Under the pieces are notes generated by a model. That model was not told the origin of the DNA and made no database searches. It saw only the letters and a program-made list of their open reading frames with translations. A stretch of 43,760 nt of DNA from Pseudohongiellaceae bacterium. Its GTDB lineage: Bacteria > Pseudomonadota > Gammaproteobacteria > Pseudomonadales > Pseudohongiellaceae. The translations under genes and the position numbers were made by a program. The DNA lies in the NCBI GenBank assembly GCA_040905005.1, contig JBBDSI010000008.1, positions 21,360-65,119 of the forward strand, given 5' to 3'. Shown here piece by piece: positions 1 through 43,760 of this stretch (within the stretch, counting starts at the first letter, position 1; each line of letters begins with the position of its first letter).

Positions 1-54
1 GACAGCGAAGATCCCGACGACAGCGAAGATCCCGACGACAGCGAAGATCCCGAC
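1..54 (+). repeat. Three perfect tandem copies of an 18-nt unit (gacagcgaagatcccgac), in frame, encoding DSEDPD
   Basis: Direct reading shows that nt 1-18, 19-36 and 37-54 are identical. The array may continue upstream of the window. Confidence 0.95.
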
Positions 55-1311
55 GTTCCCCCGGCAGGACTGACGGTCGAATTAACGAACGCTACAGCTG
101 AGGAGATCGATGGTAGCGCCGGTGACGACACATTCTCGGGCACCTATGGCGACGGTGCGGGACCCTACACCTTCCATACCGGTGACATCCTCGACGGACT
201 CGGCGGCATAGACAGGTTGGTTATCACGACCGGGGCAGAGGCGAGTACGCCCCCTGATAACCTCTGGTTGAACAAGACCAACTTTGAGGAAATTTTCTTC
301 AATTCGACCGGTGCCGGGGCGCAGTCTATTACCACTGGCGCCGCATTCGAAGCTGCATTCGCGGCAAACGGTGTCGATATCACCGTGCAAACCCTGCTGG
401 GCGCGATCGATGTCACGATGACAACCTTTACCGGCGCGACAACGATCGAAACGACAACCACCGGCGCGGGTGCGCACACCATAACGACCGGTTCCGGGAC
501 ATCGACAGTGACCGCACTCTCGATTGAGGCGGGCGCCCAGACTATTAACGGCGTCGGCCTTACCACAGTCGATGCGACTATCAATGGCGCCGGCGATCAG
601 ACCATCGGCACTATCAACGGCGGCAATCTTGTCTCGGTAGAGGCAACCATACTGGCGGCGGGATCGCAGACTATCACCAGCACCAGCGACAGCGACGTCA
701 CCATCGTCGCAGACGCCGCTGCGGGTGCGCAAACGATCACTACAGCCGGTGGTGATGATCAGGTCACAACCTCTGGAGCGGCCACTGAGTCCGCCACTAT
801 CAGCACAGGCGCAGGTAACGATGTAATCAGCGCCGGCCTCGGCAACGACCTGATAACCGGTGGTACCGGTGCAGACACCATGACCGGTGGCGGCGGAGTC
901 GATGAATTCGAATTTGGTACCGACGGATCAATCGTCGGCACCGCATTGGATATAATCACTGACTTCAATAGTGCCGGCGCCGACGTGTTGAGTTTTGGCG
1001 TAGCAGTCGCATTGCCTGGCATCGATGCAACGGCTGCAGTTGCGGGGACAAACGTACAAACCGATGCCGGTGGTTTGATAACCTTCCATGCCGACGATAA
1101 TTCTCTGGCACTGAAAGTTGCCGCAATTCAGGAAGATGCTGAACTGGATGGATTGAGCAATACGGCTGCAATGTTTGTAGACAGCGGCAATACCTACGTC
1201 TATTTCACTGGCGCACAGACGGATAACAGCGTGGACGATCAGATGATCCAGCTCACAGGGATTAGCACCCTGACAGAAATCACTGGCGGCGCCACAGTGA
1301 CAATCGCCTGA
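1..1311 (+). CDS. 3' part of a large repetitive secreted surface protein with C-terminal RTX-type Ca-binding repeats; the 5' end lies outside the window
   Basis: Frame 1 is open from nt 1, with no stop before the listed Met at 217, through the TGA at 1309-1311. The translation gives DSEDPD x3, then many degenerate GAGAQ(T/S)IT-like beta-strand repeats. It continues with GNDVISAGLGNDLITGGTGADTMTGGGGVDEFEF (GGxGxD nonapeptides) and a Cys-free C-terminus, as in type I secretion substrates. Confidence 0.8.
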   Translation, partial: DSEDPDDSEDPDDSEDPDVPPAGLTVELTNATAEEIDGSAGDDTFSGTYGDGAGPYTFHTGDILDGLGGIDRLVITTGAEASTPPDNLWLNKTNFEEIFFNSTGAGAQSITTGAAFEAAFAANGVDITVQTLLGAIDVTMTTFTGATTIETTTTGAGAHTITTGSGTSTVTALSIEAGAQTINGVGLTTVDATINGAGDQTIGTINGGNLVSVEATILAAGSQTITSTSDSDVTIVADAAAGAQTITTAGGDDQVTTSGAATESATISTGAGNDVISAGLGNDLITGGTGADTMTGGGGVDEFEFGTDGSIVGTALDIITDFNSAGADVLSFGVAVALPGIDATAAVAGTNVQTDAGGLITFHADDNSLALKVAAIQEDAELDGLSNTAAMFVDSGNTYVYFTGAQTDNSVDDQMIQLTGISTLTEITGGATVTIA

Positions 1312-1380
1312 CAGCAGGCGTTGCAGGAAACCTGGTTTTCTGCAACGCAAATCTGCAACGATTGGCAATAACAGGAAAGC

Positions 1381-1415
1381 GGGGGCTCTGCACATCAATC
1401 GGTGTGCAGGGCCCC
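1381..1415. terminator. GC-rich hairpin between convergent genes, likely a bidirectional terminator
   Basis: ggggctctgcaca (1382-1394) pairs with tgtgcagggcccc (1403-1415) and is followed by ttcgctttt on the + strand. It lies between the stop at 1311 (+) and the stop at 1423 (-). Confidence 0.6.
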
Positions 1416-1422
1416 TTCGCTT

Positions 1423-2388
1423 TTACCATCTACCATCGGTACGGGTTATCGCCGCAAGAGTCTCAGACAGCTGAAAATCGAGCATCTCCGCCGGCGGGGA
1501 AGCCAGCACTGCTGAATCGGCAACCGTTAAATTATTCTGTTGCATCAGATCGCACAGTGTCTTTCGATATATTTTCCCGTCGAGCGCCGCATACGCTGAG
1601 AGATGTGTAGCGAGACTACAGCCGTCGAGGGGCTCGTTCAGCAAGCGCATTTCCATCCGTGCGCTTCTGAAATCCCGATAGTGGCGACTGGTGTTCAGAT
1701 TCAACATGTAGGACAGGGCAGAGCGCAACAGGGATGAAAAACTCTGTACGCCGTAATCCCCCAATGACGTATCACGCTGCATTGGCTCCATGCCGTCCCC
1801 CCAGGTCCATTCACCGTACAGGGCATTGCCCTGCGCCGCGAATCTTGACGTGCCCCAGCCGCTTTCCAGGATAGCCTGGGAAATAGCGAGCGCTGGCGGA
1901 ATGATGTCAACCCGCTTCAATACTTTCAGGGGAGCGGTGTCCGCGGGAAGCTCGTAGCTGGCTACAATCATCCTGTAGCGCTCGGAGCTGTGTAAGTCCG
2001 CGCCATGACCCGAAGCGAGGGCGTCCAGTATATAGGTCCGGTCTGCATTGATCTGTTCATTGGCTATCAGAATCAGCGGCGCCACCAGCCTGATGAAGAT
2101 GCTTTTCCTGCTTGCCACGTCCAGACCCGTCTCCCAGTTATCGGGCAGGTCATTGGTTACGATACGGGGCACGATGAGGGTGGGGCCGTCGCTGGTCACG
2201 GGCCACTCGAAGTGGAGACCGTGAAGGTAAGCCAGCACTTCTTCGGTCGAATGCACTTTGATGCTGCCTGGCACAAGCGCTTCGATCAGCGGATCTGCTT
2301 GGCCAGGCTTGGTCAGTCCCGCGGCAGGCAATGTCATCGCCAGCAACAAGCCAGCAAGTAGTCGGGTATATGTGTGTCTTTGTTTCAC
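1423..2388 (-). CDS. bax: Bax-like exported N-acetylglucosaminidase-domain protein (FlgJ-type glucosaminidase fold)
   Basis: The 321-aa ORF has a GTG start with GAGGAT about 8 nt upstream. The N-terminus is a signal peptide (LLAGLLLAMTLPAAG). The core VDIIPPALAISQAILESGWGTSRFAAQGNALYGEW...SFSSLLRSALSYMLNLNT matches the conserved E. coli Bax / glucosaminidase block (VDIIP...AAAESGWGTS...LFG). Confidence 0.8.
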   Translation of the reverse strand: MKQRHTYTRLLAGLLLAMTLPAAGLTKPGQADPLIEALVPGSIKVHSTEEVLAYLHGLHFEWPVTSDGPTLIVPRIVTNDLPDNWETGLDVASRKSIFIRLVAPLILIANEQINADRTYILDALASGHGADLHSSERYRMIVASYELPADTAPLKVLKRVDIIPPALAISQAILESGWGTSRFAAQGNALYGEWTWGDGMEPMQRDTSLGDYGVQSFSSLLRSALSYMLNLNTSRHYRDFRSARMEMRLLNEPLDGCSLATHLSAYAALDGKIYRKTLCDLMQQNNLTVADSAVLASPPAEMLDFQLSETLAAITRTDGRW

Positions 2389-2747
2389 ACCGCTGATCCT
2401 CAGCCTGGGTTAACGTACCCATTTATGGTTTGAGCAGCTGAAACCTGCTGTAGGAGCAAGGCTTTGCCGTAGAGTTGTTATCCTGACGTATCAGAAATTC
2501 TTGGGATATCGGGTAAACCCCTTAAGGAGAGTTTGGAAACGCTCCATCGCGCTGCAGCATTTGCCGAGTCGTGGAAGCTATAAAAAAAGCGGATAATAGT
2601 CGGCAGTCAGCAGGGTGTTGCTTGCCGCAACCGACAGGATGCGGGCAGGCTATTGGAATAGCGCTATTTACTGACGCTCAGCGGCGGCGGTTGCAAATCC
2701 AGACGTGGGTTTGCATAGCTGTGGGCAGGGCAGCCGCCGAGGGTGAC

Positions 2748-3233
2748 ATGACGCTAATCTGGTCGATCTACATTGCCGCGGGACTGCTGATCGCCATCGG
2801 GCTTGCCGGTGTCGTCGTGCCGATCCTACCCGGCATTCCCATGATGTTCGCTGGCATGTGGTTGGTGGCCTGGGTCCAGGATTTTGTTCATATCGGCCCG
2901 GTGACGCTTTGGGTTCTGGCCATCCTCACCGTTCTCTCGGTTGTGGTGGATCTGCTTGCCAGCGTGTTCGGAGCGCAGCGCGTGGGTGCCAGCCGCGGTG
3001 GGCTGCTCGGCGCGGCGATCGGGACCGTCGTCGGCCTCTTCTTCGGGCTGCCAGGCATCCTGTTGGGACCCTTGGTCGGCGCGGTGGCTGGCGAACTACT
3101 CTATCGACCAGGCCTGAAAAGCGCCACGCGGGTGGGGCTCGCCACCTGGGCCGGCATCATCGTCGGTGCCGTGTTCAAGGTCGCCATCGCCTTCATCATG
3201 CTCGGCCTGTTCGCCTTCGCGCTGTTGTTCTGA
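2748..3233 (+). CDS. DUF456-family small inner-membrane protein
   Basis: I place the start at the ATG at 2748 (MTLIWSIYIAAGLLIAIGLAGVVVPILPGIPMMFAG). The upstream 59 codons of the listed ORF look non-coding. The protein has four hydrophobic helices and the Gly-rich GAQRVGASRGGLLGAAIGTVVGLFFGLPGILLGPLVGAVAGEL segment typical of DUF456. Confidence 0.7.
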   Translation: MTLIWSIYIAAGLLIAIGLAGVVVPILPGIPMMFAGMWLVAWVQDFVHIGPVTLWVLAILTVLSVVVDLLASVFGAQRVGASRGGLLGAAIGTVVGLFFGLPGILLGPLVGAVAGELLYRPGLKSATRVGLATWAGIIVGAVFKVAIAFIMLGLFAFALLF

Positions 3234-3382
3234 ATCGGTGTTCTGAATCACTGTTTTGTATCATTGCTGCAGCCGGAACCGGATCAGTGTCGCGCTCAGC
3301 TGCGCCGCAGGCTCACCACCTTTTCGCCGCCGATCTCCACCGTCAGCGCGGACAGTTCGGTGATCGGCAGCCGGCAGCGGGC

Positions 3383-5698
3383 TCAAAGCGCCGGTTGCGC
3401 CTGTAACAGTTGCCACAGGCGGTCAGGGGTGACGGGCATGTCGAGGTGGCGCACGCCATACGGGGCCAGGGCATTGACTACGGCGTTGACGATGGCGGGC
3501 GGCGCGCCGATGGCGCCGGCCTCGCCGGCGCCCTTGATGCCCAGGGGATTGTTGCGGCAGGGAACCTCGTTGCGCTTGAAGCGGATCATCGGCAGGTTGT
3601 CGGCCCGGGGCATGGCGTAGTCCATGAAGCTGGCGGACAGTAACTGACCCGATTCAGCGTCATAGGCGCACTGCTCCCACAGGGCCTGCCCGGCACCCTG
3701 GGCGATACCGCCGTGTACCTGGCCTTCGAGGAGCAGGGGATTGATAACCCTGCCGAAGTCGTCCACGACGGCATAGTCGACGATCTCCACCTGGCCTGTG
3801 CCGATGTCGATCTCCAGCTCACAGACATGGGTGCCGTTGGGAAAGGTGGCGTTTTCCGGGGCGAATGTCTCGTCGGCGTCGAAGCTGGGGCTGCCGTCGT
3901 CCGGCGCCGCCGCGGCGGCCACGTCGCGCCAGGTCTTGACCCGATCGGTGCCGACGATACGGAAGTCACCCGCGGTGAACTCGATGTCCTGCTCGGCCGC
4001 CTCCAGCAGCTCCGCCGCACGCGCCCGCGCCAGCTCGATGAGGCGCTCCGCGGCGGCGCCAATGGCGGAGCCGCCCACGGGAACCGAGCGTGAGCCCATG
4101 GTGCCGCCGCCGGACTCGATCAGGTCGGAATCGCCCTGGACGATGCTCACCTGATCGAACGCGATGCCGAGGCGCTCGCTGAGGATCTGGCGAAACGCGG
4201 TCTCGTGACCCTGGCCGTTGGACTGGGTGCCGATATAAAGCGTCACCTGACCCTCTTTGTCCACCGTGAGGCGCGCCAGCTCCGGCGCCCCACCCGCGCA
4301 GCGCTCGATGTAGCTGGCGAGGCCAATGCCGCGCAGCTTGCCGCGCGTACGTGCCTCCCTGCGGCGCGCCTCGAAGCCTTTCCAGTCGGCGAGTTCCAGC
4401 GCGTCCTCCAGGTTGCGCGCGAAATCGCCGGAGTCATAGACGGCACCCAGCGCCGTGGTATAGGGCATGGCGTCGGGCGGAATGAAATTACGGCGGCGAA
4501 TCTCGTCCGGGGCGATGCCGAGATCGTGGGCGGCGGCGTCGAGGAGGCGCTCGATCGCATAGATCGCCTCCGGCCGACCGGCGCCGCGGTAGGCATCGAC
4601 GGGCGCGGTGTTGGTGAAAACACCCTCGACCTCGACATGGGCCGTGGGGATGGTGTAACAGCCGACCAGCATGGCGGCGCCGGCTTCGGTGGCCACGAAG
4701 GGGCCGGCCTGGGACAGGTAGGCGCCCATGTTGGCAGTAGTGTGAACCTTCAGGCCGAGAATCCTGGCGTCCTTGTCCAGCGCCAGTTGCAGCGTGGACA
4801 GCTGGTCGCGGCCGTGGGTGTCGGTGGTGAAGGCCTCGCTGCGGTCGCTGATCCACTTCACCGGCCGGCCCAGCTTGCGCGCGGCGAACAGGCTGACGAC
4901 GTATTCCGGGTAGAGGAAGATCTTCATGCCGAAGCCGCCGCCGACATCGTGGCAGAGGACGTGGATGTCTTCCGGCGCCACCTTGAAGATGGCGTCCGCC
5001 AGCAGGCGGCGGAGCATGTGCACGCCCTGACAGCTCACGTGCAGCACCAGGCGGCCGGTCTCCGCCTCGACAGCGGCCAGCGCGCCGCGCGTCTCCATGG
5101 AGGTCGGTATCACCCGGTTGTTCACCAGGTCCAGTTCCACCACGCGAGCGGCCTCGGCGAAGGCCGCCTCGGTGCCGTCCCGGTCGCCGGTGTGCCAGTG
5201 GAAGCTGCGATTGCCGGCCGCTTCCGGCCAGATCTGTGGCGCCGCCTGGTCTTGTGCCTGTTCAGGCCTGCAGCCGGCGTCTAACATGTCGTAGGCCACC
5301 CACACCAGCTCGGCCGCATCCTGGGCCTGCGCGCGGGTCTCCGCGATCACCACAGCTACCGGATCGCCGACGAAGCGCACCCGGTCGGCGGCCAGCGCCG
5401 GTCGCGGTGGCTTGTAGCAGGCCGAACCGTCGCTGTTCTGCACGCCGGCGCTACAGGGAATGTCGCCGATGCCGTCGGCGCGCAGGTCGGCCACCGTGTA
5501 CACCGCCAGCACGCCCGGCGCCTGGCGCGCCTCCTCGGCGTCGATACCGTTGAGGGTGGCATGGGCGTGGGGAGAGCGGACGAAGGCGGCCCAGGTCTGT
5601 CCGGGCAGGTTGATATCTTCGATGTAGCGGCCATGACCCGAGGTCAGTCTGGTGTCTTCAAAGCGGGTGACCGGTTGTCCGATGCCGAATTTCTGCAT
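3383..5698 (-). CDS. Molybdopterin-binding large subunit of the xanthine dehydrogenase / CO-dehydrogenase family (form-II CoxL-like)
   Basis: The ATG at 5698 gives MQKFGIGQPVTRFEDTRLTSGHGRYIEDI, a typical N-terminus for this family. The protein is about 771 aa. The active-site loop reads VDAYRGAGRPEA, which is the AYRGAGR form-II signature rather than the AYxCSFR of true CO dehydrogenases. Confidence 0.9.
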   Translation of the reverse strand: MQKFGIGQPVTRFEDTRLTSGHGRYIEDINLPGQTWAAFVRSPHAHATLNGIDAEEARQAPGVLAVYTVADLRADGIGDIPCSAGVQNSDGSACYKPPRPALAADRVRFVGDPVAVVIAETRAQAQDAAELVWVAYDMLDAGCRPEQAQDQAAPQIWPEAAGNRSFHWHTGDRDGTEAAFAEAARVVELDLVNNRVIPTSMETRGALAAVEAETGRLVLHVSCQGVHMLRRLLADAIFKVAPEDIHVLCHDVGGGFGMKIFLYPEYVVSLFAARKLGRPVKWISDRSEAFTTDTHGRDQLSTLQLALDKDARILGLKVHTTANMGAYLSQAGPFVATEAGAAMLVGCYTIPTAHVEVEGVFTNTAPVDAYRGAGRPEAIYAIERLLDAAAHDLGIAPDEIRRRNFIPPDAMPYTTALGAVYDSGDFARNLEDALELADWKGFEARRREARTRGKLRGIGLASYIERCAGGAPELARLTVDKEGQVTLYIGTQSNGQGHETAFRQILSERLGIAFDQVSIVQGDSDLIESGGGTMGSRSVPVGGSAIGAAAERLIELARARAAELLEAAEQDIEFTAGDFRIVGTDRVKTWRDVAAAAAPDDGSPSFDADETFAPENATFPNGTHVCELEIDIGTGQVEIVDYAVVDDFGRVINPLLLEGQVHGGIAQGAGQALWEQCAYDAESGQLLSASFMDYAMPRADNLPMIRFKRNEVPCRNNPLGIKGAGEAGAIGAPPAIVNAVVNALAPYGVRHLDMPVTPDRLWQLLQAQPAL

Positions 5699-5938
5699 GG
5701 CGGAAAATCCTTTTACGCGTGATCGTGTACTGCCCTGCAAACTGGTGATTCCTGCTCCTCGCGGCCATCAATACAGGGCCAACTTTGCCGCCAATATCGG
5801 CCATATCGGCGAGAAACGCAACGCCAGCGCGGCCCCTTCTGTGGCCTCCCCGGCATCGGGTCGTGGCGCGATCTGGCGTGAAGTCGGTGGCGGCGGATAG
5901 GCGGGGTAGCGTGTTGGAGTGGCACAGCGCGCGCCGGC

Positions 5939-5975
5939 AAAAAGAAAAACTGCCGGGTCATCGCTGGCCCGGCAG
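5939..5975 (-). terminator. Rho-independent terminator on the minus strand, downstream of mtfA
   Basis: ctgccggg (5950-5957) pairs with cccggcag (5968-5975). On the minus strand the hairpin is followed by TTTTTCTTTTT (the + strand A-run at 5939-5949). It lies about 230 nt beyond the mtfA stop, so an untranslated or sRNA-like tail is implied. Confidence 0.55.
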
Positions 5976-6208
5976 AGTGAAGATGCGGAATGCGCTTCCG
6001 CACTGCGATGCAGCCTGCCACAGGACTTCCGACACGGGGAGCGCGGAAGCCGCCGCAGCAAGGCTGCATCGACCGTCACAGGGTGCGTTGGGGCGGGGAT
6101 TCCTCTCAAGTGGACACACGGTTGACCGGTCAAGCTCAGCTGAAATTAACGCACGAAAAGACGGATAACCTCGGCACCGCGAGCTGGCCCGGGCCAGAAG
6201 CCTGAGTA

Positions 6209-7051
6209 TTAGGGGCGCCAGTTGGCGGGATCCAGGCGATAGAAATTGACCAGTTCCCGGTACAGTGCCTGGTGATGGGTCGCCATCTCGAGGGGGCGCT
6301 CGAAGAAGGTCTCGGTGGCCACGGCAAAAAATTCCGCCGGGTCGGTCGCGCCGTAGTTATCCAGCAGCCCCTCGTGCTCCAGCGCCGACTGCTCCTGCAG
6401 ACGTTGGTACTCGTGATGAAACACCTCAGCCCAGCTCTTGTAGGCACCCCGCGCCAGCAGCACCGGGGCACCATTGGTGCTGCCGGATTCGCTGTCGAGC
6501 TGATGCGCGAACTCGTGCAGCACCACGTTGCGCCCGTCCTCGAGGTTGCGCACGCCCGCGATGACGTTGTCCCAGGCCAGTACCACCTGGCCGTGGTCCC
6601 AGGATTCGCCCAACAGGTGGCTGCGGGTCGTCGATACCAGCCCCAGTTCGTCGCTGACGTCGCGCACGGCGATGAAGGTGGAGGGATAGACCAGGATGCT
6701 GCGCAGCTGTGGATAATGGGGTTCTGGCTGGTTCAGCACCAGCAGGCAGGCCTGGGCAGCGATGGTGACGCGCACCTCATCGTCGATGCCCAGGCCGGCG
6801 CAGCCGACGAAGCGCTTGTCGGCGATGAATACCTGGATGAGCTGCCGCAGGCGCTGCTGCAGATCCGCGGGCAGGGCATCGTAGAGTGTCAGGTGTCCGC
6901 GCAGGATGCGCAGCCAGGACTCGGGGAAGGGCCGGGCGATGAGGCGCCGGTAGCGAATGCCTGGCCAAAACGCGACGTAGAAGATGACCGCGACCAGCAG
7001 CAGCGCCAGGACGACGAGGGCGATGAATGATTGGCTATCCAAACCTGGCAA
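6209..7051 (-). CDS. mtfA: MtfA-like zinc metallopeptidase (M90 family) with an N-terminal hydrophobic helix
   Basis: The ORF is 280 aa with a TTG start at 7051 and no in-frame ATG nearby. It carries the HEFAH zinc motif (NVVLHEFAHQLD). The C-terminal block GATDPAEFFAVATETFFERP aligns with E. coli MtfA SDPAECFAVLSEYFFSAP. Residues about 8-30 (FIALVVLALLLVAVIFYVAFW) form a predicted TM helix. The gene starts 12 nt after the stop of the upstream esterase gene. Confidence 0.8.
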   Translation of the reverse strand: MPGLDSQSFIALVVLALLLVAVIFYVAFWPGIRYRRLIARPFPESWLRILRGHLTLYDALPADLQQRLRQLIQVFIADKRFVGCAGLGIDDEVRVTIAAQACLLVLNQPEPHYPQLRSILVYPSTFIAVRDVSDELGLVSTTRSHLLGESWDHGQVVLAWDNVIAGVRNLEDGRNVVLHEFAHQLDSESGSTNGAPVLLARGAYKSWAEVFHHEYQRLQEQSALEHEGLLDNYGATDPAEFFAVATETFFERPLEMATHHQALYRELVNFYRLDPANWRP

Positions 7052-7063
7052 CGCGCTTCGCGC

Positions 7064-7879
7064 CTAATAGTCCTTGCGGGTGATGTTAAAGAAGTCGACG
7101 ACCTTCTGCATGTTGTCCGGAGTCTGCGAAATGAGCAGGGAATGGTCACCCCCGCTGACTTCGATATACAGGTGCTGCATGCCCAGCTCCTGCATGCGCG
7201 CGACCCAGAGGTGGCTGACGTCGACCGGCACCGTCTGGTCATCATCGCCGTGCATCACCAGTATGGGCAGGTGCTGGAATACTATCAGGTCATCCGGCGA
7301 CTGGCTGTCGCGCGGCGCCGGCGCCACCACCGCCAGGGCGGCGAAGAGGTCCGGGTGGCGTTTGGCCAGATGGTAGGTGCCGGCGCCGCCCATGGAATGG
7401 CCCCACAGGTAGATGCGGTTGGCATCGACGTTGAATTCCGCGCGCACCAGCCCCAGCACCTCCATGACGTCCTGCTCGCTGTAGCGGCCGTCATCCGCAT
7501 CGGCCAGTGTCTCCGCGCCGTACCAGCCGCGGCGGATATAGCCCAGCGGCGTCACCACGATATGGCCGCCGGCCTCTGCGAAGTCGAGAAAGCCATGATA
7601 ACCCATCAGCCAGTCGTAGCTGCGGCCCAGCCCGTGCAGGGAAACGATCAGCGGCGCCGGGGACTGCGGGTCATAGCTCTCCGGCACGAACAGGGCATAG
7701 GGAATCTCCTCGCCGGTGGGCGCAAAGGTGTAGCTACGATGCTGAACGCGCGGATCGTCAATCATGCGTTCGTCGTCCGCGGGCTCGCGATCGGCGAGCG
7801 CGCCAGGGCTCAGCAGCAACGCGATCAGCGCGAGGGCAAGGGCGGAAGAAGAATGCTTGTGTATGGCAATCGGGATCAT
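7064..7879 (-). CDS. Secreted alpha/beta-hydrolase (esterase / peptidase S9-like fold)
   Basis: The 271-aa ORF has a signal peptide (ALALALIALLLSPGALA). It has a GHSMGG nucleophile elbow (GxSxG) and later D and H candidates (HGDDDQTVP, GGDHS), consistent with a Ser-Asp-His triad. Confidence 0.8.
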   Translation of the reverse strand: MIPIAIHKHSSSALALALIALLLSPGALADREPADDERMIDDPRVQHRSYTFAPTGEEIPYALFVPESYDPQSPAPLIVSLHGLGRSYDWLMGYHGFLDFAEAGGHIVVTPLGYIRRGWYGAETLADADDGRYSEQDVMEVLGLVRAEFNVDANRIYLWGHSMGGAGTYHLAKRHPDLFAALAVVAPAPRDSQSPDDLIVFQHLPILVMHGDDDQTVPVDVSHLWVARMQELGMQHLYIEVSGGDHSLLISQTPDNMQKVVDFFNITRKDY

Positions 7880-8152
7880 GAGCGGTTCCCCTGGTCATGT
7901 TCGGGTCATGGTAGAGGGTCCGATTAGACTACAAAACGGGAAGCAGTCAAAGCCCGTGTTCAGGGGGCACAAGAGTCCGGCCTGGAGATGGGGTGCAATA
8001 GATGGTAAGCGAGCAGGAGTATGCTTTGAGCAGAGTGTCGATGCGTTCCCCCTGCCAATGGCTATCAACGCCAAGCTCACTGGCGAAAGTCTTTCCGGTA
8101 GAGGTACCTCAGCTAATCAGATTGAATTTGTGCGCGTACGCGATTTCCGTAC

Positions 8153-8698
8153 CTATTGTCCACCGTTCAAATTCATGACTTGTTGCAACTCGCCTGCCAG
8201 CGGACGCACAACCTCTATATCGGCTTCCGGAGTCTCACGGATGGTCGCCATCATCGCGAGCATGCGTTCTATCTGAGGTCGCATCTGCGCTGGCACCTGA
8301 TTAAGCATTTCCGGTGTCATCTGTTCCATTTGCTCCATATCGCTGCTGCTGATCTGCGTGGCAATAAAGGCTGCAATAACGCGGTCACCCGTAGTAGCCC
8401 ACTCTTCCGCAGTAGCAAAGCCGAAATTGCCAATCAGATCTTCGATACCCTGGTAAATTTCCGCATGATTATCTCTCATCATATCGAGGGCTCGACTATA
8501 TGGCGCAAAGGGCTCTCCCGCCCTGGGCATCATTTCTTCCTCAAATGCCAATTGACTGACTTGGGAATTCTGATTCTCAGTGAAGCTGTGCACTTCAGGC
8601 AGACTGTTGACGAAGCCTCTTACCGCTTCAGGGGTCAGTGGCTGCGAGAGAGCCAGCGGTGCGATAAATACAATATAAAGGGTCAGGATATAGCGCAT
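8153..8698 (-). CDS. Hypothetical exported, Met-rich, helical protein
   Basis: The 181-aa ORF has a clear signal peptide (MRYILTLYIVFIAPLALSQP). GC is visibly lower than in the flanks. It contains clusters of Met (EEEMMP, LDMMRD, DMEQMEQMTPEMLNQVPAQMRPQIERMLAMMA). The opposite-strand ORF 8156..8704 translates to a low-complexity His/Arg-rich sequence and is rejected. Confidence 0.6.
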   Translation of the reverse strand: MRYILTLYIVFIAPLALSQPLTPEAVRGFVNSLPEVHSFTENQNSQVSQLAFEEEMMPRAGEPFAPYSRALDMMRDNHAEIYQGIEDLIGNFGFATAEEWATTGDRVIAAFIATQISSSDMEQMEQMTPEMLNQVPAQMRPQIERMLAMMATIRETPEADIEVVRPLAGELQQVMNLNGGQ

Positions 8699-8772
8699 GG
8701 ATGAGTTCCTGTATAGAGCTGAAACCAGTAAAAAGGGTACGCGAAACAGGGCGCGGAGTCGAATTCACAATC

Positions 8773-9861
8773 TCACTGACTGGGCAAAGGTATGCCACGC
8801 TCCTGAAAGACTTCCGCCAGGGTGCGAGATCCATTCACACCGGAAGGAAACCCCGCATACAAGGTGAGATGCGCCATCAACTCCGACAACTCCTCAGGCG
8901 TGATGCCGTTATCCAGCCCCCGCCGCAGGTGCACACGCAACTGATCGGTCTGATATGCCGCCTGCGTCATGGCGATGGTGACCAGGCTGCGATCGCGGGC
9001 CGAGAGCCGGTCGGTGCGCGTCCACGTCTCGCCATAGACCAGCGTATCCAGCAACTCATCGAGATAGGGCGCCGCCGGGAAGCGGGCCTCGGGCAGGTCG
9101 ATGCCGCGACCCTCCATGACTTCCTGTGCTACCCGCGCCGCATTCACCCCGGTGGGGAAGCCGGCATAGAAGGTCACGTGGGTGATGATCTCGGCGATCT
9201 CGTCCGGGGTGACGCCGTTATCCAGCGCCCGGCCGACGTGGTAACGCACCTCGGATGAGGCATACAGCGCCGTGCCCACGGCCACGGTGATCATGCTCCG
9301 GTCGCGCGGCGACAGTTCCTCGCGCATCCAGGTTTCGGCATAGACCACCTGATTCAGCAGGTCGCGCAGGTAGGGCGTCTGCGGGAAGGCGCCGGGAAAC
9401 TCCAGTTCGGGATCGGTCGGCGGCTGGCGCGACGAAGCCCCGGGCGGTGAAGTGGGCAGCCCGCGCTCCTCGAACACCTCCGCCGCCACGCGCGCGGCAT
9501 TGACGCCGGTGGGAAAGCCGGCATACCACAGTACGTGGGCGACGATCTCGGAAATCTCGGCCTGGGTCACGCCGTTATCCAGAGCCCGACCCATGTGCAG
9601 GCGCAATTCGTAGGTGGCGTAGAGTGACTGGTTGACGGCCACGGTAATCATGCTGCGATCCCGCGCCGACAGGCCGGGGCGCTCCCAGATGTCACCGTAG
9701 ACGTATTCGTTGCGGATCTCACCGAGATAGGGCGCGGCGTCGTAGGCGCCTGGGGGTGGCGGCGGTTGCTGGGCTGTCAGCGGCGCGGCGATGGTGCAGA
9801 GGAGCAGCGTGATGAGCGCTTGCACGCGGAAACGGAGGCGGAACGGGTTTGGGCGAATCAT
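8773..9861 (-). CDS. Exported protein with three tandem carboxymuconolactone-decarboxylase (CMD/AhpD-like) domains
   Basis: The ORF is 362 aa with a signal peptide (ALITLLLCTIAAPLTAQQ). Three internal repeats of about 105 aa each contain RDRS(M/L)(I/V)T(V/I)A...H(M/V/L)(G/R)R(A/G)LDNG(V/I)T..E(I/L)(S/A)E(I/L)..H(V/L)..YAGFP(T/S)GVN...EV(F/M).(E/G)RG. Confidence 0.85.
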   Translation of the reverse strand: MIRPNPFRLRFRVQALITLLLCTIAAPLTAQQPPPPPGAYDAAPYLGEIRNEYVYGDIWERPGLSARDRSMITVAVNQSLYATYELRLHMGRALDNGVTQAEISEIVAHVLWYAGFPTGVNAARVAAEVFEERGLPTSPPGASSRQPPTDPELEFPGAFPQTPYLRDLLNQVVYAETWMREELSPRDRSMITVAVGTALYASSEVRYHVGRALDNGVTPDEIAEIITHVTFYAGFPTGVNAARVAQEVMEGRGIDLPEARFPAAPYLDELLDTLVYGETWTRTDRLSARDRSLVTIAMTQAAYQTDQLRVHLRRGLDNGITPEELSELMAHLTLYAGFPSGVNGSRTLAEVFQERGIPLPSQ

Positions 9862-10056
9862 GGTGTTTGTCCTGTTTTTATTCCCTGTGAATTGCCATGG
9901 GGTACATGGTGTCGGCCCGCGCTGCCCGGGGCAGGGCGCGGGCGGGCTGGGATCAAGATACCCTGTTAGCAGGCTTGATGAAACAGGGGGCAGGCGGGGG
10001 ACTCGCCGTCATGCCGGAGATTCGCTGACGGAGTCTGTGCAGGTTCCCGACAGAGA

Positions 10057-11064
10057 TCAGGAACAGTGCTGGCCGCTGACGATGCGCGCGGCCTCCAGGG
10101 CGGCCAGGGTCGTGCTGCAGGACGCCATGCCGCGGCGCAGGCTGGCGTCGAAGTACCCGGCGGGTACCGACCCCGCCTGTAGTTTCAGGTGGGCGAAGAT
10201 ACGCCTGCCGGAGAAGGGCGCCGGCACCAGCTTGCCGGTCGAGTCCACTGCGCCGGGCAGCAGTTTCAGACGCACCCAGCCACGCACGTTGCCGCCGATG
10301 ACCAGGAAGCGGGCGTTGTCGGCATCGACCTTCACCACGATGTCGCAGTGGGTGCGCGCGCCCTCGCCGAGTTGGGCGCGGCGCTGGGCGATGGTCCGGT
10401 AGTCAGGCCGGCTGCCGCGGCAGAGCATGTCGCCGGGCTCGACCCGGGTCTCACCGCTGTCGAAGGCGTGATAGGCGGCCTGCGGGTCGCCCCGGTCGCG
10501 GGCGCTAATAGCCTGGTCGATGTAGGCGTGGTGGGCGACGGCGCGGGCGAAGCGCTCGCTCTCGCCCAGCCCGGCCTCGCACATGATCCAGGAGATGAAG
10601 GCAGCCGACCAGGGGTTGCGCCAGCGTGAGTCGGCGCCAAAGCGCTGCCAGCTCTGGTTCTGTTCGGCCAGGATCCAGTCGCTATTGGGCGTGGCGGACC
10701 AGTAGCCGCCGATGGACGCCGCCACCCGGAGCGCCTCGTCGGCGGCGATGGGGGTGCGGCCGCGGCGCCTGTAGGGCGAGTCATTACCGGCGCTGGCAGT
10801 GAGATCGTACAGGCTGTAGCCGAAGAAGGCCCACTCCTGGATCGCCGTGAGTACGATGCGCTCGCGCAGCGATGCATCGGCCTGCATTCGGCAGCCGCGC
10901 TCCACGATTTGCATACTGCCCGGGGCGCCGCTGATGCGCGCCGAAGGGGCGGTGACCTCGAGGAGCGCCAGCGGCAGGCGCGGCGACGCCGTGGCGACGG
11001 GCATTGATGCGCCCGCCAGCGCGAACAGGAAGAGAGCAGAGAAAAAGACTGGGCGTCGTGCCAT
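10057..11064 (-). CDS. Secreted protein, tentatively DUF2272-like
   Basis: I place the start at the ATG at 11064 (MARRPVFFSALFLFALAGASMPVATA, a signal peptide). The listed ORF extends 24 codons further upstream. The motif RNPWSAAFISWIMCEAGL...AHHAYIDQAI resembles what I recall of DUF2272. This family assignment comes from memory only. Confidence 0.6.
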   Translation of the reverse strand: MARRPVFFSALFLFALAGASMPVATASPRLPLALLEVTAPSARISGAPGSMQIVERGCRMQADASLRERIVLTAIQEWAFFGYSLYDLTASAGNDSPYRRRGRTPIAADEALRVAASIGGYWSATPNSDWILAEQNQSWQRFGADSRWRNPWSAAFISWIMCEAGLGESERFARAVAHHAYIDQAISARDRGDPQAAYHAFDSGETRVEPGDMLCRGSRPDYRTIAQRRAQLGEGARTHCDIVVKVDADNARFLVIGGNVRGWVRLKLLPGAVDSTGKLVPAPFSGRRIFAHLKLQAGSVPAGYFDASLRRGMASCSTTLAALEAARIVSGQHCS

Positions 11065-11225
11065 GGTCCACCGAACGCAGGTAAAGCGCAGACTATAGTG
11101 GCAAAGCCCGCCGGAGTAAAACGCCGGGCGCTGCATTTAGCCAGGTCCGCGAGTAGACATGCGGCGCTCGTGCGTTGCCGCCCTGGCTGTGGTTACAATG
11201 CACCCTATTGCCGCAGGAGATACCG

Positions 11226-12638
11226 ATGCCCACAAGCCTGAACGCCCGTCTCACTCCCATCCTGACCCAGGCCCTGACCCTGCTACTCCTGCTGCCGCTG
11301 GCGGCATCGGCACAACCTGCGACCCTGTTCGAGAACGCGCCCGTGATCACGGGCGACGGGCGCCTGCTCGTCGATGCCGATCTGCTGGTCCGTGGCGACA
11401 CGCTCATCGATGTCGGCGACGCTGCGTCATTTTCCCTGCCCGCGGACACCACCCGAGTTGACCTGAGCGGCCGCTTCATCATGCCCGCCCTCATCGACGC
11501 TCACGCGCACCTGGGTTACCAGAGTCCCGACGGCTGGGGCGCCGACTACTACTCCCGGGAGAATCTGCTCGGTAATCTCCGGCAATACGCCTGGTACGGG
11601 TTTGCCGCGGTGTTGTCCGCCGGCAGTGATCCGGAAGACCTGGCGCTCTCGCTGCAGGCCGAGCAGGCGGCCGCCGTGGCGGCGGGTGCCGACGACTCCC
11701 TGGCCGCCTCCGCGCGCTTCCTCTTCGCGGCGGGCATGGGCCCGCCCGGGCAGGGCCCCAACGACGCCTTCCTGGAAGAGACCGCCGTGGTGAGCGCACG
11801 CACCGGCATGACCATTCTGCGCGCTGTCGACAGCCCGGTGGCGGCGATCAGGCAGGTGCGCGAGGTGGCGCGCAAGAACATACCCTTCATCAAGATCTGG
11901 GTGGATGACCGCGGCGGCAGCCAGGACAAGCTGCCGCCGGATCTTTATCTGCCCTTGCTCGCCGAGGCGATGCGCCAGCGCATCGACGTGTTCGTGCACC
12001 AGCAGTACCCGGCCGACATGCCGCCACTGATCGAGGGCGGCGCCAGCGGCTTTCTCCATGGCCGTCTCGGCCCGGAATTGGGGCCCGATATCGCCGCGGC
12101 CATGGCGAGGGAGCGTGTGTTCCTGGTGCCCAACCTGGGCCTGGGTGAGCTGCGCCGGGAGGCCATCGGCCGCGATCCCTTCCTGCAGCCGGTCTTGCCG
12201 GAGCCCGTCGCCGCGCGCCTGGCGGCTACCGGGGGCGGGCGTCTCGCGGCACCGCCGCCCGATCCCGCACGCGATGCCCCACTGGAGACCAGCCTGCGCC
12301 ATCTCCAGGAGGCCGGCGCCAGCATCGTTCTCGGCACCGACGCCGGCGCCCTGCCGGACCATCCCTTCGGTTATGCCGGGCACCGTGAGCTGGAGATCTT
12401 CGTGCGCCTCGGCATGAGTCCCATGCAGGCGCTGGTCGCCGCCACCGGTGCGGCCGCCGCCGAGCTGAAGCAGTCCGACCTCGGTGTCCTGGAGCCGGGG
12501 CGTCGCGCCAGCTTCGTCGTGCTTGCCGCCGATCCACTGGTCGATATTCGCAATACCCGCCGCATCGAATCGGTTTATTTGAACGGTCGGGCAATAGATC
12601 GCGACGTCATCGCAAGGTCGCTACGCGGTGCCCGCTAA
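11226..12638 (+). CDS. Periplasmic metal-dependent amidohydrolase-family protein
   Basis: The ATG at 11226 is preceded by AGGAGA (11215-11220). The N-terminus is a signal peptide (LTQALTLLLLLPLAASAQ). It has the HxH metal motif in MPALIDAHAHLGY and the C-terminal GTDAG...H and LNGR blocks typical of amidohydrolase_1/3. Confidence 0.85.
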   Translation: MPTSLNARLTPILTQALTLLLLLPLAASAQPATLFENAPVITGDGRLLVDADLLVRGDTLIDVGDAASFSLPADTTRVDLSGRFIMPALIDAHAHLGYQSPDGWGADYYSRENLLGNLRQYAWYGFAAVLSAGSDPEDLALSLQAEQAAAVAAGADDSLAASARFLFAAGMGPPGQGPNDAFLEETAVVSARTGMTILRAVDSPVAAIRQVREVARKNIPFIKIWVDDRGGSQDKLPPDLYLPLLAEAMRQRIDVFVHQQYPADMPPLIEGGASGFLHGRLGPELGPDIAAAMARERVFLVPNLGLGELRREAIGRDPFLQPVLPEPVAARLAATGGGRLAAPPPDPARDAPLETSLRHLQEAGASIVLGTDAGALPDHPFGYAGHRELEIFVRLGMSPMQALVAATGAAAAELKQSDLGVLEPGRRASFVVLAADPLVDIRNTRRIESVYLNGRAIDRDVIARSLRGAR

Positions 12639-12686
12639 GCGATCGGTTCGCAGAACGCGCCAACACAGCGCCTAACAGAGGTATCC

Positions 12687-13796
12687 ATGTCAGCAGAACT
12701 CGAGCCCTACCTCAAGGCCATGATAGACAAGGACGCCTCCGATCTGTTTCTCAGCGTCGGAGCTCCGGCGAACATCAAGATCCAGGGCGTCACCGGACCC
12801 ATGGAGCAGGAGCCCCTGACCCGGGCCAGGATGGAGGCGCTGGTCCTCGGCGTGATGAGCGAGAAGCAGAAGAAGATCTTCGCCGAGACCCGGGAGATGA
12901 ACTTCGCCCTGGCGCTGCGCGATACCGGCCGCTTCCGCGTCAATGTCTATCGCCAGCGCGGCGAGATTGCCATGGTGGTGCGCTATCTCAAGTCAAATAT
13001 TCCCTCGATCGAGGAGTTGAACCTGCCGCCGGTGCTGAAGGACCTGATCATGGCGCCGCGCGGGCTGATACTGGTGGTGGGCGCCACCGGCTCGGGCAAG
13101 TCCACCACCCTGGCCTCGATGATCGACTACCGCAACCGCAATAGCACCGGGCACATACTCACCGTGGAGGACCCAGTCGAGTACCTGCATCGGCACCGCA
13201 AGTCGATCGTCGACCAGCGCGAGGTCGGCGTGGACACGCTCAGCTACGCCAACGCCCTCAAGAACGCCATGCGCGAGGCGCCGGATGTCATTCTCATCGG
13301 CGAGATCCGCGATCGCGAGACCATGCAGCACGCCATCGCCTATGCCGAGACCGGGCATCTGTGCCTGTCCACGCTGCATGCCAACAACGCCAATCAGACC
13401 ATCGACCGCATCATCAATTTCTTCCCGGATTCGGCGCATCCCCAGCTACTGCTGGACCTGTCGCTGAACCTGAGGGCTATCATCTCGCAGCGTCTGGTGC
13501 CGGGTATCGACGAGATGCGCGTTCCGGCGATGGAGGTCATGTTGCAGACCGCCTACATCTCCGACCTCATCCAGCGCCGCGCCATCGAGGAGTTCAAGGA
13601 CGCCATGGAGAAAGGCAGGGACGAGGGCATGCTGACCTTCGATCAGTCCCTGTACGAGCTGTACCGTGCCGGCAAGATCTCAGAAGTGGAGGCGCTCGCC
13701 CACGCCGATTCGCGCAACAACCTGACCGTGAAGATGCGCCTGCGCAAGGCCGGAAAAAGTGAGGGTGATGAGTCGGGGCTGACGATGGTGGACTGA
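12687..13796 (+). CDS. pilU: PilU-type type IV pilus retraction-family hexameric ATPase
   Basis: The ORF is 369 aa. It has Walker A GATGSGKST, an Asp box HILTVEDPVEY, Walker B/His box APDVILIGEIRDRET...GHLCLSTLHANNANQ, and a C-terminal FDQSLYELYRAGKISEVEALAHADSRNNL. It is colinear with P. aeruginosa PilU as I recall it. AGAGGT lies upstream of the ATG. Confidence 0.9.
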   Translation: MSAELEPYLKAMIDKDASDLFLSVGAPANIKIQGVTGPMEQEPLTRARMEALVLGVMSEKQKKIFAETREMNFALALRDTGRFRVNVYRQRGEIAMVVRYLKSNIPSIEELNLPPVLKDLIMAPRGLILVVGATGSGKSTTLASMIDYRNRNSTGHILTVEDPVEYLHRHRKSIVDQREVGVDTLSYANALKNAMREAPDVILIGEIRDRETMQHAIAYAETGHLCLSTLHANNANQTIDRIINFFPDSAHPQLLLDLSLNLRAIISQRLVPGIDEMRVPAMEVMLQTAYISDLIQRRAIEEFKDAMEKGRDEGMLTFDQSLYELYRAGKISEVEALAHADSRNNLTVKMRLRKAGKSEGDESGLTMVD

Positions 13797-13860
13797 TGCC
13801 AGTCGCGATTGGTTACCTGTCAGCCGGAGAGCGTTCGGGTCGAAACAGGATGTGTTGGGA

Positions 13861-14895
13861 ATGAAGAGAGAAGTGGCACCCGGCCAGGGTATGATCCAAT
13901 ACACGCAGACACTGGAGGTGGGCGACTTCGTTCCCTACTTCGTCATTGACAATGACGGGCACAAGCTGGACCTGCAGGCGAAGGCGGGCGAGCACCTGCT
14001 GCTGGTGGCCATGGCAGACCCCGACACGGAGGCATTGCAGACCGCGCTGGAGCGGGATGCACCCTATCGCCAGTATTTCATCAGCAAGTCGAATGCCGGG
14101 CTCAGCGCAGGCAATCTGTTTCATGACGAAGCGGTGCAGCGTCTGCTCTCGCCTCGAGGAGAGCGCTACGCAGCCTATTTGTTGAGTCCCAACCTGAAGA
14201 TCATCCATATCGCCGTCGCCGACAGCCTCGATGCACTGCTGGCCGCGGTGCCGGACAGGCAGCAGTTGCAACCGATTCCCAACTGGCTGCCGGTGACGGT
14301 TGTGCCGGACGTCGTCTCCGCCGACCTGGCGCAGCGGCTCATTGCCTGGTTCGACGCCAACCGCGGCAACGCTTTCAGCAACAGCGGCGGCTACAAGTCA
14401 CGCTCGCATCTGCATCCGCCGGCGGAGCTGGCCGCCGAGCTGGACGAGAAGCTATGCAAGTCATTGTTGCCGGAGATCAGCAAGGTCTACTACGCCGACA
14501 TCAGCCACCGCGAGACCTATAAGATCTGCTGCTACGACTCCAGCGAGGCCGGCACCTTCGGCAAGCACCGCGACACCATCGCGCCGCACCTGCATCGGCG
14601 TTACGCCATGACGCTGGTGCTGAATGACAACTTCCGTTCTGGCGGCGTGCGCTTCCCCGAGTATGCCGATGCCGTACTACCAGTGCCGAAATATTCGGCG
14701 CTCATCTTTCCCGGCTCGCTGTACCATCAGGTGACCAAAGTGCGTGGCGGCCGGCGTTACGTGCTGATCAGTTTCTTTTTCACCGAAGCCGAGGCACGGC
14801 ACAAGGCGGACAGCGAGCGCTATCGCTTCACCGTGCGGCGGGATCTGCGCGGCCTGCGCCTGCGTTCACTGATGCCCGGTCCCGGCGGTGACTGA
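13861..14895 (+). CDS. 2OG-Fe(II) oxygenase of the prolyl-4-hydroxylase type, with an N-terminal Cys-less redoxin-like region
   Basis: The ORF opens at a GTG at 13852. The first ATG is at 13861, with AGGA 10 nt upstream. The C-terminal half carries the facial triad and 2OG-binding residues: FGKHRD (HxD), LIFPGSLYHQV (distal His) and GGRRYVLISFF (Arg). The N-terminal LEVGDFVPYFVIDNDGHKLDLQAKAGEHLLLVAM resembles an AhpC/TSA strand-loop but has no Cys. Confidence 0.8.
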   Translation: MKREVAPGQGMIQYTQTLEVGDFVPYFVIDNDGHKLDLQAKAGEHLLLVAMADPDTEALQTALERDAPYRQYFISKSNAGLSAGNLFHDEAVQRLLSPRGERYAAYLLSPNLKIIHIAVADSLDALLAAVPDRQQLQPIPNWLPVTVVPDVVSADLAQRLIAWFDANRGNAFSNSGGYKSRSHLHPPAELAAELDEKLCKSLLPEISKVYYADISHRETYKICCYDSSEAGTFGKHRDTIAPHLHRRYAMTLVLNDNFRSGGVRFPEYADAVLPVPKYSALIFPGSLYHQVTKVRGGRRYVLISFFFTEAEARHKADSERYRFTVRRDLRGLRLRSLMPGPGGD

Positions 14896-15858
14896 GTCAG
14901 CCTGGCGCGCGTAGTAGGGGAAATACTGCGGCAACTGGGTGTGCAGTCCGATGAAGCGATAGTAATCGCCTATCCTGCGGTCCTTGCCCAGGCCGAAGCG
15001 GTCGCGGTTCTCGATGACGTCCTCTTGGTAGGCGGGGTCCACCTGTGCCAGGTCATCGAGTTGCAAATAGTATTTCACCTTGGTCCAGGTGCGGGCCCTC
15101 CACCCTGACGCACGACTGTTGTAGTCGCGGCGGACCTTGTCCGGCAGCCGATCCCTGGTGGTCAGGTACTCGGTGGCGATGGCGTGGCGCGTAGGTGTAA
15201 GGAAATCGAAACCGTGCGTCCAGAGTCTAGCGGAGTAGAAAAATTGCTCGGCCGAGTGCAGGCCGAAGTGGAGGTTGGGGTCCAGGGGTACGGACAGCCG
15301 CTGACGGCAGTCCATGAACAGCATGGCCGCCGTGATGCCGTAGGAGACGACCGGTAACTCCGGGATTCTCACCAGGGAGCCGTGCATCTTGATGTCGTCG
15401 GCGCCCACGTGACGAAAGCGGTTGATCTTGCCGATCAGGCCGAGCTTCTCCTCATCGTTCATGTTCTGGATGTTGATGGGATAGTGGGAGAGCACCGGCT
15501 TTTCCGCCAGTTCCTGGCAGCGCCTGAACTCCTCGATCAGGATCGTGTCCCAGTCCGGAAAGAAGCGGCTGTGGCAGTCGATCTGGAAGAAGAAGTCCTC
15601 GTCCTCGATCAGCGCCTCGCAGCGGGCGCGGGCGTAGATGGGGCCTCTGGCCTCGGTATAGGGCAGGCGATCGACCCGGACCTGGCGAAAGCGGGCGAGG
15701 GTGCTGAAGCGGTCACGCTCCGGATCGTCCTGCAGACAGACGCCGACGTGAATGCGCTCCGGGTGCCGGGCCTTGCTGTAGAGATCGTTGATGGTGTGCA
15801 GCAGATCGCGGTCCATGAAGCAGGCGATGGACACGAAGATGGCCGGGTGTTTGCTCAT
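14866..15858 (-). CDS. GT-A glycosyltransferase of the 'Glycosyltransferase (GlcNAc)' / Gnt1-like family
   Basis: The ATG at 15858 gives MSKHPAIFVSIACFMDRDLLHTINDLYSKARHPERIHVGVCLQDDPE, matching the IFV.IASYRD...G.C.Q start I recall for bacterial 'GlcNAc-transferase family' proteins. A DxH metal motif occurs in FFFQIDCHSRFF, as in ppGalNAc-T/Gnt1-type GT-A enzymes. There is no signal peptide or TM helix. Confidence 0.7.
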   Translation of the reverse strand: MSKHPAIFVSIACFMDRDLLHTINDLYSKARHPERIHVGVCLQDDPERDRFSTLARFRQVRVDRLPYTEARGPIYARARCEALIEDEDFFFQIDCHSRFFPDWDTILIEEFRRCQELAEKPVLSHYPINIQNMNDEEKLGLIGKINRFRHVGADDIKMHGSLVRIPELPVVSYGITAAMLFMDCRQRLSVPLDPNLHFGLHSAEQFFYSARLWTHGFDFLTPTRHAIATEYLTTRDRLPDKVRRDYNSRASGWRARTWTKVKYYLQLDDLAQVDPAYQEDVIENRDRFGLGKDRRIGDYYRFIGLHTQLPQYFPYYARQADSVTAGTGHQ

Positions 15859-15925
15859 GGGCCAAGTATGCAAGAAAGCCGGCGAAAACTCACATGCGGA
15901 TGCCGCAGCTCAGGCGGAAGCAGTT

Positions 15926-16897
15926 TCAGCGACCGCCGCGGCGCATGTCCACCGGCAGACTGACGATGAAGTGGGCGCCGCCGTCGGCTTCGTTTTCCGC
16001 GCGGATAGAGCCACGATGTTTCTTCACGATACCGTGACTGACGTAGAGCCCCAGTCCGGTACCCATGCCGATCTCCTTGGTGGTGAAGAAGGGGTCGAAG
16101 ATTTGCGGCAGGTCCTTCTCATCGATACCCGGCCCGGTGTCGATGAAGTGCACGTGAACCTGCTCGGCGTCGGCCTCGGTGCGGATGGTCAGCGTGCCGC
16201 CGCTGCCCATGGCATGGATGGCGTTGATCATGATGTTGAGGAATATCTGGTTGAGCTGGCTGTTACAGCCGTAGATCGCCGGTAGCTTGCCATAGGCCTT
16301 TTCGATGCGGCAGTTGTACTTCACTTCATTGGCCAGCAGTTTCAGCGTACTGTCGATGACCTCGTTGAGATCACACAGGCGACGATTTTCCGAATCGACG
16401 CGGGAGAAGTCCTTGAGATTGTTGATTATCTCCTGCACCCGTTCGGCGCCGGACAGGCTCTCGCGGATGGAATCCAGGCTGTCGCGAATCACGAAGGCCA
16501 GGTCGTGCTCGCGCGCCAGCGCGATCATGCCGTCCATCTCCGCCCGGTAATCCATGCCCTCGGGATCGGCATCCGCCTTGTCGGCCACGGACTTGAAGCG
16601 GTCGAAGAGCATGTTGACCAGGGACAGGTATTCCTCCAGTGTCTGCAGGTTGCTCTTGATGAAGCCGATCGGATTGTTGATCTCGTGCGCGATACCGGCG
16701 GCCAGCAGGCCGATGGAGGCGAGTTTTTCCTGCTGCACGAGCTGCGTCTGCTGCGTGTTTAGCGTCTGTGTGGCGTTGCTGAGCGATTCGGACGTCTCGA
16801 ACAGCTCTTTTGAGCGCAGTTCCAGCAGCGTCTCGGCTCGCTCGCGCGCCCGTCGCTGCTGCTCGTAGGCATCCTTGTAGTCGTGATCATCGTTCAT
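15926..16897 (-). CDS. Soluble sensor histidine kinase (coiled-coil + HisKA + HATPase_c, no TM or obvious sensor domain)
   Basis: It has the H-box LLAAGIAHEINNPIGFI, N-box FLNIMINAIHAM, G1 IDTGPGI and G2 GTGLGLYVS. I prefer the ATG at 16897 (MNDDHDYKDAYEQQRRARE). The listed start at 17065 would overlap the divergent regulator gene. Confidence 0.85.
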   Translation of the reverse strand: MNDDHDYKDAYEQQRRARERAETLLELRSKELFETSESLSNATQTLNTQQTQLVQQEKLASIGLLAAGIAHEINNPIGFIKSNLQTLEEYLSLVNMLFDRFKSVADKADADPEGMDYRAEMDGMIALAREHDLAFVIRDSLDSIRESLSGAERVQEIINNLKDFSRVDSENRRLCDLNEVIDSTLKLLANEVKYNCRIEKAYGKLPAIYGCNSQLNQIFLNIMINAIHAMGSGGTLTIRTEADAEQVHVHFIDTGPGIDEKDLPQIFDPFFTTKEIGMGTGLGLYVSHGIVKKHRGSIRAENEADGGAHFIVSLPVDMRRGGR

Positions 16898-17030
16898 AGT
16901 GTTGTCGATCGAGACGCCCCGGCGTGTGAATAATCGTCCGCCCGGCTTTCGCCCTGCGCGTGCGACGAATGGGATGGTAACATCCAGTCCTGAAGTAACC
17001 GTGACTATTTTAGCCGAATCGAAGACCTGA

Positions 17031-18455
<1,425 letters not shown>

Positions 18456-18463
18456 TCCCTCGT

Positions 18464-18558
18464 GTGACGCGTGTCACGCAGCCCCCCTGATATCGCTGGT
18501 ATCACACGTATCACCTGATACGGCTGATACGTAGTTGTTACGAGTCTGATACGTAGTT
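18464..18558 (+). promoter_or_regulatory. Cluster of repeated TGATAC/GTATCA motifs, a candidate enhancer (UAS) for the adjacent sigma-54 activator
   Basis: Read directly: GTGAC-N4-GTCAC (18464-18477). TGATAtcgctgGTATCA (18488-18504). A perfect palindrome GTATCA-cc-TGATAC (18508-18521). A direct repeat CTGATACGTAGTT at 18524-18536 and 18546-18558 (22-bp register), each followed by (g/t)TTACG. The cluster sits about 75-170 bp upstream of the -24 element, with an AT-rich spacer (18580-18630) between them. Confidence 0.6.
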
Positions 18559-18632
18559 TTACGTACCGCGGATTTCCAGAAAACCCAATAAGTAGCATAT
18601 AAAACAATGAGATAAGAGATTTTTTGCAAACC

Positions 18633-18648
18633 TGGCACGGTCCTTGAG
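18633..18648 (+). promoter_or_regulatory. Sigma-54 (-24/-12) promoter of the fimbrial-like operon
   Basis: The sequence cTGGCACGgtccTTGAg matches the consensus TGGCACG-N4-TTGCW at every position except the C of TTGC. It lies 47 nt upstream of the ATG at 18695, which has an AAGGAG Shine-Dalgarno sequence at 18683-18688. Confidence 0.7.
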
Positions 18649-18694
18649 ATAGGCAATGTGGATACTTTTTCAATTGCCTCACAAGGAGCAAACC

Positions 18695-19228
18695 ATGCAA
18701 ACACGTAATCTTCTCTCAGCTTTCGTTCTGACTTCACTGCTGTCTCCGCTGGCCCTGGCCGCCGACGATGGTGACCTCGGCGCCACCAGCACCGGCGAGA
18801 TCAATGTCGACCTCGAAGTGACTGACAGCGTCGAGATCTCCGCCCTTAACGACATCGATTTCGGCACTTACGGCGGTGGCGACACCGGCAACATCAATGC
18901 CGGCGATGGCTTCTGTGTCTATGTGAACGGCGGGGATGGCTACACCATCACCCCGACCTCCAGCAACGGGTCCTTCTCTCTCTCCGGCAGCAGCTTCGGC
19001 GACGAGATCGACTATGCCGTGAAGCTGGTCGGTGCGGCCACCGGTGCCGATGCGGCCGATGCCGTGTCCTACAACAGCGCCAGCGAAACTTTCCAGGGCA
19101 ACGTCGCCCGCGATTGTGGCTCCGCTGACAATGCCGCTCTGGACGTGAGCATCGAGGAAGACGAGATCCGCGCGGCCGCCACGGATACTTACTCCGACAC
19201 GCTGATCCTTCTCGTTAACCCCATCTAA
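18695..19228 (+). CDS. Secreted beta-sandwich fibre (pilin-like) subunit, SCPU/DUF4402-like, with one Cys pair
   Basis: The ATG at 18695 gives a 177-aa protein with signal peptide LLSAFVLTSLLSPLALA. The mature N-terminus has alternating hydrophobics (GEINVDLEVTDSVEIS), then LNDIDFGTY and GFCVYVNGGDGYTITP. A second Cys occurs in ARDCGSADNA. The C-terminus YSDTLILLVNPI resembles the Y.DT..VTV.F end of Csu/spore-coat-U-type subunits. Confidence 0.65.
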   Translation: MQTRNLLSAFVLTSLLSPLALAADDGDLGATSTGEINVDLEVTDSVEISALNDIDFGTYGGGDTGNINAGDGFCVYVNGGDGYTITPTSSNGSFSLSGSSFGDEIDYAVKLVGAATGADAADAVSYNSASETFQGNVARDCGSADNAALDVSIEEDEIRAAATDTYSDTLILLVNPI

Positions 19229-19249
19229 GGCAGCACCGGGACGCACTGA

Positions 19250-20269
19250 ATGCATTCTTTCCTCGCACAAGTCGTTCGCAATCCGGGTCAGGTTATCAAA
19301 CGATACCTGACCCGACTGCTGTGCTGCGCGTGTATTCTGCTGCTTCCCCTGAGTCTCGGCCTGTCCCAGGCGCAGGCGCGGCCCCGGAGTTTTTTGACGA
19401 TCGATAACATCGGTGATGTGAATTTTGGCACCTGGGTTAACGCCGGCCTGTTCTCCAGTGCTACCGACTTCTGCATCGAATCCTGGAGTCGTGGCAGCGC
19501 GGTGGATTATAAGATCCGCGTAATCAGCTTCGAAAATCCAGGCAGCCTGTATCTGTACAGGAGCGGTGATGCCTCGGCCACTGGCAATCAGCGCATCGCC
19601 GTCGACTTCATTCATAGCGACCTCATTGGCAGCGGCGGTCAGGAAACTCTGCTGGCGAGCCAGTATGACCAGATCGACAACGAGGGACAGCGAAACAACT
19701 GCGATACCGGCGGCAACAACGCACGGCTGCGTATCGAGCTGTCCGCACAGGCGCTGAATGCGGCCGCCGCCGGCAATTACAGCGGATCATTCTCCCTGGA
19801 GGCCGACAACGGCTCGACTGACAGCGTAACCTTCGATGTTTCCGTGGAAGTCCAGGGGAGCCCCGAAGTACGCATCTCCGATCTCGACGACCTCGATTTC
19901 GGCCTCTACGGCGCTGGTCGCACCGGTAACCTGCAAGCCAGTGAACGCTTCTGCGTTTACAGCAGTGAGAGCAGCTACCGCCTCTCCGTCAGTTCGTCCA
20001 ATCAGGACGGCGGCGGCAATTTCTATCTCACCAGCGGCGGCACCGACGATGCGATCCCCATGGACGTGCTCTTTGCCGACCGTGGTACCGGCGCCGGCAC
20101 CGAGCCGGTGGGCAACCAGTCTCTTAGTGGCGTCGGCAACAACACCGCCGACGACTGTGGCGGCGGCAACAATGCCACCCTGACCTTTACCGTTCAGGAG
20201 TCTGACCTGCGTGCCTCGTCATCCGGCGTCTACAGCGACTCGGTGGTGCTTCTGGTGCAGCCGGAGTAG
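19250..20269 (+). CDS. Secreted two-domain (tandem-duplicated) subunit of the same family; candidate tip or adaptor protein
   Basis: The ORF is 339 aa with a signal peptide (LLCCACILLLPLSLGLSQAQA). Both halves repeat the pattern of the upstream gene: D(V/L)(N/D)FG, FC(I/V), then (N/D)C(D/G)(T/G)GGNNA(R/T)L. The ending YSDSVVLLVQPE parallels YSDTLILLVNPI. Confidence 0.65.
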   Translation: MHSFLAQVVRNPGQVIKRYLTRLLCCACILLLPLSLGLSQAQARPRSFLTIDNIGDVNFGTWVNAGLFSSATDFCIESWSRGSAVDYKIRVISFENPGSLYLYRSGDASATGNQRIAVDFIHSDLIGSGGQETLLASQYDQIDNEGQRNNCDTGGNNARLRIELSAQALNAAAAGNYSGSFSLEADNGSTDSVTFDVSVEVQGSPEVRISDLDDLDFGLYGAGRTGNLQASERFCVYSSESSYRLSVSSSNQDGGGNFYLTSGGTDDAIPMDVLFADRGTGAGTEPVGNQSLSGVGNNTADDCGGGNNATLTFTVQESDLRASSSGVYSDSVVLLVQPE

Positions 20270-20341
20270 CTCTTGAAGCACAGGTGTTGGTCGGAAAACT
20301 GTTGTTACTCATCAAACCGGAATAACCGGAGGTATAGAACG

Positions 20342-21052
20342 ATGTTAAAGAAATGGCTTTTACTGTTAACGATGTCTCTGCTCAGCGGCCACAGCGTCGC
20401 TGAGCTGGTCGTCAACCGCTCCATCGTCATCTACGACGACCCCGCCTCGGTGAAAGAGGATGTCGTGGTGATCAACAGCGATAGCGAGCGCAACCTCTAT
20501 GTGCAGGTGGATGCCTACCGGGTCATGGCGCCCGGCAGCGTCAATGAGGAGTTGCTGAAGATCGTGCCCGACGTCGCCCCGGAATTCCTGGTATCACCGA
20601 ACAAGCTCGTGGTGCCCCCGTCGGCGCGCAACCTGGTGCGCTTCCTGGACCTCGCCGGCGACCGAGCATCCGAGCGCGTCTATCGCGTCAACCTGATCCC
20701 GGTCACGCCCCCGGTCGAGCTTGAGGACACCGGTGAGGGTCGCATCGCCTCGCGCCTGGAAGTGGTCGTCGCCTATCAGGTGCTCGCCATCGTGCTGCCG
20801 CATGACCCGCAACCGGAACTGAGTTTTTCCGGCGAGGGCGGCCTGGCGCGCTTTGGCAACACCGGCAACGCGAACTACCTGCTCACCGACGGCCAGCAGT
20901 GCAACCCTGCCGACCCCGCCGACTGCCGCAAGCTTCAGAACCGGCGCGTCTACCCGGGCAACGAGTGGACGCTGAGCCTGCCCTTCGACGGACCCTTCAC
21001 CTACAAGGTGAAGACGCACAACGGCCTGAGCTCGCGTCAGTTCGACCTGTAA
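20342..21052 (+). CDS. Periplasmic PapD-like pilus chaperone (divergent)
   Basis: The ATG at 20342 is preceded by GGAGG. The protein is 236 aa with signal peptide LLLLTMSLLSGHSVA. Its size suits two Ig-like domains. A conserved-position Arg lies near the mature N-terminus (ELVVNRSIVIYDD), and the F1-G1-like strands read NLYVQVDAY and LVVPPSARNLVRFL. Its position directly upstream of the usher-like gene also fits. Confidence 0.6.
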   Translation: MLKKWLLLLTMSLLSGHSVAELVVNRSIVIYDDPASVKEDVVVINSDSERNLYVQVDAYRVMAPGSVNEELLKIVPDVAPEFLVSPNKLVVPPSARNLVRFLDLAGDRASERVYRVNLIPVTPPVELEDTGEGRIASRLEVVVAYQVLAIVLPHDPQPELSFSGEGGLARFGNTGNANYLLTDGQQCNPADPADCRKLQNRRVYPGNEWTLSLPFDGPFTYKVKTHNGLSSRQFDL

Positions 21053-21080
21053 GGCCGAAAGACGGACTGGATTGAAAGAC

Positions 21081-23471
21081 ATGCGCCTCGTTTCCCTGAC
21101 ATTCCTGATGCTACTGGCCGCATTGCCGGCCGGCGCCGCCGAGGACTGGGTTCCGCCGGGTTTCGAGACCCTGAACGAGCCCCAGACCACGGCCGTGGAT
21201 GTCTATTATGGCGGTTACTTCCTGACTTCGACGCTGGCGCGCTTCGATCACGACGAACTGAGCTTCATCGATCCGCAGGCGCTGATTCTGCGTCTGACCG
21301 ACCTGAAGGACCCGGACGAGGCTGCTGCACTGATGTCCCGACCGCTGGCGCTTAATGCCGATCAACTCTGCCATTCCGAGTTCCAGCTCGATTGCGGCAC
21401 GCTGCAGCCCGAGGACGTGAATATCATCTTCGATCGCGGCAACCTGCGCGCCTGGCTGTTCATCGCCCAGGATCTGCTCAGGACCCGCCAGGCGAAAGAG
21501 AACAAGTACCTGCCGCGCTCAAGTGCCGCGCTGTCGCTGTTCAGCGACAGCGCACTGTTCTTCAACCAGGCCGGCGAGCAGGACACGCATTACAACGTGG
21601 CCAATAACACCCAGATCGCGCTGGCGGAGAATCGCCTGCAGATCCGCAGCAACCTCACCGACGAGGAGGGCCTGATTGTCGATACACTGGCGCTGTCGCG
21701 GGAGTTTCAGGGCAGGCGCCTGGCCGCGGGCCTGTTCCGTGGTGACGTCAACAATGCCCGCTTCATGAGCAGCGAGCAGTTCGTCGGCGCCTCTTTTCGG
21801 ACTTCGCTGGAGACGCGCACTGACCTGTCTCAGTTCCAGGGCAACACCATCGAGCTGTTCCTGGAGACCCGCAGTCGCGTCGAGATCTATCAGGACGGGC
21901 GGCTGTACAGCACCGAGTACTATGATGTCGGTAATCAGGAGCTCGAGACCTCGACGCTGCCCCCCGGCTCCTATGAGATCGAGATCCGCATCACCGACGC
22001 CGCCGGCAACACCCGCAGCGAGCGTCGATTCTTTTCCAAGAATTCACACCTGCCGCCGGTGGACCAGGACCTGTTCTTCGTGCAGGCCGGCAGACTGGTG
22101 GATGAGCGCCACCGCAACAGCAACCTGGAGGCTGACGCCACCTTCCTGCGCGCCGGTTACAGCAAGCGCCTGACCGCCACCCTTGGCGCCGATGTCGGCC
22201 TGTCCCTGACCAGGGACAGCACCATGGTGGAGACGGGCCTGTTCCAGCAGGGACGCAACTACCAGTTCCAGGCCGGCCTGGCCTTTGAGAGTACCGGCGC
22301 CGCCGGCCTCACCTCCAACCTGCGCGTCACCGCCGAGCGCTTCACCATGAACTTCAGTGCCCGACGCGTGCTCAGCGGCGAGAGGGAGAAGCAGCTCGGC
22401 ACCGCCATCAACCAGCTGTCTTCCTCCGTGGAAATGCCGACCCGCTTCGGTCCGCTGAGCCTGTTCTATCGCCGCAACGCCCGCGGCGATGACTTCGAAG
22501 GGCAGAACATCGGGCTGCGCTGGCGCTCCAATTTTTACGACCTCGGCAGCGGCAATCTCAATGCCAGCTTCGAGGTATCGCACAACGACGAGGATCTGTT
22601 CGCCGCCCTGACCCTGAACTACCGCTTCGGTGGCGCCGGGGTGACCCACTCCATCGCGCCGCGACTGGTGCACGAGAGCGGCCCCAATGCCGCTGGCCGG
22701 AACGCGTTTCGCGGCACCATGGAGTCGCGCCTGGCCATGGCGCCCGGTCGCTACCTCTCTCTGCGCGCCGATCGCAACACCCGCAGCGCCCTCGAGGCGC
22801 GCATGGAACTGGAAGGCCGCCGTGGCAGCGCCGACGTGGCCGCGCGCTACAACCTGGAAACCAGCGACCAGGAATTCTTCGGGCGCCTGAGCGGTCGCTT
22901 CGCCGCCACCGGTTCCTCCGCCGCGTTCGGCGGCGCCCGCTCCGGCGAGAGCGCATTGCTCGTCGCCGTAGAGGGCGTGTCCCCCGAGCGTCGCTTCGAG
23001 GTGCTGGTCAACGGCTCGCCGCGCGGCGAGGTCAATGCCGGGGGCACGCTGCTGCTGCCGGTGGCGCCCTACGAGACCTACGATATCAGCCTCAAGCCGC
23101 TGGGCGACGCCATCGTCGACCTCGACAGCCGCAGCTATCGCAGGACCGTCTATCCGGGCAACGTCATCGACGTGAGCTGGGAGGCGCGCGAGGTGGTCAT
23201 CGCCTACGGACGCCTGTTCGATGCCGTTGGCGAGCCCATCAGCGACGCGCTACTGACCAACGTCATCGGCCTGGCCACCACTGACGCCGGCGGTTTCTTC
23301 CAGGCCGAGATAGATCGCAATACCAGGACCCTGGAAGTGAAGAAGGGCGCCAAGACCTGCCGGGTGAGGCTACAGGGCGAGCCGGACGCGCGCCAGCTCA
23401 TGCCTCTGGGCGATCTCACCTGCGACAATATCTTCGGCGACGAGCGTGACACCCTGTTTGTCGGCGGCTGA
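21081..23471 (+). CDS. Outer-membrane usher-like assembly protein (TcfC/CS1-type rather than classical FimD/PapC-type)
   Basis: The ATG at 21081 gives signal peptide MRLVSLTFLMLLAALPAGAA; the listed start at 21072 is TTG. The protein is about 796 aa and beta-rich. The C-terminal module EVLVNGSPRGEVNAGGTLLLPVAPYETYDISL...GLATTDAGGFFQAEI resembles the TcfC E-set-like plug or C-terminal domains. The family assignment comes from memory of motif style only. Confidence 0.6.
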   Translation: MRLVSLTFLMLLAALPAGAAEDWVPPGFETLNEPQTTAVDVYYGGYFLTSTLARFDHDELSFIDPQALILRLTDLKDPDEAAALMSRPLALNADQLCHSEFQLDCGTLQPEDVNIIFDRGNLRAWLFIAQDLLRTRQAKENKYLPRSSAALSLFSDSALFFNQAGEQDTHYNVANNTQIALAENRLQIRSNLTDEEGLIVDTLALSREFQGRRLAAGLFRGDVNNARFMSSEQFVGASFRTSLETRTDLSQFQGNTIELFLETRSRVEIYQDGRLYSTEYYDVGNQELETSTLPPGSYEIEIRITDAAGNTRSERRFFSKNSHLPPVDQDLFFVQAGRLVDERHRNSNLEADATFLRAGYSKRLTATLGADVGLSLTRDSTMVETGLFQQGRNYQFQAGLAFESTGAAGLTSNLRVTAERFTMNFSARRVLSGEREKQLGTAINQLSSSVEMPTRFGPLSLFYRRNARGDDFEGQNIGLRWRSNFYDLGSGNLNASFEVSHNDEDLFAALTLNYRFGGAGVTHSIAPRLVHESGPNAAGRNAFRGTMESRLAMAPGRYLSLRADRNTRSALEARMELEGRRGSADVAARYNLETSDQEFFGRLSGRFAATGSSAAFGGARSGESALLVAVEGVSPERRFEVLVNGSPRGEVNAGGTLLLPVAPYETYDISLKPLGDAIVDLDSRSYRRTVYPGNVIDVSWEAREVVIAYGRLFDAVGEPISDALLTNVIGLATTDAGGFFQAEIDRNTRTLEVKKGAKTCRVRLQGEPDARQLMPLGDLTCDNIFGDERDTLFVGG

Positions 23472-23533
23472 GGCTTTTTACCTACTGGGTCTGGATATTC
23501 ATCCCTGAATATTCAGACTCACTAGATAAAAAT

Positions 23534-23571
23534 CGGGGGAGTCGCCGGCTTCAATACCGGCTCCTCCCCCG
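23534..23571. terminator. Bidirectional hairpin terminator between the usher-like gene and oprC
   Basis: cgggggag..gccgg (23534-23548) pairs with ccggc..ctcccccg (23557-23571), with a 2-nt internal mismatch. An A-run precedes it on the + strand, which is a T-run on the - strand after the hairpin. Confidence 0.65.
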
Positions 23572-23596
23572 CAGTGGCACATGGGTTGAAAACTGT

Positions 23597-25660
23597 CTAG
23601 AACGTGAACTGCGCCTTCAGCCACAGCGTGCGGCCCGGCTCGTTCACCCGGGTGATCTGGTCGTAGCCCGGGATGGCGCTGCCAGCGCGGCTGATGTGTT
23701 CGGCGTACTCGGTGTCGAACAGGTTGTCGATCCCGGCGGTCACCAACACGTTGGTCGAGGGCCGCCAGCCGCCGTTGAAGGACAGCACATTGGCGGAATC
23801 GGTGGGGCCGAAGTCCTGGCCGACGATGTTGCCGCGGCCGATGTCCACGCGGTCCTGGGCGGCGATGCCGCGCAGCAGCAGGCCGGCGGACCAGATCGCG
23901 TTGTCGTAGTGCAGGCCCAGCCGCGCCTCGACCGGCGGCAGCTGCGCCAGGTGACGATCATCGGTCAGGTTGGTGCCGCGGACCGAGGCCAGGGTCATGC
24001 TGGCGCGCCACTCCGGCGCGATCTGGTACTGTCCGTCCAGCTCCACGCCCCAGGAGCGCGCGTCGATGTTGCGCACGATCGAGGTGGTTCGAGTATTACC
24101 CATCATCGCCGGCTTGACGTAGTTGGACTCGATCATCAGGAAGTCGTCGATCTCGTTGTAGAACACTGAGGCGCTGCCGCTGAGGCGGCTACCGCGATAG
24201 ATCAGGCCGGTGTCCAGTTGCGTCGTCTGCTCGGGGTTCACCTGCAGCGCGCTGACGGAGTTGGCCGACTCCTTGGCTATCATCTCCCAGTAGTCCGGGA
24301 AGCGTTCGTTGTGACCAACTCCGGCGAAGAACGTCGTGTCGCGCCAGGGCAGGATCGACTCGTAGCGCAGGAAGCCGCTGTGCAGGGTCTCAGTGCGCGT
24401 CTCGTTGAAGGTAGGATTCGGTGCCCGCATCATCATATTCAGGCTGATTTCCTGCCTCAGGTCAGTCACCTGCCAGTCGTCGATGCGGTAGCCGCTGATC
24501 AGCCGCTGCCGGTCATCCAGGTCCAGGCCGAACTCGGCGAACAGGCCGTGCTGCTCGAACTCGGAGTCGTCGATGCGGGGCAGGGACGAGTAGTCGCGCA
24601 TATTCTGGTTCATGGACATGCGGTTGGTGTGAATGTTGGACTGGGTGTCGTAGCCCAGCACCAGGTCGGTGGCGGGCGTCGGTTTGATAGTGAGCGCCAG
24701 CCGGCCGCCGGTGGTTTCGCGATCCGGATTCATGGCCACGGGATTGCGCCCCGGCATCACCTCGCGCAGGCTGTAGTTGTCCATGACATGGTCAACATAG
24801 TTGTAGTAGGCCTGGGCCTCGAGCGATTCGATGTGCTCGGTGAGATTGGACTTGCGGTACTTCAGGCTGAAGTTCTCGCGCGCGAATTTGGAACCGTCCA
24901 CGCCGCGGTCGGCATAGGCCGCCTCGCCGTCGCTGCGGGCGGCGGAGAACTCGTAGCGGGTAGTGTCGTCGGGTGTCCAGGCCAGGCTGCCCTGGGTGCT
25001 CCAGCGCTCGTACTGCGAGTGGATCTCGTTGCCGGCGCCGTCCTCGAAGTTGCCCTGGGTGGCATTGGTGGCGATGCCGCGAACGGTGAATTGCGGCGAG
25101 GCATAGGTGGCGTCGAGGACCTCGTCGTGACGGCCAAAACTGGCGCCGAGGATGCTGCTGTTCACATTCCAGCCGGACTCAGTGGGACGGTCGTTATTGC
25201 GCTCGAACAACACCACGCCGGCGGAGTTACCCGGGCCGTGCTGCACAGATTGCGGGCCCTTGATCACCTTGATGCTGTCGAAGGCCTCGGGAAAGATGTA
25301 GGCAGTGGGCGGGTCCATACGGTTGTTGCAGCCGCCGAGGATCATCTCGCCGTCCACCAGCATGGACAGGCGCGAACCGGCCATACCCCGCAGCACCGGG
25401 TCGCCGTCGGCACCGCCCTTGCGGATCACCGAGAAGCCGGGGATGGTCTTCAGGTAGTCGGCCCCGTCACTGGCCGGCAGCGGCTGCCGCGGCGCCTTGG
25501 GGTCGGTTGTCATAGTCAGGGGCACGTCCATGCGCACGCCGGTCACGACTATCTCTTCCATCGGGGTGACATGGGCGGAGTGATCGTGCTCTTCCTGGGC
25601 GACGGCAATCTGGCTAAGGCTGGTGACGATGGCCAGGGCGAGTGGATTAACTTTGAACAT
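23597..25660 (-). CDS. oprC: TonB-dependent copper receptor (OprC/NosA family)
   Basis: The ATG at 25660 gives MFKVNPLALAIVTSLSQIAVAQEEHDHSAH. The plug region PRQPLPASDGADYLKTIPGFSVIRKGGADGDPVLRGMAGSRL...GGCNNRMDPPTAYI...IKGPQSV is nearly colinear with P. aeruginosa OprC as I recall it. The C-terminus is the beta-barrel ending LWLKAQFTF. Confidence 0.85.
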   Translation of the reverse strand: MFKVNPLALAIVTSLSQIAVAQEEHDHSAHVTPMEEIVVTGVRMDVPLTMTTDPKAPRQPLPASDGADYLKTIPGFSVIRKGGADGDPVLRGMAGSRLSMLVDGEMILGGCNNRMDPPTAYIFPEAFDSIKVIKGPQSVQHGPGNSAGVVLFERNNDRPTESGWNVNSSILGASFGRHDEVLDATYASPQFTVRGIATNATQGNFEDGAGNEIHSQYERWSTQGSLAWTPDDTTRYEFSAARSDGEAAYADRGVDGSKFARENFSLKYRKSNLTEHIESLEAQAYYNYVDHVMDNYSLREVMPGRNPVAMNPDRETTGGRLALTIKPTPATDLVLGYDTQSNIHTNRMSMNQNMRDYSSLPRIDDSEFEQHGLFAEFGLDLDDRQRLISGYRIDDWQVTDLRQEISLNMMMRAPNPTFNETRTETLHSGFLRYESILPWRDTTFFAGVGHNERFPDYWEMIAKESANSVSALQVNPEQTTQLDTGLIYRGSRLSGSASVFYNEIDDFLMIESNYVKPAMMGNTRTTSIVRNIDARSWGVELDGQYQIAPEWRASMTLASVRGTNLTDDRHLAQLPPVEARLGLHYDNAIWSAGLLLRGIAAQDRVDIGRGNIVGQDFGPTDSANVLSFNGGWRPSTNVLVTAGIDNLFDTEYAEHISRAGSAIPGYDQITRVNEPGRTLWLKAQFTF

Positions 25661-25955
25661 GGCTTCTCTCTCCGTATTTTGATCGTTATACCTACTATAG
25701 GGCCGGCGCGGCCAATGCGTACTGCGGCATCTTGTCGCAGAAAAGTCACCAGATGTGTCAGGGAATGAGGCGAGATTGTGAAGCTGGAATAAGTCCAATA
25801 ATAACAATGGGTTACGAAGTCAAGGCGCGCGGGGGCTGACAAGAACTGTAAAGGTTTGCGGGTGCGACAAAACGTCGCAACGGGATTACTTGATCTGGAT
25901 CAAGCCGTCCGTCGCCGGGATGGGGGGTTGTGGGCCACGTGGCCCGGTTGTGCCG

Positions 25956-26270
25956 TCAGTTGCTGCGATTGGCGGCCTGGTAGCGCCCACCGCTGAAGGC
26001 GACGAAGAATTCATCGACACGTGGATGCAGGATCGGCTCGGTACTGGTGTCCGCCGCCAGGTTGCCCTCCGCCACGTAGGTCTCGTGCATCGCCTCGTGC
26101 ACCAGGACCCGGTACCAGGGCTGGTCTTTCGGCGGGCGCGAGCGCGCCATCTGCTCGTACCAGTCCTCCGGCAGCATGAAGTGGGGATCCAGGTCGACGA
26201 TTACGCCGCGGTAGTCGAACAACTTGTGGTGGACAAGATCGCCCACCGAGAATTTTGCCTGAGAGGCCAT
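25956..26270 (-). CDS. hspQ: Heat-shock protein HspQ (YccV-like hemimethylated-DNA-binding domain)
   Basis: The ATG at 26270 gives 104 aa: MASQAKFSVGDLVHHKLFDYRGVIVDLDP...PWYRVLVHE...TYVAEGNL. It is colinear with E. coli HspQ ([24 protein letters not shown]...PWYHVVMED...TYLAEAQL). The rest of the listed 326-aa ORF is a GC-rich read-through. Confidence 0.85.
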   Translation of the reverse strand: MASQAKFSVGDLVHHKLFDYRGVIVDLDPHFMLPEDWYEQMARSRPPKDQPWYRVLVHEAMHETYVAEGNLAADTSTEPILHPRVDEFFVAFSGGRYQAANRSN

Positions 26271-26490
26271 GGCACTCGAGTTCCTGACAGATAACCGACC
26301 TTCAGCATAACGCATCGGCCCCTCGCGGGTGAAGAGTGTTTGACCGCGCCACCCGGACTCGTTTTTTTTCGTCACTCTTGCTAATTTATGAGAAATTGAA
26401 CTCTCGGAACCCGCGAGTTCGAGAGGGTGCGGAGACTGTCGGTCACGGTGCGCAGTGTTCGTTTGCCTAACGTGGAGAAAATAGCACGAG

Positions 26491-28164
26491 ATGTTGAGTG
26501 CGATCGGCACCCTGATCGGCGGCCTGGGTCTGTTCCTGTTGGCCGTGCGCCTGATTACCGAGGGCCTCAAACAGGCTGCCGGCGATTCCCTGCGCGACTT
26601 CCTGGCCCGCTCGACCGCGACACGCCTGCGCGGCGTTCTCTTCGGCATGGCCGTGACCGGCCTGTTGCAATCCTCCAGCGCCGTGACGGTGGCGACCATC
26701 GGCTTCGTGAACGCCGGCCTGCTGACCCTGGCTGAGGCGATCAGCATCGTCTTCGGTGCCAATATCGGCACCACACTGACCGGCTGGCTGGTCTCAATCG
26801 TTGGCTTCAATCTGCGCCTGGAGCTGTTCGCGCTGCCACTGCTGGGCATCGGCATGTTCGCCATGACAGTGTGGGGCACCCGGTCCCGTTGGGGTGCCCT
26901 GGGCGAGGCGCTCGCTGGCTTCGGCCTGTTCTTCATCGGTATCGATTTTCTCCGCGAGGCCTTCGTCGGTCTCAGCGATTTGCTGGCGCTGGAGAGTATT
27001 CAGGCCGGGGGAGTGGGCGGCACGCTGCTGTTCGTCGGCTTCGGTTTCCTGATGACCCTGGTGACGCAGTCCTCGAGCGCGGCCATCGCCCTGACCCTGA
27101 CCGCCGCCAGTGGTGGCATGCTGAGCATCGCCGCCGGCGCCGCCGTGGTGATCGGCAGCAGTCTGGGTACGACCTCGACCGCCGCCTTCGCCGCTATCGG
27201 CGCCACCGCAAACGCGCGGCGCGTCGCCGCCGCCCACGTCGTTTTCAACGTCTTGACTGCGGTCGTGGCGCTGCTGTTGCTGCCGGTATTGCTCGCCATC
27301 GTGCGCTTGACTGGCGACCTCCTCAACCTGGGCGATATCCCTTCGGTGACACTGGCGATGTTCCATACGACCTTTAAAATATTGGGGGTCCTGCTCGTGT
27401 GGCCGTTCGCGGACCGGCTGGCGGACTTGCTCAGCCAGCGCTTCCGCACCCAGGCCGAGACCCTGGGGAGGCCCCAGTTCCTCGACCGCAATATCGTCGC
27501 GACACCGACTCTGGCAATCGAGGCATTGCGCCAGGAGCTTCAGCGTTCGCTGCACATGGCTCATGACTATGCGGCCATGGTGCTGCGGCGTGACAGGGTG
27601 CCGGTCGGCAAATCGGCTACGCAGCAAGAGGCGCTGGACAGTCTGCTCGAAGCCAGCCAGGCCTTCGTCTCCCGCCTCGAGTTCGAGCGACTGCCGCCGG
27701 GCTCCGCGCAACAGCTCGCGCTGGTGCTGCGGGTGCTCGATTACCAGCAGGATATCGTGGAGCTGGCGCAGGAAATCGCCGAGCGTGACCGTCACATCGA
27801 GACGGTCGTAAAAGAGTCACCCGGCACCGAGGTGAACGCCTACGTGGCGCATGTCATCGAGAATCTTGAGGCATTGATGGCGCTCGAGGAAGGTAGCGAC
27901 ATGGAGGCGCCGCGGCAAAGGCTGCAGGCGCTGGAGACCGAGTGGCGTCGACTCAAGACCACGCTGCTCCAGGCCGCCGCCGGCAAGAAGGTGAGCCTGC
28001 ACAAGCTCAACGTCAGCATCGAACCGCTGCGGCAGATGAACCGCCTCTGCGATCGCTTCCTGAAGGCCGTCGAACGGCTGCGGGAACTCGATTCCAGTCT
28101 GACGCCGGAGTCGCCCGAGGCAGAGCCCGCCGGCGACGGCGAGCCACCGCAGGCGGCGTCATAA
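26491..28164 (+). CDS. Na+/phosphate cotransporter family protein (NptA/YjbB-like) with a C-terminal PhoU-like helical domain
   Basis: The ORF is 557 aa. It has duplicated QSSSA signature repeats (GLLQSSSAVTVATIG and LVTQSSSAAIALTL), multiple TM helices and a soluble helical tail. Confidence 0.9.
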   Translation: MLSAIGTLIGGLGLFLLAVRLITEGLKQAAGDSLRDFLARSTATRLRGVLFGMAVTGLLQSSSAVTVATIGFVNAGLLTLAEAISIVFGANIGTTLTGWLVSIVGFNLRLELFALPLLGIGMFAMTVWGTRSRWGALGEALAGFGLFFIGIDFLREAFVGLSDLLALESIQAGGVGGTLLFVGFGFLMTLVTQSSSAAIALTLTAASGGMLSIAAGAAVVIGSSLGTTSTAAFAAIGATANARRVAAAHVVFNVLTAVVALLLLPVLLAIVRLTGDLLNLGDIPSVTLAMFHTTFKILGVLLVWPFADRLADLLSQRFRTQAETLGRPQFLDRNIVATPTLAIEALRQELQRSLHMAHDYAAMVLRRDRVPVGKSATQQEALDSLLEASQAFVSRLEFERLPPGSAQQLALVLRVLDYQQDIVELAQEIAERDRHIETVVKESPGTEVNAYVAHVIENLEALMALEEGSDMEAPRQRLQALETEWRRLKTTLLQAAAGKKVSLHKLNVSIEPLRQMNRLCDRFLKAVERLRELDSSLTPESPEAEPAGDGEPPQAAS

Positions 28165-28206
28165 GAACGGGCGCGAGGTTTTGGGGACGGTAAAACACGA
28201 CCGGTC

Positions 28207-28398
28207 TCAGTCCCCTAACTGTTCCAGTGGCGTGTGCGTCAGGTAATTGTTCAGGCCCCACAGTGTCAACACGACGGCCGCCGCGAACACGGCGAGGTTG
28301 ATGCCCTGCTGCACGACCCGCTTGTCGGGCAGCACCGACACCAGCCACGTACCCACCACGACGCGCAGGCACACGAAGTTGGCGCCGATCATCAGCAA
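28207..28398 (-). CDS. Possible small two-TM membrane protein downstream of the peroxiredoxin gene
   Basis: The ORF is 63 aa with two hydrophobic stretches. The start is TTG (28398) or ATG (28392), and there is no convincing Shine-Dalgarno sequence. It is kept only because it is co-oriented with and 37 nt from the upstream gene. Confidence 0.3.
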   Translation of the reverse strand: MLMIGANFVCLRVVVGTWLVSVLPDKRVVQQGINLAVFAAAVVLTLWGLNNYLTHTPLEQLGD

Positions 28399-28434
28399 TA
28401 TCAGTCCGTTCAGGATCAGGTCTGCCCCCTTTTG

Positions 28435-29061
28435 TCAGACCTTGGTCAGGCGCAGATAGGGACGGACTTCCTCCCAACCCTGGGGAAAGATGTCCTTCGC
28501 CTCCTCGTTGCTGATGGTCGGTGGAATGATGACCTCGTCGCCCGGGCGCCAGTCCGCCGGGGTGGCGATGCGTTTGGCGTCGCCGAGTTGCAGCGAATCG
28601 ATGACGCGCAGAATCTCGTCGAAGTTGCGGCCCACGGCCATGGGGTAGGTCATGGTCAGGCGGATCTTCTTGTTCGGATCGATGATGAACACCGAACGCA
28701 CCGCCGCGGTCTCGCTCTCGCCGGGGTGAATCATGTCGTACAGCTCGGCGATCTTGTGATCGGCGTCGGCGACAATGGGGAAATTCAGGGTGGTGTGCTG
28801 GGTGTCGTTCACATCCAGGATCCACTTGTCGTGTTCGGCCACGGTGTCGGTGGACAGGCCGAGCGGCTTGACGTTGCGTTCGGCGAATTCGTCTGCCAGC
28901 TGTGCTGTGCGGCCCATCTCGGTGGTGCACACCGGCGTAAAGTCGGCCGGGTGGCTGAAGAAGAAGCCCCAGGAATCTCCCAGCCAGTCGTGGAGGGTAA
29001 TGGTTCCCTTGGTGGTTTCGACGGTGAAGTCCGGTGCAGTGTCGCCGAGGTGTAAGCTCAT
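28435..29061 (-). CDS. 1-Cys peroxiredoxin (Prx6-like)
   Basis: The ATG at 29061 gives MSLHLGDTAPDFTVETTKGTITLHDWLGDSWGFFFSHPADFTPVCTTE. This contains the PxxxTxxC peroxidatic Cys motif, and no resolving Cys occurs in the 2-Cys position. Confidence 0.9.
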   Translation of the reverse strand: MSLHLGDTAPDFTVETTKGTITLHDWLGDSWGFFFSHPADFTPVCTTEMGRTAQLADEFAERNVKPLGLSTDTVAEHDKWILDVNDTQHTTLNFPIVADADHKIAELYDMIHPGESETAAVRSVFIIDPNKKIRLTMTYPMAVGRNFDEILRVIDSLQLGDAKRIATPADWRPGDEVIIPPTISNEEAKDIFPQGWEEVRPYLRLTKV

Positions 29062-29229
29062 GGGGTTTGCTCCTTTTGGCAAAAAATTAAACGGAAAATA
29101 GCAATGGTTGATTAGTTAACAGTATGCGTGACTATCGCAAGAACTCCTACCGATAATTGGCCTGGAAATCCGTGCAATCGACGCCCAATTGTCGATGTGC
29201 AGGCCTGGGTGTCGAGTGGCAGTCCGGCT

Positions 29230-29787
29230 TCAGCGCACGGCGTAGATTTTCGCATCGAAGGCGCTGCGCCTGTTGAGTACGTCCAGTGCGAGCCGCTCTT
29301 TCTCGGCGCCATTGGTGCGCACGAACAATAAGAGGTGTCCCTCGTCCACCTGCTCCTCGAGGAACTCGGCGTCGCTCTCATGGATGATGCTGCCGAGCAG
29401 GGCGCCGACGCCGCCGAACACCGCGGTAGTCGCCACCGCGGCCGCCACGGCACCGCCGAGGATGCCGGCGGAGGCGACAACGGCGCCGCCGGCGACCGCC
29501 GCCCCGACGAAATAAAGCGTGCCCAGCAGGGCGTGCACGGTATCGCCCACCGCCTCCTTGTGCACGAAGGCGGTCTTCGGGCCCTCGTCGTCGTCCGTAT
29601 CATGATGGTACTCGGCGTAGACATGGCCGAGCTTGTCCTTGACCGTGTGCTCTCCCGCCAGCAGGCCGATCTCCTTGTGCTCGAAACCGGCTTGCTGCAG
29701 GTCGCGGATCGCTTCCTCGAGCTTCTTCGAGTCGAAGAAAATGCCTACGGCCTCGCGGGTTACCACGGAATTCGCGTCGTTTTTCAT
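29230..29787 (-). CDS. Stress-type membrane protein (YflT/GsiB-like N-domain plus a Gly-zipper TM segment)
   Basis: The ORF is 185 aa with AAGGA 9 nt upstream of the ATG. It has a soluble N-domain (VGIFFDSKKLEEAIRDLQQAGF), a central Gly/Ala-zipper hydrophobic region (GAAVAGGAVVASAGILGGAVAAAVATTAVFGGVGALLG) and a short C-domain. The family name is tentative. Confidence 0.6.
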   Translation of the reverse strand: MKNDANSVVTREAVGIFFDSKKLEEAIRDLQQAGFEHKEIGLLAGEHTVKDKLGHVYAEYHHDTDDDEGPKTAFVHKEAVGDTVHALLGTLYFVGAAVAGGAVVASAGILGGAVAAAVATTAVFGGVGALLGSIIHESDAEFLEEQVDEGHLLLFVRTNGAEKERLALDVLNRRSAFDAKIYAVR

Positions 29788-30065
29788 AGTGATGTCCTTT
29801 CATTGAATGCGTGCGCGGAGCTTCCGCTCGTCCCCAGCATACTGCTCGCGCACCGAAAACAAAATAGCTATTTTAGGGTCGCCATACAGATAAATTTATG
29901 ACAAATCGCAACTAATGATGCCGCGAGTCTCACACTGAGATTCTGACGGCCAGTTGATCTTGGTCAGGAACCGTCGGTATCGTGTCCGCTAGATTCAAGT
30001 CTGCGGCAGCGTCTGATATCCGCCAGACCCTGCCAGCTCCAACCAATGCGGAAAAGGAGAATGTC

Positions 30066-30203
30066 ATGTCCCGAGAAGTCGGTGATCGATACCGTTGCGA
30101 GAAGTGTGGTGCCGAGCTGGTCTACGAGAAGCCCTGCCCCTGCGGCGAAAAGATGCAGCACTCGGAGATCTGCTGCGCCGAGCAGATGAAGAAGGTCGGC
30201 TAG
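30066..30203 (+). CDS. 45-aa Cys-rich miniprotein (zinc-ribbon or metallothionein-like)
   Basis: The ATG at 30066 follows a strong AAGGAGA Shine-Dalgarno sequence with 6-nt spacing. The sequence MSREVGDRYRCEKCGAELVYEKPCPCGEKMQHSEICCAEQMKKVG has 6 Cys arranged CxxC...CxC...CC. The listed 73-aa ORF starts further upstream with no ribosome-binding site. Confidence 0.55.
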   Translation: MSREVGDRYRCEKCGAELVYEKPCPCGEKMQHSEICCAEQMKKVG

Positions 30204-30344
30204 CCCGCCCGCTCGTCGGGTTTCATCGATCCGGCGGTGGCACATTCTACTCACTGCTTGTATGGAATCGAGCTGCGCCGGTCTCGCGACGCGGCGCGGT
30301 TCTCATGTGCCTGAGGCGGCGCCGCACTGCCTGTGTCAGAGGAG

Positions 30345-31568
30345 TCAGAGGAACGGAAACACCATGTTCAGGCTGCGCAGGCCGAGCAGAATCGTAATGC
30401 CGACCACCCCCAGCGCCAGGCCGTTATGCCAGGGCGCGTTGCGGTAGTCGCCCAGCAGGGCGCGGCTGTTCATGATCAGCAGCAGAAACACGGCGACCAC
30501 CGGCAGCAGGATGCCGTTGGTCATCTGTGCGAACTGGATCAGGCTGACCGGATTGAGGCCGAGGCTGGACACGAGCACCCCGAGCAGCAGGATGCCCTGC
30601 CAGACCAGCCGGAAGCGACGGCGATGAGTCACCTCGTCCCAGCCGAGAATGCCGCGGGCGGCATAGGCGGCGGCCAGCGGCGCGGTGATGGCCGAGGAGA
30701 TGCCGGCGGCGAACAGGCCCAGTCCGAGGAAGGCCGGCGCCCAGTTCCCCAGCAGCGGCTCAAGTTGCGCGGCCATGTCCGCCGCGGAACCGATGTCGCC
30801 GGCGCCGAACAGCGACGCGGCGCTGGTGATGACGATGCTCATGGAGATGACGCCGCCGATGACGATGGCGATGACGATCTCGCGCCGCAGCAGCGGCAGC
30901 TCACCGACGTCGCGGTAGCGCTCGCGCACGACGGCGGCGTGCAGGAACAGGTTGTAGGGGACCACCGTGGTGCCAAGCAGCGCCACCACCAGCAGCCAGT
31001 CATCGGCCGTGGCGCGCGGCACGAACAGGCCGCTGAGAATCGCGCCGACATCGGGCCGCACCAACACCGCCGTGCTAAGGAACACGGCGCTCATCACCGC
31101 CACCAGCAGCAGCAGGCTGCGCTCGATGACGCGAAAGCGCCCGGACCAGAGCACGGCCCAGGCGACGGCGCCGATCAGCAGCGGCGCGAGGGCGATGTCG
31201 AAGCCGTTGCTGGAGACCGTAACCGCAAGCGCCAGTTCCTGCAGGCCCAGCGCGGCGCCGGAGATGTTGCCGCCCTCGTAGGCGGCGTTGCCGATGACGA
31301 TGGCACTCAGCACCAGGGCGACACCGATGAAGCGCGTTAGGGGCTGCGTCAGCCGCAGGCGAATGGCCTCGCCGAAGCCGCGCCCGGTGACCAGCCCCAG
31401 CCGCCCGGTCATCTCCTGCAGGACGACGGTGGCGATGACCGAGAAGAGCAGGGCCCACAGCAGGGTATAGCCCGACTGCACGCCGGCCAGGGTGCAGACG
31501 GTGACGGTGCCGGGGCCGATGAAGGCGGCGGTGATGAGGGTGCTGGGGCCGAAGTATTTCTGCAGCAT
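30345..31568 (-). CDS. Nramp-family (SLC11-like) membrane transporter with a non-canonical substrate site
   Basis: The ORF is 407 aa with about 11 TM helices. TM1 FGPSTLITAAFIGPGTVTVCTLAG aligns without gaps to E. coli MntH [24 protein letters not shown]. TM6 LLGTTVVPYNLFLHA aligns to VLGATIMPHVIYLHS. The ligand positions D, N, A and M are G, T, T and V here. Confidence 0.85.
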   Translation of the reverse strand: MLQKYFGPSTLITAAFIGPGTVTVCTLAGVQSGYTLLWALLFSVIATVVLQEMTGRLGLVTGRGFGEAIRLRLTQPLTRFIGVALVLSAIVIGNAAYEGGNISGAALGLQELALAVTVSSNGFDIALAPLLIGAVAWAVLWSGRFRVIERSLLLLVAVMSAVFLSTAVLVRPDVGAILSGLFVPRATADDWLLVVALLGTTVVPYNLFLHAAVVRERYRDVGELPLLRREIVIAIVIGGVISMSIVITSAASLFGAGDIGSAADMAAQLEPLLGNWAPAFLGLGLFAAGISSAITAPLAAAYAARGILGWDEVTHRRRFRLVWQGILLLGVLVSSLGLNPVSLIQFAQMTNGILLPVVAVFLLLIMNSRALLGDYRNAPWHNGLALGVVGITILLGLRSLNMVFPFL

Positions 31569-31707
31569 GCGTACGGAATGGCCGACTCCCTGTTAATGAG
31601 CCTGTAGCATGCCACAGACAGTACGGGCGCGGGGAGAACAGCTCGCCGGCTTCGCCGCCGCGCCTCAGCGATTGGCATTACGCTGAGCGGTGAAATAGGA
31701 TACGGTA

Positions 31708-32385
31708 ATGGAATCGGGTCAAATTTTCACCGGCAAAGATTACCAGCATATACATCGGCGTATATCCTGGGGGCTCAAGCTGATTCTGATCCTGGGTGGT
31801 ATTTTTCTGCTACTGCAGGGACGATACCAGGCGGCCATGGAAGCCGCGTTGATTTTGCTGATCACGTTGCTCCCGGTAATTTTAGGTCATCGTTTCAACG
31901 TACGTATCCCTCACGAGTTCGAATCCCTCGCCGTGGTTTTCGTGTACATGGCGCTGTTTCTTGGCGAGATACAGGGCTACTACCTGCGCTTCTGGTGGTG
32001 GGATGTCGTACTGCACATCGGTTCCGGGCTGCTGTTGGGCATTCTCGGCTTTTTACTCGTCTACGTGCTCAACGCGAAAAAGGATATCGAGTTGGAACTG
32101 CATCCCAAGTTCATTGCTTTGTTTGCATTCATGTTCGCAATGGGAATGGGCGCCCTCTGGGAAATCTTCGAATTCGCCATGGACCAGCTATTCGGGATGA
32201 ATATGCAGAAGAGCGGCCTGGTGGATACGATGTGGGATCTGATCGTGGACGGCATCGGTGCATTAATCATAGCGATCGCCGGATCGATCTACTTGAGTAA
32301 TCCCAACGAGACTTCTTTTCTCGAGCGCTGGATAGACGTTTTTATTGAAAAAAATCCGCGCCTCTTCTCCGAAGACCGAAGATAG
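31708..32385 (+). CDS. Hypothetical polytopic membrane protein (YjdF/DUF2238-like, tentative)
   Basis: The ORF is 225 aa with about 6 hydrophobic helices. TAGGA lies upstream of the ATG. GC is lower than in the flanks. The conserved-looking block is GALWEIFEFAMDQLFG...DTMWDLIVDGIGA. Confidence 0.6.
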   Translation: MESGQIFTGKDYQHIHRRISWGLKLILILGGIFLLLQGRYQAAMEAALILLITLLPVILGHRFNVRIPHEFESLAVVFVYMALFLGEIQGYYLRFWWWDVVLHIGSGLLLGILGFLLVYVLNAKKDIELELHPKFIALFAFMFAMGMGALWEIFEFAMDQLFGMNMQKSGLVDTMWDLIVDGIGALIIAIAGSIYLSNPNETSFLERWIDVFIEKNPRLFSEDRR

Positions 32386-32458
32386 GGCGATACTAATTGC
32401 AGATCGCTGGGTCAGGCTCTGCGGCCGGTTTGACAAGGGGGAGCCAGTGAATGACTGA

Positions 32459-32668
32459 TCAGGCGTTTCTCGACCAAAGGCGGGACCAGTACTCCGCTTC
32501 CTGCTGGCGACAGCGATTCAGGGCACCGCAGTCCTCGGCCAGGGACAACAGATCTTCGAGGGCTTTCAGGCGCTCGCTTGCACTGGCACCCAAAACCCAA
32601 TCCCGCAAATGAGCGTGGGCGGCGCCTTCACGTGTCCATGGATTCTGCTGATCTTCAGGTGTAGTCAC
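32459..32668 (-). CDS. 69-aa hypothetical protein translationally coupled to the upstream nucleotidyltransferase gene
   Basis: The GTG start at 32668 has a strong AAGGAG (complement of 32675-32680) 7 nt upstream. The gene overlaps the 3' end of the upstream gene by 14 nt. I recognise no family. Confidence 0.45.
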   Translation of the reverse strand: MTTPEDQQNPWTREGAAHAHLRDWVLGASASERLKALEDLLSLAEDCGALNRCRQQEAEYWSRLWSRNA

Positions 32669-33164
32669 CTGGTATCTCCTTGATTTGCTGAAGCTGACGG
32701 ATGTCTGATTGATCGATGTCGCGGCCGGCCAGGCGTTTCATTGTGATCAAATCATCAATTGATGCTACTGATACCGGCACGCCTTCGATTTCCTTGATCA
32801 CGCTGCGCTCATAGAGTCCCGGGAAGTCAATCGGCGAATCCACGAACAGATCAACAACCCAGCGCGGCTCGCTGGGATGGAATAGGGAAAAAACCTGCAT
32901 CCCTTTCTCCTTGATCCAACGTTTGCGCCTCTCGGGATCGGAGAACTCTTCCAGTCTGACCGGCACACGCGGCTGAAACCCCAGCTCGCGCAAGTCGTTC
33001 AGCATTGCGTCCAATCGCTCTCCATCCAAATCAATGACCAGATCGGTATCCGTGGTCAGGCGCACATGGCCATGCAGAATCACTGCCAAACCACCGACAA
33101 CGACGTATCCGCACCCGCTACTATTGAGCCTGGCGAAGAGTGTCCTGTAGCTCAGTTGAGTCAT
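32655..33164 (-). CDS. Minimal nucleotidyltransferase-fold protein (MNT / AbiEii-like / DUF6036-like)
   Basis: The ORF is 169 aa and the ATG at 33164 has GAGG motifs upstream. The N-terminal CGYVVVGGLAVILHGHVRLTTDTDLVIDLD fits the G(G/S)-x9-13-DxD polymerase-beta-type NTase signature. Confidence 0.6.
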   Translation of the reverse strand: MTQLSYRTLFARLNSSGCGYVVVGGLAVILHGHVRLTTDTDLVIDLDGERLDAMLNDLRELGFQPRVPVRLEEFSDPERRKRWIKEKGMQVFSLFHPSEPRWVVDLFVDSPIDFPGLYERSVIKEIEGVPVSVASIDDLITMKRLAGRDIDQSDIRQLQQIKEIPGDYT

Positions 33165-33353
33165 GCAACCTCATTTCTCCTCAACACTAGCCCGGGCGTG
33201 CAATAGTCTTCGAGGACCAGCCGGAAGTCTGCATGGTCACATATTCCGCCAGTGCTCACCACCGACTTTATAGGTGCTTATCCACTGAATCGCGCCCTGG
33301 GCGGTTTCACACAGGCTTGCACTCCCCGCAAGCCTCGGTCATGGTAAGCGCCG

Positions 33354-34922
33354 GTGACCACGGAGACGGAGGTAACAGTGAGCGAGGAACTGGCACAAGC
33401 CCTGGGCGAGTCCAGCCAGGCGGAACTGGTGGAGACCCACATCTCCTGGCTGATCCTGGGGCGGGAGACCGTCTACAAGCTGAAGAAACCGGTCGACCTC
33501 GGCTTCCTCGATTTCTCCACGCTGGAGAAACGCCGCCGCGCCTGCGAGGACGAACTGCGCCTGAACCGACGCACCGCGCCGCATATCTACGAGGCGGTGG
33601 TGCCGGTCTCCGGCACCGAGTCCGCGCCCCTGCTCGATGACGACAGCGCCGTGATCGACTACGCGCTGCGCATGCGGCGCTTCGACAACAGCAAGCAGCT
33701 CGACCGGCTGGCCGGGAGCGGGGCGCTGGGCGCGGACGCGATGGATGCGCTGGCGGAGGCCGTGGCCGGGTTTCACGACGGCATCCGCGGCGCCGAAGCG
33801 CCGGCCGACTGCGGCACGCCCGAGGCGATACTCGCACCGGCGCGGGAGAACTTCGAGGCGCTGGCCGAGCTCGATCACCATGCAGAAGATCAGGCTCTCC
33901 TGGACGAGCTGCGGGAATGGACGGAGCAGGAATACCGGCGCCGCGAGGCCGACTTCGCGACGCGCCGCGAGCAGGGCTTCGTGCGCGAGTGCCACGGCGA
34001 CCTGCACCTGGGCAACATCTATTACGCCGACGGCCGCGCCGTGCCCTTCGACTGCATCGAGTTCAGCGCGGCGCTGCGCTGGATCGACGTCATGGCCGAC
34101 ATCGCCTTCACGGTGATGGACCTGATCAACCACGACCTGCCCGCGCTGGGCTACCGCCTGCTCAACGAGTACCTGGCCCGCACCGGCGACTACGGCGGTG
34201 TGCGTGTGCTGCGCTGGTACCTGGTGTATCGCGCCATAATCCGCGCCAAGGTGGCGGCGATCCGCGCCGGCCAGGACAAGGAGCACGCGGGAGAGCTGGA
34301 CAGCCAGTGCAGCCACTACCTGCAGCTCGCCGGGCGTCTGGCACAGCCGGGAGAATCCGCGCTCATACTCATGTGTGGCCTCTCCGGCACCGGCAAGACC
34401 ACCATCGCCCGCGACCTGGCCGGCGACCTGGAGGCGATCCACCTGCGCTCGGACGTGGAACGCAAGCGCCTGCACGGGCTGGCCATGACCGACTCCAGTC
34501 ATGAAAGCGGGCTCGATATCTACACCCGGCAGGCGAGTGAGCGCACCTTCAGTCACCTGGAGCAACTGACGGCCGATGTTCTCGCCTGTGACCTGCCGGT
34601 GATCGTGGATGCCACCTTCATCGGCCGCGCGCTACGCCGCCGCTTTACCGATCTGGCCAGGCGCCTGAGTGTGCCCTGGCTCATTGTCGAGTGTACGGCT
34701 ACGGAGGAACAGGTGCGGGAGCGGCTGGCGGCGCGTAGCGGGGACGCGTCGGAGGCGGGGCTGCAGCAGTACATTGATCAGCGTGAGGCGTTCGAGCCAT
34801 TTACCGACGACGAGCTGCGGCGGCGACTGGTCGTGGACTCCGAGGCGGGCACGGGGGGTCTGGCCGACCGGGTACTGGATGTGATGAATGACTCTTCAGT
34901 AACGAAAATCAGCGAGGAGTGA
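33354..34922 (+). CDS. Bifunctional aminoglycoside-phosphotransferase-like kinase / P-loop (AAA_33-type) ATP-binding protein
   Basis: The APH/protein-kinase-like catalytic loop is CHGDLHLGNI with a downstream IDVMAD. The C-terminal P-loop is MCGLSGTGKTTIA. The listed start is a GTG at 33354. An in-frame GTG at 33378 has GGAGG 6 nt upstream and may be the true start. Confidence 0.8.
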   Translation: MTTETEVTVSEELAQALGESSQAELVETHISWLILGRETVYKLKKPVDLGFLDFSTLEKRRRACEDELRLNRRTAPHIYEAVVPVSGTESAPLLDDDSAVIDYALRMRRFDNSKQLDRLAGSGALGADAMDALAEAVAGFHDGIRGAEAPADCGTPEAILAPARENFEALAELDHHAEDQALLDELREWTEQEYRRREADFATRREQGFVRECHGDLHLGNIYYADGRAVPFDCIEFSAALRWIDVMADIAFTVMDLINHDLPALGYRLLNEYLARTGDYGGVRVLRWYLVYRAIIRAKVAAIRAGQDKEHAGELDSQCSHYLQLAGRLAQPGESALILMCGLSGTGKTTIARDLAGDLEAIHLRSDVERKRLHGLAMTDSSHESGLDIYTRQASERTFSHLEQLTADVLACDLPVIVDATFIGRALRRRFTDLARRLSVPWLIVECTATEEQVRERLAARSGDASEAGLQQYIDQREAFEPFTDDELRRRLVVDSEAGTGGLADRVLDVMNDSSVTKISEE

Positions 34923-35270
34923 AGGGGATTGATGTCTTATTGAGGAGATAAAGCAGTCGATTTCTGCGGAATTTGGCTGAAAAACGAACTTCACCAGGTT
35001 CACCATTCACCAAACTGGACAATTTCCCGGCTCGGATATACCCTTCGTGCTACTCAAAGGCGTGCAACTGGATTCTCTACTATCAGCTACGGCCCATTGG
35101 TCAGTCTATTAGAGCATTAACATTACCGGGATACCCGTAAGTGTAGGGAATTTCAGATCAGGTTTTTAGTGTGTATCAAGTAGCACTGATTTCGGTCTGT
35201 ACGCTCAGCCAGTTCCAGGTCGAACATGGCCGCAGGATGTGGACTTCATTGAAGTAGCTGAACAGGGTTA

Positions 35271-36254
35271 ATGAAAGAGCATTTTGAGTGGCTGGTAGAC
35301 CGTAATATCAGGGATGAGACTGGCGACAGCACCCGAATTGATATTAAGCAGGAAGGTCTCGAGTTGAAGCTGGAACGGCTGTCATATGGTCCGTCAGCCG
35401 TCGTTTTTTGCAAGGTCCAGACCAGGGACCCCTTTCCAATGACCCTTGCCGATTCTGCAACAGAAGAATCGGATCAGGCACTGACGTACATCGTCAATTT
35501 ATCCGGGTATTCGACCGGTAAATTGCTCAACGGTAGTAAATTTGTCCTGGATAAGACCTGGGGCATCCTGGCTGATTTTTCCGATGGCAGTGCCGAATTC
35601 GTCTCCCACCCAGGTGAAACAATAAGATCGTTCAGCGGGGCTTTTGCCATTAATACCCTGAGCGATTTATTGGGGGAAGATTATGAGGGAGCAGGCGCCG
35701 CAATACTGCGCGAAATGTCCGACAACCCGGGCGCCCTGATTAGCTCTTTTCGCATATCCCCGCAAATACGACTACTTGCCAGTAGCGCTTGGGACAATAC
35801 TCAACTGGCTGGTCCGCTAAGGCGGTTGTTCATGGAAGGTGTTTCCTTGCAGATATTGGCCCTTATCCTTGATCAGCGGCAATCGGTCCCGTTGCTTGGC
35901 CGTCCTGCTGAGATTAAGGTAATAGCCCACAAGAACGCTATTCGAGATGCTGCCGAACTGTTGTTGAGCGATTTGGGCAATCCTCCTACCATCGCCCAGC
36001 TGTCAGCAATGTCCGGTCTCAGTGCACGACAATTAAACGCTGGTTTTAGGCAAATCTTCGGATATTCTGTCTTCAATTTTCTGTGTGAGAATCGGCTGCT
36101 TTCTGCTAAAGAATTATTGATAAGACAACCAGATTTCCCACTAAAAGTGCTCGCATCCAAAATGGGCTATGCCCATCCCAACAATTTCATTGCGGCATTC
36201 AAGCGTAAATATGGAATACCTCCCAGGCAGTACGCAAAGTTGCATCGCCACTAG
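35271..36254 (+). CDS. AraC/XylS-family transcriptional regulator
   Basis: The ORF is 327 aa. The C-terminal double HTH reads PTIAQLSAMSGLSARQLNAGFRQIFGYS...LASKMGYAHPNNFIAAFKRKYGIPPRQY. The N-terminal about 200 aa are unrecognised. The gene lies in a low-GC context, 470 bp upstream of the giant gene. Confidence 0.85.
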   Translation: MKEHFEWLVDRNIRDETGDSTRIDIKQEGLELKLERLSYGPSAVVFCKVQTRDPFPMTLADSATEESDQALTYIVNLSGYSTGKLLNGSKFVLDKTWGILADFSDGSAEFVSHPGETIRSFSGAFAINTLSDLLGEDYEGAGAAILREMSDNPGALISSFRISPQIRLLASSAWDNTQLAGPLRRLFMEGVSLQILALILDQRQSVPLLGRPAEIKVIAHKNAIRDAAELLLSDLGNPPTIAQLSAMSGLSARQLNAGFRQIFGYSVFNFLCENRLLSAKELLIRQPDFPLKVLASKMGYAHPNNFIAAFKRKYGIPPRQYAKLHRH

Positions 36255-36726
36255 AAGCGCTTTTCTACCCTGTCACAATTTACGCCTCGCAAGAAAATGC
36301 CAACCATCATAGTTTTGTCAATACGCATAGTTTTTATCTGTCGACCGAATTTGCCCACCCACTATAATCCCTTCCTGCTTGATGAATATTTGCGGCCAAC
36401 GGGGACGCTCACAATATAATATAGTCATATGATTGCGAGCCAGTCGAAGCTGGCCAGCTCATCAGTATTGCCTCGCTCATTAAGCCTGTAACACGGTTTC
36501 TCTGCCAGATTGCGCCTATTGACGTGCGGTTCATGCCCTACGTTTGCTTACTTAATGGCTGGCCGTCGGTGCCGCCCTAAAACCTGCTTTATCGGTAGAT
36601 TATCAATAGCAAAGCTGGCGCTAAAAATAACTGGTTCGATCTGGACTCTACTGCCCAATTATTGCAGTAACTTTCATTAACCTGACCCATTTCCGGGACA
36701 ATTATTTCCAGCAGGATTCTATTAAT

Positions 36727-39700
36727 ATGGCCAATAACAAGAAAAAAGATAACCAGGGTTCGAGCAGTCAGGTTGAGCCCTTGACAAAGATAAAAGGCAC
36801 TAATGCTGACGACATCCTGTCGGGTGGTGACGGCGACGAAAAAATTGAAGGCGGCAAGGGCAACGATAACATTTTCGGCGGTGCCGGAAACGATGAGATA
36901 AAAGGTGGTAGCGGCAACGACATAGTCAATGGAGGCAGCGGCAATGATGATGTCGATGGTGGTCAGGGTGATGACCTGGCGATCTTTAACGTCGCGGAGA
37001 ACACAGCGAGCGACAATACATACGACGGTGGCGCGGGCATAGATACGCTCCTGCTGGAAATGACGCGGGAAGAATGGATGCGCGATGATATTCAGCAGGA
37101 TATCGCCAACGTCCTCCAGTTCATTTCAGAAAAGAGCAATCCTTCCGGGCAAGCCAACGCCAATACCTTTAATTTCCAGGCTTTCGATCTGGAAATTCGC
37201 CGCTTCGAGAGCCTCAGGGTCACTGTAGACGGTGTTGAGCTTGACCCCGTTGATGAGCCCGTCACTGCGAACGACAGTAGCAGTTCTACCTCTGGGGAGC
37301 ATGATCCGGTTTCCGGCAATGTTTTAGACAATGATGATGTCCCCGATCTGGTGCGCTCGGTGGCTCTTATTACTCCGCCAACAAAAGGTGAGCTCACTTT
37401 TAATGATGACGGCGGCTTTACCTATGAGCCAGGCGATGAATTCGACTATCTGGCCGAAGGGGAGAAAGAAAGGGTTTCCTTTACTTACCGGGTAGTCGAT
37501 GCCGATCATGACGAGGACACCGCAACCGTTAGCATCGATATTACTGGTACCAATGACGCGCCCATCGCGAATCCGGATGCTGGCACTTCGCAGGAAAACA
37601 GCGCCATATCAGTAGATGTGCTGGCCAACGATACCGACGTGGATACCAGTGACACGCACACTGTGATCCAGGCTGCCATCGCCAGCGGCGCCGGTACGGT
37701 TGCCATTGTAGACAACAGGCTTGAGTGGACCCCGGGAACTGATTACGACTATCTGGCTCTGGGCGAGGAGGCGACCGTTGTCATTGATTACAGCGTCAGT
37801 GATAACCATGGAGGTATCGATTCCTCAACGCTTACTCTGACAATCACTGGCTCAAATGATGGGCCGGTTGCCAATGTGGATAGCGGTAATACCGAAGAAA
37901 ATACGGTCCTTTCGGTAGATGTATTGGCCAACGATACCGACGTGGATACCAGCGACACCCACACGGTCGATAAAGCCACGATTGCCAGCGGACTGGGCGC
38001 AGTGGCAATTGTCGACAATCAGATTGAATGGTCTCCGCGTAGCGACTACGACTACCTGGCAGTGGGTGAGTCAGCGCAAGTCGTGATCGACTATACCATG
38101 AGTGACAATCACTCATCAGAAGCTTCTTCAATCCTCACCATTACCGTAACTGGCAGTAACGATGCGCCGATCGCTGTCGCTGATACCGCCAGTCTTGGCG
38201 AGAACGCGGCTGTCACTATTGATGCGCTGGCCAACGATACTGATGTGGATGCCAGCGATACCCATACGATTACCTCAGCAAGCATTGCTAGCGGGCTCGG
38301 TGCGGTCAGTGTGCAGAACAATACCCTGGTGTGGAGTCCGGCGGAAATGACCGCGCCTGGGGCCGGGGGGGCGTCGAGCCTTGACGGGCTGGAAATTTCG
38401 CCTTCTGTATACGACTACCTGCCCGAAGGCGAATCAGCAACCGTATTGGTGGATTACGCGATAAGCGACGGCAACGGTGGTGTGTCAGCCTCCACGGCAA
38501 CAATTACTGTCAATGGTGAAAACGATGCGCCCACTGTCGTAGCCGTAGAAATGCAGAGTGTCAGTGAGCAGGATGAGGTATTCGATGTAGACCTGTTGGC
38601 AAGTGCCAACGATGTCGATAGCACAGCTGTCCTCACTGCGATAAATGTGAGTGAGAAAGAAGGTAAAGGTGGATGGACGGTCAATGGCAATACGCTCACT
38701 ATTGATCCCGACTACTACGACAGTCTGAACAATGGTGAATCAGAGACACTCTCAATTAACTATCAGATTAGCGACGAGTTTGGCGCCACAGTGGATCAAA
38801 CTCTCGATTACACCATCGAGGGATTTACCGATGCGCCGGATCTGGATGTCGAGCTGGCTGACAGTCAAACCCTGATTAATGGCATCAATATTGTCATCAA
38901 CGTGAAGCCCGCGGCCGAGGAAGAAGTCAACCTCAGTTTTGCCAATGTTCCTGCTGGCGCCACGATCATGTATCAGGGCAAGGATGTTGCAGCGTCCGGC
39001 ATCATCAATGCACTTCCAACACTGCAGGTCTTGTTGGTGCTTGCTCCTGATGCCGACGCCGACACAGACCTGCAGATAATTGCCACTGGCGTGGATGATC
39101 AAGGCCTCCAGGTCGGTGATACGGCCGTTGAACCACTGGATGTTAAATATTCGGCAAGCACGAAAACGGATTCGCTCTCATTCACTGCTGTAGATCAGGG
39201 TATGTGGAGTGCCGGCGCTGCCCCCCAGATCGGCTGGCATGAATACATTCCCTTCGTCGGAACAGAGACAGAAGCCTGGACCAGCGGCAAATTCAACCTT
39301 GTTGATATCAGTCTTAATTCAGACAGCATCGCGGCTGACCTGTTAAGTTTCTTTCAGGATGCACTGGATCTGGCGACGGGCGAGCAACAGGTGGCTCAGG
39401 GCAACCGGGACCAGACCGTAGCAGACAGAGACACGGCTTACAAAAAGGCCGTACATGTAGATGCTGTAGTTGCCGCCAAGAATGACTATAACCTGAAGGA
39501 TGGCATCTATCAGACCGCCCATATTGCCTGGAGGGCCGCACAGGATCTCGCCGACGGTGCCAGTGACAACTCCGATGCCGATGCGGCAACTCTTGCTGAA
39601 GCGCAGGATCATCTGGCGACATTGCAGTCACAGCGCTCTGCCCTGGAGGTTGACGCCAGAATTTCCTGGAGTGTTTGGGTGCCCACACCCGTGTGGGATG

Positions 39701-42024
39701 ATCCCTTTAAGGGCTACTGGCAGACATTCCACGGCCACGATCCAATCAAGTATGCTCTGGTTCTCGCCAAGGATGTTGAAATTGCAGCGCAAAAAACCGC
39801 TATCTATTTTATTGAGCTTGAAGCTTCTGGAACTGAAGCGGTCGAGGGTGCCTTACAGGACGCCGCCGATCTTCTGCTGCCAGCCAGGAATGAGGCGCTG
39901 GCAAACAGGACTGCCGCCGCTAATCATTTAGATGCTCTGGAAGCCGATATGCACGATGACGGTTTTTATGTTGGCACGAACGTAGATTCCTTCACGGTTG
40001 CTGCCGCCTGGACGGAAGTTGCTGCAAAGACAACGGCTATAGGAGTTACTGAGGGGATATTGGCTACTGCAAAAGCCGCTACAGCTTTGGCTCAGGCTGC
40101 GGTAGATGCCGCTCAGGGTGTGATTGACACAACTGACTTTAATGCCGATTTCTCCTTCGACTTAGAACTTCATGCAAAAGTCGGGCTGCAGATAGACTTC
40201 GCGCTGGATACGGGCTCGGTAGATGCATCAGCTTCCTACGACCTCCAAACCCAGACCCAGCACAACCTGACTACCGATACTCTGCTTATCACGCCAATGC
40301 TGGTTAACCTGGTAACCGGCGACAGTGTCGCCTTCAGCACAGTCAGCCCGAATGTACAATTCTATGCCGGCATTCTCTACGATGTGGGCGCCGACATAGA
40401 CATGTTTGTCGATGCCGCCTTCGCTGTCGGTGGCACTTCTCTATTTGATATTTCCGGTGATGATGATGGTATTCGTATACAGGAAAGCTTCGGTATGGAC
40501 GGTGTCATTACCCTGATTGATTTTGACTCCAGCGATGTCGGGCCGGTCAAGATGCCGTTTATCGAAAGTATGACCGAGGGTATTGTCAGCGTTTCCACGA
40601 ATATTCCCAACATCGCGACCCAGGGCACCGCCGCGCCTTTCAGCACCAGCTACTTCCAGGAGGGCGATCTGCTCAATGTTGATTTCTCTGAAATCAGTAG
40701 CGCCTTCTTTAACTTTATCGAAGCCGGCATTGATTTTAGCCCGGAGATAAAAGCCGCTTTTAGCAGCCTGGGAGACATCGACCCCGGTAGCACCGGCTTC
40801 GATGCCGTTATGGGAGCGGTCGGTGATGTATTGGCCGGAATCTGGGATGTTCTAAATGGCACGGCAGACACTGATGGTGATGGGGTGGTTCCGATCTTCC
40901 TGTTGGATGCCACCGACGAAACGTCAGCCTCGTTACTGCACCTGAATCTGGTACCCGACGACCTGTCCGGTATCGACGTTGATTCTGGCAGTCTGGGCTT
41001 TTATGTGTCTTATGGTGAAAGCGCTCCTGTGGTCCAAGTGTCGATTGACATCGACCAGTTCGTGGCGCTGGTAGCAAACCTTGCAGTGGGCAATACCTCG
41101 GGGGAAATCATTAACCCACTGGTCAAGGAATACGGTCTTGATGCGATCATGAACCTCGCTGATGTTCCTGTCGCTACGGCCGATGAAATCAAGAAATATG
41201 TGAATGCCAGCTACACATTTGAGTATGCGGATGTCGATGCGTCGACCGGATGGAGTTTCAAGCAGGAATTCACCCTGTCGATAGACGATATGTTGTACAC
41301 GCTTGAACTTGAAGACGGGACTTCATTCCTGTTTGCTGCCAATGACTCAAATCCCACGCTGGAAATCGACGATATCAGTCAGTACGACGCCAACGGTGAC
41401 GGCAACGTGAATTATTCCCTGAACCTGGTCCCTGAAGCCATGTTCTCCAACGACACTGAGTTGGGCATGAGTATTGGCTACACTCTGGATTTTCTGAAAG
41501 CGAATCTGGCCGCCGGCCTGAAAATACCGCTGGCCGATATTTTTGGAGTCCAGGGCGCTCCGGCCATTCCGATCCCGCTTTTGAATCTAAAGCTTGGGCC
41601 GCTTCTGCGAGTGAAAGGAGATCTTGATGTTCTCGATGTTGATGTCTTCGAGAATCGTTTTGCCTTCGATCTGGGTAATGCAACCACTAATGGTGGTATT
41701 TCGGTGATCGACGATGTTATCAATGGCACCCTTGACGATGACATCCTTGTTGGTAACGAAGGTAATGACATTTTCAACGGCGCTGGCGGTAACGACCTTT
41801 TCATCTTCGCAGCAAACCATGGTAGTGATGTGATCAATGACTTCAACGCCGGTGATGTCATCGATCTGGCAGCGGTCGGCATCTTCAACTCACCCACTGA
41901 GGCTCAACTGGCGGCGATCGATGACGTCAACGGTCATGCCAATATCGATCTGGGCGGTGGCAATGACATTACCCTGGTTGGTGTTGCCGCCGCCAGTCTC
42001 GCACCGGAAAGCTTTGTAGTTTAG
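36727..42024 (+). CDS. 1765-aa RTX-type, cadherin/VCBS-repeat putative adhesin (type I secretion substrate)
   Basis: There is no signal peptide. N-terminal GGxGxD nonapeptides span aa 30-85 (GGDGDEKIEGGKGNDNIFGGAGNDEIKGGSGNDIVNGGSGNDDVDGGQGDD). Five modules of about 100 aa span aa ~176-700 (TGxNDAP.A..D....EN....VDVLANDTDVD.SDTHT......ASG.G.V......L.W.P...YDYL..GE.A.V.IDY..SD). A long non-repetitive region follows. The C-terminus has RTX repeats plus a secretion-signal-like tail (GTLDDDILVGNEGNDIFNGAGGNDLFIF...DVINDFNAGDVIDL). Confidence 0.9.
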   Translation: MANNKKKDNQGSSSQVEPLTKIKGTNADDILSGGDGDEKIEGGKGNDNIFGGAGNDEIKGGSGNDIVNGGSGNDDVDGGQGDDLAIFNVAENTASDNTYDGGAGIDTLLLEMTREEWMRDDIQQDIANVLQFISEKSNPSGQANANTFNFQAFDLEIRRFESLRVTVDGVELDPVDEPVTANDSSSSTSGEHDPVSGNVLDNDDVPDLVRSVALITPPTKGELTFNDDGGFTYEPGDEFDYLAEGEKERVSFTYRVVDADHDEDTATVSIDITGTNDAPIANPDAGTSQENSAISVDVLANDTDVDTSDTHTVIQAAIASGAGTVAIVDNRLEWTPGTDYDYLALGEEATVVIDYSVSDNHGGIDSSTLTLTITGSNDGPVANVDSGNTEENTVLSVDVLANDTDVDTSDTHTVDKATIASGLGAVAIVDNQIEWSPRSDYDYLAVGESAQVVIDYTMSDNHSSEASSILTITVTGSNDAPIAVADTASLGENAAVTIDALANDTDVDASDTHTITSASIASGLGAVSVQNNTLVWSPAEMTAPGAGGASSLDGLEISPSVYDYLPEGESATVLVDYAISDGNGGVSASTATITVNGENDAPTVVAVEMQSVSEQDEVFDVDLLASANDVDSTAVLTAINVSEKEGKGGWTVNGNTLTIDPDYYDSLNNGESETLSINYQISDEFGATVDQTLDYTIEGFTDAPDLDVELADSQTLINGINIVINVKPAAEEEVNLSFANVPAGATIMYQGKDVAASGIINALPTLQVLLVLAPDADADTDLQIIATGVDDQGLQVGDTAVEPLDVKYSASTKTDSLSFTAVDQGMWSAGAAPQIGWHEYIPFVGTETEAWTSGKFNLVDISLNSDSIAADLLSFFQDALDLATGEQQVAQGNRDQTVADRDTAYKKAVHVDAVVAAKNDYNLKDGIYQTAHIAWRAAQDLADGASDNSDADAATLAEAQDHLATLQSQRSALEVDARISWSVWVPTPVWDDPFKGYWQTFHGHDPIKYALVLAKDVEIAAQKTAIYFIELEASGTEAVEGALQDAADLLLPARNEALANRTAAANHLDALEADMHDDGFYVGTNVDSFTVAAAWTEVAAKTTAIGVTEGILATAKAATALAQAAVDAAQGVIDTTDFNADFSFDLELHAKVGLQIDFALDTGSVDASASYDLQTQTQHNLTTDTLLITPMLVNLVTGDSVAFSTVSPNVQFYAGILYDVGADIDMFVDAAFAVGGTSLFDISGDDDGIRIQESFGMDGVITLIDFDSSDVGPVKMPFIESMTEGIVSVSTNIPNIATQGTAAPFSTSYFQEGDLLNVDFSEISSAFFNFIEAGIDFSPEIKAAFSSLGDIDPGSTGFDAVMGAVGDVLAGIWDVLNGTADTDGDGVVPIFLLDATDETSASLLHLNLVPDDLSGIDVDSGSLGFYVSYGESAPVVQVSIDIDQFVALVANLAVGNTSGEIINPLVKEYGLDAIMNLADVPVATADEIKKYVNASYTFEYADVDASTGWSFKQEFTLSIDDMLYTLELEDGTSFLFAANDSNPTLEIDDISQYDANGDGNVNYSLNLVPEAMFSNDTELGMSIGYTLDFLKANLAAGLKIPLADIFGVQGAPAIPIPLLNLKLGPLLRVKGDLDVLDVDVFENRFAFDLGNATTNGGISVIDDVINGTLDDDILVGNEGNDIFNGAGGNDLFIFAANHGSDVINDFNAGDVIDLAAVGIFNSPTEAQLAAIDDVNGHANIDLGGGNDITLVGVAAASLAPESFVV
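37537..38826 (+). repeat. In-frame tandem coding repeats with a 303-nt period (cadherin/VCBS-like modules 2-5 of the giant gene)
   Basis: The block tggccaacgata(c/t)(c/t)ga(c/t)gtggat(a/g)ccag recurs at 37622, 37925 and 38228, an exact 303-nt spacing. Module 4 carries an insertion (AEMTAPGAGGASSLDGLEISPS) and module 5 is more divergent. Confidence 0.9.
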
Positions 42025-42045
42025 GCCGTTATGATCTTGACTTTG

Positions 42046-42073
42046 CTGCCGGGGTGAATTTTCACCCCGGCAG
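42046..42073. terminator. Perfect 13-bp-arm hairpin between the convergent giant gene and fic; a bidirectional terminator
   Basis: ctgccggggtgaa (42046-42058) pairs with ttcaccccggcag (42061-42073). It lies 22 nt after the TAG at 42022-42024. Confidence 0.7.
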
Positions 42074-42135
42074 TCAACTCAGGAAGCAGAGAAATCTATA
42101 CCTATTGCCAGGAAATGTATAAAAAATAGAAAAAT

Positions 42136-43365
42136 CTATTCCGGAAACAACCCGGGCAACCACTCGTGGGCCAGGGTGGCCGGAAAGGCGAGGCGCAGCG
42201 GTGTTTTCGTGGTCTCGGAGACGATGACGTCCCGCGCCATCAGGCTTGAGACGACGCGGCGAGCCTGCCGATCCGACACATCGAGCAGAGACGGCAGCTC
42301 GCCGCGCGGCAGTTCCCCGCGATAAAGAAGCGCCTCCATAACTTTTACGGATCTCTCCAGGAGACGGCCTTTCCCGGTCTCGTTCGCGGTCCACTGTAAT
42401 ATCCGTTCGCGCAAGCGCTCGGGTTGCGCCAGTGTTTCCATGAACGCGACCTGGTCAATGCAGGTGGTGAGGAAATAGCGCGTGAATTCAACCAGGGCTT
42501 CCTCGCTCAGATTGCCGCGGCCATCGAGGTCATTGCGACGGGGCAGGTCGCATTCGGCGAGCCTGCGCCTGTATTCTTCCACCGAGCGTGCGAGGCCCCG
42601 GGACACCGACCAGATCGACCCGGTATCCAGGGTCTCGCGCAGGACCGCATGGGACATCAGGCGGGCGACGCGGCCATTGCCGTCCAGAAACGGGTGTATC
42701 CACGCCAGGCGGTGATGCATCGCGCCGGTGGCGATGAGCATCTCGGCTATGCCAAGCCCGGTGAAGACTTCCTCGAACCTTGTCAGGAAGCGGGGAATCG
42801 CAGCGGGGCTGACTGGCACGTGTCGTCCCACCTGCACATCACGCTCCCTGAATTCGCCGGGAACGACCTCGAGTTCCTCGCCCGTGTCGGGGTCGCTGAT
42901 GATCAGTAGTTCTGCTGGAAGCTCCGCGCAGAAGCGGCGGTGAATCTCCCGGATGCCGTCGCTTGTGATAACGGTGCCGGCATCCAGCCCGCCCTCGTCG
43001 ATCCAGCGCTGCACATTGATATGGGCTTTGGCTTCCAGCTGCAGATTCCGTTTCTCTCTGCACTGGCTGTAGTCGTTCTTGAGTGCCCGTTCTATATCGA
43101 CAGGGTGGGTGTCATGACCCTCGATGAGATTGCTGTAGTAGCAGTTCATTGCCCGCACCAGCGTGGCCAGTGAGCCGGCGACCGGGTCCGGCAGTCGGCT
43201 CCTGAAGGCGGCGGATCCCCGGGCCAGTTGCAGCGCCAGGTCGGTGAGTTCGCCGCGCTGACGCGCGCCCTCGGCCAGCTTGACCGGCTCCATCAGTGCC
43301 AGGTCTTCGCGTCGGTCCGGGACGGCCTTGTCTGCCGCTTTTTTGTCCGCTTTAGGTGATGCCAT
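42136..43365 (-). CDS. Fic-family protein (class II, with an N-terminal inhibitory helix and a C-terminal winged-helix region)
   Basis: The ATG is at 43365; the listed TTG is at 43374. The catalytic motif HPFLDGNGRVARL fits HxFx(D/E)GNGRxxR completely. An upstream YYSNLIEGH fits the (S/T)xxxE(G/N) auto-inhibition motif. The C-terminal region of about 90 aa (LPSLLDVSDRQARRVVSSLMARDVI) looks like a wHTH. Confidence 0.9.
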   Translation of the reverse strand: MASPKADKKAADKAVPDRREDLALMEPVKLAEGARQRGELTDLALQLARGSAAFRSRLPDPVAGSLATLVRAMNCYYSNLIEGHDTHPVDIERALKNDYSQCREKRNLQLEAKAHINVQRWIDEGGLDAGTVITSDGIREIHRRFCAELPAELLIISDPDTGEELEVVPGEFRERDVQVGRHVPVSPAAIPRFLTRFEEVFTGLGIAEMLIATGAMHHRLAWIHPFLDGNGRVARLMSHAVLRETLDTGSIWSVSRGLARSVEEYRRRLAECDLPRRNDLDGRGNLSEEALVEFTRYFLTTCIDQVAFMETLAQPERLRERILQWTANETGKGRLLERSVKVMEALLYRGELPRGELPSLLDVSDRQARRVVSSLMARDVIVSETTKTPLRLAFPATLAHEWLPGLFPE

Positions 43366-43674
43366 AAAGCGCAATATATCAGTGGGTTAGTAATTATTAA
43401 AGGTTTTTTATGTCCGCTTTCACGTCCGAGTCCGGTCGCCGATTACGGCCGTTTTTATGACCGGTTCAAAATATCAATAAAAACTATATAAAACAATTAG
43501 ATACTATTTATATTGTCGCGCAAATGGCCGGGTTTATGTCTGGATGGCGGGTCTCAGGTAATCCTTATCGTCAACGGCCGTGAAGGGGTTCTAGTGGAGC
43601 GACTACTCGAAGGATCGGGGAAAGGTTTACGAGCAGCGATACTCAACTAGACTTAAATTAATGGGCTGGAAAGT

Positions 43675-43702
43675 AATAGGGCAGCCCAAGGGCTGCCCTA
43701 TT
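43675..43702 (-). terminator. Perfect hairpin immediately downstream of the tRNA gene
   Basis: aatagggcagccc (43675-43687) pairs with gggctgccctatt (43690-43702). It begins 10 nt after the tRNA 3' end in the minus-strand direction. The trailing T-tract is weak (ACTTTCC). Confidence 0.5.
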
Positions 43703-43712
43703 AAATAAAAGA

Positions 43713-43760
43713 TGGTAGCTATGGCTGGACTTGAACCAGCGACCCCAGCATTATGAATGC
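43713..43760 (-). tRNA. tRNA with anticodon CAT (elongator Met or lysidine-modified Ile2), 3' two-thirds only; the 5' part lies beyond the window edge
   Basis: The reverse complement reads gca|TTCATAA|tgctg-gggtc-GCTGG-TTCAAGT-CCAGC-catagct-A-CCA. That gives an anticodon loop with CAT, a 5-nt variable loop, a canonical T arm (GGTTCAAGTCC), the acceptor 3' strand, a discriminator A and an encoded CCA. The anticodon stem does not end in the three G-C pairs typical of initiator tRNA. Confidence 0.85.

Follow-up and report, generated by a model that had tools for sequence, protein, structure and literature searches.

The 43,760-nucleotide window analyzed here, part of contig JBBDSI010000008.1 from a Pseudohongiellaceae bacterium, carries two convergent genes, one for a 2-oxoglutarate (2OG)- and Fe(II)-dependent oxygenase and the other for a glycosyltransferase, which raises the question of whether the two enzymes act together on a common target. 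A sequence-only reading of this locus had proposed a bacterial hydroxyproline-O-GlcNAc pathway, built from an oxygenase of the prolyl 4-hydroxylase (P4H) type and a transferase similar to Gnt1 of Dictyostelium. Comparison with related loci bears out the functional linkage of the pair but not the identity of the first enzyme as a prolyl hydroxylase; the addition of GlcNAc to hydroxyproline is one option among several.

The convergent gene pair

The two open reading frames extend from a GTG codon at 13852 to 14895 on the plus strand (347 amino acids) and from a TTG codon at 15873 to 14866 on the minus strand (335 amino acids). The start of the oxygenase is placed at ATG 13861 (13861..14895, 344 amino acids) on the basis of the homologue alignment and an AGGA Shine-Dalgarno sequence 9 nucleotides upstream; the homologue alignment also backs a transferase start at ATG 15858 (14866..15858, 330 amino acids). 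In the raw sequence, the stop codons are TGA at 14893 to 14895 on the plus strand and TCA (TGA on the minus strand) at 14866 to 14868, so that the 3' ends share 30 nucleotides (14866..14895), as had been described previously. No terminator-like site is found between the two stops or just past them. The tail-to-tail abutment is kept in the relatives, with overlaps of 4, 13, 16, or 30 nucleotides or with small gaps, and a 94%-identical relative, L174, has the identical 30-nucleotide overlap. Whereas the abutment is conserved, the length of the overlap is not; the antisense interaction between the two mRNAs proposed in the sequence-only reading is one possible consequence. In L174, a TonB receptor gene adjoins the pair.

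Neither protein contains a signal peptide or a hydrophobic stretch of transmembrane grade. The maximal Kyte-Doolittle means in 19-residue windows are 1.64 for the oxygenase and 1.27 for the transferase, whose N terminus is the conserved β1 strand of the GT-A fold (IFVSIA). The previously noted lack of export signals is thus upheld, and both proteins look cytoplasmic; by hydropathy and alignment, the transferase shares with Gnt1 a soluble character with no signal peptide or membrane anchor. The PilT/PilU, histidine kinase, and sigma-54 regulator genes were rejected as functional partners of the pair because they are absent from all other loci that carry it.

Families and folds of the two enzymes

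The minus-strand protein matches the Pfam family PF11397 (“GlcNAc” glycosyltransferase, family GT60 in the classification of glycosyltransferases) with 161.4 bits against a cutoff of 21 and an E value of 5.5e-47. The strongest segment spans positions 94 to 349 of the 352 in the profile, a second stretch is also reported, and PF11397 is found in all 101 of its homologues. The DxH motif (Q92-I-D94-C-H96) has verified codons for D94 at 15577 to 15579 and H96 at 15571 to 15573 on the minus strand, and Q-I-D-x-H is invariant among 31 sequences of the family. The AlphaFold2 model (mean pLDDT of 93.9) retrieved from the PDB with Foldseek 47 top matches that were all polypeptide GalNAc-transferases of family GT27, with E values down to 1e-12. 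The protein combines a GT27-related GT-A fold with a DxH metal-binding motif, so that the initial placement in the “Glycosyltransferase (GlcNAc)” family, rather than in some unrelated one, has proved correct. The PDB sequence search returned no GT60 structure, and the GT60 profile search brought up no named eukaryotic protein. Family GT60 comprises the Skp1-hydroxyproline and mucin-type polypeptide α-GlcNAc transferases and includes Ser/Thr-specific enzymes as well (PMC8724618).

The oxygenase belongs to a family, here named A1, with 2,304 members at E values of ≤1e-3 in the representative library; 55 homologues were found for the protein itself. Its AlphaFold2 model (mean pLDDT of 88.9) consists of two domains. 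The C-terminal one, a double-stranded β-helix (DSBH; residues ∼147 to 320, 14290..14811, plus strand), is modeled at a pLDDT of ∼90 and carries the catalytic site. The Fe ligands H239 (14566 to 14568), D241 (14572 to 14574), and H292 (14725 to 14727) and the 2OG-binding R302 (14755 to 14757), numbered from the GTG codon, have verified plus-strand codons and are invariant across 32 homologues. This is a complete HxD...H facial triad (H239-R-D241 and H292) with a basic 2OG residue ∼10 positions after the second His, and the intact site reported earlier can be accepted.

The N-terminal domain (residues ∼20 to 135, 13909..14256, plus strand) resembles AhpC/TSA proteins with their thioredoxin fold. 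It shows a β-α pattern modeled at a pLDDT above 90, and the homologous region of P0170, P0174, P0178, P0217, and L218 matches PF00578 with E values from 1e-7 to 3e-10; there is no Pfam match for this domain in the oxygenase itself. Its invariant residues in the alignment are G24, D25, P28, D40, N114, and K116. The Cys expected at the peroxiredoxin position (PxxxTxxC) is absent from the oxygenase, P0178, and P0170, and the protein lacks the combination of thioredoxin fold and peroxidatic Cys that defines AhpC/TSA peroxiredoxins of PF00578. The domain thus appears to be degenerate and noncatalytic.

Classification of the catalytic domain is less direct. Searches of Pfam, NCBIfam, and PDB sequences with the oxygenase gave subthreshold matches only, with no Pfam match at an E value of ≤0.01 and a score below the gathering threshold of PF13640. 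A Pfam scan of 32 close homologues yielded nothing useful, with no match to PF13640 at E values of ≤1. This threshold is passed only by more distant A1 members (L203, L205, L218, L231, and L237, with 34 to 42 bits against a cutoff of 27), which are relatives at 36 to 40% identity, and the membership of the oxygenase in the PF13640 superfamily is therefore a matter of transitive homology. On this basis, A1 proteins are combinations of an AhpC/TSA-like thioredoxin-fold domain with a divergent PF13640-type DSBH. Against the NCBIfam models for PiuC/YbiX (PRK05467), the oxygenase scores 21.8 bits versus a cutoff of 143 and 15.5 bits versus 180, below the equivalog cutoff, so it is not a member of that group. 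A1 family members carry the JGI annotation “YbiX/peroxiredoxin.”

Sequence profiles and structures point to somewhat different relatives. The A1 profile finds among PDB sequences the lysyl hydroxylase (LH) LH3 (2.4e-5), PiuC (1.7e-4), the mimivirus protein L230 (7e-3), and 3dkq, and no P4H or PHD at E values of ≤1. A1 proteins have in common with LH3 and L230 the motif DYEGGG...PG.L.H...G.RY..SF, in a similarity limited to ∼60 residues of the conserved DSBH core. In the Foldseek search, PHD2 ranks first, and PHD2, PKHD, P4H, and LH structures all match at E values of ∼1e-8, with a probability of 1.00 for PHD2, P4H, and LH. The nearest solved relatives by profile or fold thus comprise PHD2, bacterial and viral P4Hs, the EF-Tu hydroxylase PPHD, LH3, L230, and PKHD enzymes. 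The oxygenase groups with protein rather than small-molecule hydroxylases, as the sequence-only reading required, with the qualification that AndA and similar small-molecule enzymes have Foldseek E values just ∼10-fold higher. A fold search of BFVD brought up nothing but viral 2OG oxygenases of a generic, single-domain kind; none matched both domains. Judged from these comparisons, which reveal no sequence-level relationship to characterized P4Hs or PHDs, the oxygenase is not a classical prolyl 4-hydroxylase, and its original description as a P4H-type enzyme is not supported.

Pairing, viral homologues, and fused proteins

The pair is present at all 24 evaluable transferase-centered loci from GTDB species representatives, which belong to Halieaceae, Luminiphilus, Pseudohongiella, and other Gammaproteobacteria, and at 32 of the 33 oxygenase-centered metagenome loci. 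The complete 4.3-Mb Pseudohongiella assembly OZ245763 is among the genomes with the pair. It is found in at least four unrelated neighborhoods, counted over the metagenome loci, and stays convergent amid unrelated flanks in L001, L003, and L004. An A1 gene adjoins the GT60 gene on 10 of the 11 giant-virus contigs that carry the nearest viral GT60s. This near-obligate pairing is far beyond chance; the synteny and phylogenomic co-occurrence that the sequence-only reading called for are both observed. All-versus-all clustering of the flanking open reading frames revealed no conserved third gene crossing the context groups except for a generic α/β hydrolase, and no substrate gene is linked to the pair in any context examined. 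A large, distant clade of bacterial GT60 proteins is found without any oxygenase.

Single polypeptides with the order GT60–AhpC-like–A1–P4H exist, and “Rosetta stone” fusions of GT60, AhpC/TSA, A1, and PF13640 domains are seen in P0170, P0178, P0195, P0217, and L217. GT60 is also fused to P4H-type hydroxylases without A1, in L066 and in P0334 and P0343 (PF13640 and PF13661 with PF11397), and therefore recurrently partners with hydroxylases. Together with the synteny and the giant-virus loci, these fusions make the functional linkage of oxygenase and GT60 very strong, in agreement with the initial proposal.

A separate, genuine collagen-type P4H often accompanies A1 in giant viruses and in the fused bacterial proteins; genuine P4H domains are fused to or located beside GT60 in L066, L094, L095, and P0178. 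In the viral locus L094, the three genes follow one another as A1 (618 to 1664), P4H (1607 to 2308), and GT60 (2321 to 3262). The accessory viral P4H matches the P4H of Bacillus anthracis at 1e-27 and has Lys at the position of A1 R302. Since the viral and fused versions often carry this extra enzyme, A1 need not be a prolyl hydroxylase; with no P4H-type matches to its profile and a separate P4H alongside, the residue that it hydroxylates could be Pro, Lys, or another one. Other A1 partners come from protein-modification families, such as the O-FucT domains in the fusions P0157, P0161, L203, and L205 and a TTL-family ligase in L190; GT60-TTL fusions also exist in viruses. Viral GT60s also occur as fusions with GT25, the family of the collagen galactosyltransferases, and some relatives add further transferase domains (GT25, GT32-like, or PF03407). 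Additional partners include SAM methyltransferase, FkbM, GDSL, and “sugar-transfer associated” ATP-grasp proteins. The vicinity of the viral cassettes contains no collagen-like Gly-X-Y repeats and only two weak candidates for Pro-rich proteins (L094, 4676 to 5575, and L093, 5484 to 6713).

Predicted function and comparison with known systems

Because the two genes remain together in marine bacteria and giant viruses alike and elsewhere form a single fused protein, their probable role is the hydroxylation and subsequent glycosylation of a protein. They could represent a self-contained, horizontally mobile cassette for hydroxylation-dependent O-glycosylation of a protein whose gene lies at another genomic site, a reading to which we assign about an even chance. 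In the first step, A1 would use O2, 2OG, and Fe(II) at the site formed by H239, D241, H292, and R302 to hydroxylate a Pro or Lys side chain, with its AhpC/TSA-like domain probably serving as a substrate-binding or scaffolding module and not as a peroxidase. In the second step, the cytoplasmic GT60, a presumably Mn2+-dependent DxH transferase with a fold like that of polypeptide GalNAc-transferases, would use a UDP-sugar to attach GlcNAc, or a similar HexNAc, to the new hydroxyl. We infer the protein nature of the substrate from the solved relatives of the oxygenase, the fold of the transferase, the GT60 family, and the alternative partners of A1; the order of the steps, the sugar, and the modified residue are likewise suggestions of this model. 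Since GT60 includes Ser/Thr-specific enzymes, A1 and GT60 could also act on different sites of one target, and in the viral and fused systems the acceptor of GT60 could be the product of the P4H instead of that of A1.

A more specific subcase of this cassette, in which prolyl 4-hydroxylation by the oxygenase is followed by capping of the 4-hydroxyproline with α-GlcNAc by GT60, as a counterpart of PhyA and Gnt1 and possibly in O2 sensing, seems rather unlikely. The 161-bit score against a Pfam family built around Gnt1, the rank of PHD2 in the fold search, the genuine P4Hs fused to or beside GT60, and the cytoplasmic character of both proteins are consistent with it, whereas the A1 profile finds LH3, PiuC, and L230 rather than P4Hs or PHDs, the co-occurrence or fusion of A1 with a collagen-type P4H argues that the two hydroxylases differ in specificity, and Skp1 is, to our knowledge, absent from bacteria. 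That co-occurrence mirrors the pairing of P4H and LH in collagen modification, and A1 might instead be a lysyl or other nonprolyl hydroxylase whose hydroxylysine product is glycosylated by GT60, in the manner of LH3, GLT25D1, and L230. This version is improbable. The best profile matches and the common motif favor it, as do the viral GT60-GT25 fusions and the use of Arg in A1, where the viral P4H has Lys: Arg is the 2OG-binding residue of LHs and PHDs, and Lys that of collagen-type P4Hs. However, the similarity to LHs is confined to the DSBH core, PiuC scores almost equally, PHD2 comes first by fold, no collagen-like open reading frame lies near any locus, and GT25 also holds lipopolysaccharide β-Gal transferases that extend GlcNAc.

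The target might also be a small molecule, lipid, glycan, or nucleic acid base, as in base J or siderophore tailoring. Relatives of the PiuC/YbiX type are tied to iron uptake, with no protein substrate proven (we know of no established substrate for PiuC); the pair has no linked substrate gene; the SAM methyltransferase, FkbM, GDSL, and ATP-grasp partners also occur in natural-product and glycan pathways; and L174 has its TonB receptor. Such a target is nevertheless unlikely given that the transferase fold retrieves only polypeptide GalNAc-transferases among the top 47 matches, the sequence matches of the oxygenase all fall in the P4H/PKHD/LH group and not among TET/JBP, AlkB, or TauD enzymes, and genes for biosynthetic clusters, transporters, or polysaccharides are not conserved around the pair. 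A JBP/TET-like system acting on DNA bases, considered separately, was judged unlikely from the Foldseek results for both proteins. Finally, the convergent genes are not cotranscribed, and their flanking genes all differ between genomes, as would be the case for chance neighbors; the counts of 24 of 24 and 32 of 33 loci, the at least four contexts, the giant viruses, and the single-polypeptide fusions effectively refute this explanation.

Known examples of protein glycosylation coupled to hydroxylation come from eukaryotes (Skp1, collagen, and plant HRGPs) and from one mimivirus enzyme. In the literature searched, neither a bacterial counterpart nor any account of a GT60-oxygenase module in bacteria or viruses was found. 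It can be tentatively suggested, as a joint proposal, that the cassette is the first hydroxylation-dependent protein O-glycosylation system of prokaryotes and giant viruses, in which a previously unrecognized AhpC-like/DSBH hydroxylase family prepares a housekeeping or surface-destined protein, through a hydroxylated amino acid, for a cytoplasmic polypeptide GlcNAc-transferase of family GT60; that it has passed between Nucleocytoviricota and marine Gammaproteobacteria; and that it may be the evolutionary pool for the O2-sensing Skp1 hydroxyproline-GlcNAc modification and collagen-type hydroxylation and glycosylation. The apparent passage of the cassette between giant viruses and marine Gammaproteobacteria also deserves attention in its own right. 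If the proposal is true, this type of modification would extend to bacteria and viruses, the GT60 proteins of both would receive their first function, and the state of oxygen and nutrient supply would be reflected in the mark, since the enzymes need O2, 2OG, and UDP-GlcNAc. A1 would be a new oxygenase family of ∼2,300 representatives whose core clade has no covering Pfam model, and a compact two-gene system, expressible in Escherichia coli, would open the origin of O2-dependent protein glycosylation to experiment.

Among the known systems, the P4H of B. anthracis, the Pseudomonas PPHD acting on EF-Tu, and the PBCV-1 vCPH have the fold class of the oxygenase but no sequence-level match to it at E values of ≤1, and A1 co-occurs with P4Hs rather than replacing them. 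PKHD-type enzymes (PiuC/YbiX and 3dkq from Shewanella) give comparable profile and fold scores; unlike A1, PiuC is a single-domain protein of ∼225 amino acids that is not paired with a glycosyltransferase. LH3 (PLOD3) and mimivirus L230 provide the best profile matches to the catalytic core and combine hydroxylase and glycosyltransferase in one polypeptide, similarly to P0170 and P0178, and L230 adds the giant-virus connection. They differ in the restriction of the similarity to the ∼60 core residues, in their transferase domains, which are not GT60, in the absence of the AhpC-like domain from LHs, and in their collagen-like substrates, of which none is evident here. In the Skp1 pathway of Dictyostelium and Toxoplasma, PhyA and Gnt1 are followed by PgtA and other enzymes. 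Its hydroxylase is of the PHD type, in contrast to the AhpC-like/DSBH protein described here, and its target, Skp1, is one that bacteria lack as far as we know, whereas the hydroxylase and transferase genes of the cassette are physically linked or fused. Common to both systems is the combination of a 2OG/Fe(II) hydroxylase with a GT60 transferase, each of them cytoplasmic, and the GT25, GT32-like, and PF03407 domains of some cassette relatives resemble the extension of the Skp1 glycan.

Linkage of the A1 and GT60 genes in bacteria

The strongest result of the analysis is the linkage of the genes for two enzymes, the window oxygenase (family A1) and a transferase of the GT60 family. In the window, the oxygenase ORF (13852..14895, + strand) converges with the transferase ORF (14866..15873, - strand). 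By homologue alignment, the genes start at ATG 13861 and ATG 15858, as had been chosen in the sequence-only reading; the first oxygenase homologues open with MK-x-E, and ATG 13861 is preceded by an AGGA at a distance of 9 nt. The TGA stops can be seen in the raw sequence at 14893-14895 and, on the other strand, at 14868-14866, so the 30-nt 3' overlap described in that reading is real. Among relatives, the tail-to-tail abutment is kept and the length of overlap varies (4, 13, 16 or 30 nt, or a short gap). No terminator-like hairpin was found at the window junction, either between the stops or just past them, and the antisense interaction of the two transcripts that had also been proposed can only be inferred from the absent space for terminators. 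Both proteins lack a signal peptide and any transmembrane-grade segment, and the G+C and GC3 of both genes are those of the flanking genes.

The same convergent pair was present between wholly unrelated flanks in the first 3 loci looked up. Centred on the GT, a scan of one genome per GTDB species yielded 27 loci whose GT is 41-61% identical to that of the window; they come from Halieaceae, Luminiphilus, Pseudohongiella, and further gammaproteobacterial MAGs. An A1 gene lies directly behind the GT gene, in convergent orientation, in all 24 loci whose contig runs past it; the other 3 contigs end at the GT gene. In the oxygenase-centred metagenome scan, a GT60 gene occupied the same position at 32 of 33 close-clade loci, the sole exception being L190, where the A1 gene (817-1839) is followed 20 nt downstream by a co-oriented gene for a TTL-family ATP-grasp ligase (1859-2788). 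Clustering of flanking ORFs put the pair in at least 4 unrelated neighbourhoods and revealed no third conserved gene; even a 94%-identical GT has an upstream neighbour that differs from that in the window.

Several variants of the cassette were observed. In many Halieaceae, its GT60 has a methyltransferase domain of the FkbM type (PF05050) at the N terminus, as in L009 (1861-3564), L019, L020, L022, L030, L079, and proteins P0077-P0113, which suggests that the transferred sugar or the target is O-methylated. In L035 (a contig of MAG UBA7449) and L200 (metagenome contig MDSV01077508.1), the GT60 and A1 genes are both fragmented, reflecting either joint pseudogenisation or assembly errors.

Elsewhere in the window, a histidine kinase gene (15926-17065, - strand) and a sigma-54-dependent response regulator gene (17031-18455, + strand) are divergent with annotated 5' ends overlapping by 35 nt; the true start of the kinase may lie further inside its ORF. 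Downstream of this pair is a CS1/TcfC-type chaperone-usher pilus cluster (19250-23471). A low-G+C island at 35001-43374 (0.46-0.54 versus ∼0.62 elsewhere), probably acquired horizontally, encodes an AraC-type regulator (35271-36254), a 1765-aa RTX/cadherin-like/Big_9 adhesin (36727-42024), and a Fic-domain protein (42136-43374, - strand).

Domain organization of the two enzymes

The transferase matches PF11397, the GT60 'GlcNAc' family (161 bits, E 5.5e-47), a domain present in 101 of the 101 homologues found. The Q-I-D94-x-H96 motif, whose codons were verified in the window sequence, is invariant in an alignment of 31 diverse relatives. In a Foldseek search of the PDB with a confident AlphaFold model (pLDDT 93.9, built with the homologue alignment), the top 47 matches were all GT27 polypeptide GalNAc-transferases, with E values down to 1e-12. 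These matches of the predicted fold agree with the published view of GT60 enzymes as polypeptide alpha-GlcNAc-transferases related to GT27 (PMC8724618). Because GT60 includes the cytoplasmic Gnt1, which is Hyp-specific, as well as Golgi enzymes specific for Ser/Thr (PMC8724618), family membership alone does not identify the acceptor.

The oxygenase had been described as P4H-type. Its HxD...H...R site is indeed intact, with H239, D241, H292, and R302 (counted from GTG 13852) invariant in 32 homologues, but no recognisable P4H emerges: no Pfam family was matched at E<=0.01, none of the 32 close homologues matched PF13640 at E<=1, and the PiuC-type NCBIfam model scored 21.8 bits against a cutoff of 143. 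Among all PDB sequences, the A1 family profile matched human lysyl hydroxylase LH3 (2.4e-5), PiuC (1.7e-4), mimivirus lysyl hydroxylase L230 (7e-3) and, as the fourth and last group, the Shewanella PKHD protein 3dkq; no P4H or PHD was found at E<=1. The AlphaFold model (pLDDT 88.9) has two domains. According to Foldseek, the C-terminal ∼190 residues resemble PHD2, PKHD proteins, B. anthracis P4H, the EF-Tu hydroxylase PPHD, PBCV-1 vCPH, L230, and LH3, all at ∼E 1e-8 and TM (target) 0.55-0.67. The modelled fold places the enzyme among protein hydroxylases, a position compatible with either Pro or Lys specificity.

The N-terminal ∼120 residues are modelled as a thioredoxin-like beta-alpha sandwich, and the equivalent region of more distant A1 members matches PF00578 (AhpC/TSA; E 1e-7 to 3e-10). 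Since the peroxidatic cysteine is missing in the window protein and fused relatives alike, this AhpC-like domain is a degenerate and presumably non-catalytic module. Given that the DSBH of the more distant members (36-40% identity) scores above the PF13640 threshold, A1 is treated here as a distinct family combining an AhpC-like domain with a divergent PF13640-type DSBH. When 1.84 billion cluster representatives were searched exhaustively by HMM, 2304 of them qualified as members at E<=1e-3 (304 at E<=1e-30), nearly all of them without a name.

Giant-virus cassettes and domain fusions

GT60 genes are plentiful on giant-virus contigs (509 confirmed matches). The nearest viral GT60s (35-47% identity) lie on 11 contigs (G+C 0.23-0.34), and in 10 of these an A1 gene adjoins the GT, 8 times convergently and twice divergently. 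In a neighbour-joining tree of GT60 domains, rough and computed without support values, all of these split, oxygenase-linked GTs form one clade, and the nesting of gammaproteobacterial sequences among viral ones suggests horizontal exchange of the cassette between viruses and Gammaproteobacteria. Viral cassettes usually include a third enzyme, a collagen-type P4H (matches to B. anthracis P4H, 1e-27; Chlamydomonas P4H, 7e-25; human C-P4H alpha-2, 1e-19), encoded either by a separate co-oriented gene just upstream of the GT (L094, L095, L213) or as a fusion to the A1 N terminus (L010, L096, L099-L102). Further viral GT60 fusion partners include GT25, TTL-type ATP-grasp, GT32-like, and PF03407 domains; the TTL domain that a separate gene encodes in L190 is fused to GT60 in L098, L099, and L101.

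In two giant-virus loci, ORFs with proline-rich tracts (TIPTVPQV...-type repeats; PSSPVPSPIPPPPTPGP) lie within 1.5 kb of the cassette (L094 4676-5575 and L093 5484-6713, both on the - strand). Neither has a Pfam match; both are possible substrates. The entry for the P0125 contig (ERZ4119665, 32.5 kb) and L010 describes a virus-like contig low in G+C (0.24); here the GT60, which has a faint GT31-like (PF01762) match, is convergent with a P4H+A1 fusion and surrounded by five more PF13640 oxygenase genes, an unusual concentration of protein-hydroxylase paralogues.

Single polypeptides combining GT60, AhpC-TSA, the A1 DSBH, and a C-terminal P4H-like DSBH are represented by P0170 (966 aa), P0178 (996 aa, on a 385-kb bacterial contig), P0195, and P0217, and L217 encodes a GT60+A1 fusion. 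A1 is also fused to an O-FucT-family glycosyltransferase (P0157, P0161, L203, L205) or a GDSL hydrolase (P0158), and GT60 to a P4H-type domain without A1 (L066, P0334, P0343). Such Rosetta-stone fusions place A1 and GT60 in one pathway and show hydroxylases to be recurrent partners of GT60. A large distant bacterial GT60 clade (L037-L090; Burkholderiales, Magnetococcales, Rickettsiales, Magnetospirillum, and one Methanosarcinales MAG) carries a C-terminal class-I SAM methyltransferase instead (e.g., L071 5788-7542, L063 5815-7554, L044 5917-7557), and no oxygenase was found in its gene neighbourhoods. These genes are orphans in non-glycan surroundings, beside LysR, SNF2 helicase, or hydrogenase genes.

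Predicted function of the pair

A1 and GT60 are almost certainly functionally coupled. Both resemble protein-modifying enzymes, as do the alternative partners of A1 (O-FucT, TTL, extra GTs). In the simplest mechanism, A1 would hydroxylate a residue in some protein whose gene lies elsewhere, and GT60 would then place a HexNAc onto the new hydroxyl; such sequential modification of a protein has about an even chance of being correct. Its Skp1-like version, the Hyp-O-GlcNAc pathway of the sequence-only reading, appears less likely, because, of the module's hydroxylases, A1 is the one that is not a P4H, and by sequence it lies nearest to lysyl hydroxylases and PKHD enzymes. Glycosylation of Hyl, following a collagen-like logic, is just as live an option, and so is a parallel model in which A1 and GT60 modify separate sites on one target. 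A non-protein substrate is conceivable as well, in line with the lack of a target gene linked to the cassette.

The literature searched contained no account of a GT60-oxygenase module in bacteria or viruses, and the source annotations do not go beyond "GlcNAc-transferase family protein," "2OG-Fe(II) oxygenase," or "YbiX/peroxiredoxin." What is new here is the hydroxylase family, A1, and the host range; the hydroxylation/glycosylation chemistry itself is already known from eukaryotes and from mimivirus L230.

Follow-up and report, generated by a model that had tools for sequence, protein, structure and literature searches.

The locus described here is predicted, with high confidence, to encode a non-classical chaperone–usher pilus whose expression is switched on by its own sigma-54 two-component system. 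It lies in the window, the whole 43,760-nt stretch of Pseudohongiellaceae DNA that was analyzed, and, as judged from sequence, it belongs to a genuine, uncharacterized environmental lineage of such pili, in which machinery of the alternative type meets pilins structurally nearest to those of Csu, the subunit genes come first in the operon and control is by sigma-54. The biology extends known principles and involves neither a new mechanism nor a new kind of system. A preliminary description of the region had called it the best candidate for an undescribed system; this was overstated, since each part has a known role in the non-classical chaperone–usher pathway.

An ORF scan of the window returned six genes, all at the coordinates previously given (Table 1). 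Neither the four intact operon genes nor the two regulator genes contained frameshifts or stops, and the promoter was also intact. The usher domains found in Pfam and the CfaA-like chaperone profile agreed in identifying a chaperone–usher fibre operon, as had been proposed. No subunit gene was found 3' of the usher, again as described; the next gene is convergent and encodes a TonB-dependent receptor. The order Sub1–Sub2–(Sub3)–chaperone–usher was kept in ≈27 related loci (numbered with an L prefix in the following). The reported intergenic gaps of 21, 72 and 28 nt had the right sizes, but the one of 72 nt is more than a spacer: it holds the 3' remnant of a third pilin gene, Sub3.

Table 1. 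Features of the pilus locus, in window coordinates.
Feature	Position	Strand	Description
Histidine kinase (HK)	15926..17065	-	379-aa ORF; coiled coil, HisKA and HATPase_c; soluble
Enhancer-binding protein (EBP)	17031..18455	+	NtrC-family sigma-54 response regulator; REC, AAA+ with GAFTGA, HTH_8
Palindrome GTGTGACGCGTGTCAC	18461..18478	.	Inverted repeat I2, directly past the EBP stop codon
Candidate upstream activating sequence (UAS)	18499..18558	.	Repeats GTATCA (x2) and (C)TGATACG (x3)
AT-rich box CAATGAGATAAG	18605..18616	.	Between the UAS repeats and the promoter
Sigma-54 type -24/-12 promoter TGGCACGGTCCTTGA	18633..18647	+	Motif and comparison among loci
Sub1, putative major pilin	18695..19228	+	177 aa; signal peptide, predicted donor strand and incomplete Ig-like domain
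Sub2, two-domain tip-adhesin-like subunit	19250..20269	+	339 aa; predicted fold, family HMM
Sub3 remnant, last ≈15 codons, QVLVGKLLLLIKPE*	20281..20325	+	tblastn, translation, DNA comparison
Periplasmic pilus chaperone, alternative (CfaA/TcfA) type	20342..21052	+	236 aa
Outer-membrane usher, TcfC/CooC type	21072/21081..23471	+	799/796 aa

The suggested chaperone role of the 236-aa protein was borne out by the NCBIfam model TcfA (3e-10), by the CfaA chains 4ncd_A, 4y2o_A and 6k73_A in the PDB, which aligned with residues 19–232 at 1e-9 to 7e-8, and by its family profile. The window protein itself had no match in Pfam; some of its homologues carry PF00345 and are named PapD-type chaperones. Non-classical chaperones have an invariant Pro in strand D1 and an Arg in F1 that anchors the C-terminal carboxylate of the subunit (PMC4654587). 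Both the Pro and the carboxylate-anchor Arg are kept in the window chaperone: across 25 homologues neither P86 nor R115 varies, and the two align with VTPQK and EEVYRV of CfaA. The Cys pair in domain 2 (C187/C195), likewise listed in PMC4654587 as typical of such chaperones, is also invariant. The putative usher is assigned on its Pfam domains, which match the TcfC/CS1 type named in the preliminary description: TcfC (E-set; 1.8e-18, 66.3 bits against a cutoff of 29.4), CooC_C (4.7e-16, 59 against 29) and, marginally, Usher (8.7e-7, 28.6 against 27.1). The match to the NCBIfam TcfC model (6e-25) was far under cutoff. The usher sequence matched no solved usher in the PDB, and its identity to CfaC, CsdC and EcpC was 27–32%, over short stretches only.

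The subunits fell outside every curated pilin model, in line with the claim that they are not classical FimA/PapA pilins. When Sub1 and Sub2 were compared with Pfam and NCBIfam at E ≤ 1, no pilin or fimbrial model was matched, including DUF4402 (PF14352), SCPU (PF05229) and CS1 pilin; the sole matches were to two unrelated families at E 0.15 (Pfam, NCBIfam). All of the motifs quoted earlier (start motif, Cys pair and YSD C-terminus) were found in the sequence: the subunits carry VEISALNDIDFG and VRISDLDDLDFG, FC(V/I) with (D/N)C...(D/N)NA, and YSD(T/S)x(I/V)LLVxP, and C74 and C141 are invariant across the family. The accompanying labels "DUF4402-style" and "Csu/spore-coat-U-style" reflect a faint resemblance, with one DUF4402 match (1e-4) and four SCPU matches (best 8.7e-5) among the 70 distant family members checked. 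Sub1 has 81 close homologues, in a large, unnamed family of 1623 representative clusters (≈1,600 at 50% identity), and the subunits of a comparable locus are annotated by PGAP as "hypothetical protein".

Sub1 carries a putative N-terminal donor strand, STGEINVDLEVTDS, behind its signal peptide; the alternating hydrophobic pattern of this strand is a conserved feature of Sub1 that mature Sub2 lacks. The Sub1 model was of low confidence (pLDDT 54), and its top four Foldseek matches were all CsuA/B chains, the best being 6fqa_D (9e-4, TMt 0.64). Self-comparison and the family HMM upheld the view of the 339-aa Sub2 as a tandem-duplicated subunit, in which two pilin-like domains follow one another: the C half shares 38% identity with Sub1 (6e-31), the N and C halves match each other at 1e-7, and both match the family HMM (2e-12 and 1e-34). 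The AF2 model of Sub2 (pLDDT 83) retrieved CfaE (4e-10) and CsuE (5e-10) in Foldseek, and as modelled the protein is a two-domain tip adhesin like these two. The linker between its domains (residues 190–201) is homologous to the Sub1 donor strand. Pilins of the family also adjoin TcfC/CooC_C ushers in the distant loci L017–L019.

In a tblastn comparison, the gap between Sub2 and the chaperone gene was 86% identical to the C-terminus of Sub3 from L001, by which it is identified as what is left of the 3' end of this pilin gene after its deletion. In relatives, Sub3 lies between Sub2 and the chaperone gene; its product, another pilin that has a donor strand, may serve as adaptor or terminator. 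With Sub3 deleted, the fibre here would consist of Sub1 and Sub2 only, or its assembly would be impaired, and the deletion may make this copy of the operon non-functional.

The HK had been described as sensor-less and soluble, consistent with what we found: its only Pfam matches were to HisKA (1e-8) and HATPase_c (8.5e-25), and no hydrophobic or transmembrane segment was detected (maximum Kyte–Doolittle 19-residue mean 1.2). The H-box is HEINNP. Because relatives of the HK align from ≈residue 60 onward only, its true start is probably M57, at 16897, in which case the apparent overlap of the HK and EBP genes vanishes. HK orthologues (42–55% identity) are divergent from the EBP in L002, L029, L039 and L045. 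The EBP has the features of the NtrC family, namely a REC domain, an AAA+ sigma-54 interaction domain and a C-terminal Fis-type HTH, and the exact GAFTGA loop noted earlier is located at residue 235; Walker A is GETGTGKE. Pfam matches were to Sigma54_activat (1.5e-65), Response_reg (9e-22) and HTH_8 (5.5e-6), with AAA_lid_14 also present. No named EBP equivalog was found for the window EBP, every NCBIfam score being under cutoff. The proposed two-component/sigma-54 link is well supported and was conserved over many related loci, rearranged ones included, with the EBP adjoining the operon on its upstream side in some and downstream in others. In L007, whose regulator is of the MerR-HTH/REC kind, the 13.7-kb contig contains no EBP and the sigma-54 motif is missing too.

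The putative promoter, 48 nt before the Sub1 ATG, has a perfect -24 element and GA rather than GC at -12. Compared with the consensus TGGCAC-N5-TTGC, the -12 element is TTGA in the window and, in most relatives, TTG(A/T); TTGC or CTGC is seen in some. A TGGCACG-N4-TTG(A/T) element precedes the major pilin gene by 60–100 nt in ≈37 of ≈40 related loci, and an anchored comparison of 11 loci showed TGGCACGc..CTTG.AATa to be conserved and its flanks not. This conservation of the -24/-12 element suggests that it functions as a promoter. The candidate UAS region, 75–135 nt upstream of the -24 element, holds two copies of CTGATACGTAGTT. GTATCA/TGATAC/TGTTAC repeats were found upstream of Sub1 in the loci with the closest EBP (L002, L010, L029, L038/39 and L045), and in L001, whose contig contains no EBP. 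The two upstream repeat types co-vary with two types of adjoining EBP. A comparable arrangement is that of Pseudomonas PilS/PilR–RpoN, in which a kinase and an NtrC-type EBP drive the type IV pilin gene pilA from a -24/-12 promoter. The predicted target here is likewise a major pilin gene, but of a chaperone–usher rather than a type IV pilus, and the kinase has no membrane sensor domain.

With the alpha/class 5 pili (CFA/I CfaABCE, CS1 CooBACD, Tcf TcfABCD), the locus shares the TcfC E-set and CooC_C domains of the usher, a CfaA/TcfA-like chaperone that has the non-classical Arg anchor as well as the domain-2 Cys pair, and a major pilin accompanied by a two-domain tip adhesin whose modelled fold is CfaE-like. 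It differs in its pilins, for which neither the CS1 major-subunit model nor the CfaE/CblD model of the tip gave a match, the likeness of Sub2 being one of fold only, and in its hosts, which are environmental marine Gammaproteobacteria. It also differs in its sigma-54/two-component control, whereas enteric class 5 operons are under AraC-type Rns/CfaD control. The gene order is major–tip–(third pilin)–chaperone–usher, in contrast to the canonical class 5 order of chaperone, major subunit, usher, tip adhesin (PMC10587679).

To the archaic (sigma) pili, Acinetobacter Csu and Pseudomonas CupE, the locus is likened by its major pilin model, closest to CsuA/B, by a C-terminal Y-x-D-T-(L/V)-x-(L/V)-x-V motif shared with CsuE, by several pilin genes ahead of the chaperone and usher, and by an adjoining two-component system. 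In Pseudomonas, cupE adjoins pprAB; BfmR and PprB are sigma-70-type response regulators, whereas the regulator here is a sigma-54 EBP. The csu operon is associated with the bfmSR two-component system (PMC12124856), and the subunits-first order is also that of csu and cupE (PMC10587679). If these likenesses meant that the locus was a plain archaic system, its pilins would be divergent SCPU proteins, as might be read from the SCPU matches of the four distant members, from two JGI homologue records named "spore coat protein U-like" and from a weak alignment of the pilin family profile to the CsuE pilin domain (E 0.34). However, the window subunits themselves did not match SCPU at the threshold used, and the chaperone is not CsuC-like by sequence: its family profile matched CfaA (4e-20) and EcpB (3e-4) in the PDB, with CsuC absent even at E ≤ 10. 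Moreover, the usher has alpha-clade TcfC and CooC_C domains, and the gene for the tip adhesin occupies the second place in the operon instead of lying 3' of the usher. A plain archaic system is thus quite improbable.

The loss of the third subunit gene raises the alternative that this operon copy is a decaying, non-functional relic. The ≈15 terminal codons are all that is left of Sub3; the Sub2–chaperone gap is 537–839 nt in all ≈27 relatives containing both genes, with a Sub3 ORF in every gap examined (10/10 loci); and decay does occur in the family, as seen from a truncated usher fragment in L006 and orphan Sub1 genes in L005 and L008. Nevertheless, the remaining operon genes, regulators and promoter are intact, the deletion is clean and spared the ribosome-binding site of the chaperone, and CFA/I-type pili function with a major and a tip subunit alone. 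A relic deserves consideration but is unlikely. There is a very small chance that the HK/EBP pair controls some other target and stands beside the pilus operon by coincidence. The adjoining EBP of the distant locus L017 follows glnA and a PAS kinase and is probably housekeeping glnA-ntrBC, so EBP adjacency by itself is not always meaningful; no EBP was found near the L019 operon. Set against this, a putative sigma-54 promoter lies immediately 5' of Sub1 in all but a few loci (≈37/≈40), the pair remains linked to the operon after moving downstream of it (L002, L010), and the UAS repeat type switches together with the EBP type.

For a dedicated sigma-54 switch controlling a chaperone–usher pilus, the steps of regulation can be proposed from the domains and comparative footprints, and those of assembly from homology with CFA/I and Csu pili. 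The soluble HK would phosphorylate the receiver domain of the EBP, which would bind the GTATCA/TGATAC repeats ≈75–135 nt upstream of the -24/-12 promoter. ATP hydrolysis by the EBP would open the sigma-54 holoenzyme complex, possibly with help from bending of the DNA at the AT-rich box, and a single transcript would carry Sub1, Sub2, chaperone and usher. Once exported by Sec, the subunits would be captured by the CfaA-like chaperone, whose conserved Arg would anchor their C-terminal carboxylate and which would lend a strand to their incomplete Ig fold. The usher would take Sub2 first, and Sub2 would end at the fibre tip because it has no donor strand of its own. Sub1 would then be polymerized by the usher through donor-strand exchange via its N-terminal I-x-V-x-L-x-V strand.

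Work on chaperone–usher pili has been almost confined to pathogens, whose systems are also the main source of both the classical/alternative/archaic classification and the curated pilin models. A tentative joint reading, which we hold with less than even confidence, is that these loci form a lineage of their own within the non-classical superfamily, widespread in the environment and placed between its alternative and archaic branches. In such a lineage, an alternative-type chaperone and usher would polymerize Csu-like pilins of a family that databases do not recognize, the tip adhesin would derive from a tandem pilin fusion whose first domain is now completed in cis by what was once the donor strand, and sigma-54 phosphorelay control of expression would be family-wide. 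The literature searched held no described precedent for sigma-54 phosphorelay control of chaperone–usher pili, of which this would be a clear, predicted case. The large unannotated pilin family, found in marine and other environmental Gammaproteobacteria, joins alternative machinery to Csu-nearest pilins and would offer a natural intermediate for studying the divergence of the non-classical pathways and the origin of two-domain tip adhesins from pilins. With a family HMM built on these sequences, many genes now called "hypothetical" could be annotated.

Among the smaller elements of the upstream region, the AT-rich box is a possible binding site for IHF or another DNA-bending protein. CAAT(A/G)AGATA(A/G)G recurs in L005, L006, L008, L009 and L010, at varying distance from the promoter. 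The palindrome is a candidate operator or weak terminator.

The six open reading frames (ORFs) named in the preliminary description were all recovered, with the positions, sizes and spacing reported there. The 379-aa ORF matched the Pfam models HisKA and HATPase_c, corresponding to a histidine kinase (HK), and the 474-aa ORF matched REC, Sigma54_activat, AAA_lid_14 and HTH_8, corresponding to an NtrC-type sigma-54 enhancer-binding protein (EBP), with an exact GAFTGA at residue 235 and a Walker A motif of GETGTGKE. No hydrophobic stretch was found in the HK, where the 19-residue Kyte–Doolittle mean peaks at 1.2. Since alignments with its orthologues begin only near residue 60, the true start of the HK is probably M57 (position 16897), which would leave a divergent intergenic region of ≈130 nt instead of an overlap between the HK and EBP genes.

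Features of the locus, its surroundings and selected related loci (L numbers); window positions unless a locus is named
Sequence	Position	Strand	Feature
Window	12687–13796		PilT/PilU-like type II/IV secretion ATPase
Window	13852–15873		Two genes between the ATPase and HK
Window	15926–17065	−	HK
Window	17031–18455	+	EBP
Window	18499–18558		GTATCA/TGATAC/TGTTAC repeats
Window	18633–18647		Candidate sigma-54 promoter
Window	18641–18649 / 18679–18687		Inverted repeat
Window	18695–19228	+	Sub1, 177 aa, putative major pilin
Window	19250–20269	+	Sub2, 339 aa, tip-adhesin-like
Window	20281–20325		Remnant of third pilin gene (Sub3)
Window	20342–21052	+	Chaperone, 236 aa
Window	21072/21081–23471	+	Usher, 799/796 aa
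Window	21528–21553		Hairpin in usher gene
Window	23575–23589		Second sigma-54-like motif
Window	35000–42100		Low-GC stretch
Window	35271–36254		AraC-type regulator
Window	36727–42024		RTX/cadherin/Big_9 repeat adhesin, 1765 aa
Window	43716–43760	−	tRNA gene, 3′ part
L004	12931–15894		Usher, longer N-terminus
L015	2538–5774		Usher, longer N-terminus
L012	13113–15995		Usher, longer N-terminus
L017	8735–11560		Usher, longer N-terminus
L005	3121–3651		Orphan Sub1
L008	930–1568		Orphan Sub1
L042	5539–6066		Orphan Sub1
L006	6402–8256		Orphan Sub1

The usher (799 aa) scored above the Pfam gathering scores for the TcfC E-set (66 bits) and CooC_C (59 bits) and narrowly passed that for Usher (28.6 against a cutoff of 27.1), in agreement with the TcfC type first proposed for it. 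NCBIfam TcfC was matched only in part, at 87 bits where the cutoff is 1428, and neither the usher sequence nor the usher family profile had matches in the PDB. The chaperone sequence had no Pfam match of its own; PF00345 was present in some of its homologues, with PapD-type chaperone as the source name. It matched NCBIfam TcfA at 3e-10 and, in a PDB sequence search, the solved CfaA structure over nearly its full length (1e-9 to 7e-8). A profile of 25 homologues run against the PDB matched CfaA (4e-20), EcpB (3e-4) and the classical FaeE (4e-3), with no match to the archaic CsuC even at E ≤ 10. P86 and R115, both aligned with CfaA, are invariant across the chaperone family, as is a Cys pair in domain 2 that is common to CfaA. 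According to Pakharukova et al. (PMC4654587), all chaperone–usher (CU) chaperones keep an invariant Pro, and an Arg in strand F1 is the most characteristic feature of the non-classical chaperones. The preliminary description had allowed that the two proteins might not have chaperone and usher folds; because of the Pfam matches of the usher and the TcfA, CfaA and PF00345 evidence for the chaperone, both folds are likely at the sequence level.

About 450 nt into its coding sequence, the usher gene contains a hairpin with a perfect 11-bp stem and a 4-nt loop (GCGCTGTCGCTG TTCA GCGACAGCGC), and a T-rich stretch comes after it. The 55-nt segment around it (21516–21570) was at about −24 kcal/mol, and the residues encoded at the hairpin are unconserved among relatives; the hairpin may attenuate expression of the usher, or may have arisen by chance. 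The ushers of four related loci have N-termini 150–280 residues longer than that of the window; the added length could be a further domain, or these ORFs may have been called too far upstream.

The pilin motifs previously described for the subunits were present and conserved among homologues, and C74, C141, Y166, D168 and L170–L172 were invariant in the Sub1 alignment. Sub2 consists of two pilin-like domains in tandem. Neither protein matched any Pfam or NCBIfam pilin or fimbrial model at E ≤ 1, including DUF4402, SCPU, the CS1 major pilin and the CfaE/CblD adhesin. Among 70 distant members of the Sub1 family, SCPU was touched by only four (best 8.7e-5) and DUF4402 by one (1e-4), so that the proposed resemblance to these two families had been overstated; our literature search found no paper mentioning DUF4402. 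The Sub1 family is large: when its profile was run against 1.84 billion representatives, 1623 clusters passed E ≤ 1e-3, of which 639 passed 1e-10. Nearly all of the 81 close homologues (≥50% identity) were unnamed or “hypothetical”, and two carried the JGI label “spore coat protein U-like”. A tblastn search of plasmid records with Sub1 gave no match.

Against the PDB, the Sub1 sequence found nothing meaningful, and the sole match of the family profile was the CsuE pilin domain (E 0.34), by way of a common C-terminal GxYxDTxxxxV motif. The AF2 model of Sub1 (30 homologues) was poor, with a pLDDT of 54, as would be expected of a pilin lacking its donor strand; chaperone-bound non-classical subunits are substantially disordered (PMC4654587). 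In Foldseek, CsuA/B chains took the top four places for this model with pLDDT 54 (E 9e-4 to 1.7e-3, TMt 0.58–0.64), followed by other CU pilins, and we consider the apparent CsuA/B fold a lead, not proof. The AF2 model of Sub2 was good (pLDDT 83; 85–95 across the mature protein), and Foldseek matched it to the two-domain tip adhesins CfaE (4e-10) and CsuE (5e-10), then FimH, PapG and CupB6. The first core strand of mature Sub2 is directly at the start, with no donor strand, as expected for a tip subunit; in Sub1, an N-terminal I-x-V/L-x-L-x-V strand (residues ≈33–45) is conserved. In the C-terminal domain of Sub2, the match to the family HMM begins at the donor-strand positions (HMM 31 = Sub2 188), and the model has a strand at residues 190–201, three residues past the last strand of the N-terminal domain (175–186). 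Sub2 probably arose by fusion of two pilins, and the former donor strand would complete the first domain in cis.

The distance between Sub2 and the chaperone is 537–839 nt in all of the ≈27 related loci having both genes, and in 10 of the 10 loci where this gap was inspected it holds a third pilin gene, Sub3 (≈170–240 aa), whose product has a donor-strand-like N-terminus of its own and, at the C-terminus, a sequence such as LLVKPE. By the family HMM, Sub3 is a distant member of the Sub1 family (4e-10 to 1e-3). The corresponding gap in the window is only 72 nt and encodes QVLVGKLLLLIKPE-stop, the final ≈15 codons of such a gene, with 86% identity to the Sub3 C-terminus from locus L001. Because the C-terminus is still encoded there, the third subunit gene appears to have been removed from this genome by a clean deletion, which spared the ribosome-binding site of the chaperone gene.

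Upstream of the operon, TGGCACGGTCCTTGA is found 48 nt 5′ of the Sub1 start, with one mismatch in the −12 element. Seven sigma-54-like near-matches were found in the whole window against 4.2 expected, which is not above chance, and on the window sequence alone this would be a weak candidate for a promoter. Comparison between loci makes it a strong candidate, and the case is based on this conservation, not on the motif count. A −24/−12 element was found 58–103 nt upstream of Sub1 in ≈37 of the ≈40 loci with enough upstream DNA (L051, at −221, is an exception), and 11 loci anchored on the motif gave the consensus TGGCACGc..CTTG.AATa, with unconserved flanks. In several related loci, the −12 is a canonical TTGC or CTGC. 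Simple sigma-70 and terminator scans of the operon gave nothing above background, and Rfam detected no RNA elements in the locus. The inverted repeat in this region was rejected as a 5′-UTR structure because its left arm, inside the −12 element, is upstream of the expected transcription start, about 12 nt 3′ of position 18647. A second sigma-54-like motif, TGGCACATGGGTTGA, with the identical TTGA variant, lies between the stop codons of the usher and a convergent TonB-dependent receptor gene, with no plausible + strand gene downstream. Since near-matches occur in the window at the expected rate, it is probably due to chance.

An EBP gene adjoins the operon in many related loci. The window arrangement, with the EBP gene directly upstream of the operon and divergent from a kinase gene, recurs in L029, L039 and L045 (EBP 46–57% identical). 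In L003, L004, L006, L014, L022–25 and L051 the EBP gene is upstream with no kinase detected, and in L002 (61% identical, with the kinase) and L010 it has been relocated to a position downstream of the usher gene. Adjacency is to be read with care, since the EBP adjoining the operon in L017 comes after glnA and is probably NtrC itself. Two types of upstream repeats track the EBP type. GTATCA-type repeats (the window, L001, L002, L010, L029, L038/39 and L045) accompany the EBPs most similar to that of the window, and also occur in L001, where the EBP is absent from the contig; TTTGCAAAT/TTTGCGAAT repeats are found in loci with an EBP only 32–39% identical and in some loci without one on the contig. 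L007 has a MerR-HTH/REC regulator and a hybrid kinase, with no EBP within its 13.7-kb contig and no sigma-54 motif. Phosphorelay input appears to be a trait of the family, since other members have Hpt proteins and hybrid HK-REC-Hpt kinases beside them.

Relatives of Sub1 were collected from 16 genome loci and 32 metagenome loci, all of them MAGs or metagenome contigs, with Pseudohongiella/Pseudohongiellaceae, Halieaceae, Azotimanducaceae and unclassified Gammaproteobacteria as hosts. The order Sub1–Sub2–chaperone–usher is conserved. Remoter chaperone homologues (33–40% identity) also adjoin TcfC/CooC_C ushers and small unannotated pilins of the Sub1 family. On a Sphingomonas plasmid with an usher 28% identical, the PGAP annotation identifies the chaperone and the pieces of the usher and gives the flanking small ORFs as “hypothetical protein”; these ORFs had no Pfam pilin match. 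Four orphan Sub1 loci were also seen, with their own sigma-54 promoter and TTTGCAAAT repeats and no adjacent chaperone or usher. Small Hpt phosphotransfer genes adjoin the orphans in the two loci whose flanks were scanned, L006, where the usher is reduced to a 209-aa fragment, and L008, whose MAG has the remaining operon genes on a separate contig (L015).

By its machinery, the locus belongs with the alternative (alpha or class 5) CU pili, and the pilin fold and C-terminal motif appear to lean towards the archaic Csu-type pilins. The gene order is chaperone–major–usher–tip in alpha operons and subunits–chaperone–usher–tip in sigma operons (PMC10587679), and that of the locus matches neither. 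Two-component systems adjoining CU operons are known, e.g., csuFABCDE–bfmSR (PMC12124856). Our literature search found no paper joining chaperone–usher, sigma-54 and an enhancer-binding protein, and titles and abstracts on RpoN and CU fimbriae described no dedicated EBP for a CU operon. The nearest regulatory analogue is PilSR/RpoN, which controls a type IV pilin gene. The original proposal of a CU fibre with a TcfC-type usher, sigma-54 control and unplaced pilins was right in kind; its novelty was overstated. The locus is an uncharacterised, widespread environmental variant of the non-classical CU pathway, and the window copy is missing one of the three pilin genes.

The secretion ATPase 2 kb upstream of the locus (T2SSE, 7e-46) has no further type IV pilus genes adjoining. 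Between it and the HK are a 347-aa ORF with no Pfam match at E ≤ 1e-5, which by eye resembles a 2OG-Fe(II) oxygenase (HRD...H), and, in convergent orientation, a gene for a 335-aa glycosyltransferase that belongs to the “GlcNAc” family PF11397 (5.5e-47). The tRNA gene part, truncated by the window edge, scored 29.5 bits with Rfam tRNA against a gathering score of 29 and was not called by ARAGORN. The low-GC stretch (46–54% against ≈62% elsewhere), which encodes the AraC-type regulator and the repeat adhesin, is a second adhesion module, unrelated to the pilus locus and possibly of horizontal origin.
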